DNA of 64,000 bases from the NCBI RefSeq assembly GCF_006345805.1, contig NW_021836130.1, positions 124,001 to 188,000 of the forward strand, read 5' to 3'. The position numbers and the translations under genes were made by a program. Positions within the stretch are counted from its first letter, which is position 1, and every line of letters begins with the position of its first letter. Under the pieces are notes generated by a model. It was not told the DNA's origin. It worked only from the letters and a program-made list of their open reading frames with translations, and made no database searches. The stretch is from Octopus sinensis. Its lineage: Eukaryota. Below are positions 1-64,000 of this stretch, one piece after another.

Positions 1-316
1 CTCGTCAGCATCAAAAAATTCAGAAATTTCATTTTCAGAATCCATCAGTCAAAATCAAGTGCACAACAAAAACTAAATTATTAAATTATATAATTTATAT
101 TTCAAATTTATTGTGAACCTAATTTTATAATTAGATTCATGTGAAGGGTAAGAGATAATTCTTTCAGCTTCGACATGGATATAACTTAAGTCCCAAAAAG
201 TTAATGTTATGAAATAGTCGACTTTGGTATTGCTTACATGTTAGTTAGGCTTTGAGAGGAATTTCTGTTTTTGATTATTTTGTTGAGCTGGCATTGGAAA
301 TGGGGCAGTTGAGACA

Positions 317-1215
317 ATTATTATTATTTAGGCCAAACAAAATCACCGTCTTAACCATTAACTAACACGTTCAGGTGATTTCGACACTTCTCAACAGTCG
401 AGCCATCTTTTCACGATGTTCCGACCGTGACCCCACACACTTTCTGTATGTACGGTGAATGGTTTGTGGTCCATTTCCACGATCCCCCCCATTTGCCTCT
501 ACGAGAGACTCCAGTGTTCTATGGACAATTTCCCTATCGGTATGGTCCTTCAGTAGGTTGATAGATCTTTCTTGAATTCTTTCGATTTTTAGCCGGTTCG
601 TTGCCGCCAGGTTACAGCCCCAAGCAGCACATGGATAGCCTATTGTTGGCTCGATATACTGCTTGTAAAGGGTCTCTACCCCTGGCGGATAAGTTCTCCC
701 ACAGTTCCAAAGGAAGGCTTTTACAAAATTGATCTTCTTTATACAGGTTGATACGATCGATTCTACGTGAGGTGAAAAACAGAGGAAAGTATCGAACGTT
801 ACTCCCAATATCTTCTGTGTTTTCTTTTGTGGTATTGGAATTCCGTTCAACGTGACATCAATAGTTTTCGTCCCCATCTTCCTATTTTTCGTGAATAGAG
901 TGACTGCTGACTTTTCGGAACATGCATGTAGTCTGTTTTCATATAGCCATCCATATAAGTCTTCCAGTATTCTTTGTAGTCTTTCCTTCGCGTATTCGAC
1001 ATTTACATCCCTAGATGCGACAACTATGTCATCGGCATAGGAGAGTAGTATGTCATTATTTTCCATAGGAACCGGGAGATCATTCAGAAACAAGTTGAAG
1101 AGGGTCGGGGATAAAGGAGAACCCTGGGGTACACCATTGGGTAATAAGCGTGATTTTGAACTCTCGTTCCCGACGCACACTTTCCCACGACGTTCGCTCA
1201 AAAAATTCGGCAGTT
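317..1215 (-). mobile_element. 5'-truncated non-LTR retrotransposon (I/Jockey-like RT) with (TAA)n tail
   Basis: ORF 371-1255 has GVPQGSPLSPTLFN, YADD and KILGVTFD RT motifs; minus-strand (TAA)n run at 317-330. Confidence 0.85.
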
Positions 1216-1324
1216 GAGACAATGAAAATTGTATAAATGTTTTATCGTCCCTCAAAAAGTCAAATCACCTTTAAAATATTTATTCCCCCGATGACCTTAT
1301 TTTAAATTGTTCCGACTGAGAGTT

Positions 1325-4113
1325 TAACCCAGATTCACCTCAATGCACACCTTTGGAATGTCGCTTGTTTGGAAAGTTGCTTGTTTCTGTGCATAAAAAT
1401 ATTAATTTTCTTTGTTTTCAAGATTTTCTTGTTGGTTGAAATACTCATTTTAAAGTATTCCTTTAATTTTATTTAAAATGTCCGTTCGGATAAACATTTT
1501 ATATAATTAGTAATATATTACTCAAATTATCAATCTGAAAATAAAAAATGAATTTAAAGACGTTCTTAAACTCTAATTTATTAATCATCTATTCTGGCCT
1601 ATGCAGACTTGGTTCGGGTTGATCGTCTTTTTCTTTGCAATCAGAGTCGATACTTTGAGAGTTCGAAAAGAGTACTTTTATATGAATTTTATTTTTTAAA
1701 TGACTTTCTACGTGTCTTATAAGTAAATTGTGAATTTTTTAAATAATTTTGTAAATTTGTAATAAAAAATTGTAAGAAAAGTATTTAAAAATGAAAAAAA
1801 TGTATTTATATGACGACAAACGGAAAGATCTTTTAAAATTATTTTTTAATTTGCAAAATAACACAAAATATTTTATCAAATAAAATTGAAGCATTTAAAA
1901 TGATATTTGTGGAATGAAGAATACCGCCAATGTTTTTTGAAGTCTGTATTTTTCATTGATTTCCTCAAACTAATAGATTCAACTTTGGATATACTATCAA
2001 TATAAAATACGTCATAAAAATACTTTTCATTTATAAAATGATTGATTTTAAAGCCATTTAAGTTGTTTTGAATATTTTTATCTCTCAAAAATAACTTCAG
2101 AATCTACAAAACTTTTAAAAATGTTTACCTTTTCCACCTCCTTTGAATATTGTTTATATTTTGTTTTGAATTCAATCAAAACTTGTATTCCCCGAAACTT
2201 AATAAAAAATCTATAAATATTGAAACTTTAAAAACACAATTCAGGCCCATAATTTTTCGACCGTTTCAAAATAAAGTAGAAAAGATTTAATGAAAGGTGA
2301 ACAATTTTTTCATTTTCGCCAAACTTTTCAAATTTTGTTATTTTATCCATTAAACTTGTAACGTGCCTGAGTCCATGAAAACCTGCATATCGTTTTGAAA
2401 TTAATGGTGACCAAGAATACTTCCGATAACTGGATCCTGAGACAAAATACTTAGGAGAGAGAGTATATCCAGCATCATTTCTGGAGAATCTAGACTCAAT
2501 AAATTAAGAATAGCAAATAATCCATCATTTTCTTTCATCTTCTCTTTGAATTGAGAGGAAAACTAAGAAATGCTAATGAATGCTTACTTTTGGATCTCCC
2601 ACAATGAGATTAGTAAATATTCCGATTATATATTCTACATATAGTGACTCAGAGCTTTTAATAAGAACATAAATAAAGGTTTCTTGCACATTATTCAGCC
2701 AATACATTGCAAATCTGGTCACATTATTACTTTGCTACAACGAATTATCTGGGTAGTTTCTTCTTTTCTTCTTAGCCATTTGTTTAAAGACTATAATTAT
2801 AAATTAACTAAATTAAACAAAATAAGCCTTTCTGTTTGTCTGGAAGATATTTTACTTTCATAAAAATAGACATAAGTCTCAAAATTTCATAAATAAGGAT
2901 CACTGTGCTTTGATTAATGTTGCGAAATATAACTGCAAGTTTTATCACCTCCAACATGTTTATTAAAATAGAAATTCTTTCAGATAGAGCGAATTGACAC
3001 AATTCATCTTCCAAACAATTTCTAGATAACGTTAGAGTCGGTTTAGATACAAAAGGCATTCCAGTAAGTAGTGAACTTGATTTAAAGGAGGTTTGTTAAT
3101 AGTTAAACATAATTTTCTCTTTTTAGGGTCGGAGAAATTGTTAGCAAAATTTTGTACAACCTTTTCCAAGAGAGCGATTATAGCCTCGAATATTGATATG
3201 TGAGTCCACTATTTGTTAGATATGATCGATCTTGCCTGATGCTGAGATATGTTTTTTAAAATGATTGCGGCTTGTAACTCAATTTCAAAATTGTCATTTT
3301 CAGAGTAAATCAATTTGCTCAGAATAGTAATTGATTCCATTAAAATTTTCTAATTCACTTACAAGTTTTTTTTACGCAGGTTTTTTCACCTTCTTCGTCT
3401 CTTCTGATAGTCATGTTATCTAGGATTTTAAGCAAGGGAGACAGGATGGCTATATTTTCATGACGTAAAAGATGGCATAGTTTTTGAATCCCCCCAAACA
3501 ATCTGAACAAACTTGAAAAAATAAATACCGTATTCTAGAAAAGAAACGTTGTTTTTGATTTGTAGAATTCAGAAGAAACTGCAAAGCACGGATCTTCGTC
3601 TCATCACAAGGGTTTGAAAGTGCGCCAACTGCATGACAGGTGTCAATAAAATCGTTTTTCTTTGACTTATTTCGAACTGGATTTATATTATTTGTTTTCT
3701 CTGATGTTGTATTTGGAATGTTGTTAATGAAATTATTTTGACTGTATTTTGTTTGAGTAGTTGAATTCGGATTGAAATATGTACTGACAAATGAATGTCG
3801 CTCCTTGTTACGATGATTGGTGTTATTAATGAAAATTGGAGGCTTTATTACGTATAAATTACTGAAAGGTGGAGAGGTTCGAACAAGAATTGAATCCTGC
3901 ATAACTCCACTACTGAGTAATCACGATTTAAAGAATATAAACTGTGGAATCAATAAGATTTATTATGACAATGAAATTGTTAATCCCGAAAGCGTAGTAA
4001 AACAAATGGGATTCGAAATTTCTAAACAAATAATACGAGTGGTTGTTAAAATCAATAATGATGAGTTTCTGTATCTTCACTCGTAATTGATGACTCATCG
4101 GATGACCTCATTT
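1325..4113 (-). CDS. Multi-exon armadillo-repeat protein, divergent p120/delta-catenin/plakophilin-like; both ends approximate
   Basis: Splicing 26-27-nt introns gives RIRLFGGIQKLCHLLRHENIAILSPLLKILDNM, AAIILKNISQH and KEKMKENDGLFAILNLLSLD..LSQDP, in the order of p120-family ARM repeats. Confidence 0.55.
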
Positions 4114-4419
4114 TGGTTTTTTCACCTCGGCTAGATTTGTAATTTCAAAACTTTTATCAACATAATTAAAATTTTGCAACAAATTTGTTTCCTCTCTTAT
4201 CAATTAGGACATATTTGCAATTTGAGTTAGAACAATCTTAAATTCAAAAAATTATTCTTTTATTTGTTTTTATAAAATTTTGAAGAGATGTGTTTTGTTT
4301 GGGTATCAATAATCATTTTCTTTCAATTTTCATTAAAACTTAAAGAAACGGTAAAATAACATAAATCGGTAAAATAACATAAAATTTAAATTTGGCTATA
4401 TTTATTTGTTTAAACACAA

Positions 4420-5553
4420 AGACCGCAATAGTAAAGTCAATCGTACGTATGATTCCAAAGCCTGGAAAAATAAAGGACCATGCAGAGAACTATAGGCCGA
4501 TAAGCCTAATATGCTCCGTCTCTAAAATTATGGAACGGATTGTCTTCACAAGACTTTCGAACTTCGTAGAGGAATCAGGTGCACTTGCAGTAGAGCAGTG
4601 GGGATTCCGACGAAAAAGATCCTGTGGTGATTGTTTCGGAGAACTCGAGAAAGTCATCTCGCTTAGTCTTGCTAATAATACAGCGACTATTGCTATCTGC
4701 CTCGATGTCTCAAAAGCTTTTGACAGCGTATGGCACCTGGGCCTCTTGGAAAGTGTCGCCAAGAGCAAACCCGGGTCTAAAACGGTCAATTGGCTGAAGA
4801 GCTATTTATCAATGAGAAGGTCATACATACGATGCGGAAACCGTTTGTCGGAATCTGTCGATCTCAAAAGAGGGGTACCTCAAGGCTCGGTCTTGAGCCC
4901 CCTGCTTTTTAATATTTACGTTGCTGATATTCCAAAACCGAAAGATCCTACCAGTCGTCTCATGATCTACGCGGATGACATATTAATAACGGATGCTTCG
5001 TGGAGAAAAGACATCTCGTGGAGGAAGTTAAAAGGATACGTGACAAGAGTGGAAGAATGGTGCATATCAAAAGGACTGACGCTTGCAAAAGAAAAGTGCA
5101 CCGCCACTTGGATTGCAAAACAGGGAGCAAAACGAAAACCGCCGAGAAACCTCTATGGGTTTACAGTAACGGAGAACCTGAAATACCTTGGGGTTGAAGT
5201 TGGATCCAAGGGTTCTTACTTCAGATACATCGACTCGAGGAGAAGGAAATGCGCTCAAATTCTCAGGAGCATAATTCACTTCCACCTTTCCCCGGAAACG
5301 TTTTTATATGTTTATAAAACGTGCGTCGAACCATTGCTTACCTACGGGTTCGAGGGATGGTATCCTACTGCTGAAAGGGATGGCATTATCGCTAAGCTCG
5401 AAAAGACGAGGCGATATGCCATCAAATTGGCAAATGGACTCCAGTTGGACCAACCCATCCCTCAAGTGATGGAAGACGCGACGGAAACGGTTGGAAGTGT
5501 TCTTGAGAGAGCCTTTTCCTCTCGAATTAAATATTAAAAAAAAAAAAAAAAAA
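4420..5553 (+). mobile_element. 5'-truncated LINE, RT domain open, followed by A18
   Basis: ORF 4392-5537 has YRPISL, LDVSKAFD, GVPQGSVLSP, YADD and KYLG; stop codon runs directly into the poly(A) at 5536-5553. Confidence 0.9.
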
Positions 5554-5630
5554 GAGGGAAACAACGAAGAAGAGGCATACGTTGTCTCATTAACTTTCTC
5601 CCTCTTTTTTCGGCTTTTCCGTTAATAAAA

Positions 5631-5651
5631 ATTCATTCATTCATTCATTCA
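5631..5651 (+). repeat. (ATTC)5 microsatellite after AATAAA, probable retroelement 3' tail
   Basis: aataaaa attcattcattcattcattca. Confidence 0.7.
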
Positions 5652-6278
5652 GTAACCGGACAAATAGTCATGCGATCCCGATAAACGCCACCAGGGAGCT
5701 CATCCCCGCTCGGTAAACTTTCCACGAGCCCACAACAGATCGTACTAGACGGCCGATCGATTTTGCCGCGACATTAGCCGCCAATATGGAGTTCTGCTTG
5801 ATCAGATCCTCCAAAGGAACCGTTCCGGAGCGTTTGTTATCATAAATCGAACGTTCAGTTTATCTTTACGGCCTTAGTTGGGTATCCTCGATTCTCCTTC
5901 TGACGTCTCCATGATTCATGTTTTATAAAGAAAGTTATTTTTAAAAACACATCTAGGTTTTTATACTTTTTTTACTGTTTTTATACTATTTGGAAGTTTC
6001 AAATAATAATTTTCTTAACATTCTTTCAAAAGCATTTTTTTAATTAATTATAAAAATAACTCTTTATGCGAAAAAATCTTAACAAATTTCTCAATCTGTG
6101 ATTTTTAATAACAAAAAATAGCATTTGATAAAATTTTAAGTGATTTTTGAATACTTGAAATCAATATTATTGATATTATTATATAAAAATTTTCATAAGT
6201 AACGGATACGGATGAGTGTTTTCTATGAACATTATATAATAAAATACTATATAAGTAACTTTTGCAGAAATAGAATAA

Positions 6279-6795
6279 ATGTGCGATTCAAGTTTATTGC
6301 CTGTTTTTAATCATAGACCAGTTTCTGTTTCTATCAGACACAAAACCTCGAAGACGCCCTCGTATTTCAGTAAAAGAATCTGAAAAGGATGATGTTTATT
6401 ACTTTAAAAGATTTAAAAATAATGAAGTATATATATTAATTGATTTTCCTTAGTCTGCTAAAAAATGTCGAGAAAATAAACGAAGACTTCAAAAAATCGT
6501 AGAAAATCGATTGAATATGCTAAATTTTAAAATATCGCTTTGTCGTGAATATTTTTTATTTATTTATACTTCGGTAAAAAACAATTTAGACATTTTTGGT
6601 GAAAGCACACTTGCATTTTTTGACGAACCAGTCATGGCCAATTTGTTGTTCAACAAATCCAATGATTTAGATAATTTATATTCATCCCAAAAAAGTTTGA
6701 TCCCAGATTACTCTTTGTGGCCAGAAAATAATTTCTACAGTTATCAAGATGATGTTGATTTTTCAAATTGTGATTCAAAATTTTATGAAATTTGA
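6279..6795 (+). CDS. PAR-type bZIP transcription factor (TEF/HLF/NFIL3-like) with two micro-introns
   Basis: Removing introns 6292-6316 (25 nt) and 6427-6453 (27 nt) gives VKESEKDDVYYFKRFKNNESAKKCRENKRR, matching the PAR-bZIP basic region (KD..Y..RR.KNN.AAK.SR..RR). Confidence 0.75.
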
Positions 6796-7939
6796 AGTTC
6801 AAGTCTATTTTTTGATTCAATAAACTATTGATTTAATAAATTTAATAAATCTTAAACAAAACTTTCTTTCAATCTGTTTTGAACTTATTTTATGTGTCAA
6901 GAACAAATTACGCAGAAAAGTTTCTAACAAAGTACAGAGAATTGAGGGTTGTTTCAATGACCTGACTGAAAAAGACAAAGTTAAACTTTGCAAATTGTGT
7001 AGTCCTCACAGCGTTGAAAGTCTTCGCAATTTATAAACATTATTTTGATATCATCAAAAGCTTTATTATTGTAAGCTAATTCCATACTCTTAAAAACTAC
7101 AAAACAAGCTAATAGGCCTTATTTCTCTGCGAAAACAGAAAATTTTTATAGTTTATCTACAATGACTATTTTTGTTACCTTCGATTTCTTAATAATAACC
7201 CCTTGCTGTTTTTGTTAAAAATTGAATCGAGGCTCGAATAAAAATTAAGAAAGACTTTTTGACGAGTCATTTTTATCCTATCTGTCTCGGATGGCTTTTC
7301 TTCGGAATTTTCACTTTCTTTTTCTAAGTTAAAAAACAGAAATTTTTTTAAAAAGGTGTTTCTAAAATGTGAAAACTAAATTTTTGTACTGCCATTAAAA
7401 AAAGAGACCGGATAAGATTATGTTGCGAGCGCTACGGGTTACCTATGCTCGAAGTTAACATTAAAAATTTTTATAACAAATTAAACTTAAATTTTTTTAC
7501 TTATTAACCTTAAAATTATAAAATATTTAATTTCAATATTCTTAAAAACCGCAGGATTTGAAATTTTTAAATAGATTATTTAACATGTATATTGTACGCA
7601 CATGAAACAAATTTAGTTATAAATTAGAGCCACATAAGTCAATAAAGTCAATTTCAATTCAGAGTTAGACTTTAGTCTAAAAATAGTTATTACTTAAATA
7701 AATATCCAAAAAGAGTTTTTATAAAAATTTGTTAGGTCGATTAGGTTAATTTTTAAATACAAATTTAAATAATATAATCATATCATAATTTTAAGCGTCA
7801 AAATAAATTTAAAATAATCGGCGTGACATTTCTGAATTATTGTAATAATCTTTTACTAAATTATAGAGTACATATCTCTAAAAGGAGATTCTTTGCTCAT
7901 TAAATGAGCGACAGAATGTTTATTTAATGAACAATCGTG

Positions 7940-8750
7940 TCATAGCGTATAATTTTCCATTAGGAATCTTTTTTGGCCATTCTAGGTCCAGTAGATTGCG
8001 TAGTTATTTTATGTGAAACGTGTCTATTTTATGTAACTCTGCCTCTATGCCACCCCAGGTACCCGAGTTATACATGAGAACTGGTTTTATATACGCGTTG
8101 TACAGCTTTAGCTTGATGTTTGTTTTTTGAAGTTTTCGATGATTCCATATCTTTTGCATTTTCTTGTACATTGCAGAGGTTAAAACTCTCATGTCCTCAC
8201 TATCACCAAGTAATGATCCCAATTTCCTTTTTTCCTCCAACTTTCATCAATATATTTCAATTCCCTTGCGATTCTTATGTGTTCAGTCTTTTCTTGATTA
8301 ACGTGCGAACACCATCTCTCAAATTCGTCCGGAATTTTCTCCAAAACAGATGCAAGTTCCTGATCATTTTTTGACGAAATGTATTCGGCAATAATCCCAG
8401 TTTTTTCTTTATTATCCAATAAATTTCTTCCTTAACTGTCGTGAATACAAATATTCTTAGGTTGCACTCCTCTCAACAGCCCGAAACATTTTCGTTCCGT
8501 ATCCCGTCCTCTCATTTTCACTGTCACTTTCATGTATTTTTCTGACATAAATTTCCTTCTTCCTTTTTTGATCTCCCTGACAACACGACTCCTTTCTTTT
8601 TTTAGCACGTTATAATTATCATGATCTGTCGTAGATTCCATATTAAGTCTTATTTTCTTCTGGTTATCACTGATAGCAGTTTTTACTTTATCTAAGATTT
8701 TCCCTTTTTTGTTAAATTCAGGACCAGAAACTATAGTGCGAACTGTATGC
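7940..8750 (-). mobile_element. Degenerate RTE-like LINE fragments
   Basis: KLGSLLG and KLKLYNAYIKPVLMYNSGTW thumb-region motifs in broken frames. Confidence 0.65.
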
Positions 8751-10697
8751 ATGTTTTTCGAGTAGTAAAAGGCTGCACTAAGTTAGGTTCCCCATCTTGT
8801 AATTATTACTTCAGGTGGTAATTCTATATTGTCAAAAAGATCTCTTCGAGATTTTTTTTGAGCAATGCAGTTTACATCGTGGCAATCAGATTATTAATAT
8901 CCCCATAGTGTGTACTCATTTTTAAGGCACAATTATGTAAAAGATGAGCAAAACAAGTAATGTGTATAACATTGTTATACATAATTGACAATGTTTCTGC
9001 AGCAGCTATCATGTATGATGCAGCGTCGATAACCAATAAAACAAAATTAAATCGTTTGACGTTAAAATCCTTTAAAGTTTCATCGATTATCTGGCAAATA
9101 ACTGAAGTATTACATATTTCAACAGAAATGCAATTTAATAGATAAATTTTCGATGGATTACAAATAGTCCCCCCAAAAACATTCACAAATTTATTATTTG
9201 AAAATTGGGTTTCATCAACAATCAAAAATATTTTCAAATTTAAAATAAGATTTTTTATTCGTTCAAAATTTAGAAGATAATTATCATATACCAATTTGCG
9301 ACAATAGGTTTCTGATGGAACAGAAAATCCCAAATCGTCGAAAAACTTAGAAAAAAGATTGTGACGAATCTTATAAAGAGGGATATTCACACCCGTCATC
9401 ATCGAAACCAATTTTAAACAAAAATCATTTGGAATTGCAATCAATTTCGATTGATGCAAGTCGTGTGTTTTACTTCTTTTTTATGCATTTCCGTCTGTCT
9501 GTGTTGTTCCACGTTAAAACTTTTTGACAAGTTTACCGAAACACAACAGAACTTGCAAGTAAGTCCCCCATTAGTACTTCTCGTAAATTCGTGCGGATAT
9601 TTATTTAATATTTTAGAGAGTTTGAATTCATTAGATTTTTTTGATTTAGGCATCTATTAATATACCTCTTTTATATAAAAACCTTTATCTCACTCAACAA
9701 AAAACCGATTATATCTCACGTTATAAAAAAATAATTCAAATATTATTATTCAAATATTTATATTTAAAAAAAAATATTAATCTAATTCATTAAAATATAC
9801 AAAAATTTGAATATGACTTTATTTTTATAATATAACTTTATTATTGAATATGACTTATATGACCTATTAATAAGTGTCGCAGTAAATAGGGATTCCAGGA
9901 AATAGCGATCCGTAGTAAATAGAGCGCATAGTATTCAAATATAAATAAATTAAGCAATTTATATGTCTATTTAGTAATAATCATTTTTATTTTTGAAAAT
10001 GTTTTTATTTTTTGCAAAAAATAATAAATTTTTATTTGAGCATGGGATATCTATCGATGTGCAATTATGAAAGGGATCAGATTATTGATTATCTAGTCAA
10101 TGCGAATTTACCGTCAACACTCAGTACCGCCAATGAAATTCGTTCCTTCAGATTCGTTCCTTTGTTCTTTTATGATTGCAATCGAAAATAGACAACTATT
10201 GCTATTTCAAAAAAAAAAGAATTTGAATTACTTTTCCATATTTTCATTTTTGTTTAAATAAAATGAAATCGAAACTAAATACACTCCATAAAGATTTAAA
10301 CGCGAAATTGACTAAATTGTTAACAAAAAGCGTCATTTAAACATTTAAAAAAATTAACAATTCAAACAATAAACGAATCTATTCTTAAGCAAATATTTTC
10401 ATTATTCCTGTACGATTTTAAAGCAGATTTTGTAGTAAGCTATTTATTAATTTATAAAATTATCAAATTAACGAAAAAATCGTCCTGCACAGTATTTGTC
10501 TTTATAGATTTCTCTATTTGGACAATATAAAATTTTATAATTATTTTACTTCGGATCGCTATTTCCTGGTATCTCTATTTACTGTAACAATAAGTGTTTA
10601 AATAGTTAAAAAATATAATTAAAATATTTAATTAATATAAACAAACACAAAATGACCTTATTTTGTGATAAGCATTATATGACTTTTGGTTGCCCTA
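8750..10697 (-). mobile_element. 3'-truncated hAT-like transposon (CGGBP1-type zinc finger plus RNase H-like transposase), frameshifted; copy 2 at about 21094-24256
   Basis: LTCKFC..VEQHRQTEMH finger, IVDET, DAASYM, HITCFAHLLH and TRWG motifs; terminal TAGGGCAACC at 10697 with ATATGAC subterminal repeats. Confidence 0.8.
9875..10589. mobile_element. Non-autonomous Ginger/TDD-type DNA transposon, 715 bp, present only in copy 1
   Basis: About 38-bp TIRs TGTCGCAGTAAATAGGGATTCCAGGAAATAGCGATCCG; TGT..ACA ends; 5-bp TSD ATAAG; empty site near 24149-24153. Confidence 0.85.
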
Positions 10698-11804
10698 GTT
10701 ATCAGATAAAAGTTCAATTTCGTTATCGAATACTCCTTTGAATCCGGACGGTTTTTTCCCAAGCACATACATACTTTCTTTATTTCTTCAGCCACTGAAT
10801 CCCAAACCACTGCAAGGGGATTTTTCATATTTACGTTCATAATTTCTTTCTTAATTGCCATACAATAATTTTCCGAGTCTTCTCACATAAAAATAATTGT
10901 CCCACCGTAAAACGGTTAGTACTGATTCACTTTATACTTTTTGAAAAACTTATTTAAAAACAGTTATGTTATAGAAAATAAAATTTCATTAAAAATAAAA
11001 AAGTCTCCCAAGAATAATTTGACCCACTGAATGTGGAATAAAAAATTATATAAACAAAGTCTAATTCTAATGATATCACAAAAATAATGAATTTCAATGA
11101 TCATCGTATTTTACCTTCGAAGTATTCTTTCTTGGATGAATATTAGGCTACATCGTGCGCAGTGGATTCTAAACAAATCTTAACAAAGAATGGAAATTTA
11201 AAATCGAATAAAGTAAAATATTACTTGATTGTTAGTAACTTGATAAAAGATGTATAAAATTACCTTAGATTTTCATAAGAGTAGTCTATATATAAAAATA
11301 AAGTAATATATTTCTTAGGTTAATTTTTCAGTCAATTCTTAAAATTTTACGGTCAATTAAATTGACTTTTTAATAATAATGGTTCTGTGAACGTGCTTTT
11401 AATAATAATTAAAAGCACAAAACATGGTTTTAGCGGCTTAAAAATTCGAAAACTTTAGATATTATAGTTAAAAGAGTCAATTATTAAATTATTTTAAAAA
11501 ATACTAATGGATCCTTTTTTCAAAAAAACAATACTAGTCACATCTTTATTCAACAGATGCGCAAAAGAATAGGTAAGAATAAAAATACTCTTACTTCGTC
11601 TTTTAGTTAATGGTTATTACTTTATTATTTTAGTAAATTGATTTTACTGAAAACTGATAGTTTATCTAGCTGACATTTTTCATAAAGTGAATGAAGTAAA
11701 TATTAGCTTGCAAGGAAACAAAATTAGTTTAATAAATGTACAAAGAATTATCATGCCTTTTATTGAAAAATTACATATCTATGAAAACAACATTAAGAAA
11801 ATGA

Positions 11805-12365
11805 TGAGAAGGTGTGCAGTGGTCGGGAATTGTACGTTTTTATTGTGGTGCATTATTATATCATTGTTCTATCATTGTATTTCATTCTTTCATCCATTGA
11901 TTTTTTCATTAAACTGTATTCAATTGTATCAATCTATTCTTTTTTCATTTGATTGTATTCCATTGTATCAATCTATCGTACCCTTTTCTCACTCCATGTC
12001 TCACTGTCTATCTTGTATTCATGCCTGCATGAGGCCGTCCCTTGCAAAAATTGCCTCTCCTCCAACAACAAAAAGAACGATTTCCGATGCGCACTATGCC
12101 ATCAGTACTTCCATCTAAACTGCCTTAAAATCTCGAAAGAGGCCGCCACAAAGATTCCAAACTTGCTGTATCCATCATGCCTCTCATGCTCAAGTAACTC
12201 TCTCAAACCTTCAATGGGGTGCGAAGGAACACCCTATGCGGCCAACGCTTCTCTGCCCAACCATTCCTCGCCAATCATTCCATTTGTTAAAGATTTCCTC
12301 TTTTCGTTTGCCTGGGTCAAAAGAATTCGCAGAATTCCAGTCATTTCGCCACTGAGTCCTTATCA
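11805..12365 (+). mobile_element. 5' part of a retrotransposon with a PHD finger, probably CRE clade; copy 2 at about 25360-25930
   Basis: C-x2-C..CALCHQYFHLNC PHD-like motif followed by KRIRRIP; a short hAT fragment (YLADIF..NISLQG) lies just upstream. Confidence 0.5.
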
Positions 12366-12559
12366 ACTGCCAGGGACAAATTATATCCAACTATCAGCAA
12401 AATTTTTGTTATAGAAGAATTTCTGATATTCTTGGTGTTTAAAATGAGGCTAAACAGCGACATATTTCAGCAAGACGTGACTTTGTTATCGCGAAGATGA
12501 GGTCCCTGATCGAGTGCATCGGGATCACGTGAGTTTTGTTTAAACTCTATCGTAATCTT

Positions 12560-12990
12560 GGCGGTTAAATAAAATAAAGACAATTCCCCATGCCATACTT
12601 CAAATGCAATAATGGAATGTTCATCCGCAAATAAAACTAATTTATTCGATTGGTCGACACAATCTCCGGACATGAATCCAATTGAAAACATTTGGGCTAA
12701 AATAAAATATGAATTATTGAAGGAAAAAATTGAGAACAAAATAACGAAGAACAAAAGGATAAAATACTCAAAATTTAAAATCAAAATCCAATGGAGTACA
12801 TTAAAATTGATAAATTCGATGAAAAATCGTAGTTTAGAGTTATTCAAACCAAAAGGAAAACATATACCGTACTAATATGTTTTGACATTTTTTCGGAATT
12901 TTTTGTCATAAAAATTGTTTTTCTGCTTTATTCACAACATTTTGAAAAGTTAATAATAAAAATAACGATTCATCAAGTGTCCGGAATTTT
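12560..12990 (+). mobile_element. Tc1 transposase C-terminal remnant; copy 2 at about 26130-26560
   Basis: DWSTQSPDMNPIENIW motif. Confidence 0.75.
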
Positions 12991-13139
12991 TCATCAAGAG
13001 GAAAATATTGGAAAACAAAATATTTCAAAAGTGGAGCAACTAACAACAATGTCTTCGTTTAATTATAAAGCTGATGACAAATCAGATATTTGACAATGAA
13101 TGTTGTCCTAGCACAATACAAAACATTGCTAGAATAATA

Positions 13140-13500
13140 ACACTAAGCAATGGATACTGTTACGAGAAAAACACCATTAATAACTGATAGTACCCCGAAT
13201 CAATCAAAATATAACATACAGTGAATATATGAATATATGTAAAGCACAAAACAAACTGGAAATTGTACAGAACCAGTGCTTACGGATTTTACTGAAACGT
13301 GATAAAATGACGACTACTTCGGAACTGAGAAAAGTGCTATACATTAAAAAATTAATGGACCATCTTACAGAAAGACAGCACATCTTCTTAACAATGGCAA
13401 GATATACCGGAGGTCCCCTTGAAGAGGAGTATCTTGCTTATGAAAGCGTGTTAAAAATTTTTAAAAACCATCCCCCTTTTGGACGTTGATTAAGAATTCG
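13140..13500 (+). mobile_element. LINE ORF2 C-terminal remnant; copy 2 at about 28220-28580
   Basis: KLEIVQNQCLRIL motif typical of Jockey/I C-termini. Confidence 0.55.
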
Positions 13501-14899
13501 AGACAAGGAAATGATAAAAGGAGACGCACTGACACCAAGATCACTTAATTAGACAACTACTATTCCTCTTTCTGTGTTCCCGGGCAATAATATACGAATC
13601 AATATTTAGTAAAATAATGGCATGAGTCACAGCATATATATTTAACAGCGTGCTTATAATGGTTCTTGTGGTGTCGAAAACTCTTAATTTTGAAAATAAT
13701 TTAATGGATTGGCCACATTACAACAATCCATAATTCCCTAATGGGACCCCATTTAAGCAATAGCATTCTTTAATTTTGAAACACATTCGATCGACGGCGA
13801 TCATAAATATTGCAAGGAAACGAATTAAAAAATGGGCTTAAATTGTAGGAAATAAAATTATCACACAGGAATCAAACGTATAAGTATACTGTTAAATAAT
13901 TTAAAAATAATTAAAATAAACTCGATAAAATACAATGGATTCAGGGTCAAGTAGAGATGCAAGCAATTTGAAAATTTATCTTTAGGAGCATTAAAAGATG
14001 GATTAGTTCCAATTGTGCACAAAATGAATCTTTTGAAAGATATAAAGATTTGTATCAAAAAATCGTTTATAAATATGATAAAGAAAAACATGAAATCATT
14101 AAAAAAACACCCATTAAAATTTTCATTCAGATTAGGAAATTAAAATCGGGAAATACCATAAAAATGATGAAATTTCGGATAACTTATTCATTAAAAGAAA
14201 TTAAATCACAAATATTCCTTCTGAATCCAATTTAATAAAAAAATAAAGCAGAACTAAATAATAGTAACAGTACAACAAAGTAAATCAAAAGCATGTCATA
14301 ATTTATTAGGTTTGCCATTAAAAATTAAAATAATTTAACAATGAAAAATAGTTTTATAAATATTATTAAAATGATGACAAGAGACAATCGTTATGTTCTG
14401 AAAAAGTAGGTCACTTGCGTATGATGAAATTTTTTTGTATAAAACATTATTTTGTCAGCCAATCATTAAAATTATTCGTTCAGTTCCATAAATATTAGTT
14501 TATTTGTTCAAATTTCAGATTTGGCGCTTTTTGATGAACAGATAAATCGAAAAGATCTGGAGAGATTCCACTGGCATTTAAATTGTGTTTTAATAAAAAT
14601 AAAGTTTATTTTTTATTAATATTTGTTTAATTATCTTTATTTTTAATGGAAAACCGAATACATTACGACACATGTGATCACGTGTATGTTTTACTTTGTT
14701 GTACTCTTTTTATTATTTTTCTTTACTTTATTTTTAATGTAATTGGATTCAGAAGGAATATTTGTTGATGCAGTCTCTTTTAATTATTAGATTATCTGAA
14801 ATTTCATCATTTTGTGATATTTTTTCATTTTATTCCATTAATCTGTCTCTTCTACATATTTTGAACTTTCTAAACACAATTATCTTTATTCATTCAATT

Positions 14900-16830
14900 C
14901 TCTTTTTTTGTTTGTTTCATATTTTCCGATTATATTATGTTCATTATCTTTATTTTTACTAATAGTACACGTAGTTTCAAATTTTTCTGAAACTGCTTAC
15001 TTATTTATATTCAGTTCGTCATATAATGGGTATCTACGGTTAACAGGGTTATCATCCCTATCGTGTTTCAGCAGCACTGTATCTCCTATTATATTTCCAC
15101 TTACGACGTTTTTCATTTTCTTACAAGCTTTAACAAGGTTTTCATGCACTTTTTTCTCAGTATTTTTATTGTCATTCTTAAAATAATTTGAATTTGACTC
15201 ATCACTTAGTTCTGCATTTGTTCCGTCGAACATATACAAACGGGATGGACTTTTCCAGCTCCCTTTCGAAACTGGAAAAGTCTTCAGACTTCCCCACCCA
15301 AGCAGGAATTGGGTGGGCTCCTTCTTCAGGACTCGATACCGCCTAGACGGCTGTATCGAGTCCAAAATCCCTAAGATTTTAACGACTGATGCCTTTCCAC
15401 AGGTGGGAAAGACCTCTAGTCGTGCTACCACGCCGAAGGTAATTCTACCACCGGCGCGGGCGGTCTTCCTCTGGTGTGCATTCACCTCTGGAGACGAGTT
15501 AGCAGTACCTAAACTGTTAGAGACCGTACGGCAAGCGACACGTTTAGGTTTCCCCACGGTACGCCAGCCGTCCTCACGGACTACCTTTGTAAGTTGCACA
15601 TCAGATCCTGTTCGCGATCGTTTTTCATCACTTTTTTCTCCTTTAATATTCGGATTTCGTGCACCACAGGAAACACAACCATTCTCGCACGCTACAATCG
15701 ATTGGTCGTGGACACAATGACGAGCTTGTGTAGCCCGTTTACATCCTTCAGATACAATTTCCCCTCAATTATTGTGAAATTCTCTGCCTTTTTTTCAGTC
15801 GATACTTCTTATGCTTGTGAAGATCGACATTCTCATTTTCAACTATGGATCTGTCTTTTAATTGATAGGTTCTTGAATAAATCTTTTTTAACTTTCTTGT
15901 TATTTCTTCAGCTGATTTGGTTTTTGCAAATTTTACCACTGCAAATTGTCCATTTTCCAGTTTCAGTTTGTTACGAGTCTTTATAAGGGCGTTTACTTCG
16001 TGGCTTTAACTTTGGGAGAAATTTGGTATAATTCCTTGTGGAATGAATTTTTGGAGGTCAAGATGATAAGTGCATTGAGATAATTGACTGCTGCGTCAGT
16101 CGAACGAAAGTTGATAATGTCGAAATCATTCAATGATTTTTCTAGAGCGAGACTGTAGTCGTCCCAGAAAGCTCTTTTGTAATTCGTATAACAACGCCGT
16201 TGAATGTCGATGTTGGGCTTTAGGATATTCTCAATAATAATCGGGTTGTGATCAAATTAGGTCTTAAATGACCTTCCAAGAAGTAACAGGGGCCAGAATT
16301 GGAGTACACAGCGAGATGTCAGGAGAAGAAATTGCGTAGCCTTTTCTTGACGGTGTTCTGGTGTGTGATGAGGGATTGTTGAGGATAACTAAATTATTAA
16401 ATTGGTCTAATAGTAGAGATCCTCTTGAATTAAGAGATTGATTTTTTACAATATCGGGATCTTTGCGCTCATATCACCACAAATAATGCACCAACAATCA
16501 GTCCAAATTGTAAAAGGAGTCGATTATAAAAACCAACTATGAATTATAAAAAAAGATTCAACACAATGCCGTCAAGATTTAAATATCTCCTTAGATCCAC
16601 TAAATCTGCAATATACCGATCTCTAGGTTTTCTTGCAATTGGGGTGATAGTTGGTTTTGTTGCAATGAAATTTTTCGATCAACACTGATTAAGAACATTA
16701 CTGGCAATAGACACATTTTGCTATCACACTACAAATTTCTTCTCTTGAATATATTTGGTCTCTTAGTAACGAGAGCATTCTGTCTCTACCAAATCAAAAA
16801 CAACGTTCCAGATTTCTTTGTTCTACTTTT
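14900..16830 (-). mobile_element. Old Ginger integrase remnant split by retroelement fragments (including an APE endonuclease at about 15750-16490); copy 2 at about 33160-35040
   Basis: N-part KPTITPIARKPRDRYIADLVDL (16500-16830) and C-part GDTVLLK..DDNPVNRRYPLYD (14997-15240) both resemble the 30025 element; the middle encodes NSRG..VILNN..SPDIS (APE). Confidence 0.65.
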
Positions 16831-16859
16831 CGCTATTTATGAGTCTTGAAACCTTCTAT

Positions 16860-17090
16860 TGATCTATAAAACCCGACCTCGTTGAAGAACGAGTCAGTCT
16901 CCTTCCGCGGCTCCAGAGCGATTGGCGTAATACGCAAACAGTCCGCGGGGGAAGAATACTTTTGTAGTTTCATCCTTTCGGCGTGGTTTGCAGCCGAACA
17001 AGGATTCGCAGCGGAGGAATCGATTCTCGACCTTGAGAAGGCATTCACAACGGTAACATTCATACGAGGGCTTTCCCGAACGAGTACGGA
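16860..17090 (-). mobile_element. CRE RLE-domain remnant; copy 2 at about 35070-35300
   Basis: VTVVNAFS..SAANHAERMKLQKY..PIALE. Confidence 0.65.
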
Positions 17091-17254
17091 ATATTGTCAA
17101 ATTACTAATCTGTTTATAAACAATTATTTATTGAAAAAATCGAATAAAGTTATTTGTATAGTTTTTTAATTAATTTTTGTAAATCATTTGAAATGTTTTT
17201 CAAATTTTTTACAGTATTTTGTTATATTTTGAGAAAAGCAATTCGAACAAGAAC

Positions 17255-17800
17255 TTAATTTATGACAATTTGAATTCCATCAAATAAAGTGATTGGGCTA
17301 ATATCGTAGCTCTCATCGATTTGGAATTCCATCAAATAAAGTGATTGGGCTAATATAGCTCTCATCGATTGGCCATCTTCTGCATTAAGCATGATATCTT
17401 CAACAGTATATTCTTCTTGAAACAGTGCAATAATTTTATTGTCATCAATGACTTTTTGTATTTGAAGCATATCTTCTTCAATCATAATTGGTCTAGCTCA
17501 TTATTGTTTGATTCAATAATTTGATATGGGGACAACTCTTCTTCAGCATAAGACTCATAAATACCTTGAATGATTCCAACTTTTTTGAAACATTACTAAT
17601 AGTTTCTTGTTTCACACTTGCCCAAGCTTCGTGAAGTAACAACATAGTGTGTCTAAGATTAACAAAAAATCTAGTGTGATTGATCAAGCGAGTTCATATA
17701 ATCAACCACTAACTTTTTTTTCTGTAATGATGCTTTAGATTTTTATTATTCCTGCATCCATTGGTTAAAGATGAGCAGTTGAGTTCTTTGGAAGCCTTAT
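17255..17800 (-). mobile_element. pogo/Tigger transposase C-terminal remnant; copy 2 at about 35473-35980
   Basis: LLHEAWASVKQETISNCFKKVGI motif; copy 1 carries an extra tandem duplication of about 52 bp at 17272-17371. Confidence 0.65.
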
Positions 17801-18544
17801 AACTTGAATGTTCCAGCTCTCCCTCGAAGCTTGAAAAGTCCTCATACTTCCCCTCTCAAACAGGAATTGGGTGGGCTCACTCTTCAGGACTCGATACCGC
17901 TTAGATAATTGCATCGAGTCCGAATACATAAAATTTTTATTACTGAGGTCTTTTCACAGTTGGGAAAATCACGATCTTACTTTTCAATAAACAAAAATTG
18001 TGTTTCACTTGAATGTCAATCACAATTGAAGTGTTCACCCAGAATTTCACTTCAGCGTCGTAAATATCGATCGAACTGAATTTGTGTTGATAAATTTAGA
18101 TTTTTCAATGCCACACATTGTTCATATGTACAGATATATGCATCCTACAACTTCGTTATGTTTTCTCATGTAGTAACTGTTCAACATTCTGACCAATTAA
18201 TCAACGGATTTCTTGGCTTTTTACAGTAATACATGTTGATTCTTTTGGATCAAAAAATTAATTTCTATCCTAAACACTATATATAGCTTTGTATTTAGGC
18301 TGCTATTTCTCGTGGGAAGCTATTGAGAAGATTCAACATCTTCATTCTCCTTACTGTTAAAAAAACAGAATACTGATTTGGAATGAGTTTGTTGCTTCTG
18401 TAATAAAGTAAGTAATGTTTTGAATAATCTTCATGCAAACTTTGATGAATTTTATAGATTAGAAAAGAAATTCTCAACCTTCAAGAATTAAATCAATAAT
18501 TAAGAGTTTCTTTGTGGCTCCGACAAAAAATATTTTTACAAGCT

Positions 18545-19065
18545 TTCTACACGCACCGGAGGCACGGGTATCAGGTCGGCGCTGGATTTCGCACTTCCGG
18601 CATATCTGTTATCGCTTTTAAGCTGCAGTCATCTCGTCCAGAAAGTCCAAACTCACACTACTATCCTTGGACACAGTATTTGACGAGGCTTGCTTGCAGT
18701 AGAAGGAAGCTGAACTTTCGATCCAGGATGATGTCTCGAGACAGAATTGTTGGGACGCAATATTGTGCAAAGCTATTGTTGATGACCTAAAGCGGGGGTT
18801 GAACCAACACTGTTTTGTCTGTTTGCTTTCTGGGCCACAACACGGGAAGGGTGCATGGCTCCACGCATTTCCATACAGTTCATTCGGTACTTTTATGGAC
18901 GACGATTGTGAGATAATTGGTGTTCAGGAGATCGGGTCCCGCATGTCTGCTATCACAGGCGACGCCCGCGAATCAAAATGGTTTTTCGAGCGGATATTCC
19001 TCGCGATAGTACGCTCTAATTCTTTCTCGATCGCGTCGGCTTCCAGCCCATTAAGCTTTTATTAA
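18545..19065 (+). mobile_element. Internally deleted CRE remnant; copy 2 at about 36720-37244
   Basis: GAWLHAFP..GTFMDD and WFFERIFLAIVRSNSFSI resemble the C-terminus of ORF 22228-23961. Confidence 0.75.
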
Positions 19066-19143
19066 TTAACTTGTAGTTATTTACTTTGTTGCTTGTGGTT
19101 CATTGATTTCTAAAAAAAAATTTTCAAATTTATAAAATAAAAA

Positions 19144-19287
19144 TGTACCGAAGTACACGAAAAAAATACGCCGTAGGACAGCCCGTATGGAACCGACCAC
19201 ACTCGAAGGCGACCCAAAGTGCAATGGATGGCCAGCGGATGGCACATTTGCCTAATTGATAACAAACATGCACGACCAGGTAAGTAC
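19144..19287 (-). ncRNA. U1: U1 snRNA, about 144 nt, divergent
   Basis: 5' GUACUUACCUGG; helix H GUCGU/ACGGC; SL1 10-bp stem with 10-nt loop UAUCAAUUAG; SL2 loop AUUGCACUUU (U1A site); SL3; U-rich Sm position; terminal UGUAC-UUCG-GUACA. Confidence 0.92.
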
Positions 19288-22146
19288 TTAGCATATGCAC
19301 ACATTAGGAAATAGATACAACTAAATTATTAAAATGTATGGATTTTTAATTAGCTTTGAGGTATATACATTTAAATAGATTATCCAATTTTTTATTGAGT
19401 TTTAACATAAATGACAAATTAAGTAATTACAAATTTATTAAATTTATAAAAAGGTGATTTTTAAACACTACTTGTGATCGCTTAAATGTTTATATTCTCC
19501 ATTCGACTGTATTTATGACTGTGTTTATGACATTTACATTAGTTATGACATTTACATTAGTTAACCATTATTATAATTTTTAATAACCTCCGTATCAACG
19601 TGCTTTTAGGTAAGTTAGTTCTTATAAAGATTTTTTTGTCATTTGGATTTATATGCAATGATAAAAATAAACTAACCTCAATGTTTAATTTGCATGGTCT
19701 CTTGGCAAATAATTTTTCGTTTTGTTTTCTGAAAAACAATACAAGTATTATTTAGTTTTTATTATGTATCGTAGATCTAGTCAAATGATGTTCAGTGAAA
19801 CTTTTGTAATTACAGAGGAATCATTAAAATTTTCATATCTGATTTCAGAATTTATAGCAAAACAACTAAAACCTCACTATTGGCGAAAACTTGATAATCC
19901 CTGCTTGTCGTATTATTGCTCGGACTGTGTTTAGGCATAATATGAACAAATAATATTGAAGATATCTTTGTCAGATAACAGTTTCTTGTCGGATTGTGGT
20001 TTGTCGGAGAATATTGAAAATAGTGTCTCATTTTTATTAAAGAAACTCACTTGACGAATCTGAGGATATTTCGGAAATGGCACATTTATTGGCATATATA
20101 CGATTTGTTTATTTTGGGAAAATTACAGAACAATTCGTATTTTATAAGCCTCTTTTAACTACTACTCGAGCAATTGATATGTTCACAATATTAAACGATT
20201 ATTTCAATATCAATAATATTTCATTTGCCAATTGTATTGGTACATGTACAGATGGAGCCCCATATGTTTGGTCGTATTAATGGACTTGTTTCATCTGTTA
20301 AATTTAAAAATAATGAGATGATTTTATCACATTGTTTTTGCATCGAGAAATATTGACTGTAAAAACATTGCCTATGAATTTAAAATCTTTCTTGGATGAT
20401 ATTATCTAAATCAGTGGTTCTCAACGGTGGACGATTCTCCCCTTAGGGATGATCCGATTTATTCACCATGGGGGCGATAATTGAAATAATGAATAAATAT
20501 GATATTTTTGTTATAATTTATTTAAATTTCTAAGCGTGATTTCTAGTTATCTTTATGGGTCGTGCTCAAAAAAGTCAGAATGTATAAAGATGAATATATT
20601 TCTCTTGGCTTTATTAAAGATCCTCAAGATCCTAATAAACCACTTTGCCTTCAATGGGGTGCAATCTTTTGAATTAAGCAAAGAAATCGTCTCGTTTGAT
20701 TGAACATTTAAAGCGAAAATATCATAATTCAATTGGAAAAAGGAAGACTTTTTTCTAGAATTAAAAAAGAATTTTGAAAATAAAAACACCTTACAGTCAA
20801 TCTTTAATAAAAATATATCTCAAAATGTCTCTGGATTATCTTTTTCATATAAAGTTGCAGAGATAATTACAAAAACTGGTTTCATTATTATTTTAATTAT
20901 AAGTACTGCTCATTCGATTGCAGAAAATGTTATCCGTCCTTGTTTAAATTTATTTATAAACGATATCTTACAAAACGATTCTTCAAATATTATGAAGACT
21001 ATTCCATTAAGCAACGATAGCAGTTTTTACTTTATCTAAGATTTTCCCTTTTTTGTTAAATTCAGGACCAGAAACTATAGTGCGAACTGTATGCATGTTT
21101 TTCGAGTAGTAAAAGGCTGCACTAAGTTAGGTTCCCCATCTTGTAATTATTACTTCAGGTGGTAATTCTATATTGTCAAAAGATCTCTTCGAGATTTTTT
21201 TTGAGCAATGCAGTTTACATCGTGGCAATCAGATTATTAATATCCCCATAGTGTGTACTCATTTTTAAGGCACAATTATGTAAAAGATGAGCAAAACAAG
21301 TGATGTGTATAACATTGTTATACATAATTGACAATGTTTCTGCAGCAGCTATCATGTATGATGCAGCGTCGATAACCAATAAAACAAAATTAATCGTTTG
21401 ACGTTAAAATCCTTTAAAGTTTCATCGATTATCTGGCAAATAACTGAAGTATTACATATTTCAACAGAAATGCAATTTAATAGATAAATTTTCGATGGAT
21501 TACAAATAGTCCCCCCAAAAACATTCACAAATTTATTATTTGAAAATTGGGTTTCATCAACAATCAAAAATATTTTCAAATTTAAAATAAGATTTTTTAT
21601 TCGTTCAAAATTTAGAAGATAATTATCATATACCAATTTGCGACAATAGGTTTCTGATGGAACAGAAAATCCCAAATCGTCGAAAAACTTAGAAAAAAGA
21701 TTGTGACGAATCTTATAAAGAGGGATATTCACACCCGTCATCATCGAACCAATTTTAAACAAAAATCATTTGGAATTGCAATCAATTTCGATTGATGCAA
21801 GTCGTGTGTTTTACTTCTTTTTTATGCATTTCCGTCTGTCTGTGTTGTTCCACGTTAAAACTTTTTGACAAGTTTACCTAAACACAACAGAACTTGCAAG
21901 TAAGTCCCCCATTAGTACTTCTCGTAAATTCGTGCGGATATTTATTTAATATTTTAGAGAGTTTGAATTCATTAGATTTTTTTGATTTAGGCATCTATTA
22001 ATATACCTCTTTTATATAAAAACCTTTATCTCACTCAACAAAAAACCGATTATATCTCACGTTATAAAAAAATAATTCAAATATTATTATTCAAATATTT
22101 ATATTTAAAAAAAAATATTAATCTAATTCATTAAAATATACAAAAA

Positions 22147-24135
22147 TTTTTTTAAACAGATAAAAAATTATATTTGTAGAAATTTGAAAAGTTCTTATAT
22201 CGAAAGAGAAGAGATTGATTTGAGAAATCAATTGAGGAAGCCCGCTGCCTGTATGGAAAGCGAGTTCCCTCGGAGTATGGCTATTCCGATCCTTTGTCTT
22301 AGCCATACTCCTTCACGAGGATCATTCTTCTTTGTGGCGAGCATTCTTCCGAGTTCGCGCAAGAACTCGGCAGTCGCTGGGCCAACTGCTCCTGATGACT
22401 CAGCCGCAACAGGGGTGAATCTGTAGCGGTCCCCGAGGAAGGAATATTTTTTGGTTTTAAGGTTTTCCGCGATTGAGGCAGCTGCTCCAGGTGTCTGAAC
22501 CGATTTAAGGAGATTCGTGCTTGAGTAAGTATCGACGCAAGTTGCGTCCCAGACCAAAGATCGTCCGGAGTTGAAAGGGAAAAGAGTCATCCCGTCAGGT
22601 CTCTTTCCATCACCTCGATCGAGACCCACTGGTTCAAGCTGTGCTGGGAAGCCTGCAGCCTTCAGAGCTCTGACGATCACGTCGTTCAGAGCGGCGTGAC
22701 GTGGTCCTCTTCCGGCGGATCTCCTGCAGGATAGCGGGTGCAATCCCTTCGCATCGACCGTTTTCCCGCAGCGGCATCGGTGCTCCTGGCAAACGTCTAG
22801 TCCAAGTCTTTGTCCGATTCCAATCCTCAAAGAATCGTCGTCCAAAAAAGTCCCGAGATTTGGGCAAGGGATTGCACCAAGCCATGCTCCGCTCCCTCCA
22901 CTTGAGGCTGACACCAGGCAAGCAAGACGATGTTGATTTGCTTCTTTTTTAAGCCCTTCTGAAATTTTGGAGCAGACAATGTTATCCCAGTTTTTTTGTT
23001 TCGTTGTGTCTTCGGGGATTTTGAGTCCTGACCCGTTCCAATCCCGGCAAGCTTCATCAAATGACTCATTCCAGCGAAGTCCAATAGTGTGACGAAGGAC
23101 TTGCCGTGTCAAATGGTTGCAGCTTGAGAGAGACGAAAGATATGCCGGGTACGCGACCTCCAGCGCCGATCTTAGACCGACACCCCCAAATCCAGAGGGA
23201 AGCTTACATTGCTTCCAACCGAGTTCGTCGAAGCGGACGTTGATTAGTGACTCAACAGTTTGTTTGAGAGATTTGTCTATCGAAAGTAGACTGTCGTAAT
23301 GTTCGTGGCAGGGTGAACTTCGCAGTAGGTATAAAAGCTTGGGTAGTCCGATGTTGTTTCTCATCAGGAAGAAGGATGTGTGAGAGTCGAGGCATGACAA
23401 TCTTTTTGCGAGGCGAGATAATTCTTCATTTTTAGAAAGTAGATGGTTCCTGAGTTCGTCTTCACTGAGTGGACATCCAAGGAAATATAGTTTATCAACT
23501 GGCACAGTCGGGATCCCGGGAAGCAGTTCGTTGAAAAACTCCTTGATAGAGAGAAAGTCAGTGTTTGAGTATGAGACATTTATTAACTCTGATTTGTTAA
23601 TATTGATGTCCAATCCCAAGTGTTTTAATGCGGGAAGTGCTTGACGTAAAGAGTTGTATGTTTCCTCGAATGATCCTCCAATTGTGGCATCGTCGAGATA
23701 CCAGAGATTTAGTTGTGCGTCAATTGATCTCACAACATCATCAATTGTCAGGGCAAATAAGAGGGGTCCGAGCGGATCTCCCTGCTGGACACCAGTTTTT
23801 GATTTAATGATTTCATCATCAAAAACCAGAGACGTATCTTCTCCGTATGACAATTTAACAAGAGGGAAAAGCATGGGAGCCCTCTTCCAACACGTTTCCA
23901 TAATGGAGTCTCTTCTGAGAGAATTGAATGCATGGTTATGTCCAATTTGATTCCAATGCATTCGTTTGCAGTATTCTTCTGTGTAAAGAAACGCCTTGCT
24001 GCATGAACCGCTGCCTCACATCCGTTCTGGATACTAACACCCATTTGTTCTGGGAAGAACTCCGCACCGAGTGGGCGGCTCACGAGGGTCGAAGCAATCT
24101 TCGCTGCGAGTCTTCTGAAATAGTTTCCGACCGCA
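22147..24135 (-). mobile_element. 5'-truncated CRE-clade retrotransposon (RT, CCHC knuckle, restriction-like endonuclease), only in copy 2
   Basis: AVGNYFRRL, GVQQGDPLGP, WYLDD, CRCG..HPLSC, RH, RPDG and WDAT motifs; one frameshift near 23950; short A-tail at 22147-22153. Confidence 0.92.
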
Positions 24136-26697
24136 ATATGACCTATTAATAAGTGTTTAAATAGTTAAAAAATATAATTAAAATATTTAATTAATATAAA
24201 CAAACACAAAATGACCTTATTTTGTGATAAGCATTATATGACTTTTGGTTGCCCTAGTTATCAGATAAAAGTTCAATTTCGTTATCGAATACTCCTTTGA
24301 ATCCGGACGGTTTTTTCCCAAGCACATACATACTTTCTTTATTTCTTCAGCCACTGAATCCCAAACCACTGCAAGAGGATTTTTCATATTTACGTTCATA
24401 ATTTCTTTCTTAATTGCCATACAATAATTTTCCGAGTCTTCTCACATAAAAATAATTGTCCCACCGTAAACGGTTAGTACTGATTCACTTTATACTTTTT
24501 GAAAAACTTATTTAAAAACAGTTATGTTATAGAAAATAAAATTTCATTAAAAATAAAAAAGTCTCCCAAGAATAATTTGACCCACTGAATGTGGAATAAA
24601 AAATTATATAAACAAAGTCTAATTCTAATGATATCACAAAAATAATGAATTTCAATGATCATCGTATTTTACCTTCGAAGTATTCTTTCTTGGATGAATA
24701 TTAGGCTACATCGTGCGCAGTGGATTCTAAACAAATCTTAACAAAGAATGGAAATTTAAAATCGAATAAAGTAAAATATTACTTGATTGTTAGTAACTTG
24801 ATAAAAGATGTATAAAATTACCTTAGATTTTCATAAGAGTAGTCTATATATAAAAATAAAGTAATATATTTCTTAGGTTAATTTTTCAGTCAATTTTTAA
24901 AATTTTACGGTCAATTAAATTGACTTTTTAATAATAATGGTTCTGTGAACGTGCTTTTAATAATTAAAAGCACAAAACATGGTTTTAGCGGCTCAAAAAT
25001 TCGAAAACTTTAGATATTATAGTTAAAAGAGTCAATTATTAAATTATTTTAAAAAATACTAATGGATCCTTTTTTCAAAAAAACAATACTAGTCACATCT
25101 TTATTCAACAGATGCGCAAAAGAATAGGTAAGAATAAAAATACTCTTACTTCGTCTTTTAGTTAATGGTTATTACTTTATTATTTTAGTAAATTGATTTT
25201 ATTAAAAACTGATAGTTTATCTAGCTGACATTTTTCATAAAGTGAATGAAGTAAATATTAGCTTGCAAGGAAACAAAATTAGTTTAATAAATGTACAAAG
25301 AATTATCATGCCTTTTATTGAAAAATTACATATCTATGAAAACAACATTAAGAAAATGATGAGAAGGTGTGCAGTGGTCGGGAATTGCACGTTTTTAGTG
25401 GTGCATTATTATATCATTGTTCTATCATTGTATTTCATTCTTTCATCCATTCATTTTTTCATTAAACTGTATTTAATTGTATCAATCTATTCTTTTTTCA
25501 TTTGATTGTATTCCATTGTATCAATCTATTGTACCCTTTTCTCACTCCATGTCTCACTGTCTATCTTGTATTCATGTCAACGCCTGCATGAGACCGTCCC
25601 TTGCAAAAGTTGCCTCTTCTCCAACAAAAGGAAGAACGGTTTCAGATGCGCTATGCCATCAGTACTTCCATTTAAACTGCCTTAAAATCTCGAAAGAGGC
25701 CGCCATAAAGATTCCAAACTTGCTGTATCCATCATGCCTCTCATGCTCAAGTCACTCTCTCAAGCCTTCAATGGGGTGCGAAGGAACACCCTATGCGGCC
25801 AACGCTTCTCTGCCCAACCATTCCTCGCCAATCATTCCATCTGTTAAAGATTTCCTCTTTCCGGTTGCCCGGAACAAAAGAATTCGCAGAATTCCAGTCA
25901 TTTTCGCCGCTGATTCCTTATCAACTGCCAGGGACAAATTATATCCAACTGTCAGCAAAATTTTTGTTATAGAAGAATTTCTGATATTCTTGGTGTTTAA
26001 AATGAGGCTAAACAGCGACATATTTCAGAAAGACGTGACTTTGTTATCGCGAAGATGAGGTCCCTGGTCGAGTGCATCGGGATCACGTGAGTTTTGTTTA
26101 ATCTCTATCGTAATCTCGGCGGTTAAATAAAATAAAGACAATTCCCCATGTCATACTTCAAATGCAACAATGAAATGTTCATCCGCATATAAAACTAATT
26201 TATTCGATTGGCCAACACAATCTCCGGACATGAATCCAATTGAAAACATTTGGGCTAAAATAAAATATGAATTATTGAAGGAAAAAATTGAAAATTGAGA
26301 ACAAAATAACGAAGAACAAAAGGATAAAATACTCAAAATTTAAAATCAAAATCCAATGGAGTACATTAAAATTGATAAATTCGATGAAAAATCGTAGTTT
26401 AGAGTTATTCAAACCAAAAGGAAAACATATACCGTACTAATATGTTTTGACATTTTTCGGAATTTTTTGTCATATAAATTGTTTTTTTTGCTGTATTCAC
26501 AACATTTTAAAAAGTTAATAATAAAAATAACGATTCATCAAATGTCCGGATTTTTTTTATCGAGAGGGGAATATTGAAAAACAAAATATTTCAAAAGTGG
26601 AGCAACTAACAACAATGTCTTCGTTTAATTATAAAGCTGATGACAAATCAGATATTTGACAATGAATGTTGTCCTAGCACAATACAAAACATTGCTA

Positions 26698-28218
26698 CAG
26701 TACCGCTCAAATGTTTCGGACCACCCTATTTTTCTCAATTTCCAAGTCAATCCTAAATTATTTTTATACGGTTCTTTAGAGAAACTTATTAGATAAGCTT
26801 AAATACATTTATTCTATTCTAAAATTTTCTTTAAATATTTTTGTTTGGCGCCAATTGAATATAATTGATTTTTGACTCGATCATATGTTCCGGACCAGTT
26901 GCAATCATATGTTTCGAACCAGTTAAATCTCTTTAAATTTAAATAATTTTTGATTCAATTAAAAACAAAAGACTAATAAATAACAAATGCCGCGTGTTTC
27001 ACTGGTTGATCGGGTCGCTATCATCACTTTTTTTAAAGATGGAGCTTCACAAAGAGAAATTGCCGAAAAATTAAAAATATCCAAAACTGCTGTTCAAAGA
27101 ACAATTTCCAGATATTCATCCGTTGGACTATATTCCGACAGACCCAAATCTGGTCGACCGAGATTGTTATCCCCAAGATCTGAACGCAAATTAGTGAGAA
27201 TTTCGAAAGCAGACCCCACAAAAACGGCAAATCAAATTAAATTTGATATGAAATTAAATTCTATTGTAAGCACAAATACAATTAAAAGATGCCTACAAAG
27301 AAATAATTTGAATGGGCGAAAGCAATGCCCAAAACCAAGTCTTTCCATATGCCATAAAAAGGCTAGAAAAAATTGGTGCATTGAGAAATTAACTTGGAGC
27401 CAAAATGATTGGGGTAAAATTATTTTTAGTGATGAATGCAAAATAAATTTGCATTCAAACACAAAAAATTATGTTAGAAGGCCACCAAACTCTAGATTTG
27501 ACTAAAAATATTGTTTAAAAACACGAAAATTTTCTCCTAGCATTATGGTCTGGGGAGCTATTGCTGCAAATGGATGGAGAAACATTGTCTTATGCATTAA
27601 AAATGTTGATTCCGCAGAGTATCAGAGAATTATAAATGTTGGACTCGAAAATTTTTATGATGAGACCATGTATCTCCAGCAAGACGGCGCTCCTTCCCAT
27701 CGGTCCATGTCGACAATGAATTTTTTTCAAAGGAAACAAATAAAAATCTTAGAAACTTGGCCGAGCCAGTCACCCGAACTGAATATTATTGAAAATATGT
27801 GGTCGGTACTAAAACAAAAACTTTATGATCTGGAACCAAAAGATCTTCCAGAGCTCTGGAATTTGACCAAAAAAATTTGGTACGAGATTGATAATTCGTA
27901 CATTGAAAAATTATACAATTCACTTCCAGAGCGAATAAATGCTGTTATAACGAACAACGGAGGAAATATTAATTATTAACTTTTTATAAGTTTAATAAAT
28001 TTTCGGTTTTTTTTAAACTGGTCCGGAACATATGATCGAGTATAAAATCGATAATTTTAAAATTGCGCCAAACATGAATATCTGTCCAAGTTTTTAAAAT
28101 AGAATAAATGTGTTTAAGCTTATCTAATAAGTTTCTCTAAAGAACCGTATAAAAATAATTTAGGATTGACTTGGAAATTGAGAAAAATAGGGTGGTCCGA
28201 AACATTTGAGCGGTACTG
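26698..28218 (+). mobile_element. Full-length Tc1-family transposon (1521 bp) with IR/DR ends; transposase 26987-27979 has one in-frame TAA
   Basis: TA TSD (empty site attgcTAgaat at about 13130); TIR CAGTACCGCTCAAATGTTTCGGACCACC; GRPR, FSDE, VWG, QQDGAP and SPELNIIE motifs. Confidence 0.97.
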
Positions 28219-30024
28219 TAGAATAATAACACTAAGCAATGGATACTGTTACGAGAAAACACCATTAATAACTGATAGTACCCCGAATCAATCAAAATAT
28301 AACATACAGTGAATATATGAATATATGTAAAGCACAAAACAAACTGGAAATTGTACAGAACCAGTGCTTACGGATTTTAATGAAACGTGATAAAATGACG
28401 ACTACTTCGGAACTGAGAAAAGTGCTATACATTAAAAAATTAATGGACCATCTTACAGAAAGACAGCACATCTTCTTAACAATGGCAAGATATACCGGAG
28501 GTCCCCTTGAAGAGGAGTATCTTGCTTATGAAAAGTGTGTTAAAAAATTTTTAAAAACCATCCCCCTTTTGGACGTTGATTAAGAATTCGAGACAAGGAA
28601 ATGATAAAAGGAGACGCACTGACACCAAGATCACTTAATTAGACAACTACTATTCCTCTTCTGTGTTCCCGGGCAATAATATACGAATCAATATTTAGTA
28701 AAATAATGGCATGAGTCACAGCATATATATTTAACAGCGTGCTTATAATGGTTCTTGTGGTGTCGAAAACTCTTAATTTTGAAAATAATTTAATGGATTG
28801 GCCACAATACAACAATCCACTCATTCCCAATGGGACCCCATTTAAGCAATAGCATTCTTTAATTTTGAAACACATTCGATCGACAGCGATCATAAATATT
28901 ACAAGGAAACGAATTAAAAAATAGGCTTAAATTGTAAAAAATAAAATTATCGCACAAGAATCAAACGTATAAGTATACTGTTCAATAATTTAAAAATAAT
29001 TAACATAAACTCGATAAAATACAATGGATTCAGGGTCAAGTAGAGATGCAAGCAATTTGAAAATTTATCTTTAGGAGCATTAAAAGATGGATTAGTTCCA
29101 ATTGTGCACAAATGAATCTTTTGAAAAATATAAAGATTTGTATCAAAAAATCGTTTATAAATATGATAAAGAAAAACGTGAAATCATTAAAAAAACACAC
29201 ATTAAAATTTTCATTCAGATTAGGAAATTAAAATCGCGAAATACCACAAAAATGATGAAATTTCAGATAACTTAATCATTAAAAGAAATTAAATCACAAA
29301 TATTCCTTCTGAATCCAATTTAATAAAAAAAATAAAGCAGAACTAAATAATAGTAACAGTACAACAAAGTAAATCAAAAGCATGTCATAATTTATTAGGT
29401 TTTCCATTAAAAATTAAAATAATTTAACAATGAAAAATAGTTTTATAAATATTATTAAAATGATGACAAGAGACAATCGTTATGTTCTGAAAAAGTAGGT
29501 CACTCGCGTATGATGAAATTTTTTTGTATAAAACATTATTTTGTCAGCCAATCATTAAAATTATTCGTTCAGTTCCATAAATATTAGTTTATTTGTTCAA
29601 ATTTCAGATTTGGCGCTTTTTGATGAACAGATAAATCGAAAAGATCTGGAGAGATTCCACTGACATTTAAATTGTGTTTTAATAAAAATAAAGTTTATTT
29701 TTTATTAATATTTGTTTAATTATCTTAATTTTTAATGAAAAACCTAATAAATTACGACACATGTGATCACGTGTATGTTTTACTTTGTTGTATTCTTTTT
29801 ATTATTGTTCTTTACTTTATTTTTAATGTAATTGGATTCAGAAGGAATATTTGTTTATGTAGTTTCTTTTAATTATTAAATTATCTGAAATTTCATCATT
29901 TTGTGATATTTTTTCATTTTATTCCATTAATCTGTCTCTTCTACATATTTTGAACTTTCTAAACACAATTATCTTTATTCATTCAATTCTCTTTTTTTTT
30001 GTTTCATATTTTCCGATTATATTA

Positions 30025-31821
30025 TGTCACAGTCCGAATAAAATACACGCCGAATAATTACATTCTTTAATTTTACTGAAATTAAAAATTTACACAACAA
30101 AATGTTTAATTATTATTAAAAATATGATTTTTAATGTAAAATTCATTAACCTTTTTTACTAATTTATATAAACAAAACCAACCACACTCAATTTACGCAG
30201 TTAACTTATACGTTTGAATATTGTTATTCCATTTTAGGTTATCCTAATAAAATTTTCATATAAAATTTATCGTTAATTTAAATAAAAAATTATTTTTATT
30301 ATGGATTTATGAAAATTAATCAATTTTATCTAATCGAGAAATATGAATTCCGTGTAACCGCTCACCGTCCTCCTTTTCGATAACATAGAGATCATTTCTT
30401 CGCTCGACAACAATATACTTATTAACATCAAGTCCATCGTACAGCGGATACTGCCGAACATTGGCATCGTTGTCCTGTCTAAAAATTAATTTGACGCTTG
30501 AGACCTTAAAAGCACAGTCGTTCCGACATTGATATTTTCTTCGTCGTATCTCCATTTTCTTTTTTCAATCATTTTTTCGCCAGCAATAATTAAGTTTTCT
30601 AATGCACTTTCTCGTGCCTCTGATAATCCAGTTGAATCATAGGCTAAAAGTTGCTCCATTCCCCCTTCATCAATCCTTCCAGGATTTTCAACACCCATGA
30701 ATATATAAAAAGGGATTTTTTTGTCGAAGAATGAATGCTGTTATTGTAATCATACACGATGTCCTTTATGCATTCGCGATATCGTCCAAAACAATTTTGA
30801 GAAGAACTTGCCGACGATATCCAGCGTTTTATGCTTTGATTAAATCTACAAATCGATTTTAAATCATTAACCTTTCGACTTGCCCTTGTACCCAAGGAGC
30901 ACGAGGCCTCCCACGTACATGTTTTATACCATATTTCGTACATAGAGCATCCATTTGCGAATTGCAAAATTCCCTTCCATTATCAGTGTGTAGAATAAGC
31001 GGAGGCCCGACATAATAAAAAATTCTTTGGAATAAATCTGCGATTTCTTCAGAAGATTTGGTCACCGACAGTTCAAGCATTACATATTTGGAAAAAGAAT
31101 CCACAATTACCAAAATCTATTTATTAACATTAAATTCATACCCAGCTAAAGCCATCATTCAACGCCGAATATCTTCTGAGGTCAATTAAATCCGCAATGT
31201 ATCTGTCCCTACATCTCCTTGCAATGATTGGCGTAATCGGAGGCTTCGTAGACAATAATTTTTTCGACTAAGAATATTTACTAAAAGGAGTTATTACCTG
31301 ACAGAAAGCACAATTCGAAATCACCTTAGAGATTTCTTCTCTATTCAATCCATAATAGAGATTTCTTAATTTCGAAAAAAGCCGGTCTCTCCCAAAGTGG
31401 TTATAGTTATGTTCCGCCTAAATTTTATTTATTAAGTTGGACCTCAACGCACTTAAGCTTTAATTCGATTTCATCTTCACAGAAAAAACGCAATTTAAGC
31501 CCATTTTTTCGAAAATATGTTTTTCCATTTTCAAAATGGAAATTCTTTCCCAATTTTGTGAGCCTGTATCGCTCATGCCGCTCGATTGACGATGTATCAA
31601 AGTTGGAGTCTTTCATTTCTTTGATTTTGTCCAGTGTTTCCTTAAATAATCTCACTACACGCATGTTTCACGCTTTTTTAAATAAAAAATAATAATGTGA
31701 TTCTACTAAAATAAATAATCAATTATTGATTTTTTTCATACTAATTTTTAGATTTCTAATTTTTTCAGCCATTTGTGACAAGTGTAGATTATTCGGCGTG
31801 TATTTTATTCGGACTGTCACA
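30025..31821 (-). mobile_element. Full-length Ginger-type DNA transposon (1797 bp), only in copy 2
   Basis: TIR TGT(C/G)ACAGTCCGAATAAAATACACGCCGAATAAT; 5-bp TSD TATTA; empty site at about 14933-14937. Confidence 0.93.
30316..31664 (-). CDS. Six-exon retroviral-type integrase/transposase (HHCC plus DD35E), about 405 aa once one missing base is restored
   Basis: GT-AG introns 31418-31442, 31268-31297, 31117-31141, 30846-30871 and 30479-30504 join H..NHFGRDR, CAFC, YIADLID, HTDNGREF and QGQVERFN. Confidence 0.88.
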
Positions 31822-31852
31822 TATTATGTTCATTATCTTTATTTTTACTAAT

Positions 31853-33153
31853 CAGGGTTGTTAAAAATCATGATTTTTTTCAAAAAAATCAAAAAAATCT
31901 GATTTTTTTGATTTAATCACGATTTTTTTGATTTAAATCAGATTTTTTTGAATTAAATGATCTTTATTTCAAAACGACCCTTTCCACCTGGCTTATCAGA
32001 GAACCTCTCTCTTTGTACATAAACACTGAAAAACGGCCACGCAGAACGATCTATCGTAGTTCCTTATGTCCACCGGGATCACTTAACTAGTTTGCATTAC
32101 GCTTTCTTTCTTTGTGGTCTTCGGGTTAATAAATAAAAAAATATTCAAAGCGAACTAAAATAAAAAACAAAAACAATGGAAATCGTTTTTATTTATTTAA
32201 AAGCTTGTAAATGGAAACAAGTTTGGCTGCTTTTTCGATCCCCAGCCTATTGCGTACATTTGAATGTAGAAATCCGAATGTTGAAAAGATTCTTTCTATT
32301 CCACCTGTCGAAGCAACTGCTCCAAGAATTTTTTTGCATAGTGAAATTACTTGTGAAGGTAACTGGTATGAATTCGACTCCCACCAAGCTATAGGTGATA
32401 CTTTACTCAATAAATTCGGAGCAAACATGTATTGTTTAAATGGATCAGCTTTTGCTCTGAAATTAATCAGAGTCGGAAGTGCATATTCATAATTTTGAGC
32501 ACAATAACTCAATGCAATGTCAATCTCAACATTTGAAAGAGATTTCCCACTACATGTCGGGTCGATCAAATTCGCAAGTAAGTGGAAAGGTGTTAATGCT
32601 TGTTTTGCTCGAATTCTCACTTTTCCTAAAATATTCGTACATCCATTGTCAATATATGTCTGTTCAAGTTCTTTCCAAATTTCTACAGCATGACTAATCG
32701 TGGTAGAATCATTCTGAATTTTATCTAAAGCGACAGCAATTGGTTTAATAAGCATCAGATATTCTTCAACGCGTCGTTTTAGGGAAATATTAGATGAAGT
32801 CGTCGTAGTTACGAAATTGATTAATGAATGGTCCTTCATCCTTGGAGGAAATTCGCTTTCAGGTCTCGGCATATTTTCAGGGATATCAATATTACTTCGA
32901 CATAATAAATGATGCTGCCTCATCCGAGATACAAGACCTTGTATGTCCTTCCCACAATTACGACATCTGGCACGGCTTCCGGTCTTTCCAGGAATAATAC
33001 GTTTATCAAAATAAGCCCACAAAGAATCACGCTTTCTTCCAGACATTTAAAAAAATTTAAATGATTTTTTTGATTTTTTGATTTTTTTTAATGATTTAAA
33101 TCATTGATTTTTATTGTTGATTAAAATCAAATGATTTAAATCTAACAACCCTG
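31853..33153 (-). mobile_element. Internally deleted hAT (1301 bp) with an open 285-aa ORF at 32189-33046, only in copy 2
   Basis: TIR CAGGGTTGTTA; 8-bp TSD TTACTAAT; BED finger (LWAYF..CRNC..H) fused to hATC (WW..ASTGGIERIFS..RNRL). Confidence 0.93.
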
Positions 33154-36100
33154 TTACTAATAGTACACGTAGTTTCAAATTTTTCTGAAACTGCTTACTT
33201 ATTTATATTCAGTTCGTCATATAATGGGTATCTACGGTTAACAGGGTTATCATCCCTATCGTGTTTCAGCAGCACTGTATCTCCTATTATATTTCCACTT
33301 ACGACGTTTTTCATTTTCTTACCAGCTTTAACAAGGTTTTCATGCACTTTTTTCTCAGTATTTTTATTGTCATTCTTAAAATAATTTGAATTTGACTCAT
33401 CACTTAGTTCTGCATTTGTTCCGTCGAACATATACAAACGGGATGGACTTTTCCAGCTCCCTTTCGAAACTGGAAAAGTCTTCAGACTTCCCCCACCCAA
33501 GCAGGAATTGGGTGGGCTCCTTCTTCAGGACTCGATACCGCCTAGACGGCTGTATCGAGTCCAAAATCCCTAAGATTTTAACGACTGATGCCTTTCCACA
33601 GGTGGGAAAGACCTCTAGCCGTGCTACCACGCCGAAGGTAATTCTACCACCGGCGCGGGCGGTCTTCCTCTGGTGTGCATTCACCTCTGGAGACGAGTTA
33701 GCAGTACCTAAACTGTTAGAGACCGTACGGCAAGCGACACGTTTAGGTTTCCCCACGGTACGCCAGCCGTCCTCACGGACTACCTTTGTAAGTTGCACAT
33801 CAGATCCTGTTCGCGATCGTTTTTCATCACTTTTTTCTCCTTTAATATTCGGATTTCTGTGCACCACAGGAAACACAACCATTCTCGCACGCTACAATCG
33901 ATTGGTCGTGGACACAATGACGAGCTTGTGTAGCCCGTTTACATCCTTCAGATACAATTTCCCCTCAATTATTGTGAAATTCTCTGCCTTTTTTTTCAGT
34001 CGATACTTCTTATGCTTGTTAAGATCGACATTCTCATTTTCAAGTATGGATCAGTCTTTCAATAGATAGGTTCTTGAATAAATCTTTTTTAACTTTCTTG
34101 TTATTTCTTCAGCTGATTTGGTTTTTGCAAATTTTACCACTGCAAATTGTCCATTTTCCAGTTTCAGTTTGTTACGAGTCTTTATAAGGGCGTTTACTTC
34201 GTGGCTTTAACTTTGGGAGAAATTTGGTATAATTCCTTGTGGAATGAATTTTTTGGAGGTCAAGATGATAAGTGCATTGAGATAATTGACTGCTGCGTCA
34301 GTCGAACGAAAGTTGATAATGTCGAAATCATTCAATGATTTTTCTAGAGCGAGACTGTAGTCGTCCCAGAAAGCTCTTTTGTAATTCGTATAACAACGCC
34401 GTTGAATGTCGATGTTGGGCTTTAGGACATTCTCAATAATAATCGGGTTGTGATCAAATTAGGTCTTAAATGACCTTCCAAGAAGTAACAGGGGCCAGAA
34501 TTGGAGTACACAGCGAGATGTCAGGAGAAGAAATTGCGTAGCCTTTTCTTGACGGTGTTCTGGTGTGTGATGAGGGATTGTTGAGGATAACTAAATTATT
34601 AAATTGGTCTAATAGTAGAGATCCTCTTGAATTAAGAGATTGATTTTTTACCATATCGGGATCTTTGCGCTCATATCACCACAAATAATGCACCAACAAT
34701 CAGTCCAAATTTGTAAAAGGAGTCGATTATAAAAACCAACTATGACTTATTCAAAAAAAGATTCATCCACAATTGCCGTCAAGATTTAAATATCTCCTTA
34801 GATCCACTAAATCTGCAATATACCGATCTCTAGGTTTTCTTGCAATTTTGGGGTGATAGTTGGTTTTGTTGCCATGAAATTTTTCGATCAACACTGATTA
34901 AGAACATTACTTGGCAATAGACACATTTTGCTATCACACTACAAATTTCTTCTCTTGAATATATTTGGTCTCTTAGTAACGAGAGCATTCTGTCTCTACC
35001 AAATCAAAAACAACGTTCCAGATTTCTTTGTTCTACTTTTCGCTATTTATGAGTCTTGAAACCTTCTATTGATCTATAAAAACCCGACCTCGTTGAAGAA
35101 CGAGTCAGTCTCCTTTCCCGCGGCTCCAGAGCGATTGGCGTAATACGCAAACAGTCCGCGGGGGAAGAATACTTTTGTAGTTTCATCCTTTCGGCGTGGT
35201 TTGCAGCCGAACAAGGATTCGCAGCGGAGGAATCGATTCTCGACCTTGAGAAGGCATTCACAACGGTAACATTTCATACGAGGGCTTTCCCGAACGAGTA
35301 CGGGAATATTGTCAAATTACTAATCTGTTTATAAACACAATTATTTATTGAAAAAATCGAATAAAGTTATTTGTATAGTTTTTTAATTAATTTTTGTAAA
35401 TCATTTGAAATGTTTTTCAAATTTTTTTACAGTATTTTGTTATATTTTGAGAAAAGCAATTCGAACAAGAACTTAATTTATGACAATTTGAATTCCATCA
35501 AATAAAGTGATTGGGCTAATATCGTAGCTCTCATCGATTTGGCCATCTTCTGCATTAAGCATGATATCTTCAACAGTATATTCTTCTTGAAACAGTGCAA
35601 TAATTTTATTGTCATCAATGACTTTTTGTATTTGAAGCATATCTTCTTCAATCATAATTTGGTCTAGCTCATTATTGTTTGATTCAATAATTTGATATGG
35701 GGACAACTCTTCTTCAGCATAAGACTCATAAATACCTTGAATGATTCCAACTTTTTTGAAACAATTACTAATAGTTTCTTGTTTCACACTTGCCCAAGCT
35801 TCGTGAAGTAACAACATAGTGTGTCTAAGATTAACAAAAAAATCTAGTGATTGATCAAGCGAGTTCATATAATCAACCACTAACTTTTTTTTCTGTAATG
35901 ATGCTTTAGATTTTTTATTATTCCTGCATCCATTGGTTAAAGATGAGCAGTTGAGTTCTTTGGAAGCCTTATAACTTGAATGTTTCCAGCTCTCCCTCGA
36001 AGCTTGAAAAGTCCTCATACTTCCCCTCTCAAACAGGAATTGGGTGGGCTCACTCTTCAGGACTCGATACCGCTTAGATAATTGCATCGAGTCCAGAATA

Positions 36101-37321
36101 CATAAAATTTTTATTACTGAGGTCTTTTCACAGTTGGGAAAATCACGATCTTACTTTTCAATAAACAAAAATTGTGTTTCACTTGAATGTCAATCACAAT
36201 TGAAGTGTTCACCCAGAATTTCACTTCAGCGTCGTAAATATCGATCGAACTGAATTTGTGTTGATAAATTTAGATTTTTCAATGCCACACATTGTTCATA
36301 TGTACAGATATATGCATCCTACAACTTCGTTATGTTTTCTCATGTAGTAACTGTTCAACATTCTGACCAATTAATCAACGGATTTCTTGGCTTTTTTACA
36401 GTAATTACATGTTGATTCTTTTGGATCAAAAAATTAATTTCTATCCTAAACACTATATATAGCTTTGTATTTAGGCTGCTATTTCTCGTGGGAAGCTATT
36501 GAGAAGATTCAACATCTTCATTCTCCTTACTGTTAAAAAAACAGAATACTGATTTGGAATGAGTTTTGTTTGCTTCTGTAATAAAGTAAGTAATGTTTTG
36601 AATAATCTTCATGCAAACTTTGATGAATTTTTATAGATTAGAAAAGAAATTCTCAACCTTCAAGAATTAAATCAATAATTAAGAGTTTCTTTGTGGCTCC
36701 GACAAAAAATATTTTTACAAGCTTTCTACACGCACCGGAGGCACGGGTATCAGGTCGGCGCTGGATTTCGCACTTCCGGCATATCTGTTATCGCTTTTAA
36801 GCTGCAGTCATCTCGTCCAGAAAGTCCAAACTCACACTACTATCCTTGGACACAGTATTTGACGAGGCTTGCTTGCAGTAGAAGGAAGCTGAACTTTCGA
36901 TCCAGGATGATGTCTCGAGACAGAATTGTTGGGACGCAATATTGTGCAAAGCTATTGTTGATGACCTAAAGCGGGGGTTGAACCAACACTGTTTTGTCTG
37001 TTTGCTTTCTGGGCCACAACACGGGAAGGGTGCATGGCTCCACGCATTTCCATACAGTTCATTCGGTACTTTTATGGACGACGATTGTGAGATAATTGGT
37101 GTTCAGGAGATCGGGTCCCGCATGTCTGCTATCACAGGCGACGCCCGCGAATCAAAATGGTTTTTCGAGCGGATATTCCTCGCGATAGTACGCTCTAATT
37201 CTTTCTCGATCGCGTCGGCTTCCCGCCCATTAAGCTTTTATTAATTAACTTGTAGTTATTTACTTTGTTGCTTGTGGTTCATTGATTTCTAAAAAAAATT
37301 TTCAAATTTATAAAATAAAAA

Positions 37322-37465
37322 TGTACCGAAGTACACGAAAAAAATACGCCGTAGGACAGCCCGTATGGAACCGACCACACTCGAAGGCGACCCAAAGTGC
37401 AATGGATGGCCAGCGGATGGCACATTTGCCTAATTGATAACAAACATGCACGACCAGGTAAGTAC
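37322..37465 (-). ncRNA. U1: U1 snRNA, second copy
   Basis: Appears identical to 19144-19287, inside duplication copy 2. Confidence 0.92.
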
Positions 37466-37899
37466 TTAGCATATGCACACATTAGGAAATAGATACAACT
37501 AAATTATTAAAATGTATGGATTTTTAATTAGCTTTGAGGTATATACATTTAAATAGATTATCCAATTTTTTATTGAGTTTTAACATAAATGACAAATTAA
37601 GTAATTACAAATTTATTAAATTTATAAAAAGGTGATTTTTAAACACTACTTGTGATCGCTTAAATGTTTATATTCTCCATTCGACTGTATTTATGACTGT
37701 GTTTATGACATTTACATTAGTTATGACATTTACATTAGTTAACCATTATTTATTAATTTTTTAATAACCTCCGTATCAACGTGCTTTTAGGTAAGTTAGT
37801 TCTTATAAAGATTTTTTTTGTCATTTGGATTTATATGCAATGATAAAAATAAACTAACCTCAATGTTTAATTTGCATGGTCTTCTTGGCAAATAATTTT

Positions 37900-40210
37900 T
37901 CGTTTTTTGTTTTCTGAAAAACAATACAAGTATTATTTAGTTTTTATTATGTATCGTAGATCTAGTCAAATGATGTTCAGTGAAACTTTTGTAATTACAG
38001 AGGAATCATTAAAATTTTCATATCTGATTTCAGAATTTATAGCAAAACAACTAAAACCTCACTATTGGCGAAAACTTGATAATCCCTGCTTGTCGTATTA
38101 TTGCTCGGACTGTGTTTAGGCATAATATGAACAAATAATATTGAAGATATCTTTGTCAGATAACAGTTTCTTGTCGGATTTGTGGTTTGTCGGAGAATAT
38201 TGAAAATAGTGTCTCATTTTTTATTAAAGAAACTCACTTGACGAATCTGAGGATATTTCGGAAATGGCACATTTATTGGCATATATACGATTTGTTTATT
38301 TTGGGAAAATTACAGAACAATTCGTATTTTATAAGCCTCTTTTAACTACTACTCGAGCAATTGATATGTTCACAATATTAAACGATTATTTCAATATCAA
38401 TAATATTTCATTTGCCAATTGTATTGGTACATGTACAGATGGAGCCCCATATGTTTGGTCGTATTAATGGACTTGTTTCATCTGTTAAATTTAAAAATAA
38501 TGAGATGATTTTATCACATTGTTTTTTGCATCGAGAAATATTGACTGTAAAAACATTGCCTATGAATTTAAAATCTTTCTTGGATGATATTATCTAAATC
38601 AGTGGTTCTCAACGGTGGACGATTCTCCCCTTAGGGATGATCCGATTTATTTCACCATGGGGGCGATAATTGAAATAATGAATAAATATGATATTTTTGT
38701 TATAATTTATTTAAATTTCTAAGCGTGATTTCTAGTTATCTTTATGGGTCGTGCTCAAAAAAGTCAGAATGTATAAAGATGAATATATTTCTCTTGGCTT
38801 TATTAAAGATCCTCAAGATCCTAATAAACCACTTTGCCTTCAATGGGGTGCAATCTTTTTGAATTAAGCAAAGAAATCGTCTCGTTTGATTGAACATTTA
38901 AAGCGAAAATATCATAATTCAATTGGAAAAAAGGAAGACTTTTTTCTAGAATTAAAAAAGAATTTTGAAAATAAAAACACCTTACAGTCAATCTTTAATA
39001 AAAATATATCTCAAAATGTCTCTGGATTATCTTTTTCATATAAAGTTGCAGAGATAATTACAAAAACTGGTTTCATTATTATTTTAATTATAAGTACTGC
39101 TCATTCGATTGCAGAAAATGTTATCCGTCCTTGTTTAAATTTATTTATAAACGATATCTTACAAAACGATTCTTCAAATATTATGAAGACTATTCCATTA
39201 AGCAACGACACCCCACGAAAAAGAATTGATGAAATTTCTAATGAAATTGAACAATCCTTAATTTTACTTCTCAGGGAACGCAAGTTTTCAGTCCAATTTG
39301 ACGAATCAGTTATCGTTGATAACCAGTCAATTTTTATGGCATATGTAAGGTATTACTTTTTATAAATACTTTTTATACAGATATTTTGATGATGATTTTA
39401 TTCTGCAAGAAGAGTTAGAATCTTTAATCACGGATACCAAAGGATTGTCAATATTCAAAATGTTTCAATCTTATTCTTAAATAATATTCCATTGGAACAT
39501 ATTTTATCGTGCGCAACTGATGGCTATGGTTGGAAAATATCGTGGTTTTTTAGAAAATTTAATTTGAGTAATAGAAAATTTGGAAAATTCGATTTTTATG
39601 ACCACACTTTTGATGACAACGATTTGAAAATTTATGAATTTCATTTCGAATCTTTGGAACAAGATTTGAAAAAAGATTTGAAGATTTAATTAATTTAAAC
39701 TTTTCTGATTGGATGATTAATCCTTGGGTGCCCATTCATTATGATTCTGACGATGAATGTCAACAAGAGTTAATAGAACTAAAAAACGACCAAAAACTCA
39801 AAATAAAATTTAAAACGAAAACTAGAGTCAATTCTGGACAGAAAAATCTACAAAAATGAAATTCCCGAAATTATGAAAAAAATGATGCCAGTAATTTTAT
39901 TTTTTCCTACATCATACTGCGTAGAGCAAGGATTCAGCACTCTGAATAGTATGATCGGAAAAAAGAAACAAACTAAACATAGAAAAAAGAGAAGACATTA
40001 GAATTACACTTACGAAAAGAAGTATAAATTTTGAAAAACTTGTCAATTTCATCAACCGCGAGGATCTCATTAAAAATCTTATTTTTTTAATAAAAAAATA
40101 TTTCTAATATACAAAAATAAAGGTTGTGAACCACTGATCTAAATGACTAATAATATAAAAAGTCTCGCATTTACCTCTATTTGCGATGAAATGGGGGCAA
40201 ACTTTACAAA
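37900..40210 (+). mobile_element. Degenerate Buster/ZBED5-like hAT interrupted by a second hAT; copy 1 part at about 19720-20411
   Basis: IAKQLKPH, LDES, LLAYIRF, CTDGAP and HCFLHRE motifs; frame resumes after 40144 (ICDEMGA). Confidence 0.8.
38600..40136 (+). mobile_element. Buster-type hAT, 1537 bp, degenerate; truncated copy at 20412-21017
   Basis: TIR CAGTGGTTCTCAAC / GTTGTGAACCACTG; 8-bp TSD ATCTAAAT with central TA; PLSNDT, QFDES and FPTSYCVEQGFS motifs. Confidence 0.9.
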
Positions 40211-40712
40211 TTTGAATTTGTTGAAAAAATTCAGAATCCAAAATTGTCCATAAAACTCCATTCAAGTAAGAACGTTTTTAAAAGGTCAATTCCTCAGTTT
40301 TTGGGTTATTATTTTATTTGATTTTTCTGGGAAATAGGAGTCGTTTGTCGAAGACATGACTGCCTACGTCGTTGGAATAATCGGAATCATAAAGTCAGAA
40401 AAAAAGATGTTTTTGTTTTCATTAAATGCCAGAAAAATATTTTGAATTTAATTTTCTTAGTTCTAGTTCATAATTTGATTTTGCATGACTATATTACGGT
40501 CTATGAATATTTTAATCAATAATTAATTGCACCACATGACTTAAAATGTGTATCTTTCACCGGCGTGTCACGGCAGCATGCCACTTCTGCAACCTGGTAA
40601 GCAAAAGAGGTGTATTCTTTGGCAGATACTCTCACTCCATGTCTGTGTTCAACTACCATGCTTTCTAGAGTCCTTTTTAGAACAACAGACTGAAATATAT
40701 CAAACTATAGAG

Positions 40713-40846
40713 CAGGGGTGCGCAAGCTTTTTGGGTTTGCGGCCGCATAGCATTTTTTTCCTTCTCTTCCACGGCCGCACATTTTCTGCATTATTTTTTC
40801 GATATTAATATAGTAATTTTTTTTAGGCCGCACTTGCGCACCCCTG
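40713..40846. mobile_element. 134-bp Buster-type hAT MITE
   Basis: TIR CAGGGGTGCGCAAG; 8-bp TSD CTATAGAG. Confidence 0.92.
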
Positions 40847-40959
40847 CTATAGAGCAAAAAAGCACAACTTATTGTATTATCAGCATATAAACACTTCGGA
40901 GATTTGAAAGAGTTCTTTGTTCGCAAAGTAAACGAAAATTTAAATTAAATGAACTATAA

Positions 40960-41043
40960 TTAAATAGTTTGAACATGACCCCTGTTTGGGAGGGCACCCC
41001 CGCTTTCTTGGGCACTTTGGTGGCCCACCCCGGGGTTAGACTG
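40960..41043. mobile_element. Isolated pogo-like transposon end
   Basis: Ends GGGGTTAGACTG|TA, similar to the end at 63758. Confidence 0.45.
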
Positions 41044-42312
41044 TATTGTTGTTTCTTGTTCTGTACTGAAAAGAATTTGTTTTAAGGAGTTTTCCTCGAA
41101 ACAATACAATGAATCAACTGTATAGAATTCATCCGTTTCTTTATTCATTTTCAGATTACTTCAAGTTTTAATGAGCGCCGATAAAGTATTTATACTAGTT
41201 AATTAGGGATAGTTTATGTTTGCTGTTGTAATTTTTTTCAACATTTCCTCTTTCTTTCTATCTTGTAAACAATATTTTGTAAAATACAATTGTCTAGTAA
41301 TTAATGATTAATTTGTTATTTACGACTTGAATAATTCATTTTTTAAATAATGATTTTTTAAATCAAAGAAAGTGTCCAATACAGACGGTTGATTTGACTA
41401 AACAGTGGAAAAAATGTTAGTAAAATACAAATTTGGTTTTGAGAATATTTTTACTTTAAATAACTCATTTGACGAAAAATTAAAATCAGTGGAAATATTG
41501 CGAGAATATAATTTCTGTCGATAAACAAAAGAACTTCAAAATGGAAATAAATAGAGGTAAAAGGATTATGAAAGTAAACTTGCCTGACATTGCTGAAAAG
41601 CAAATTTTAAAATTAATTACTTATTCTCTAATTGTGAGGATCACTAGAGACACGTTGAGATTTTGATTTCTGTAGTTTTTGAATGAAGAAATGTTTAATG
41701 AAACGGAATTCGTTTCTTGTACTAGTAGATAACTGAAATACATGGTGATTTTCCAAACTTAAATATTTTGTATTGTTGTGTGTCTAGAAAATATAAATTT
41801 TATAGTGAAACGGAAAAGGGTCTGTAAATTTGTCTTAATGGACATAATTTATTTCATGCATTTAATTAGCAATCATTGCTCAACATATTATTCTGATTTA
41901 TTTTGAATCGAATGAGCCCTGGCAACGTTTATAGTCTCATTGTGAATAGCTAATCAAAAAGATTAGCTTGAATTCTTTACTGGATGATTTTGAATATTAT
42001 TATTAGTAATCTGGATAATTCGAATAGTAATGTTGTCTACCTGGCAAAAATATTATCATTATTCAAAATGATCGTCAGGGGTCTATACATCTTCTAAGCT
42101 CTCCTGATTTTTTATTTTCAAAATTCTGTCGTGGAAAAGTCTCTCACTTTGAAGTTTTACAGATTGGAGATATGCTCTCACGTAGTTTTCTATAAATTAC
42201 AATGTTTCTCAATTCAATTATTTTTTTAATTTTAAAGTTTTAACTGGATTCTTTTAAATTTGATTTTAGTAGAATATAACTTTTATTATAAAAATTAATA
42301 TATAGGCTTTAA

Positions 42313-43100
42313 ATGTTTGATTATTCACGTGGTGCATTTGAAAATTTACTCGAAACTTTGACTGAATCAGAAGATAGCATCCTAAAAATAAGCCAATGGG
42401 TGGTTTTAAATCACAAAAATAAACAGGAAATCGCACAAATATGGAACGAGCAATACAACAAAGGTTTAATTCCACCATCTCAACTTTTAGCCCATCCAAA
42501 TAAAAAATCAATCTTTTACATCTGTGTGACCGTTTACTGCAAAATGGCAAGAAACGAGGCCGAGATTTTTCCGAAACATTCCAAAAAGTCTCTGCAATGT
42601 TTTATTTCAAATGAGTGACTTTATTTTTATAATCGTAGTGAGGAGGTGTCTCAAACCCTCCAAGAATTGCTAACCACGTGGGGGAATACTGAAATGTTTC
42701 CCAATTCAGTCATTTCATCAATGAAGGCTGGATTGACTTCAAAAACTAAAAAGTCGAGGGTTTTTATTTTTTTCTTATCAAAGTTTGAACGAATGGTTGA
42801 ACTGATGGCCCAAGTTGAAGAATGGGAGGAATCTGGGATGTATCCACAGGCTGATATGTTGGAAAAAATCGAGACAATTCAGAGTCTTTTGGCCGGTGTT
42901 GTTGTTGAAGAGTGTCAGTTATTGAGTGATTTAAAAACCTGTTCTCAGGTGAGGTGGAAATCCGGTAGTTTAGGAACTGAAAGCATTCTTAAGTGTAAGT
43001 GCTATGAAAGAAAGGGAGTCGAGGAGTTTGAATCATTAAATAATTTTTACACTATTTTTGACTTTATGAGATAATTTTAATCAACAAATTGTAAAACGGC
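42313..43100 (+). CDS. CID/RPR-domain protein (RPRD1/2-like), multi-exon, 3' end uncertain
   Basis: LLETLTESEDSILKISQWVV..H..IAQIW, then after a 27-nt intron KINLLHLCDRLLQ; needs one extra A in the run near 42505. Confidence 0.65.
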
Positions 43101-44091
43101 TTAGTTTGTAGATGAAAAGTTTTGTTTATATGAAAAATAGTCTCAAATATTTATATTCTGAATTTCTGGGTATTCTACGAATTTTGAATAGGAAAGGTTT
43201 TGAAAATTTTTTTTTGATTTTAAATTTGTTGATTAGCTACAGACTAGGGATTATTTTAACAAAATAAGGATTGACTTGGTACGTTTTATTTTATTATTTG
43301 AATTACTACTCTTTCTGCTTTTAGAATGATCAAGTAAACTTTGATGAATATAAAATGACAGTTCTATTTTAAAGTATCTAATTAAGAATCCAGATTGGCA
43401 GTAATTTCTCTTCTACGAGATTGTCAGTTTGGCACGAACTTCTTTTCATTTTACATTTCTTCATCACAACCTACTGGATGTATGTCCTCGTTCTTTCTTC
43501 AATGGATAACTTCGTATGACTTTCACAAAAATTTGAGACAACTCCCGTGTCAAAATAATTGGAATAATCTTTATTTTGCTTCATAGAGGATCGACAGTTT
43601 GTTTGCCAGCAGATTGTATTTTTGAAATTTGAAATCTCAAATTTATGATTTCCGAACTGGCGAGTGTCGTAAGGTTGGAAAAAAACTTGAAACTGTTAAT
43701 ATTGAACGTGGTATACTCAAAGGTGATTAGTTGTAATTCGAATATTTTTATTGAATCCATCAAACAGGAACTCATAACAATTATGCCCCAATAGATTGAA
43801 TCAGAACTTTCTGAATGAAACCAGTAATATTCAAGGCCCAGAAACTGGTTTTCTTCGTAATCGAAAATTTATGCCATACGAATTCCAATATACTCAAACT
43901 CTATCCTCCATCTATCGATTTTTAAACACAACTTGAAGTTTATGCTTAACTTCTGATAAGATATTTATCCAGCATATAAATTAGTCAAAATTAGATCAAT
44001 GTGCAGTAAAACCTCTCAAATCAGCAGATTTTTGCCAGTACGTCAATCAAAACAAAACTAATACATTAAAAAGTATTTATTAAATAAATAA

Positions 44092-46571
44092 TCAAATTCC
44101 ATAAACTTTACGTATAAGACAAGTCAGGGACTGTTGATCGTACTTAAAATACTTAGTCGGCGTCGAAGAAAAGGAGAATCTGGCATAACTCATCACTTCC
44201 TGCTGATACTTCTTTACAACGAGTGCACAACACTTGGCACAAATATCCTTCCGCTGTTGAACGTCGGCCAAATACATATTTCCATGAGATCTGGCAATAT
44301 CCTCCAAATCCTTATTAAACACCTACCACAATAACATGCACTCAGTCACATTAAACATGTCTTTAATGGCCTTCCGTTCCCGCTCCCTCAACTATAAAAT
44401 AATACAATTTAAAAGACAACTTCTGATCCAGGTTTGTATACATCAATCTCAAATGGCTTGAACAAATGTTCCCATCTTTCATGTATAATAAACAATGTAC
44501 ATTTGTAAATATTCCCCCTCAAACTTGGCAATATTCTTGCTTATTCTACTCTTGGAGTCCTCCAATAGTCGAATTGTGATCTTATCCCTACAAAATCGCC
44601 AAACAAGACATACCTATCACTCGTCGGGGAAAATACCAGAAAGGACAGATTCCTCAGAATATATGTAAAATTGTTCATTAGAAACACATTTCTTATCCCC
44701 GAATCGCCATAAAGGGTCGCTTTCTGCAGGAGATTGGCCTCCAAAGGTGGGAGAAATCCCTTCACTGCCATTCAACCAACCCACCTACCAATAAAATCGA
44801 CAACATTAAGAGTGGCAGCAGACAAGGACACGTCCGAACCTATCAAATGAGTCAAGAAAACACATTTCTCTGAAAATGAGACTTCACTCCGCCTGAGATA
44901 GTATATTTTCAGACACTCCCCCACGCTCTGTTTATTCTCAAATATTATTTTTAGAAACGGCATTGTCTGAATGGACTTAATATATCAATACCTTGGCAGC
45001 CAACTCATGCACATTCCCGTCTGGGGGCATTGACGAGTTGTTTATTGGGTCAATCTGGCAATTTATATGACAGAATAAACCCTTATCAACTCCAGTTGTC
45101 GTTCCATGATTTTTCCTGCCATGTTCTGCAGATCGATGTATAGGAAAGTTATTTTGGACGAAAATGCCTCCAATGCTTTAAGATTCTGATTCTTTTGAAC
45201 ACAAGTCTTGAAGCCTGACTCAATTTCGTTTATATTCCTCAGACCACCCAAAAGGGAGGATAAGGCGGTTGAAATCCCCTCACATGTTGCCAATGTTATT
45301 ATCAAATTGTCCAATTTCTATATTTTATGTTTAGTTCTCCACCTTGGAGTCACTTTCGAGTGGTTCAAGTCGAGGAATAATTATCATTTTGAATATTTGA
45401 TTCACAAGCGACTTGCCAAACTGGGAAAAAGTGGCTTTAATAAGATCGAGCTCAGTCTCGGCCAGAATGGTCAAATTATACAAAGACTGAACCAGCAAAT
45501 CGACACTAAAACCATCCAAGTCCCCCACGTTTTTACGAATGGCAGCCTGCGAGGTGTTCAAAGGGGAAAATTTTGAAATATTCCTATCACATAAAGTCAC
45601 AACAAATACTTCAAATGTGAGAAATTACGATAACTGGGACTACACTATTGGAATAAATAAAAAGTACAACTGAAGCAGGAGTCTGGTGGGTTGTTTCTGG
45701 TCGACTAGTCGTCCGTAAACACTCAAATCTCGCCGTCACAAATAAATCCATAAAATAGTCCAATTTACTCTTCAAATTGACTTTAATCCAGTTATAAGAA
45801 TTTGCCAATTTATTTATTTTGTCGGCTGACCGTGAATAATATCCAGCCAAATTATTTCGCACTGAAAATCTAAGTCGGGAAATACCCATAAAATTGATTC
45901 CCGCGTCGTTTTGTGGAATTCCGTGGTAGTTCCGAGAGCGGGAAAATGATTGGGGAGTGTTTGTGACAGAATCAGCAGTTCTGGACATAAAAATGGACTG
46001 ATCGGGAGTAAAATTATCCTTAATAAAACAGATAATGTCATTTTCAAGCTTAGAAACAAGCGAATCGAATAAAATTGCCTTTTTTGGTGAGAAATAAAAT
46101 ACAGCGGTTTTAGTCTCGATGGATTCCGGACGATTGGAATGGAAAAAGTCCTTCGCCTTATTCACAGCATCCAAAACACTGATCATTTCAGAGAGATCAT
46201 TGCTGGATGACATTTTTGTTATTAAATATGCCTTATTTTGTCGACTCCGATCTTGTTTATATTTTGATGACCTGATAGTGGAGGATTATTGAATCGGTCT
46301 GTTTAAGGGCCTCCACGTAGGCTGAGATGTAGTGAGAGAAAGATATACCATGACAGTTCAGTTGAGAAAGGGAGGATTTGTCAAATATGCACGAGAATGA
46401 ATCTTCAATGCTCTTTAGTTGAGAGGAAAATGACTCTAATGTAGCTACATATGCGTTTGTCGAGCTGTCAATGTTAGCCAAAAAATCTTTCATCAAATTC
46501 AGTCTATCTGTATACTATAAATTAAATATAATTTGTGATTATTTAACATTTGGATGATCAAACTTATCCAT
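44092..46571 (-). CDS. EXOC7: Exocyst subunit Exo70, many micro-introns
   Basis: VFLMNNFTYILRNL, IKDMF..FNKDLEDI and FSSTPTKYFKY match the Exo70 C-terminal motifs; N-terminal LESFSSQLKSIE coil. Confidence 0.8.
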
Positions 46572-46828
46572 CCACACACCAACAGGAATTTTAAATTTGT
46601 AATTTTATATGAATTAGTATTATTTAATTTATGACAATTTTAGTTAACATTATTTTTAACTAATAGAATTTAAATTTTCAGAAAAAAGATTTAAAATATT
46701 CTATTTCAATATTCTATAGTGTAGAAATAATAACAGTTCAGAATTAAATTTAGTAATTTTACTATAATTTAATTATACTATAATTATATTATTTTTATAT
46801 TAATCAACGGTCAACCTAATATAATAAA

Positions 46829-47380
46829 ATGTCTACGTACAATATGATGTGTTACTGTGCGTTACTATGTTGAACCTAAGAAGTAAAAGAAATTTGTCAC
46901 TTAAAAATTCGAAAATTCGAAAAATTAGAAATAGAATGAATGCTAAATTGACTCTTGAACAATATATTGACACCGTCAAATTCCGTATTCAAACGCTAAA
47001 AGAAGAAAAAGCAAGACTGGAAGAATCTAATCGTGAATTATCATTAAAAAACGACTACTTAATTCAACAATTAAGTCTCAATGCCCTGCCAAAGTCTACA
47101 GAACTTACGTCTTCTCTGCAGCAGAAGAATACAGTGGCATTATTTCTTCTCCTTATTACTTTCCTTGCAGTGGAAAATGGGAAGAAATCTATATTTTTGA
47201 AGTCTTCGAATCGACCTAATTTGGTTATAAAATCGAGGATCTTTAATTCATTTAAGGAATTGGATCGAAGAAAAACTTTCATAGGCACTATGTTGACTAT
47301 GATTTTTTTGTCGCGATATTTTGTTGTGACATTATTAAAAAATTTAATTGGTTTTATAAATAAATGGCTTTATTCTTAAA
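46829..47380 (+). CDS. CREB3/OASIS-like bZIP with a downstream hydrophobic segment, 3' end uncertain
   Basis: RKIRNRMNA..YID, a leucine zipper to LIQQL, then TVALFLLLITFLAV; first intron 46849-46880; head-to-head with Exo70. Confidence 0.55.
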
Positions 47381-47989
47381 CATTTTTATTGTTTATGACT
47401 TTACTTTTATTTGGATTTAAGTGTTAGAACGAGTATAACCATGCTTTTACACACCAAATAATCTGACAAGTTATTTTTAAACCGGAGAACTTTTGAGAAA
47501 TTAGTTACTTGTCAAATGAGAACTGAGCTTTTTCAGTTTTTTAAAATTTTATAAAAATATTTGTTTGTATGTTTTAGGAGATTGATTCTGTAAATAATAA
47601 AACAATAACTGGCATTTACTGCATTCTAAGTATTCCTTCTACCGAAATATGCAATTTTTGCGAATATTTATTTTGAATTCTTCAAAAACACTTAAAGAAA
47701 ATATGAATAAAATTAATAGTAAAGCTCAATTTAATGAAGGTTCACTTCTTTACGACTGTCTAGTGAAAATTATTTCGATTTTTATAATCAAGAATGGAGT
47801 TATCTCAACATGCTACAGGAATTATTAATAGTAGATACATTATCTTCATAAAATTTAAAATCGTTGTGGTGTTGTGGCGTGTTTATCGTTTTTGACAATT
47901 ATCTAATGTGTCAATAGAGAGTATAAATATAATCTGGAACTTGGATCGATGTCAGATAGACATTTGACTTTTTCGATCAGAATTTATAT

Positions 47990-48480
47990 ATCACGTGCTT
48001 TCTCAGTCCGGAATTCCGAACGCAAATTTTGTGAAAACCTTAATCAACAAATAAAATATTATTTTGAAACTCAACAATAAAAGGATTGAAACTGTAAAAC
48101 TGGGAAGAGAAATCCGGCAAGAAGATTCACTCTATGGATCCGTTAAGTATGATCTTAAATATGAAGTTCCGGAAGGTGTGTCTAACCAAAGTCATCTGCT
48201 TGCGGTCTTATATTTGACAAACTATTTGTTGTTTATTGAAAACGTGAAAATAATTGGTGAGAATGAGAATATTGTTTTAAAAATGATGAAAGATTTTTTC
48301 GATGTTTTTGCTTCAAGAGGGACTCAGAAAAATCTCAGACCAACTTGCACTATGTGAAAGATACAAAATGTCTGTATGACTGCGTTGGGCAACTTTACCA
48401 GGGAGTTCTGGAGGATAGAAATATCAACGTCAAGAAAAACGAAGTAATGTGACCAATTGCTCGCAGCTACTGATCTGGCA
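47990..48480 (+). mobile_element. Degenerate RT remnant related to the element at 57046-59861
   Basis: LNNKRIETVKLGREIRQEDSL and NYLLFIENVK parallel ORF 58866-59861. Confidence 0.7.
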
Positions 48481-48599
48481 ATTCGCTGTATTCTAATCAA
48501 TTTACGAATAGATCTTAATCCTGAAAATAAATAACGATTTCAGAAATTTCTCATTTTCTAGGATCCTAGTTTTTAGGATCCTAGCGGGATAGTTATTCC

Positions 48600-50025
48600 T
48601 TCAGTTGTTTTTAGTCGGATCTCTTCTCCTTTGTTTTCCATATTACTTAGTCTGTTGAAAACCTTCCAAAAATGAGGGTTTTCTTATTCAGTTTTTAGCA
48701 TTGTCTCTTCATAGCAAGGTCTGAATGATTTTTGCGACATCATTTATCTCTGTTTTCACGGTACGAATCTTATCCCGAAGACGAATGCAATATATGGTGT
48801 CACTGCATCGTCTTAGCTTCTTTTCAAGGTTTCCCTTCCATTTTATAAGTTTTCCCAAAGATTCGTCAATCCGGGTTTTTCTGTTACTATTTGACATGAT
48901 GTATTTTCTGACCGAAGATTTTTGGAGAAAATCCAGTTTAGCTTCTCTGAGAATTTTATCGAGTTTTTCAATTTTTATATTTGAGGAGATGTTTTCTATT
49001 GGATACGGTATCAAATGCATTTTCATTGATATCTCGAAGTCAGACCAGATTGTCCGAGACGTATCATATCCGATGAAAAGATCTTCGCATATCGTAGATG
49101 ATGTTTGCATACATAAAGATTGAGGTAGGTGATCACTACCAATGTTTATCTAAATTCTTGGTATGCTGCATTGATGAACAAGATCAGCCGATACAAGAAA
49201 AACTTCAATACAATCCTCCCCATAACAAGAGAAATGGTTTGGTTCTTGTAAGGTCAAAACACTAAAGCCGCAGTTCTTCGATAATCTGAGGAGTATATGA
49301 CCGTCCGAATTTGTATTAGCACACCAGTACGATGTGTGTTTTGCGTTAAGGTCTGCTATTAGAATTCCTCCATCATTGTTTTGGAAAAATTCTTCAATAA
49401 GATTTGGTTAATTCTTTATTGCTTTGGAGTACATAGCTCCTACAGATATCCATCCAAGGAATGTTAGTAGTTTCAATGCAATTAGTTCGCAAAAATTTCT
49501 TCAACGATTTTCAAGTCCCTCACCATTAGATTGTCTTTATAATGTCAGGTCGCCATGGGATATCAATCGACTGAAAACCATGGATTTTGTGATGCTGCTT
49601 TCCCTTAAGCTTTGTTTTATTAACAACCAATATGTTTACCGATCTAACCAAGTAGCTTAGCTCTGTAGCCCGTTTCCGAATTGACCGGGGGTTGATAAGC
49701 GTAAAAACGCTCATCTCGTCAAGTTTTGGTGACTGTCCTCCATAAAGAGCGCCACCAGTTCCAGTAAATTTTTAAACGTTTTTTTAGTCGTCGTTTTCGA
49801 TTTAAGATGGAGATCCTCCAATTGATTCTTGGAGTATTTTTTATGATTTTCTCTGGGTGGCCCTCATGGAGATAAAGTCAGGTATTAATGCTGATCTTTT
49901 TTTCCTCTATTTCCCAACGAGATTTTCAACAAAATTTTTTCCAAATCAGCACAGGTAGCACATAATTTTCTTTTGTTGGGAGATTTGAGAATATTACGAG
50001 CCTGGTTATAAGCAGTCGAGGATTC
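48600..50025 (-). mobile_element. LINE remnant with an APE endonuclease, interrupted by the hAT at 50034
   Basis: INPRSI.., IADLNAKH and SDHLP APE motifs in broken frames. Confidence 0.65.
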
Positions 50026-50265
50026 ATCTAGAACAGGGGTCTCCAAACCCCGGCCCGCCATGTGATTTAATCCGGCCCGGCTGTTATAAATATCTTTTTT
50101 TGGCAATAAGAAAGGAAATAGATTTGTTTCTCATAAAGAAAAACTGAAAAGAACCACTTTTGTCAGACACAGAATGGCTTTGTAGATTGGCTTTTTTCGT
50201 GGACATTACAGGCCATATGAATGAATTAAATCTCAATTCGCAAGGTTAATTTATTATATTTTATA

Positions 50266-50978
50266 CCATTTCCTATACTAAATGGGATTAACGTCAAACA
50301 AAGTGGGATTAACGTCAAACAAAGTGGGATTAAGGTCAAACTATGTGGGATTAAGGTCAAACAAAGTGGGATTAACGTCAAACAAAGTGGGATTAAGGTC
50401 AAACTATGTGGGATTAAGGTCAAACAAAGTGGGATTAACGTCAAACAAAGTGGGATTAAGGTCAAACTATGTGGGATTAACGTCAAACTAAATGGGATTA
50501 AGGTCAAACTATGTGGGATTAACGTCAAACTAAGTGGATTACGTTTATTATAAATATTATATTTCGACGCAGCAAATAAAAATGCCACGTAAATCATTGG
50601 AAGAGAAAAATCAAATGCATAGAAATAAAATACATTTAATTTCAGCTGCAGAATCAGGTGGAGATTGGAAAAAAACAGCACTTGAACTCAATATCCCGAG
50701 AACAACGAGAACAATATAATTGGATGCATCTCAAATCTAGGACTCATTTACTGTAAAATCCGAAGGGGAGCTTTTAAAAAAGAGCAGATATGGTTAACAT
50801 AAAATTTTAAAAAAGAATTTTTGGTGTTAATCCCATTTAGTTTGACGTTAATCCCACATAGTTTGACCTTAATCCCACTTTGTTTGACGTTAATCCCACT
50901 TTGTTTGACCTTAATCCCACATAGTTTGACCTTAATCCCACTTTGTTTGACGTTAATCCCATTTAGTATAGGAAATGG
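50266..50978 (+). mobile_element. Foldback-type non-autonomous IS630/Tc1-like element with 21-bp tandem arrays in both arms
   Basis: Ends CCATTTCCTATACTAAATGGG flanked by TATA; about 12 and about 7 inverted units of GTGGGATTAA(C/G)GTCAAAC(A/T)A(A/T); internal MPRKS..GDWKKTALELNIPRTT HTH-like stub at 50582-50719. Confidence 0.85.
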
Positions 50979-51339
50979 TATAGTTTTGAAGGTGAATATG
51001 CTCTTATTTGTGATTTATTCACAGATGTCAAGGCATTTAGGTAAAAACTAGTGCTTTTTGGAAAACAACTCAAAAATAAAAACTGTTCATTTCGCATTTT
51101 GCGAAAATTTCTGTAAAGAAAACGTTTGTAAATTTCCTGTCGAATTGGTACCCAAATAATTAAGGATTTGAAGAAACAATTTCTTAAACGATTTTCTGAC
51201 TTTAACAAGAGAAACGATGAAATAAGGTTTTTTGATAGTTTCATTCATTGAAGGTTATTTTAAAATCCTTTTCAATGCGAAGCCGAAACTATTCCAAGTT
51301 ATCTTCAACTTGAAATAATTAAACTCCAATCAGATAATA

Positions 51340-52864
51340 TGTGACATGGGCGGCTGGATACGTATGGGCAACCGGTTACATTTTTGACCTTGTAGATGTC
51401 AATTTTTAATCATCGATAACTTTGTTTCCCCTCCACTCTAGAGCCAGTCGGTCTCTGCCGGAGTGATGGAAAGCGTCCTGACGGGATGACTACCTTCCCT
51501 TTCAGGGAAGGCAAGTCCCTGATTTGGGACGCAACTTGTGTTGACTCGTTCTCTGCGTCGGTGTTACTCAAGTCCATCACTAACCCGGGTTCCGCCAGTG
51601 CTCAGGCTGAAGAGGCTAAGAGGTCGAAGTATGGAAATATTTCGGACTCTTACGAGTTTGTCCCCCTCGCCTTCGAAATCTGGAATTGTCGGCAGGTCTG
51701 CGACTCGCCTTCTTGCCAACATTACCAGGAGAATCGCCAAGAAGACCAACGACCGGAGGGAGACGAGCTGGCTCTTCCAGCGAATCTCGGTCGCAGTGCT
51801 CCGCGGAAACTGCCACTCGATACGCAGTGCGGCGACTTTGAGCTGACCTCCAGGCTCTTTATTAATTCGTGTATAACTTATTCCCCATTTTAATTAAATA
51901 TTTGTTATAAAAAAAAAACTTGAAAGAATAATGCATTTTAACAAAAAAATTAAAATTAATCATTTTTTTAGTCTTGCCATTGGTACCGTCCAAATCTCTC
52001 CTTTATCATATTTTATCTATTAAATAAAAATGATTGATTTGCCTCGACTCGATTATTTGATAAAATGTTAATTATTTCAGCGCCCGGATAGAAAGGAGAC
52101 TCGAATTTATCCATCCCTGTGTACGGGGATTGTTTGGTCTTCATGTATCTGAACTAGATTGAACTCTTCGCATAGATCTCTCAGAGACACATTCTTGAAT
52201 TCTGAACCATTATCTAATTGCAAAATTTTTCAAGGTCTATATAGGTAGAAAAATGATCTTAAGTTGTTGCATACTTCTTTTGAAGATTTATAAAAAAGTG
52301 TTCTGACAAATGCAAATCTGAATAAATGTTGAGAGACCTACTACCAACCTACTATTAACACCTACTACCAACCTATAATTATTACAAACTTTTTTAGATC
52401 TACAAGATCTAGCTGAAACCTTTCATTCGGAGAAGAAGCAAAGATATGATGATTCATATCACCAACCTAAATTAAAAATTAAAAAGAATTAAAACTTTCA
52501 ATGGACAGGCAAATTTACATACTTCACAATTTCGAATGACTTTTGTGATTTGTTTACTCCTCCGTGTGAATATTCGTGTAGAGATTTAGCTACATGCTCC
52601 ATTTCAGTTTCGTTGTCAAAGTAATACAATCTGTGCATTAATCGTAAATATAGAGTACCTTTCATTGATTATTGTAAAATTCTCGATCTTTTTTATAAGT
52701 CTATATTTTGCTTGCCTAAAAAAATCTTCCGGGAATTTATTTTCCAAAGCATCTTTTAAAATTCGATACTCTGAAGAATCTTTGACATAACCTCTATAAG
52801 AAGCCATTAAAAGGTCAAAAAAATGTAACCGGTTACCCATGCGTAACGCGTTGCCCATGTCACA
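51340..52864 (-). mobile_element. Degenerate Ginger-type transposon
   Basis: TIR TGTGACATGGGC..AACCGGTTACATTTTT; 5-bp TSD TAATA; ERFQLDLVDL and LQLDNGSEF motifs; removing it restores the hAT frame QSDNILKDKY. Confidence 0.88.
51422..51918 (+). mobile_element. 5'-truncated CRE 3' end (RLE) with poly(A)
   Basis: LEPVGLCRSDGKRPDGMT..WDATCVD..LFQRISVAVLRGN; A-run at 51909-51918. Confidence 0.9.
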
Positions 52865-53929
52865 TAATATTCTGAAAGATAAATATGAAAAACAGAATAT
52901 TATTCAATTTTATAAATATTTAAATTCTAATCAATTTCCAATTTTGAAACGATACGCATGCGGATTTATATCTACTTTTGGTACAACATACCTTTGTGAA
53001 CAAACATTTTCAAGAATGAAATATGTAAAATCCAAATATCGAGCAAACTTGTCGGATGAGCACTTAAAGTTGCTTTTGATAATCGGAACAACAGACTTGA
53101 CGCCTGATTACAATAAAATATATAAAACGAAAAGTCAGTTTCATCATTTTCATTAAAAGCTAATGTTTAAATCTTTCTTGTTATTCTGTCTTTTTAGTCG
53201 TAGTTAAAAAATTAGGAACATTATTAAATCTAATTGATTTTACACTATGGCCCACGGTCATCTACCAAATATTCTATCCGGCCCGCGTTGTCAAAAGTTT
53301 GGAGACCCCTGATCTAGAACTTGGAGCCCGTGCATTTCAAGATGGTCAGCAATAGGCAGGATTTTTGTTTCCCGATAGAGGTGGTCAATGGTGGAAGATT
53401 CTAAACGTCTGATTCTCGTTCTAAGCCCAGCATTCTATGTTTTCTCTTGTTATTTACTTCAACGTAGATTTAAACATAAGTTACTTTGTTACAAATGAAC
53501 TTTATTTACGTCGTTTCAACATAAAAAAATGTTTGCCAGGAAATTTAGTAATCATACAAGTTAATTACAGCTTTTCATTTTATTTAGTCTCTTGTTCTTT
53601 TACTAACTTGTTCAATTGCTTTTGCATAAAGATATTTTCCATGTGGGAGCCGAACGCTTATTTTGTGTTAAAAGCTACATGATCCTTAATTGACACCAAT
53701 CTCCTACAAGATAGTGAGACTAGAGTTAAATGACAAAGCAAAGGACTTCAATGAAAAACAAAATTAATAAACTAATCCCAAAAATTCCAATTGATTATAA
53801 TGATTAGTCAGCTTAAAACCTGTTTGAGTTTTGTTTGTTTTTTTTTAACTTTTTGACAAATAAATTAACTTATATTAAATTGTTTTAATCATAATATAAG
53901 TTCATAATTTGTTATAAATTATTAATCAA

Positions 53930-55496
53930 ATGGTCGACGCATTCCGTGAATATCTGCGATTTCCAACAGTCCAACCAGATCCTGATTATGGTGACATTCT
54001 ATTAAATAAAAAGCATTTTTAGGTCCTGCGGTTAAATTTCTCTCTGATTTAGCCCTTGGAATAGGGCTTCAGCCTACCGTTTTGGAATTTTATCCAACAA
54101 AGCTGATTCTTGTAATAAAGTGGCAAGGGAACGACCCTGAAGCGGAATCAATTTTACTGAATTCTCACATGGACGTTGTTCCAGTGTACAGAGTATTTAT
54201 GTGTAAATTCAAATATTTTAAGGAGAAGTGGACATTTGATCCATTTGGTGCAGAAATGGACAATAATGGGAACATCTATGCACGTGGAAGTCAGGTTTAA
54301 ATATATTATAAATGTGGTTAGGATATGAAATGTGTCACAATTCAGTATTTTTTAATTTACTGACGTCAGATATTTAGAAGCGATCAGAAAACTCATCAAA
54401 GAAGGTTATGTTCCGCGCCGAACTATATACGTCAGCGTAGTACCAGGTTTATAATTTTTATTTTATTGTTATCAGATGAGGAAATCGGTGGACTGACCGG
54501 AATGGCGACGTTTGTGAAGAGTGAGTATTTTAAATCTCTCAACATTGGTTTTGCCCTTGATGAAGGTGTTTTATTATGTCACTAAGAGTTGTAGGAATTG
54601 CATCCCCAAATGCAACGTTTTCAGTTTTTTATGGCGAAAGGACTGTAATGCGTTTGATTTTTTTGACTTGAATGATTTATAGCATTCAAATTGACGTGTC
54701 ATGGAAACCCAGGCCATGGGTCACTTTTTTTGGAGAACACTGCAGGAGAGAAGATGGTAATAAATTTTAGGTTTTAAATTATAGGCAAACTGTCTCGCTG
54801 CAGTACAATCTTTCCGCAATAATGAAAGACGAAAACTTGAAGAGTTGTTATGAAACTGTTAATTTTAGAAATCCCGGGATGAAACTGGGAGATGTAACAA
54901 CTGTCAATTTAACTGTTCTTGAAGGCGGCGTACAGACAAACGTTATCCCGGCCACTCTTTCTGCCAGTTTTTTTTCTTATTTAAGCTATTTGAAGCATTT
55001 GATTTACGATTACCTTCAACCACAAGTTTTACTGAAATTTGTGATCAGGTTTTTCCTGAAGCTGAAAAAAATGGGATTTTTATCAATAAAATTTATGTTT
55101 TATTTGAATTTTTGTAATATTTGACAGGATAGTGAACAAATTCAACCTTCGTCCCTTGATTCCCCGTTTTGTAAATCGTTTTTTTCTGCTATTGATGAAC
55201 TGTGAGTTTTAATCAATAATTGAGTTAAATTATATTTTAATTTTAAATTTTGATAAAAAACTTTAGTGAACTGGAAACACAGGTCATGATTTTTCCGGCA
55301 GGAACTGATGCAAGATATCTTCGTGGAGTACATTATTAAATCTAACAATACATAGACTGGACTTCCAGTTCTCAACTTTTCCCCGATGAATAACACCCCT
55401 GTGCTTCCTCATGACCATGATGAGTATCTAAATGTTGATACGTTTTTGCGAGGAATTAATATTTATCAGATCATTCTCCAAAAAATATCAACTTAA
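53930..55496 (+). CDS. ACY1: Aminoacylase-1 (M20 family), about 12 micro-introns
   Basis: [61 protein letters not shown] and HDHDEYL; introns include 53991-54022, 54193-54222 and 54295-54321. Confidence 0.95.
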
Positions 55497-56579
55497 TCTA
55501 ATCTAATTCTAATTTGATTATCTCGATTTTTCTAACGATAATTTAACATTTAATTTTTCTAATATTACCCACAAATGATTAATTAATGATGAAAAGAATT
55601 TGACCATTATCATTTTTCTATTTAATGTATTTTTATTTAAGAAAAAAAATTTCTACAGATATTTAGTTCATTTGAAAAATACGTCTATGAGTCAGCAAAT
55701 GTAGTTTTTTATTACAAAAATTGGTTTTTATTTAATCTATTTTATCATTAACAAAATGTAGATTAACAAATTGCCAATTAAATCATTAATAACTCTTAGA
55801 ATAATGGTCGGAAAATTAATTATCAATTGTATTAAAATTGTATAATGATTGACTATTAGATTATTTCAAATAATTTCTTTTTGGGATAAATCATAAAATC
55901 AAAAACAAAATTAGATGCTAGCTAGGTAAGTAGCTAAGAGAATAATCGAGAGCCTAAGAGTCAGCTTAACAACCCGGGGTGCGTATTTCCGTTGAGCACA
56001 GCGACCGAGAGTTGTCAAAAAAGCCAGCTTGTTCAAGTAACTTAATAGAAATCATTTAAAAATTAAGAAACTTCATAATTCTGATAAAATTGGTACACCC
56101 GTTTATCACAGTCAGATTGAAATTATTGATTTTAAAGTATATAATGCTTATCTATCATACCATTGTTAAATGTATGAAAAGGAAATAAACGACAGTTTAT
56201 GTAGAATTAACGTGAGGCGACGAGTCCTGTGAATGGGAATCTCCTACCTGCCGGATCTCAGCGTGGCGTAATGTGGTTTACCATGTTAGTTGGAACTTCA
56301 ATTGGATATGGAAACGCTCAGAGGGCACCTAATCCCTACCGAAAAAGAACTTGTAGAAATCTGACCCCAAGGGAAATCTTTTTCACAGGTCGATCGAACC
56401 TTTCCGAAGGATCTCCGTCTCTTGCGAAGTGCATCGAGGATCATGGGAATTATAATTAACAAGTTCACCCTGGTCCTTTGGTCATTAATAAATTTCTCAA
56501 AAAATTATAATTGAAACATATTGAAATTATTTATGTAGATCATGCTCACTAAATAAGTTTTTTCAATTCCTTTTGAGCT

Positions 56580-57045
56580 GAATTCATATTCTTATTAGCA
56601 CTACGCGATGTCAGTAGGCATGTGAAGTCACCTTTCTATGTTTTGTTATATTCGAGCCAGGTCGCGTAACATGTAAAGATCCTCGTTATCCTTAAAGCGC
56701 TTCTCAATTTTTTTGAAGTCCTCGTGAAGGACAGACGACACTGTTGTCTTTGAGCAGCCTCTGAAATGTATTGCGTCCAAAGAAAAGTGATCCTACATGG
56801 CGCTGAGTTTGTGCGGGTATCTATATCTATCCGGAGAATGTGACAAAACATATTCAATTTGGCCTCTAGAATCTCCTCCAAAATTGACGTGGTTCTTTCT
56901 CTCTTATAGAGGATTTGGGACGACATTTTTGATCGACTTCGCGAAAAAAGAATTAGTTGTAGCTGATCTCTGAAAAAAACAGGTTTAGAATTTTGTACTT
57001 CTGTTTTGTACAAGTTCATTTTAGCTAATATCTCACAAAGCTTGC
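56580..57045 (-). mobile_element. RTE-like LINE 3' remnant
   Basis: KLNMFCHILR C-terminal motif. Confidence 0.55.
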
Positions 57046-59861
57046 CAACACCACTGGTGTTAGGATCTCAACACTACCCTAGTTTCTGAATAGGAGTCTC
57101 TCTCCTGTTGCTAGAGAGGTGCATCTTTTATACATTCCAGTTTAGGATCTAAGAAATGACTGCCTAGTTTCTGTGTTTCCTATTTAAAGTTAGAAGTAAT
57201 ATAATTTCTTGTGGTGTCGTGTATGTCTGTTTTCACCAGTCTGCAAGCAAATCCTGAGGGCTCTCTTACAAAAGATATTAGAGATAACCAACAACTATTG
57301 GTAAGAAGCAAGTCTTCGGGGCTACATGATCCCCATGAAATTTGTGGAAACTCTCCTACCGAACATGTCTCACCCCATCTAATCCCTCTTAAATCGGTGA
57401 TCGGTGAGGAACACTCTAACGACAAAGTCAAATGGATTTCTGGTGTTGTGGAGTCAGCGAAGAGACGATTTGGCAGAATTCCTCGTGGAGGATGGAGACT
57501 TATTGCCGAATGTTTCAACGTCCGCTTTCTCACTCAAAAGAGTGTCTCTGATGTGAAAAACTTACTGAATGTAAAGCCCTGCTCTAATGGCTGTGGCAGT
57601 CGAAATAATGTGGATACCTCAGATTACTTATTGCCAAAGACAGAAATCTCCATTTATGGTAAATGCAAGGAAGAGTTTAATCTCCAAATTCAGGAACTTA
57701 AGTCAATCCCACGAAATGCGAGAATGCCCACAAAGAAGATTCCGTATAAATTGCTAAAGACTGATGTTCTTGTCGCAATTAATGCAGTGATTTCGAACTA
57801 TATTATCTTCTCCGCCTGCAAGCATAAATGAAATCACGGATATAATTTATGCCGGGCAATGCTCATATGAAAACATTACGAGGCAACCCCTAACAAAAAG
57901 CACATGGCTTGAGGATACGGAAAGAAAGATTTCCAAACTTAGAGAAAATCTAACTTTCGTTAATAAGTTTAATGGCCAGCAATCTAAAGACGAAAAAAGA
58001 GAAGACACTGAACATTTTATGCTCGTTTGGATACAAAAAATCCAGAAAGGGAGAGCTGGCACGCGTATCTAGTCTTATTGAAGATAGAGTCAAAATTATG
58101 GAGAAAAAAATCTCAACCTATCGCTCCAGAAAGTCGTTTAGACAAGATAATTTCTGTTTTGAACTAAACAGGAGAAGATTCTATCGAAGACTGAACTGTG
58201 AAAACAAAGATTCTGATTGTCAAGTCCCAGAAGATAAGTGTCTATCTTTCTGGAAGGGCGTATGGAAGAAAGAGGAGAACCGTGCTCCTAAAGCTATTGT
58301 TGGTAAGCATATTACTGGAGCTGAACAGCTTCCAAGTGACGTGAAAACTGATTTTATCAAGAATGTTATCCAGTGTGTACCCAATTGGAAAGCCGCGGGT
58401 TGTGTGACGGAGTTATGGATTTTTTATCAAAAAGTTCGAAGCTCTTCATGGCCATTTGTGCGATGAGATCCTTAAAATTGTGAACGGAGGCTATTCCCCT
58501 GCTGAGTGGTTTTACACAGGAGTAACATACCTCATTCCAAAAAATGAAAAGTGCCATTCCCCAAATGACTTAAGGCCGATTACCTGCATGCCTATATTGT
58601 ACAAACTTGTCACTAAATGTGTGAATACAAAGCTTACAGACTATATCGAAGCGTTTAACCTTATCTCGGATAATCAGCTGGGAGCTAGAAGGCAATGCCA
58701 AGGCGCAAAGGAACAAGCACTAATAAACCAGTGTGTCAATAGTGAGTATGGAAATAACTTATTTGCAACGTGGATCGATGTCAGAAAGGCATTTGATTCT
58801 GTCAATCATGAATTCTTATGTCAAGTGCTTGATCAGTCTGGAATCCGAATTGGATCACAAATTTTGTGAAAACTTTAATCAAAAATTGGAATGTCATTTT
58901 GACACTTAACAATAAGAGAATTGGAACTGTAAAATTGGAAAGAGGAATCTTACAAGGAGACTCACTCTCTCCACAACTCTTCACTCTGGTAATGGATCCG
59001 TTAAGTAGGAGCTTGAATATGAAGTTCCCGAAGGTGCGTATAGGTCAAAATGACCCGTTCACGGTTTCATATTCAACAAACCATTTGTTGTTTATTGACG
59101 ACCTGAAAATAATTGCTGAGAAAGAAGACACCGTTCTAAAAATGATGGAAGATGTCGATGAATATTTTGATGCCGTTGGCCTCAAGAGGAACTCGGAAAA
59201 GTCTGCGACTAACCTGGACTATGTGAAAGATACAAAATGTCTGGATGGGTGTGCTGGGTATCGATACCTGGGAGTCTTGGAGGATAGAGGAAGTGATGTC
59301 AAGAAAATCGAGGTAATGAAAACAATTGCTCGAAACGTGAAAGAGAGAATCGAGAGTCTTGCAAAAACAAAGTTAAGTGCAGTAAACCTCTTTAAAGCGA
59401 TAAACGAATATGCACTCTCTCTCTACAACTACTATATTGGATTGATCGACATTGAACCGAGTGAGTTTGATGCCATTGATCTGGTAATTCGTCGCATTCT
59501 AACTACTTTACGAATCCATCTGAAGCCCGCTAATAAAGAAAGATTATATCTCGGCAGAAATGGTTTTGGAAGAGGCTTAATCTCAATTTCCAATAAGAGC
59601 GAATGCATCCTGCTCCAATTTCTCTCCGACCTTGAAAGAAAAGCCTCGTTGTGCCTCAGAAGAGCAGGAATCTTGCGGGTCTTGAGAGAAAAGAAAACAC
59701 ATATGACCACGATTGCAAGATTTCTCGCTCTCAAGTACAATCTGGAAGACCAATCAAAATTGGATGTAAACCTTATTAAGGAGTGCCAGAAGAAAAGACT
59801 AATGGACACCATTAAATCTAAGATGATACATTCAACGCTGTTTAAATGCATTCAGGAATAA
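57046..59861 (+). mobile_element. R4/Dong-like non-LTR retrotransposon with 5' region and RT, 3'-truncated before any RLE; about 3 frameshifts
   Basis: NWKAAG, LRPITCMPILYK, WIDVRKAFDSVNH, RGILQGDSLSP, HLLFIDDLK, YRYLG and RLYL..GRGL motifs. Confidence 0.85.
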
Positions 59862-61169
59862 CGTTAGTAAAGTTATCTCGCTTGTTATTTAAGAGAAGGA
59901 AAGAGATTTCCAATAATCGGGACTGAGAATCTAAATTAAATAGTCTAGCTAAAGTTATATACAATTAACGTCTATTGTTAAATTGATTTTATGGCAGATG
60001 ATGATTCTTAAGTCAGTCATGATTCTGAATATAAGGATGACTTTACTTACTGATGCCGGATAACACTTTATATTAGGATAATTTTTTATACCTGAATTTT
60101 ATATTATATCAGTAGTTATTAAAAAATAGACATTCAATTAGTTCGATATGATGCCATCATTTCCATCATGCATGCCTTGTATGTTGATGCAATTAAAGTG
60201 AATTTTAATTGCTTTAACTAATTAATGACCTACCTAATGAATTTTCTTAGAAATAGTCATGTTAATAAAGCAGTGAACTAATGTGGTCGTCTTCTTATTT
60301 AAGAATCGCATCAATCAGGACTGGAAATTCCTCCAGTTAAAAAGACATGAGATTTATATGTATTATTTAGGTAGGTTAGTGATCATGGCAAATAGTCCTG
60401 TTGACACGAAAGTAGACATCGCCTTGAAAACAAGCAATGTGTTTCATAAAATATAAAAATAGATAACAATATTTGAAGTCGTGTTTACATTTAAAAACAA
60501 TTTAAAGCAAATCGAAGTAGATAAATTTTACAAGTATAATCTACTTTCTGGACAATTTGGCACAATCACAAGGCAAAAGTCACAATAGTCCTTGTCGTAT
60601 TTACATAGGATAGAATAGTGACCAAGTTATAGTCCTACATAAAAAATTAATTATAAATATCTGGACTAATGGATACATCCAATTAGTGACAGTCAAGAAA
60701 CGTTGGCGAGCATGATCGCTATCACATGCATTGCATTAAGGTTGACAACAACAAATTGCGGAAGAAGAAAATAATCTTATCGTTAGGAAAGAGTAATTTC
60801 AAGTGTCAGTTGACCTGCCGGCTTTCTTACTACAATAATATTAGAGGAGTCGGCTTTCTTACTACAATAATTTAGGAGAGGTGTCGAGACGTGATCGGTC
60901 CTCGGGAGTAGTTGTCTTATATGAAGAACATCAATTAATGATAGTTAAATTGAGTATTGTTTAACCCAAATAAATAAAATATTAAACTAAGATAATCTCA
61001 TCGAAATCCTTGTTGAGCTTAGTTTCTTAAAGACAAATTACTGAAACTCTTAAATGATTAGGTTCTCAGTCAATTTTTTTTTTCTTCGTATTGAAGAGAA
61101 ATTCATTTGATATTAAACTTCATAAGTACGAATTCTCCAGTAATAATAAATAATGAAGAATAGTTTATA

Positions 61170-61500
61170 GTTATCATTGAGGTGATGACAAAAGACAATC
61201 TTCCTATTCTAAAAAGGTATGTCACTTGTGTGGGATGCGATCTACAAAGGCAAGTTTTTTGTGTTGAAAATTATCTCTTCGGCCGTATTCCTTGCGCACG
61301 CAGGGAGCGTGTGAAAATCGACAAATATCAAACTCTCTCATATCATCATTTTTTGCTCCCGTCTTAGTTGAAGTCTTTGGAGATGCAGGAAATTTTATCT
61401 ATGACCTCAGAAGTAGGATTTCTTCGCGTAAATGTGAGCAAAGTGAATCATCATGATTCCTACAAAGAATTTCAATTGCCATTTTTCTAAAAACAGTCAA
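61170..61500 (+). mobile_element. Highly degenerate CRE RLE remnant
   Basis: SLVWDA, K..KY and FLQRISIAI in broken frames. Confidence 0.5.
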
Positions 61501-62214
61501 TTTATTCTCTTTGCACATTATTGATTCTAAATCTTAACTTTTTTCTAAAAACCTCCTGAATAGTCAAAGAAACAAACCACTCAATTATTAAACTAATCTA
61601 CAACAAAACGAATGGAATCCAAAAAGAGAGACCTCTAAAAATGTGGTTTTTACTGAAACAGCATCGGAAGAAATTGTTTCCTAATCCTGTCCGAAGAACC
61701 CGTCGAAAAATGTAAAAACGGAAAAGTCCTGATAAACCTTGAGCTTAGACAATTTCGAATGCCATTTGGATCTCCTTTAAAGCAGAGTTAATTTCAGCGA
61801 TAGCTACTGCCAACATCCTCAATGTTTTTGACATAGCATTTCCCGCAAGTTTGTACTAACTCGTTTCTCTTCAACAATCATCTGAACTTTTTGATTCAGC
61901 AATCCATGCTTAATCCAGTTTTTGTTAAATCGTACACTGATTTCATTTCTGATTTTATAGTAGCATAAAACTTTGAAGATATTAAGGAACACAAGGAATA
62001 TTATTGTTGATTTGATATTTTGTAAAACTTCAAACATATCGTTATCAGCTCAGAAATAATTTTCGAAATTTTGAACTCATTTAGTTAAAATGTTTAAAAT
62101 CTCAGTACTTTTTTTAATTGATAACCTACGAAATTGACGTATAAATTAATGCTGTATCTAAATTTGTTGAAACAAGCAGAAGATACACACCAAATTTTCT
62201 TGATTTAAATTCTT

Positions 62215-63400
62215 ATTTTTTTTTTTTTTTTTAACTTGAAACAAATTATTCTTAACGAAACAACAAAAAAACTATTATGAATGGCTCGCAAGATTGAAAG
62301 AACAATTCCCGCGTAAAACAGCCAGCGAGATCCTCTGAATGAGGATAGGAATATAAAATTCCCTCGGATCTCTGGAGCGGTGGGTGCACAAGCGGCCAAG
62401 TTTCTTGAGATGGGCAAGCGTCTTGGCCCCAAAAACACAGGAGGTTTCGACAGCAATTGCCCAAAAGCAAAATCGATCGAGTAAATCAACATATTTCGAT
62501 AGTTTTGCAAATTCGGCCTTCTCGGCCGACGAGCCGGGACGACAAGCCGTAGCAATTAGGCACCCTTGGCGAAGGAGGTCGGAACAGGGACGTCCAAACG
62601 AGCTGTTTCCCGGATTCAAAGCGAACAGCGTACAGCCGTCGGACGTTTGCATCATCAAGAACAAGGCCCGTCGGTTCCAGAATACAAGGGAAACCAGCTC
62701 TTCCAGAGCTTTCTGAATTAGACTGTTGATTTCGGGTGTGTGCCGAGGAAATCGGCCGGCGCTCATTCGACAAGACAGAGGATGTAGCCCAAAGGCGTAA
62801 ACTTTATCCCCACAACGACATGGATGAGGTCTGAAGACAGGGAGTCAAGGCGATTACAGATACCCAGACGGAGTGAATCCCTATCGAGGACAGTATCCAA
62901 AAGCGGAGAAGGGAGAACATTCAGCCAGGAGCCTGAGTATGGCGACAGGCAGATCGGAAACAAGCCAGTCTGTGTTGGCGAGGAGTGGTTACAAGTCAGT
63001 AGAAGAACGACGGCAGAGAATTTTGTCCCAGTCTCGCTGAGAAGAGACATCGGAAGGGACCTCAGAGAAATTGCCTTTCCAAAAAGCGAGGGCTTGAATC
63101 AATATCAGAGTCCAACGATGATTCAGTAGGTTTTTTCCAGAATCTTTTGGACAAGAAGATATGATCCAGAAGCCGAAGAAAGAAAGGCAGGAAGAGCCAA
63201 ATCCGTACTAGAACGGAGGCCCAGACCCCCGGACTCACAGGAAGTTTAGCTTGACACCAGGCAATATCGTCGAAATGCACATTGAGATTTTCTCCGCAGA
63301 CCCCGCGAACAAGGAATAATAAGATTCAGCATTGGGTTGCATAAAAAAAAGGTGAGCTCTCAGGATAAACAATTTTTGGGATCAAAAAAAAAATGAAAAA
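62215..63400 (-). mobile_element. 5'-truncated degenerate CRE with a long poly(A)
   Basis: QAKLPV, GSWLNVLP, LRLGI, RFPRH and QRISLAVLRGN motifs; T-run at 62216-62232. Confidence 0.85.
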
Positions 63401-63758
63401 CGCATTATATGACGGAGTATAAAATGTCAATCTATCAAGGAACTAATTTTTTCAATTAATGCAATGGAAGATGGCATTTTTCAGCATTCTCCAGAGATAT
63501 TAAATGAATTTTATAATTTTAAGAAGTTGACAATGGATCGATTAATTCAAAAGTACAAATTCGGAGCGAAAATAACGGATCATTTCCCGACAAGTAAAAA
63601 CTAAAATTGTTAATGAAATAAGAATAAACATCTTTGATTTTAAATTAACAAACGTTAGTTTTTTTCGTTAATATTAGAAACCCCTCTATCTGGGGAAACC
63701 CCTGTTTTTGGGGCACTAGGTGCCCAAAAAAAAGTGCCCTCAAAAAAGGTTTAGACTG
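63400..63758 (+). mobile_element. pogo-like transposon right end
   Basis: C-terminal AKITDHF motif; terminal GGTTTAGACTG|TA. Confidence 0.5.
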
Positions 63759-64000
63759 TATATAATAGGTGTTAGGCCATTGCCACATACTAAAAAAGTG
63801 AAAAATGTTATAAATAAATAAAAAAGAATTATATAGTTCTGGTGGAGGTTGCTGATTTTTCTTAATTTTTGAGTGAGCCATCAAATTCCTTATGTCGAGA
63901 AGGACGTCCTTAATCCCACACTTCTGTTCCAATTCCTCAAGGTGGGGACCTCACTAGTAATAACCTGACTAATATAATCAGTTCTAACTTCCCCCGTCTC

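Follow-up and report, generated by a model that had tools for sequence, protein, structure and literature searches.

On the minus strand of the window (the whole 64,000-nt stretch of DNA analysed here) lies a short U1 snRNA gene, which is likely the working U1 of the major spliceosome of a likely dicyemid. Its SL4 is reduced to a hairpin of 6 bp in which the GCG/CGC stem is missing, and we consider it probable that this happened through loss of the bridge between SL4 and the UBL of SF3A1. The parts of the gene and its flanks are as follows.

19143..19287, minus strand: U1 snRNA gene, short subfamily A, predicted RNA of 143-145 nt
19277..19285, minus strand: canonical 5' splice-site pairing motif ACUUACCUG, invariant in 15 of the 15 full copies
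19276-19272 paired with 19174-19170, minus strand: helix H, from the alignment fold
19242..19271, minus strand: SL1, 11 bp, with loop UAUCAAUUAG at 19261-19252, from the alignment fold
19200..19241, minus strand: SL2, with the U1A-binding loop AUUGCAC at 19225-19219; both partners change in 4 of its 14 pairs
19176..19198, minus strand: SL3, 8 pairs, none varying, from the alignment fold
19158..19167, minus strand: predicted Sm site AUUUUUUUCG, from its sequence and its position in the Rfam alignment
19143..19158, minus strand: SL4, GUGUAC-UUCG-GUACAU, 6 bp, -5.0 kcal/mol, without internal loop and without GCG/CGC
19133..19142, minus strand: U-rich tract directly after SL4, also found behind the parasite's U2 genes
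19426..19438, minus strand: upstream motif ATAAATTTGTAAT at about -150, which aligns with small changes in 7 of the 7 upstream regions compared
37321..37465, minus strand: the U1 gene once more, within a segmental duplication of 99% identity (17319-21017 / 35486-39208)

The initial annotation described this locus as a shortened, divergent U1 of a tiny-intron organism, and all the U1 features it listed are present on the minus strand between 19287 and 19143. The motif ACUUACCUG, the SL2 loop AUUGCAC, the SL1 loop UAUCAAUUAG and the Sm position AUUUUUUUCG read exactly as it gave them, and a local scan with the Rfam U1 model (RF00003) matched 19142-19287 over the whole model with 52.6 bits and an E-value of 4.1e-12. 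The score is below the Rfam gathering score of 69.5, as are those of 12 other short-type copies (41.7-62.6 bits; E-values of the short-type copies 3e-7 to 3e-13), and neither the window nor a further 140 kb of its contig had a match at gathering level; the gathering score is a curator's threshold rather than a biological feature. The predicted 5' end is G19287 or A19285. The RNA may begin two bases further in, since the first two bases are not conserved between the two subfamilies of copies, but the parasite's U2 also starts with GU. Counted from the A of ACUUACC, the short U1 has 143 nt up to the last base of SL4, while the host U1, counted likewise as far as its SL4 stem reaches, has 160 nt (164 nt in all); 6 bases are absent before the Sm site and about 13 after it. 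The Sm position between SL3 and SL4 consists of A followed by 6-8 U in all 11 aligned copies, and it is not a strict fit to PuA(U)5-6Pu; neither is that of the host. Judged by sequence, the U-rich tract behind SL4 is a possible 3'-end signal and the AT-rich motif ATAAATTTGTAAT a possible promoter element, the DNA around it being AT-rich too.

A DNA search gave 17 matches on 13 small contigs, comprising 15 full and 2 degenerate copies. The full copies, all on small contigs, belong to subfamily A (9) and subfamily B (6). Eleven of the 15 were aligned; three others were identical to aligned ones and one had many indels. The consensus fold of the 11 copies is the full U1 cloverleaf, in which helix H and SL1-3 form the four-way junction, together with a 6-bp SL4 that is paired in every copy. 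It was found that 99% of the 484 alignment cells were paired, compared with 33-48% in the slid controls, and that both sides changed in 8 of the 44 pairs, with just 1 of the 6 pairs of SL4 doing so. None of 500 shuffles reached the paired fraction or the covariation score, and 5 of 500 reached the pair count; the further pair types were not above shuffles, 179 of 500 matching their count. Since the fold was taken from the same alignment of related copies on which the pairs were counted, these statistics support the structure without proving it. As a single sequence the window U1 folds in a modestly unusual way (z -2.39, with 1 of 200 shuffles equally good), and the full junction is absent from this fold. 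The four-way junction of the complete U1 fold that had been described from the window comes from the alignment fold, and its length of about 144 nt is predicted. Identity between subfamilies A and B is 82-87% in the RNA, 56-59% in the upstream flank and 46% in the downstream flank. The window copy is a few bases off the other subfamily-A copies and keeps all pairs and the upstream motif. We regard the short U1 as a real and probably functional variant, likely from a dicyemid.

The 2.7-Gb assembly (G000) contains two organisms, the octopus on the chromosomes and a tiny-intron animal on small contigs. A genome search with Rfam gave at least 41 U1 hits over the cut-off (42 of about 31,000 candidates were scored), 40 of them on C1-C28 and 1 on C9998. 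The chromosomal U1 is canonical with 164 nt, and its sequence and promoter are unlike those of the short U1. The initial annotation had proposed a genome-wide U1 check, with an expressed canonical U1 elsewhere as the result that would speak against it; the canonical U1 belongs to the host, and the short U1 is thus not refuted. Because the Rfam search missed the short type, the whole assembly was scanned for exact matches to two U1 motifs, a scan that is blind to any U1 altered in either motif. Its 52 hits were 15 of the short type, 32 of the host type and 5 due to chance. As no third type of U1 was among them, the short U1 is likely the only U1 of the parasite. The U1-like matches on C9998 and C10352 are shortened host-type copies in microsatellite-rich DNA, and a match on C9584 was dismissed as chance. 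In the host U1 (L016-L035), the Sm position is an unusual AUUUCUA and there are at least six SL1 loop variants.

We do not favour a reading of subfamilies A and B as two species, as their contigs share repeats at 92% or more; it is also weakened by U1-70K, U1C and SF3A3, for each of which there was one parasite-type match. Runs X3-X6 contain near-identical and also diverged versions of window genes, which leaves room for two species.

Second copies of U1-70K, U1C, SF3A3, CHERP, U2SURP, actin and RPS13 are found on the small contigs, most of them with tiny introns. Repeats at 92% or more are shared with the window's contig by the U1-70K contig (336 bases), the RPS13 contig C7758 (538 bases) and C6303 (1,672 bases). 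None was shared by 144,354 sampled bases of host chromosomes, and C9194, C10384 and C11053 likewise had no repeats in common with it. The small-contig RPS13 has the same three introns as that of Dicyema japonicum, for which we used a row of a paper supplement; about 117 of 151 residues are identical (about 77%, hand count), and they share the 22-residue stretch YGVPNISRCASNKVLRILKKNG, at which the Thelohanellus kitauei row differs. The median introns reported for dicyemids are 24 and 27 nt, and the median in the parasite is 27 nt. A cephalopod host also fits Dicyemida, the host protein, a chromosomal SF3A1, being named Octopus by the sources. From these comparisons, the window DNA likely comes from a dicyemid that is not D. 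japonicum. The stop codons are standard, the genes are rich in introns and RPS13 matches as described, for which reasons an origin from a ciliate or a microsporidian was rejected. Actin exons, used as queries, gave no identification of the organism; the sources label an actin without introns on C11053 as Octopus, and at least four divergent actin genes (L102, L107, L108 and L109) on parasite-type contigs have 24-34-nt introns at shared positions. Many unplaced small contigs (C6094-C13070 sampled, including the window's C12601), some of them 0.5-0.96 Mb long, come from the likely dicyemid.

As for the surroundings of the gene, the segmental duplication that carries it exceeds 10 kb with 97-99.6% identity (10589-21017 matches 24148-39208 in pieces), and a further piece, 8672-9808, matches 21016-22149, so that duplicated DNA lies within 8672-39208. 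The duplication may be real or may reflect an uncollapsed assembly. Transposon content is dense (371-1264, 4383-5537, 22228-24015, 26984-27979, 32189-33046 and 58833-59861), comprising four ORFs for reverse transcriptase, two ORFs with a Tc1-type transposase, and fragments of hAT/BED and DUF659. The window also contains a gene with a CID domain (RPRD-like) whose introns are 24-27 nt long, other genes with several introns that run contigs cover, and two ORFs that look like bZIP but have no Pfam hit; their coordinates, as one list, are 42313-43100, 44000-46500, 46828-47379 and 6454-6795. A tandem repeat with units of about 21 nt occupies 50226-50982, with an inverted copy at 50820-50982.

Introns of 25-33 nt had been noted for this DNA from the outset, and the following gene bears this out.

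53930..55497, plus strand: aminoacylase-1-like gene, 385 aa, 13 introns, of which 12 are 25-32 nt long and one is 65 nt

Its introns were set by hand with evidence from the run contigs; an ab initio model was rejected, having mis-set several of them. The contigs of runs X3-X6, which behave as RNA, omit 24, 27 and 29 nt in window genes and skip GT..AG stretches of 31, 31 and 65 nt. None of the runs that contain the window is recorded as RNA, which is neutral as to expression. When 40 introns of 8 genes were pooled, leaving out doubtful aligner calls and the introns of C6303, the median was 27 nt and the range 21-65 nt, with 38 of the 40 not longer than 33 nt. The 5' splice sites of the parasite pair poorly with U1 beyond GT (mean 4.75 of 9 matches), in line with the published reduction of those of D. 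japonicum to 'GTa', and the U1 5' end is canonical despite these weak sites. The U2 snRNA genes of the parasite are full length, with 190 nt at 154 bits (L232:1484-1673; also L233, L234, L235, L241 and L242). Their first base is G instead of A, the U-rich tract seen behind the U1 genes follows them too, and a human-type U2 pattern missed them because of an extra A. The genes for U1-70K, U1C, SF3A3 and U2 are on the same kind of small contigs as the short U1.

The altered SL1 loop, which had been proposed as another adaptation of the spliceosome to short introns, reduces to one change. In the human U1 snRNP, G28 is reported to flip out between R172 and Y112, while A29 pairs with A36. The loop of the short U1 keeps A29, U30, C31, A32, A36 and G37, and its fixed change is G28U, where U28 could wobble with G37. 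Positions 33-35 vary between the subfamilies and likewise among the six host loop variants, so that the difference is essentially G28U. The initial annotation had also suggested inspecting U1-70K and SF3A1 in this genome. In the parasite U1-70K (numbered via a fish orthologue), 10 of the 11 named contact residues are kept, and the changes are L175V and a one-residue gap in loop 3. With its protein partner nearly unchanged, we read the SL1 change as tolerated drift. For SF3A1, only pieces of the C-terminal half were found, and the gene on C6303 stops where a UBL would be expected.

SL4 has changed to a greater extent. The SL4 of the window was first taken for a 5-bp UUCG hairpin; the short hairpin is confirmed, but it has 6 bp, including a closing G-U pair (19158-19143), and the UUCG tetraloop occurs in only 4 of the 11 aligned copies. 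According to the reported human data, the SF3A1 UBL reads the GCG/CGC stem of SL4, binding drops strongly after A-U swaps, changes to the loop have little effect in the assays, and the G-C pairs of the lower stem matter in cells. Both the GCG/CGC upper stem and a lower stem with many G-C pairs are present in the host U1 and absent in all 11 short copies. The window SL4 has only 2 G-C pairs, and the folding energy is -4.2 to -7.2 kcal/mol in five copies compared with -13.7 in the host. The parasite SL4 likely no longer grips SF3A1.

On the protein side, the host SF3A1 ends with UBL-ERGGRKK; its gene is intronless and encodes 803 aa (L036:76-2487, C3). The searches gave only two pieces of a parasite-type SF3A1; each belongs to the C-terminal half, and in the exon they share they are 51% identical. 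The better conserved one, on C9194 (L081:3990-4462), runs into the end of its contig before reaching the UBL region. The other, an SF3A1-derived gene on C6303 (L082:7847-8521), was read by hand as an ORF of about 185 codons in six exons. It stops after the basic motif PPSKRIRYD, where the UBL would start, as trematode SF3A1 does, and it is without the N-half and an internal segment; it may be a degenerate SF3A1 paralogue. On parasite-type contigs we detected neither a UBL exon nor a KERGGRK tail; the host gene and polyubiquitin were all that the UBL searches returned. The pattern KERGGRK matched 15 times, compared with 21 times in the reversed control. The three matches on small contigs lie in host-like repetitive DNA, and the match that was aligned with the UBL was not homologous to it. 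Searches for the N-half with 2 Pfam families, 3 protein queries and 1 motif returned only the host gene and other SURP proteins. Since this expected half was also not found, the failure to find the UBL is weak evidence, and UBL loss in the parasite SF3A1 is suggested by the sequences at hand. The SURP-bearing N-half went unfound although SF3A3 was found, for which an assembly gap, divergence or a split gene are possible explanations. In the protein collections searched there was no dicyemid U1-70K or SF3A1, the best identities being 67% and 65%.

These observations can be placed in one scheme. Once the bridge from SL4 to the SF3A1 UBL was lost, selection on SL4 would have relaxed and SL4 would have shrunk to 6 bp. 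The short U1 would be made by Pol II, capped, and loaded with Sm, U1-70K, U1A and U1C, and would pair through ACUUACCUG with the weak 5' splice sites; SL4 would now mainly be a hairpin protecting the 3' end, and U1 would contact U2 via other links or through the closeness of the sites. With short introns the bridge may become dispensable, although they do not seem to be the necessary or specific cause of its loss. The full-length U2 of the parasite, taken together with the comparison across species, indicates that trimming is specific to the 3' end of U1, which is easier to reconcile with the loss of a single contact than with a general reaction to intron size. The short SL4 is likely due to loss of the bridge and relaxed selection. 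A wider and more tentative version, which we would put somewhat below an even chance, is that dicyemids dismantled the U1-SL4/SF3A1-UBL bridge, on which human spliceosomes depend, losing the reading surface of SL4 and the UBL and perhaps splitting SF3A1, and that the same paired loss took place in flatworms.

The initial annotation had suggested a different possible cause, namely that selection reshaped SL4 and SL1 specifically because introns this short leave no room for normal bridging between U1 and U2. Short U1 and tiny introns do occur together here, and the parasite SL4 is more A-U/G-U-rich than planarian ones. However, planarian introns are not known to be ultra-short, and planarian U1s also have a short SL4. 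A short SL4 in relatives with normal introns had been named as a finding that would count against this cause, and planarians supply it in part, with an SL4 of 6-7 bp without GCG/CGC. As similar trimming is seen in flatworms, the tiny introns of the parasite are probably not the cause. The nucleomorph of Bigelowiella, with introns of 18-21 nt, is on the side of the intron explanation, its reported U1 of 102 nt having a highly shortened SL IV (PMC6461891). On the other hand, trematodes lack the UBL, yet the introns of Schistosoma mansoni are long (reported median 1,591 nt), and T. kitauei, with a reported median intron of 22 nt, keeps the UBL and the RGG tail in its SF3A1. The snRNAs of Stentor are described, in the text of PMC9505925 only, as similar to those of other species. 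The full-length U2 and the conserved contacts of U1-70K also oppose this explanation, which we consider quite unlikely. Among the reasons considered for the trimming, loss of the SL4-UBL bridge has the best support and adaptation to tiny introns has less.

It is unlikely, too, that the bridge persists in altered form, with a real SF3A1 that still has its UBL and a small hairpin whose G-C pairs suffice. In its favour are the C9194 piece, which runs off the contig before the UBL region, the searches that miss the N-half as well, the complete pairing of SL4 in 11 of 11 copies, and reports that the short or loop-less SL4 of Schizosaccharomyces pombe and Caenorhabditis elegans complements in human cells. 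Nevertheless, the window SL4 has lost GCG/CGC and its tetraloop is free to vary, and the searches for U1-70K, U1C, CHERP, U2SURP and SF3A3 found a parasite-type gene in each of the five cases while those for the UBL did not. We think it very improbable that this U1 locus is either a silent copy spread by segmental duplication among transposons or an octopus U1 variant. It does sit in a 99%-identical duplication amid retroelement and transposase fragments, and degenerate copies exist, but the close agreement with the other subfamily-A copies in bases, pairs and upstream motif speaks against this, as do the tiny-intron genes of the contig, which has no repeats in common with the sampled host chromosomes.

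A 2026 paper states that the splicing of animal introns below 30 nt is an open question, and there U2 and U2AF were checked and U1 was not. We found no description of a dicyemid U1 or of UBL loss in flatworm SF3A1 in the literature covered, most subscription journals and bioRxiv supplements being outside it. The short dicyemid-type U1 is apparently undescribed so far, though supplements of earlier snRNA surveys could contain such sequences. Our analysis supplies concrete parts, namely two U1 subfamilies, U2, U1-70K, U1C and SF3A3, and makes the joint loss of SL4 and UBL cheaply checkable. If the paired loss in dicyemids and flatworms is true, they would form a natural set of animal spliceosomes that pair the 5' splice site and the branch site without this contact, one of which removes introns of 21-33 nt. 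The many parasite contigs in the octopus assembly can mislead annotation.

When compared with known systems, the short SL4 has precedents, and its link to intron length is contradicted by three comparisons. Like the Rfam RF00003, host and human U1 (164 nt), the short U1 has the 5' motif, the four-way junction, the U1A loop, a U-rich Sm position and a terminal hairpin; unlike the host U1, it is about 20 nt shorter, carries G28U and a weaker SL4, and is 52% identical. The expressed U1s of the planarian Schmidtea mediterranea, 150-159 nt long (PMC6312358, supplementary table), resemble it in their 6-7-bp SL4 without internal loop or GCG/CGC. At the base, the planarian SL4 stems mostly consist of many G-C pairs, and G28 is kept in every variant listed, whereas the parasite SL4 is shorter and A-U/G-U-rich.

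For SF3A1, the UBL was present in 23 of 38 representatives of at least 290 aa, and many of the other 15 look like fragments. Four without the UBL end at the same basic motif, among them those of Paragonimus and Schistosoma haematobium, and three more Paragonimus proteins have similar lengths. Trematode SF3A1 (P0165, P0246, P0167 and P0231) lacks the C-terminal UBL and the myxozoan Thelohanellus (P0220) keeps it. The trematode proteins resemble the C6303 gene in ending with a basic motif of the KRPR type at the expected start of the UBL, but they are full length with SURP domains, while the C6303 gene is a C-terminal part only.

The comparisons also draw on PMC13644364, PMC6543705, PMC2222250 and PMC8833184, and further on PMC4233244, PMC4383343, PMC10158995, PMC6795144 and bioRxiv 2022.06.08.495308. 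Among fungi, S. pombe also has a shorter SL4 stem, 19% identical to the human one, but it is G-C-rich and still works in human cells, and Saccharomyces cerevisiae is reported to have a U1 without the terminal SL4 and a Prp21 without UBL. In the nucleomorphs of Bigelowiella natans and Guillardia theta and in Giardia, SL IV is described as reduced or missing (PMC6461891). These U1s resemble the short U1 in being shortened in reduced genomes and in keeping the 5' motif despite weak splice sites. They are, however, non-animal, 102-118 nt long and reported as without U1A and/or U1-70K sites, whereas the parasite keeps both its U1A site and its U1-70K gene.

Follow-up and report, generated by a model that had tools for sequence, protein, structure and literature searches.

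We consider it very probable that positions 30025-31821 of the DNA analysed here, a 64,000-nt stretch of Octopus sinensis contig NW_021836130.1 (the window), hold a multi-copy, recently inserted Ginger-type transposon with five introns of 25-30 nt, probably excised by the ordinary spliceosome of a host that is most likely a dicyemid. Ginger introns, intron turnover in transposases and dicyemid micro-introns are each known, but their combination was not found in print; a literature search that took in a minority of subscription papers returned no account of dicyemid transposases with micro-introns, nor of such a co-assembly.

The element, its integrase gene and its copies

An earlier reading of the window from its letters and reading frames (the sequence-only reading) had described a Ginger transposon with terminal inverted repeats (TIRs), a 5-bp target site duplication (TSD) and an empty site. 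All three were found, the TIRs matching at 32/33 positions and the empty site lying at 14933-14937 (Table 1). The segment 13130-14940 is 97.6 % identical to the left flank at 28219-30027 and continues straight into right-flank sequence at its single TATTA. Assignment to Ginger is borne out by Pfam matches to H2C2 and rve, TGT..ACA ends and the 5-bp TSD. The integrase gene is the sole gene within the 1797 nt, which contain no LTR, gag or RT. Two other classes were considered and rejected, a Ty3/Gypsy LTR retrotransposon on the absence of LTRs and gag-pol and on the 5-bp TSD, and a Polinton on a length of 1797 nt with an integrase alone, no DNA polymerase and a TSD of 5 rather than 6 bp.

Table 1 Coordinates of the transposon, its integrase gene and related features within the window
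Feature	Position	Strand	Basis or remark
Ginger-type DNA transposon, whole, 1797 nt	30025..31821	-	Ends, flanks, copies
5′ TIR, 33 nt, start TGTGA	31789..31821	.	32/33 matching
3′ TIR, 33 nt, start TGTCA	30025..30057	.	Inverted-repeat comparison
Left TSD, TATTA, 5 bp	30020..30024	+	Flank sequence
Right TSD, TATTA, 5 bp	31822..31826	+	Flank sequence
Empty site, one TATTA, within duplicate segment	14933..14937	+	Duplicate comparison
Exon 1, aa 1-74, ATG 31664	31443..31664	-	Reading frame
Intron 1, 25 nt, after aa 74, phase 0	31418..31442	-	Spliced aligner; site common to other families
Exon 2, aa 75-114, HHCC finger H77, H81, C110, C113	31298..31417	-	Pfam Integrase_H2C2, E 2.2e-6
Intron 2, 30 nt, after aa 114, phase 0	31268..31297	-	Spliced aligner; shared site, missing in L057/L060 and L051 families
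Exon 3, aa 115-156, putative first catalytic D = D140 (from motif position)	31142..31267	-	Reading frame
Intron 3, 25 nt, after aa 156, phase 0	31117..31141	-	Spliced aligner; shared site
Exon 4, aa 157-237, rve core, D201-x35-E237	30872..31116	-	Pfam rve, E 8.8e-16
Intron 4, 26 nt, after aa 237, phase 2	30846..30871	-	Spliced aligner; shared site
Exon 5, one base short in A run 30716-30722	30505..30845	-	Copies and short-read contig
Intron 5, 26 nt, after aa 351, phase 2	30479..30504	-	Only in focal family
Exon 6 to stop, C-terminal integrase domain; OTU and Ulp1 absent, no GPY/F by eye	30316..30478	-	Pfam and reading by eye
Host aminoacylase-1-like gene, intron control	53931..55497	+	Introns of 30, 27, 25, 29 nt at 54193, 54295, 54345, 54447

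From its ATG at 31664 to the stop at 30316 the gene spans 1349 nt, as the sequence-only reading had it, and the five GT-AG introns of 25, 30, 25, 26 and 26 nt proposed there stand at exactly the coordinates given. The spliced product is 405 aa long with an X at a frame break and contains no other stop. Retroviral integrases are the closest solved structures to the family profile. Exons 5 and 6 gave no Pfam match except ASCH at E 0.12, the protein ending at aa 405. Judged by eye rather than by alignment to named references, GPY/F is not visible in the focal protein and its N-terminus is without YP; a YPYY-like stretch is present, also by eye, in the intronless relative P0011. That the gene had been overlooked by annotation proved right, the public models P0022 and P0001 being fragments that read into introns.

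A single missing base in the coding sequence had likewise been recognised, but it falls in the A run at 30716-30722 and not in the adjoining GGG run near 30712, where it had been placed, and the family sequence reads KKIPF, not KKSPF. The A run has 8 A in 11 and 7 A in 8 of the 19 readable distinct copies, a count made without the duplicate loci L027, L036, L069 and L142. Contigs of short-read run X1, inspected at the break, agree with the missing base, the dominant contig (1872/1938 of the depth) carrying the extra base. An assembly slip probably explains the break, but at the window locus a rare variant could have been dropped from the contigs. With 1-bp deletions so abundant in the assembly, every copy can be judged intact or dead only tentatively.

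At least 15 full-length loci of 96-100 % identity are present in assembly G000 (40 candidates scored of 259) along with internally deleted copies. One of them, L002, differs at 1/1797 bases and lies in different flanks. These values support the young family that had been proposed, and from its copies the focal family appears to have moved recently. An exact 5-bp TSD was found at 14/19 loci with both ends (12/17 once two same-flank pairs were removed) and a 6-bp TSD at 0/19 of them; 65/70 TSD bases are A or T (93 % AT). Diverged copies (80-94 %) have substitutions spread evenly across codon positions, introns and splice sites, and codon-position tests on them detected no within-family selection, a pattern of neutral decay as in dead copies.

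Evidence for the introns and their removal

Introns 1-4 were placed at the exact proposed coordinates by a spliced aligner whose profile was drawn from outside homologues only and was blind to the proposed introns; intron 5 lies beyond its reach. The spliced alignment scored 470, whereas none of 20 shuffles exceeded 36.5; with introns forbidden the score was 338 with 3 frameshifts. Homologues coding across the introns, which the sequence-only reading had named as counter-evidence, were sought among 41 outside proteins. Insertions of ≥ 5 aa at junctions 1-5 occur in 1/23, 1/30, 0/35, 0/36 and 0/11 spanning proteins, and the distant P0046 is the only outside protein to have one. The sizes are of host format, as had been suggested, the neighbouring aminoacylase-1-like gene having introns of 30, 27, 25 and 29 nt. 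Those cited are homology-supported only, by outside homologues, and longer ‘introns’ in this gene derived from P0047 and P0048 were set aside, both proteins being fragmentary.

To follow intron removal we used contigs, not reads, from 7 of 12 listed public runs (X1-X4 and X6-X8); none of the public runs is recorded as RNA, and X2 and X6 are guessed to be DNA. Intron 1 is gone from X2 record 7 and intron 3 from X2 record 4, with 25 gaps and 0 other letters in each case, while X3 record 8 and X4 record 14 each show 26 gaps in place of intron 5 and a loose end at its junction occurs in X7. Removal of intron 2 is seen as an 8-letter loose end in X7 only, and that of intron 4 as a 26-gap record of X4 (record 19) with its position inferred from bin depth, so that intron loss is clean for three introns and weak for introns 2 and 4. 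Spliced junctions predicted by the sequence-only reading are in this way represented by intron-less contigs in X2, X3, X4 and X7, runs that are not on record as RNA. Spliced junction 20-mers were found in 0/30 genomic loci and no genomic copy is intronless; the X2 contig without intron 1 shares a 31-nt deletion with locus L007, where the genomic DNA retains intron 1. Introns are retained in X2 records 3 and 6, X6 record 8, a 14.7-depth piece of X7 at 31325-31448 and all eight X8 pieces listed. A 21-nt deletion at intron 3 in one X7 contig does not correspond to splicing.

An origin of the introns as decay insertions or assembly artefacts of a dead element would find room in an assembly rich in indels and in the broken frame of the window copy. 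We give it next to no weight however, and regard it as refuted by the recurrence of the same sites and phases, with unrelated intron sequences, in families ~50 % identical, and by short-read contigs that contain the introns next to others that are precisely without them.

The host organism

The host of the element is a second, co-assembled organism and not the main 2.7-Gb animal. Among the Ginger matches listed in G000 (2.7 Gb), none falls on C1-C30, contigs with positions of up to 5-199 Mb. Two types of 18S are present, one of 1667 nt and GC 0.45 on contig C1618 and one of ~2600 nt and GC 0.63 found mostly on chromosome-scale contigs. C1618 also carries a Tc1 element matching that of the window at 99.5 % over 1533 nt. 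The window, the Ginger loci and C1618 have a dinucleotide signature in common (CpG 1.0, TpA 0.7), the values for control loci (n = 21) being 0.70 and 0.92. Contig C9061 holds copy L008 of the element and, 5 kb off, a Pax6 gene whose paired box is interrupted by a 26-nt phase-0 intron and whose homeobox is split; a second Pax6, on C8955, is without the micro-intron. Host genes are intron-dense, and TAA and TAG serve as stops.

Further divergent Pax genes were observed on unplaced contigs (L121 on C12762, L125 on C8591 and L130 on C9300), two of them with paired-box introns of 27 and 26 nt. More generally the unplaced contigs of G000 (C12601, C9061, C1618, C12459-C12605 and others) appear to belong to a second animal genome, likely that of a dicyemid, whose genes are publicly annotated as octopus.

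The second organism is most likely a dicyemid, judging from several lines taken together. Dicyemids reside in cephalopod kidneys and are reported to have introns of 26-27 nt (PMC2222250, PMC6543705), introns this short were described among 51 animals only in myxobolids and Dicyema (PMC13644364), and the organism has its own 18S, Pax6 and signature. The intron phases described for Dicyema Pax6 (PMC2222250) are like those of the gene on C9061. No protein match bears a dicyemid label, the assignment thus standing without a named sequence match, and a COX1 search of the assembly found no second mitochondrial COI and hence none of a dicyemid. Primers given in PMC12953835 and the 18S primers of PMC7710466 are universal, neither source yielding 18S primers specific to dicyemids. 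It is very unlikely that the host is some other cephalopod parasite with tiny introns, such as an apostome ciliate, apicomplexan, microsporidian or myxozoan, or the octopus itself. The closest named relatives of the integrase are microsporidian, proteins of the parasite-type contigs are labelled octopus in public databases and chromidinids are reported from renal organ samples (PMC12953835). However a contig bearing the focal family also has a Pax6 that contains both paired box and homeobox and shows Dicyema-like phases, the stop codons and intron-dense genes are as described above, 18S, Pax6 and dinucleotide signature of octopus type are all separate, and the 51-animal survey limits such introns to myxobolids and Dicyema (PMC13644364).

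Intron history, known relatives and a proposed working

We spliced-aligned 60 further loci obtained from three protein searches. Sites 74/0, 114/0, 156/0 and 237/2 (aa/phase) recur in families that share 48-64 % identity with the focal protein, the introns at these four shared sites being unrelated in sequence and 22-31 nt long, and these families form one clade (99/94 in the first tree, 98 in the second). The first tree left out 6 short outside proteins and 10 others (5 integrases of this assembly and 5 aminoacylases) and the second 7 more rows, all long-branch. The sequence-only reading had seen a family adapted to host splicing. The host format stands, but since four sites are common to families ~50 % identical they are old and do not reflect recent adaptation of the focal family, in which only intron 5 is family-specific. 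The site of intron 5 (351/2) is missing in 5/5 readable sister families (the L059 group, L057/L060, L061, L052 and L063), and site 114 is precisely missing in L057/L060 and L051. A site at 314/0, with a 27-nt intron containing in-frame stops, is confined to the L052 family; this intron has a 6-nt repeat in common with the following exon, which would fit intron birth by break repair.

In a second clade, nested among microsporidian-labelled proteins and with the intronless L031/L044 as its sister, the only intron stands at 135/2; L036-type elements are intronless. Intronless families of the same genome include some with intact ends and open frames of 434-471 aa. Complete members of all three types measure 1.8-2.2 kb and have TGT..ACA ends, with a 5-bp TSD in 5/7 of those with ends found. 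The 33 distinct introns in Ginger cores have a mean length of 25.3 nt and 78 % AT, and 21/33 start GTA; two or three of the shortest are possibly misplaced. Aligner calls of 36-60 nt at aa 279-318 were rejected as introns, being absorbed insertions in loci with open frames, and the missing calls of L016 and ‘none’ of L085 were not scored as losses, these copies being degenerate. A clade of all own-genome rows was rejected (p-AU 6e-8), as was one of all intron-bearing rows (p-AU 0.00016), in tests made on a quick tree with groups chosen after the first tree had been seen. One own-genome Ginger lineage lies among Dictyocoela-labelled proteins with Nosema and Vairimorpha near, a placement that hints at exchange between parasites.

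The most parsimonious history has three gains and at least one loss, and intron 5 was likely gained within the focal family. We lean slightly towards a history in which Ginger entered the parasite, one lineage perhaps through horizontal exchange with microsporidia, and gained introns at least three times (351, 314, 135), each born at ~22-27 nt. Reverse-transcriptase-mediated intron loss prefers 3′ introns, and 351 and 314 are the most 3′ sites, which would favour their loss. A distinctly less probable history would make all sites ancestral, the introns having shrunk with the host genome and the patchy 351, 314 and 135 reflecting repeated loss. Precise loss does occur, as at site 114 in L057/L060 and L051, and loss is described as dominant in CACTA transposases (PMC4158355). 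The proteins nearest the intron-rich clade are unnamed, and the four shared sites could be of either polarity. On the tree however 351 would need about four losses against one gain, 135 is limited to a clade with the intronless L031/L044 as sister and lies inside microsporidian-labelled proteins, and a single clade of intron-bearing rows was rejected.

If the repeated gains are real, ultra-short animal introns would arise de novo at final size and not by shrinkage alone, transposase families would provide a dated series of micro-intron births, and the whole record would sit in a parasite genome publicly labelled octopus. PMC13644364 names as open questions how introns < 30 nt are recognised and whether they originate solely through shrinkage. 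One genome holding transposase families with no intron, one intron and four to five introns would offer polarised candidate gains and a comparison of old with new micro-introns. Annotation splits such genes into octopus-labelled fragments (P0001, P0022), by which a co-assembled parasite genome and its elements are misread, and DNA transposons of micro-intron genomes are probably undercounted.

We propose that the host U2 spliceosome, which has been argued to handle such introns with only GTa and AG signals (PMC13644364), would remove the five introns from the integrase transcript, and that the spliced mRNA would yield an HHCC/DD35E transposase of 406 aa able to bind the TGT..ACA ends and insert with a 5-bp stagger at AT-rich sites. 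Retention of introns 1 to 5 leads to a stop at aa 80, 124, 158, 242 and 356, respectively. Because any retained intron truncates the enzyme, the introns would be ordinary passengers held in host format, and only elements with host-format introns could move, which amounts to a filter and not to evidence of regulation. Four sites would stem from the ancestor of one Ginger clade, with intron 5 gained here and two more sites in other lineages.

The P element has an intron that is spliced in the germline only. Comparable regulation here, in which splicing would gate transposition and a transcript keeping intron 4 or 5 would encode a shortened protein that possibly acts as a repressor, seems unlikely to us. 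It could draw on the retention stops, on the coexistence of retained and spliced contigs (X4 record 19 being apparently without intron 4 and with intron 3) and on the uncommon GTCC and GTCT with which introns 1 and 5 begin. The retained contigs would however fit DNA, pre-mRNA or read-through of dead copies equally well, and the presence of intact intronless families in the same genome argues that introns are not needed for restraining Ginger.

By comparison with published descriptions, the integrase tree containing no named Ginger1, Ginger2 or TDD, the element appears nearest to Ginger2/Tdd, and by its TSD to TDD-4/5. It resembles Ginger2/Tdd (TDD-4, TDD-5) in its TGTNR ends, its H2C2 and DDE transposase, its AT-rich target and its lack of OTU or Ulp1, and TDD-4/5 in its 5-bp TSD (PMC2836005); GPY/F, which Ginger2/Tdd lack, appears absent by eye. 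It differs from them in its length of 1.8 kb (theirs being 2.8-6.7 kb) and in its 33-nt TIR (45-297 in the published table, about 50-180 bp expected for the group; PMC2836005), and from animal Ginger2 in a TSD of 5 rather than 4 bp (PMC2836005; PMC6839031 says 6 bp). Set beside its five introns of 25-30 nt, Ginger2 intron counts are absent from the table in PMC2836005. KRBA2 and SCAND3 derive from Ginger2 (PMC3575427), and close relatives of the focal integrase are labelled KRBA2-like or SCAND3-like. Ginger1 likewise has a Gypsy-like integrase, TGT ends and, in some families, 1-4 spliceosomal introns, but its CCGG/CCGT 4-bp TSD and OTU/Ulp1 tails are lacking from the focal element, in which its GPY/F motif is not visible either (PMC2836005). 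GingerRoot, in contrast, has a 6-bp GC-rich TSD and mostly TA termini (PMC6839031), 0/19 focal loci having a 6-bp TSD.

The introns resemble the micro-introns of dicyemid hosts, with a mean of 26.2 or median of 27 nt and GTa and AG signals (PMC2222250, PMC6543705, PMC6736024, PMC13644364), although those reports concern introns of host genes, some at conserved ancestral positions, and the focal introns lie in a transposase. The term ‘transpos’ is absent from the main text of PMC6736024 and PMC6543705. CACTA transposases similarly conserve intron boundaries across families, with loss and occasional gain, but these are plant elements in which loss is dominant and one putative gain is described, whereas here three sites are lineage-specific and already 22-27 nt long (PMC4158355).

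A number of other elements were observed in the window. A Buster-like hAT transposase remnant at 38868-39700, read by eye, contains a 31-nt GT-AG intron at 39350-39380 (+) and a possible one of 25 nt at 39070-39094; micro-introns may be general in DNA transposons of its genome. A 715-nt non-autonomous element at 9875-10589 has ends matching the TIRs of the intronless Ginger family L037/L038, and a distant degenerate Ginger at 51340-52868 (-) has TGTGAC ends, TAATA on both sides, an inserted retroelement fragment and a possible 29-nt intron. Disrupted Ginger remnants of L059 type with an intron near aa 114 lie at 14955-16800 and 33180-35003, and those of other Ginger families at 13927-14184 and 29016-29147. 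The Tc1-like element at 26695-28221 has 206-nt TIRs, no intron and one in-frame stop, and its site is empty at 13130; its 99.5 % copy on C1618 sits 1.3 kb from the short 18S. The segments 8672-21017 and 21016-39208 form a mosaic of duplicates of 97-99.6 % identity with elements present or absent, reflecting duplication, haplotypes or mis-assembly. Two inverted arrays of a 21-nt tandem repeat at 50214-50987 are possibly the ends of a foldback-type element.
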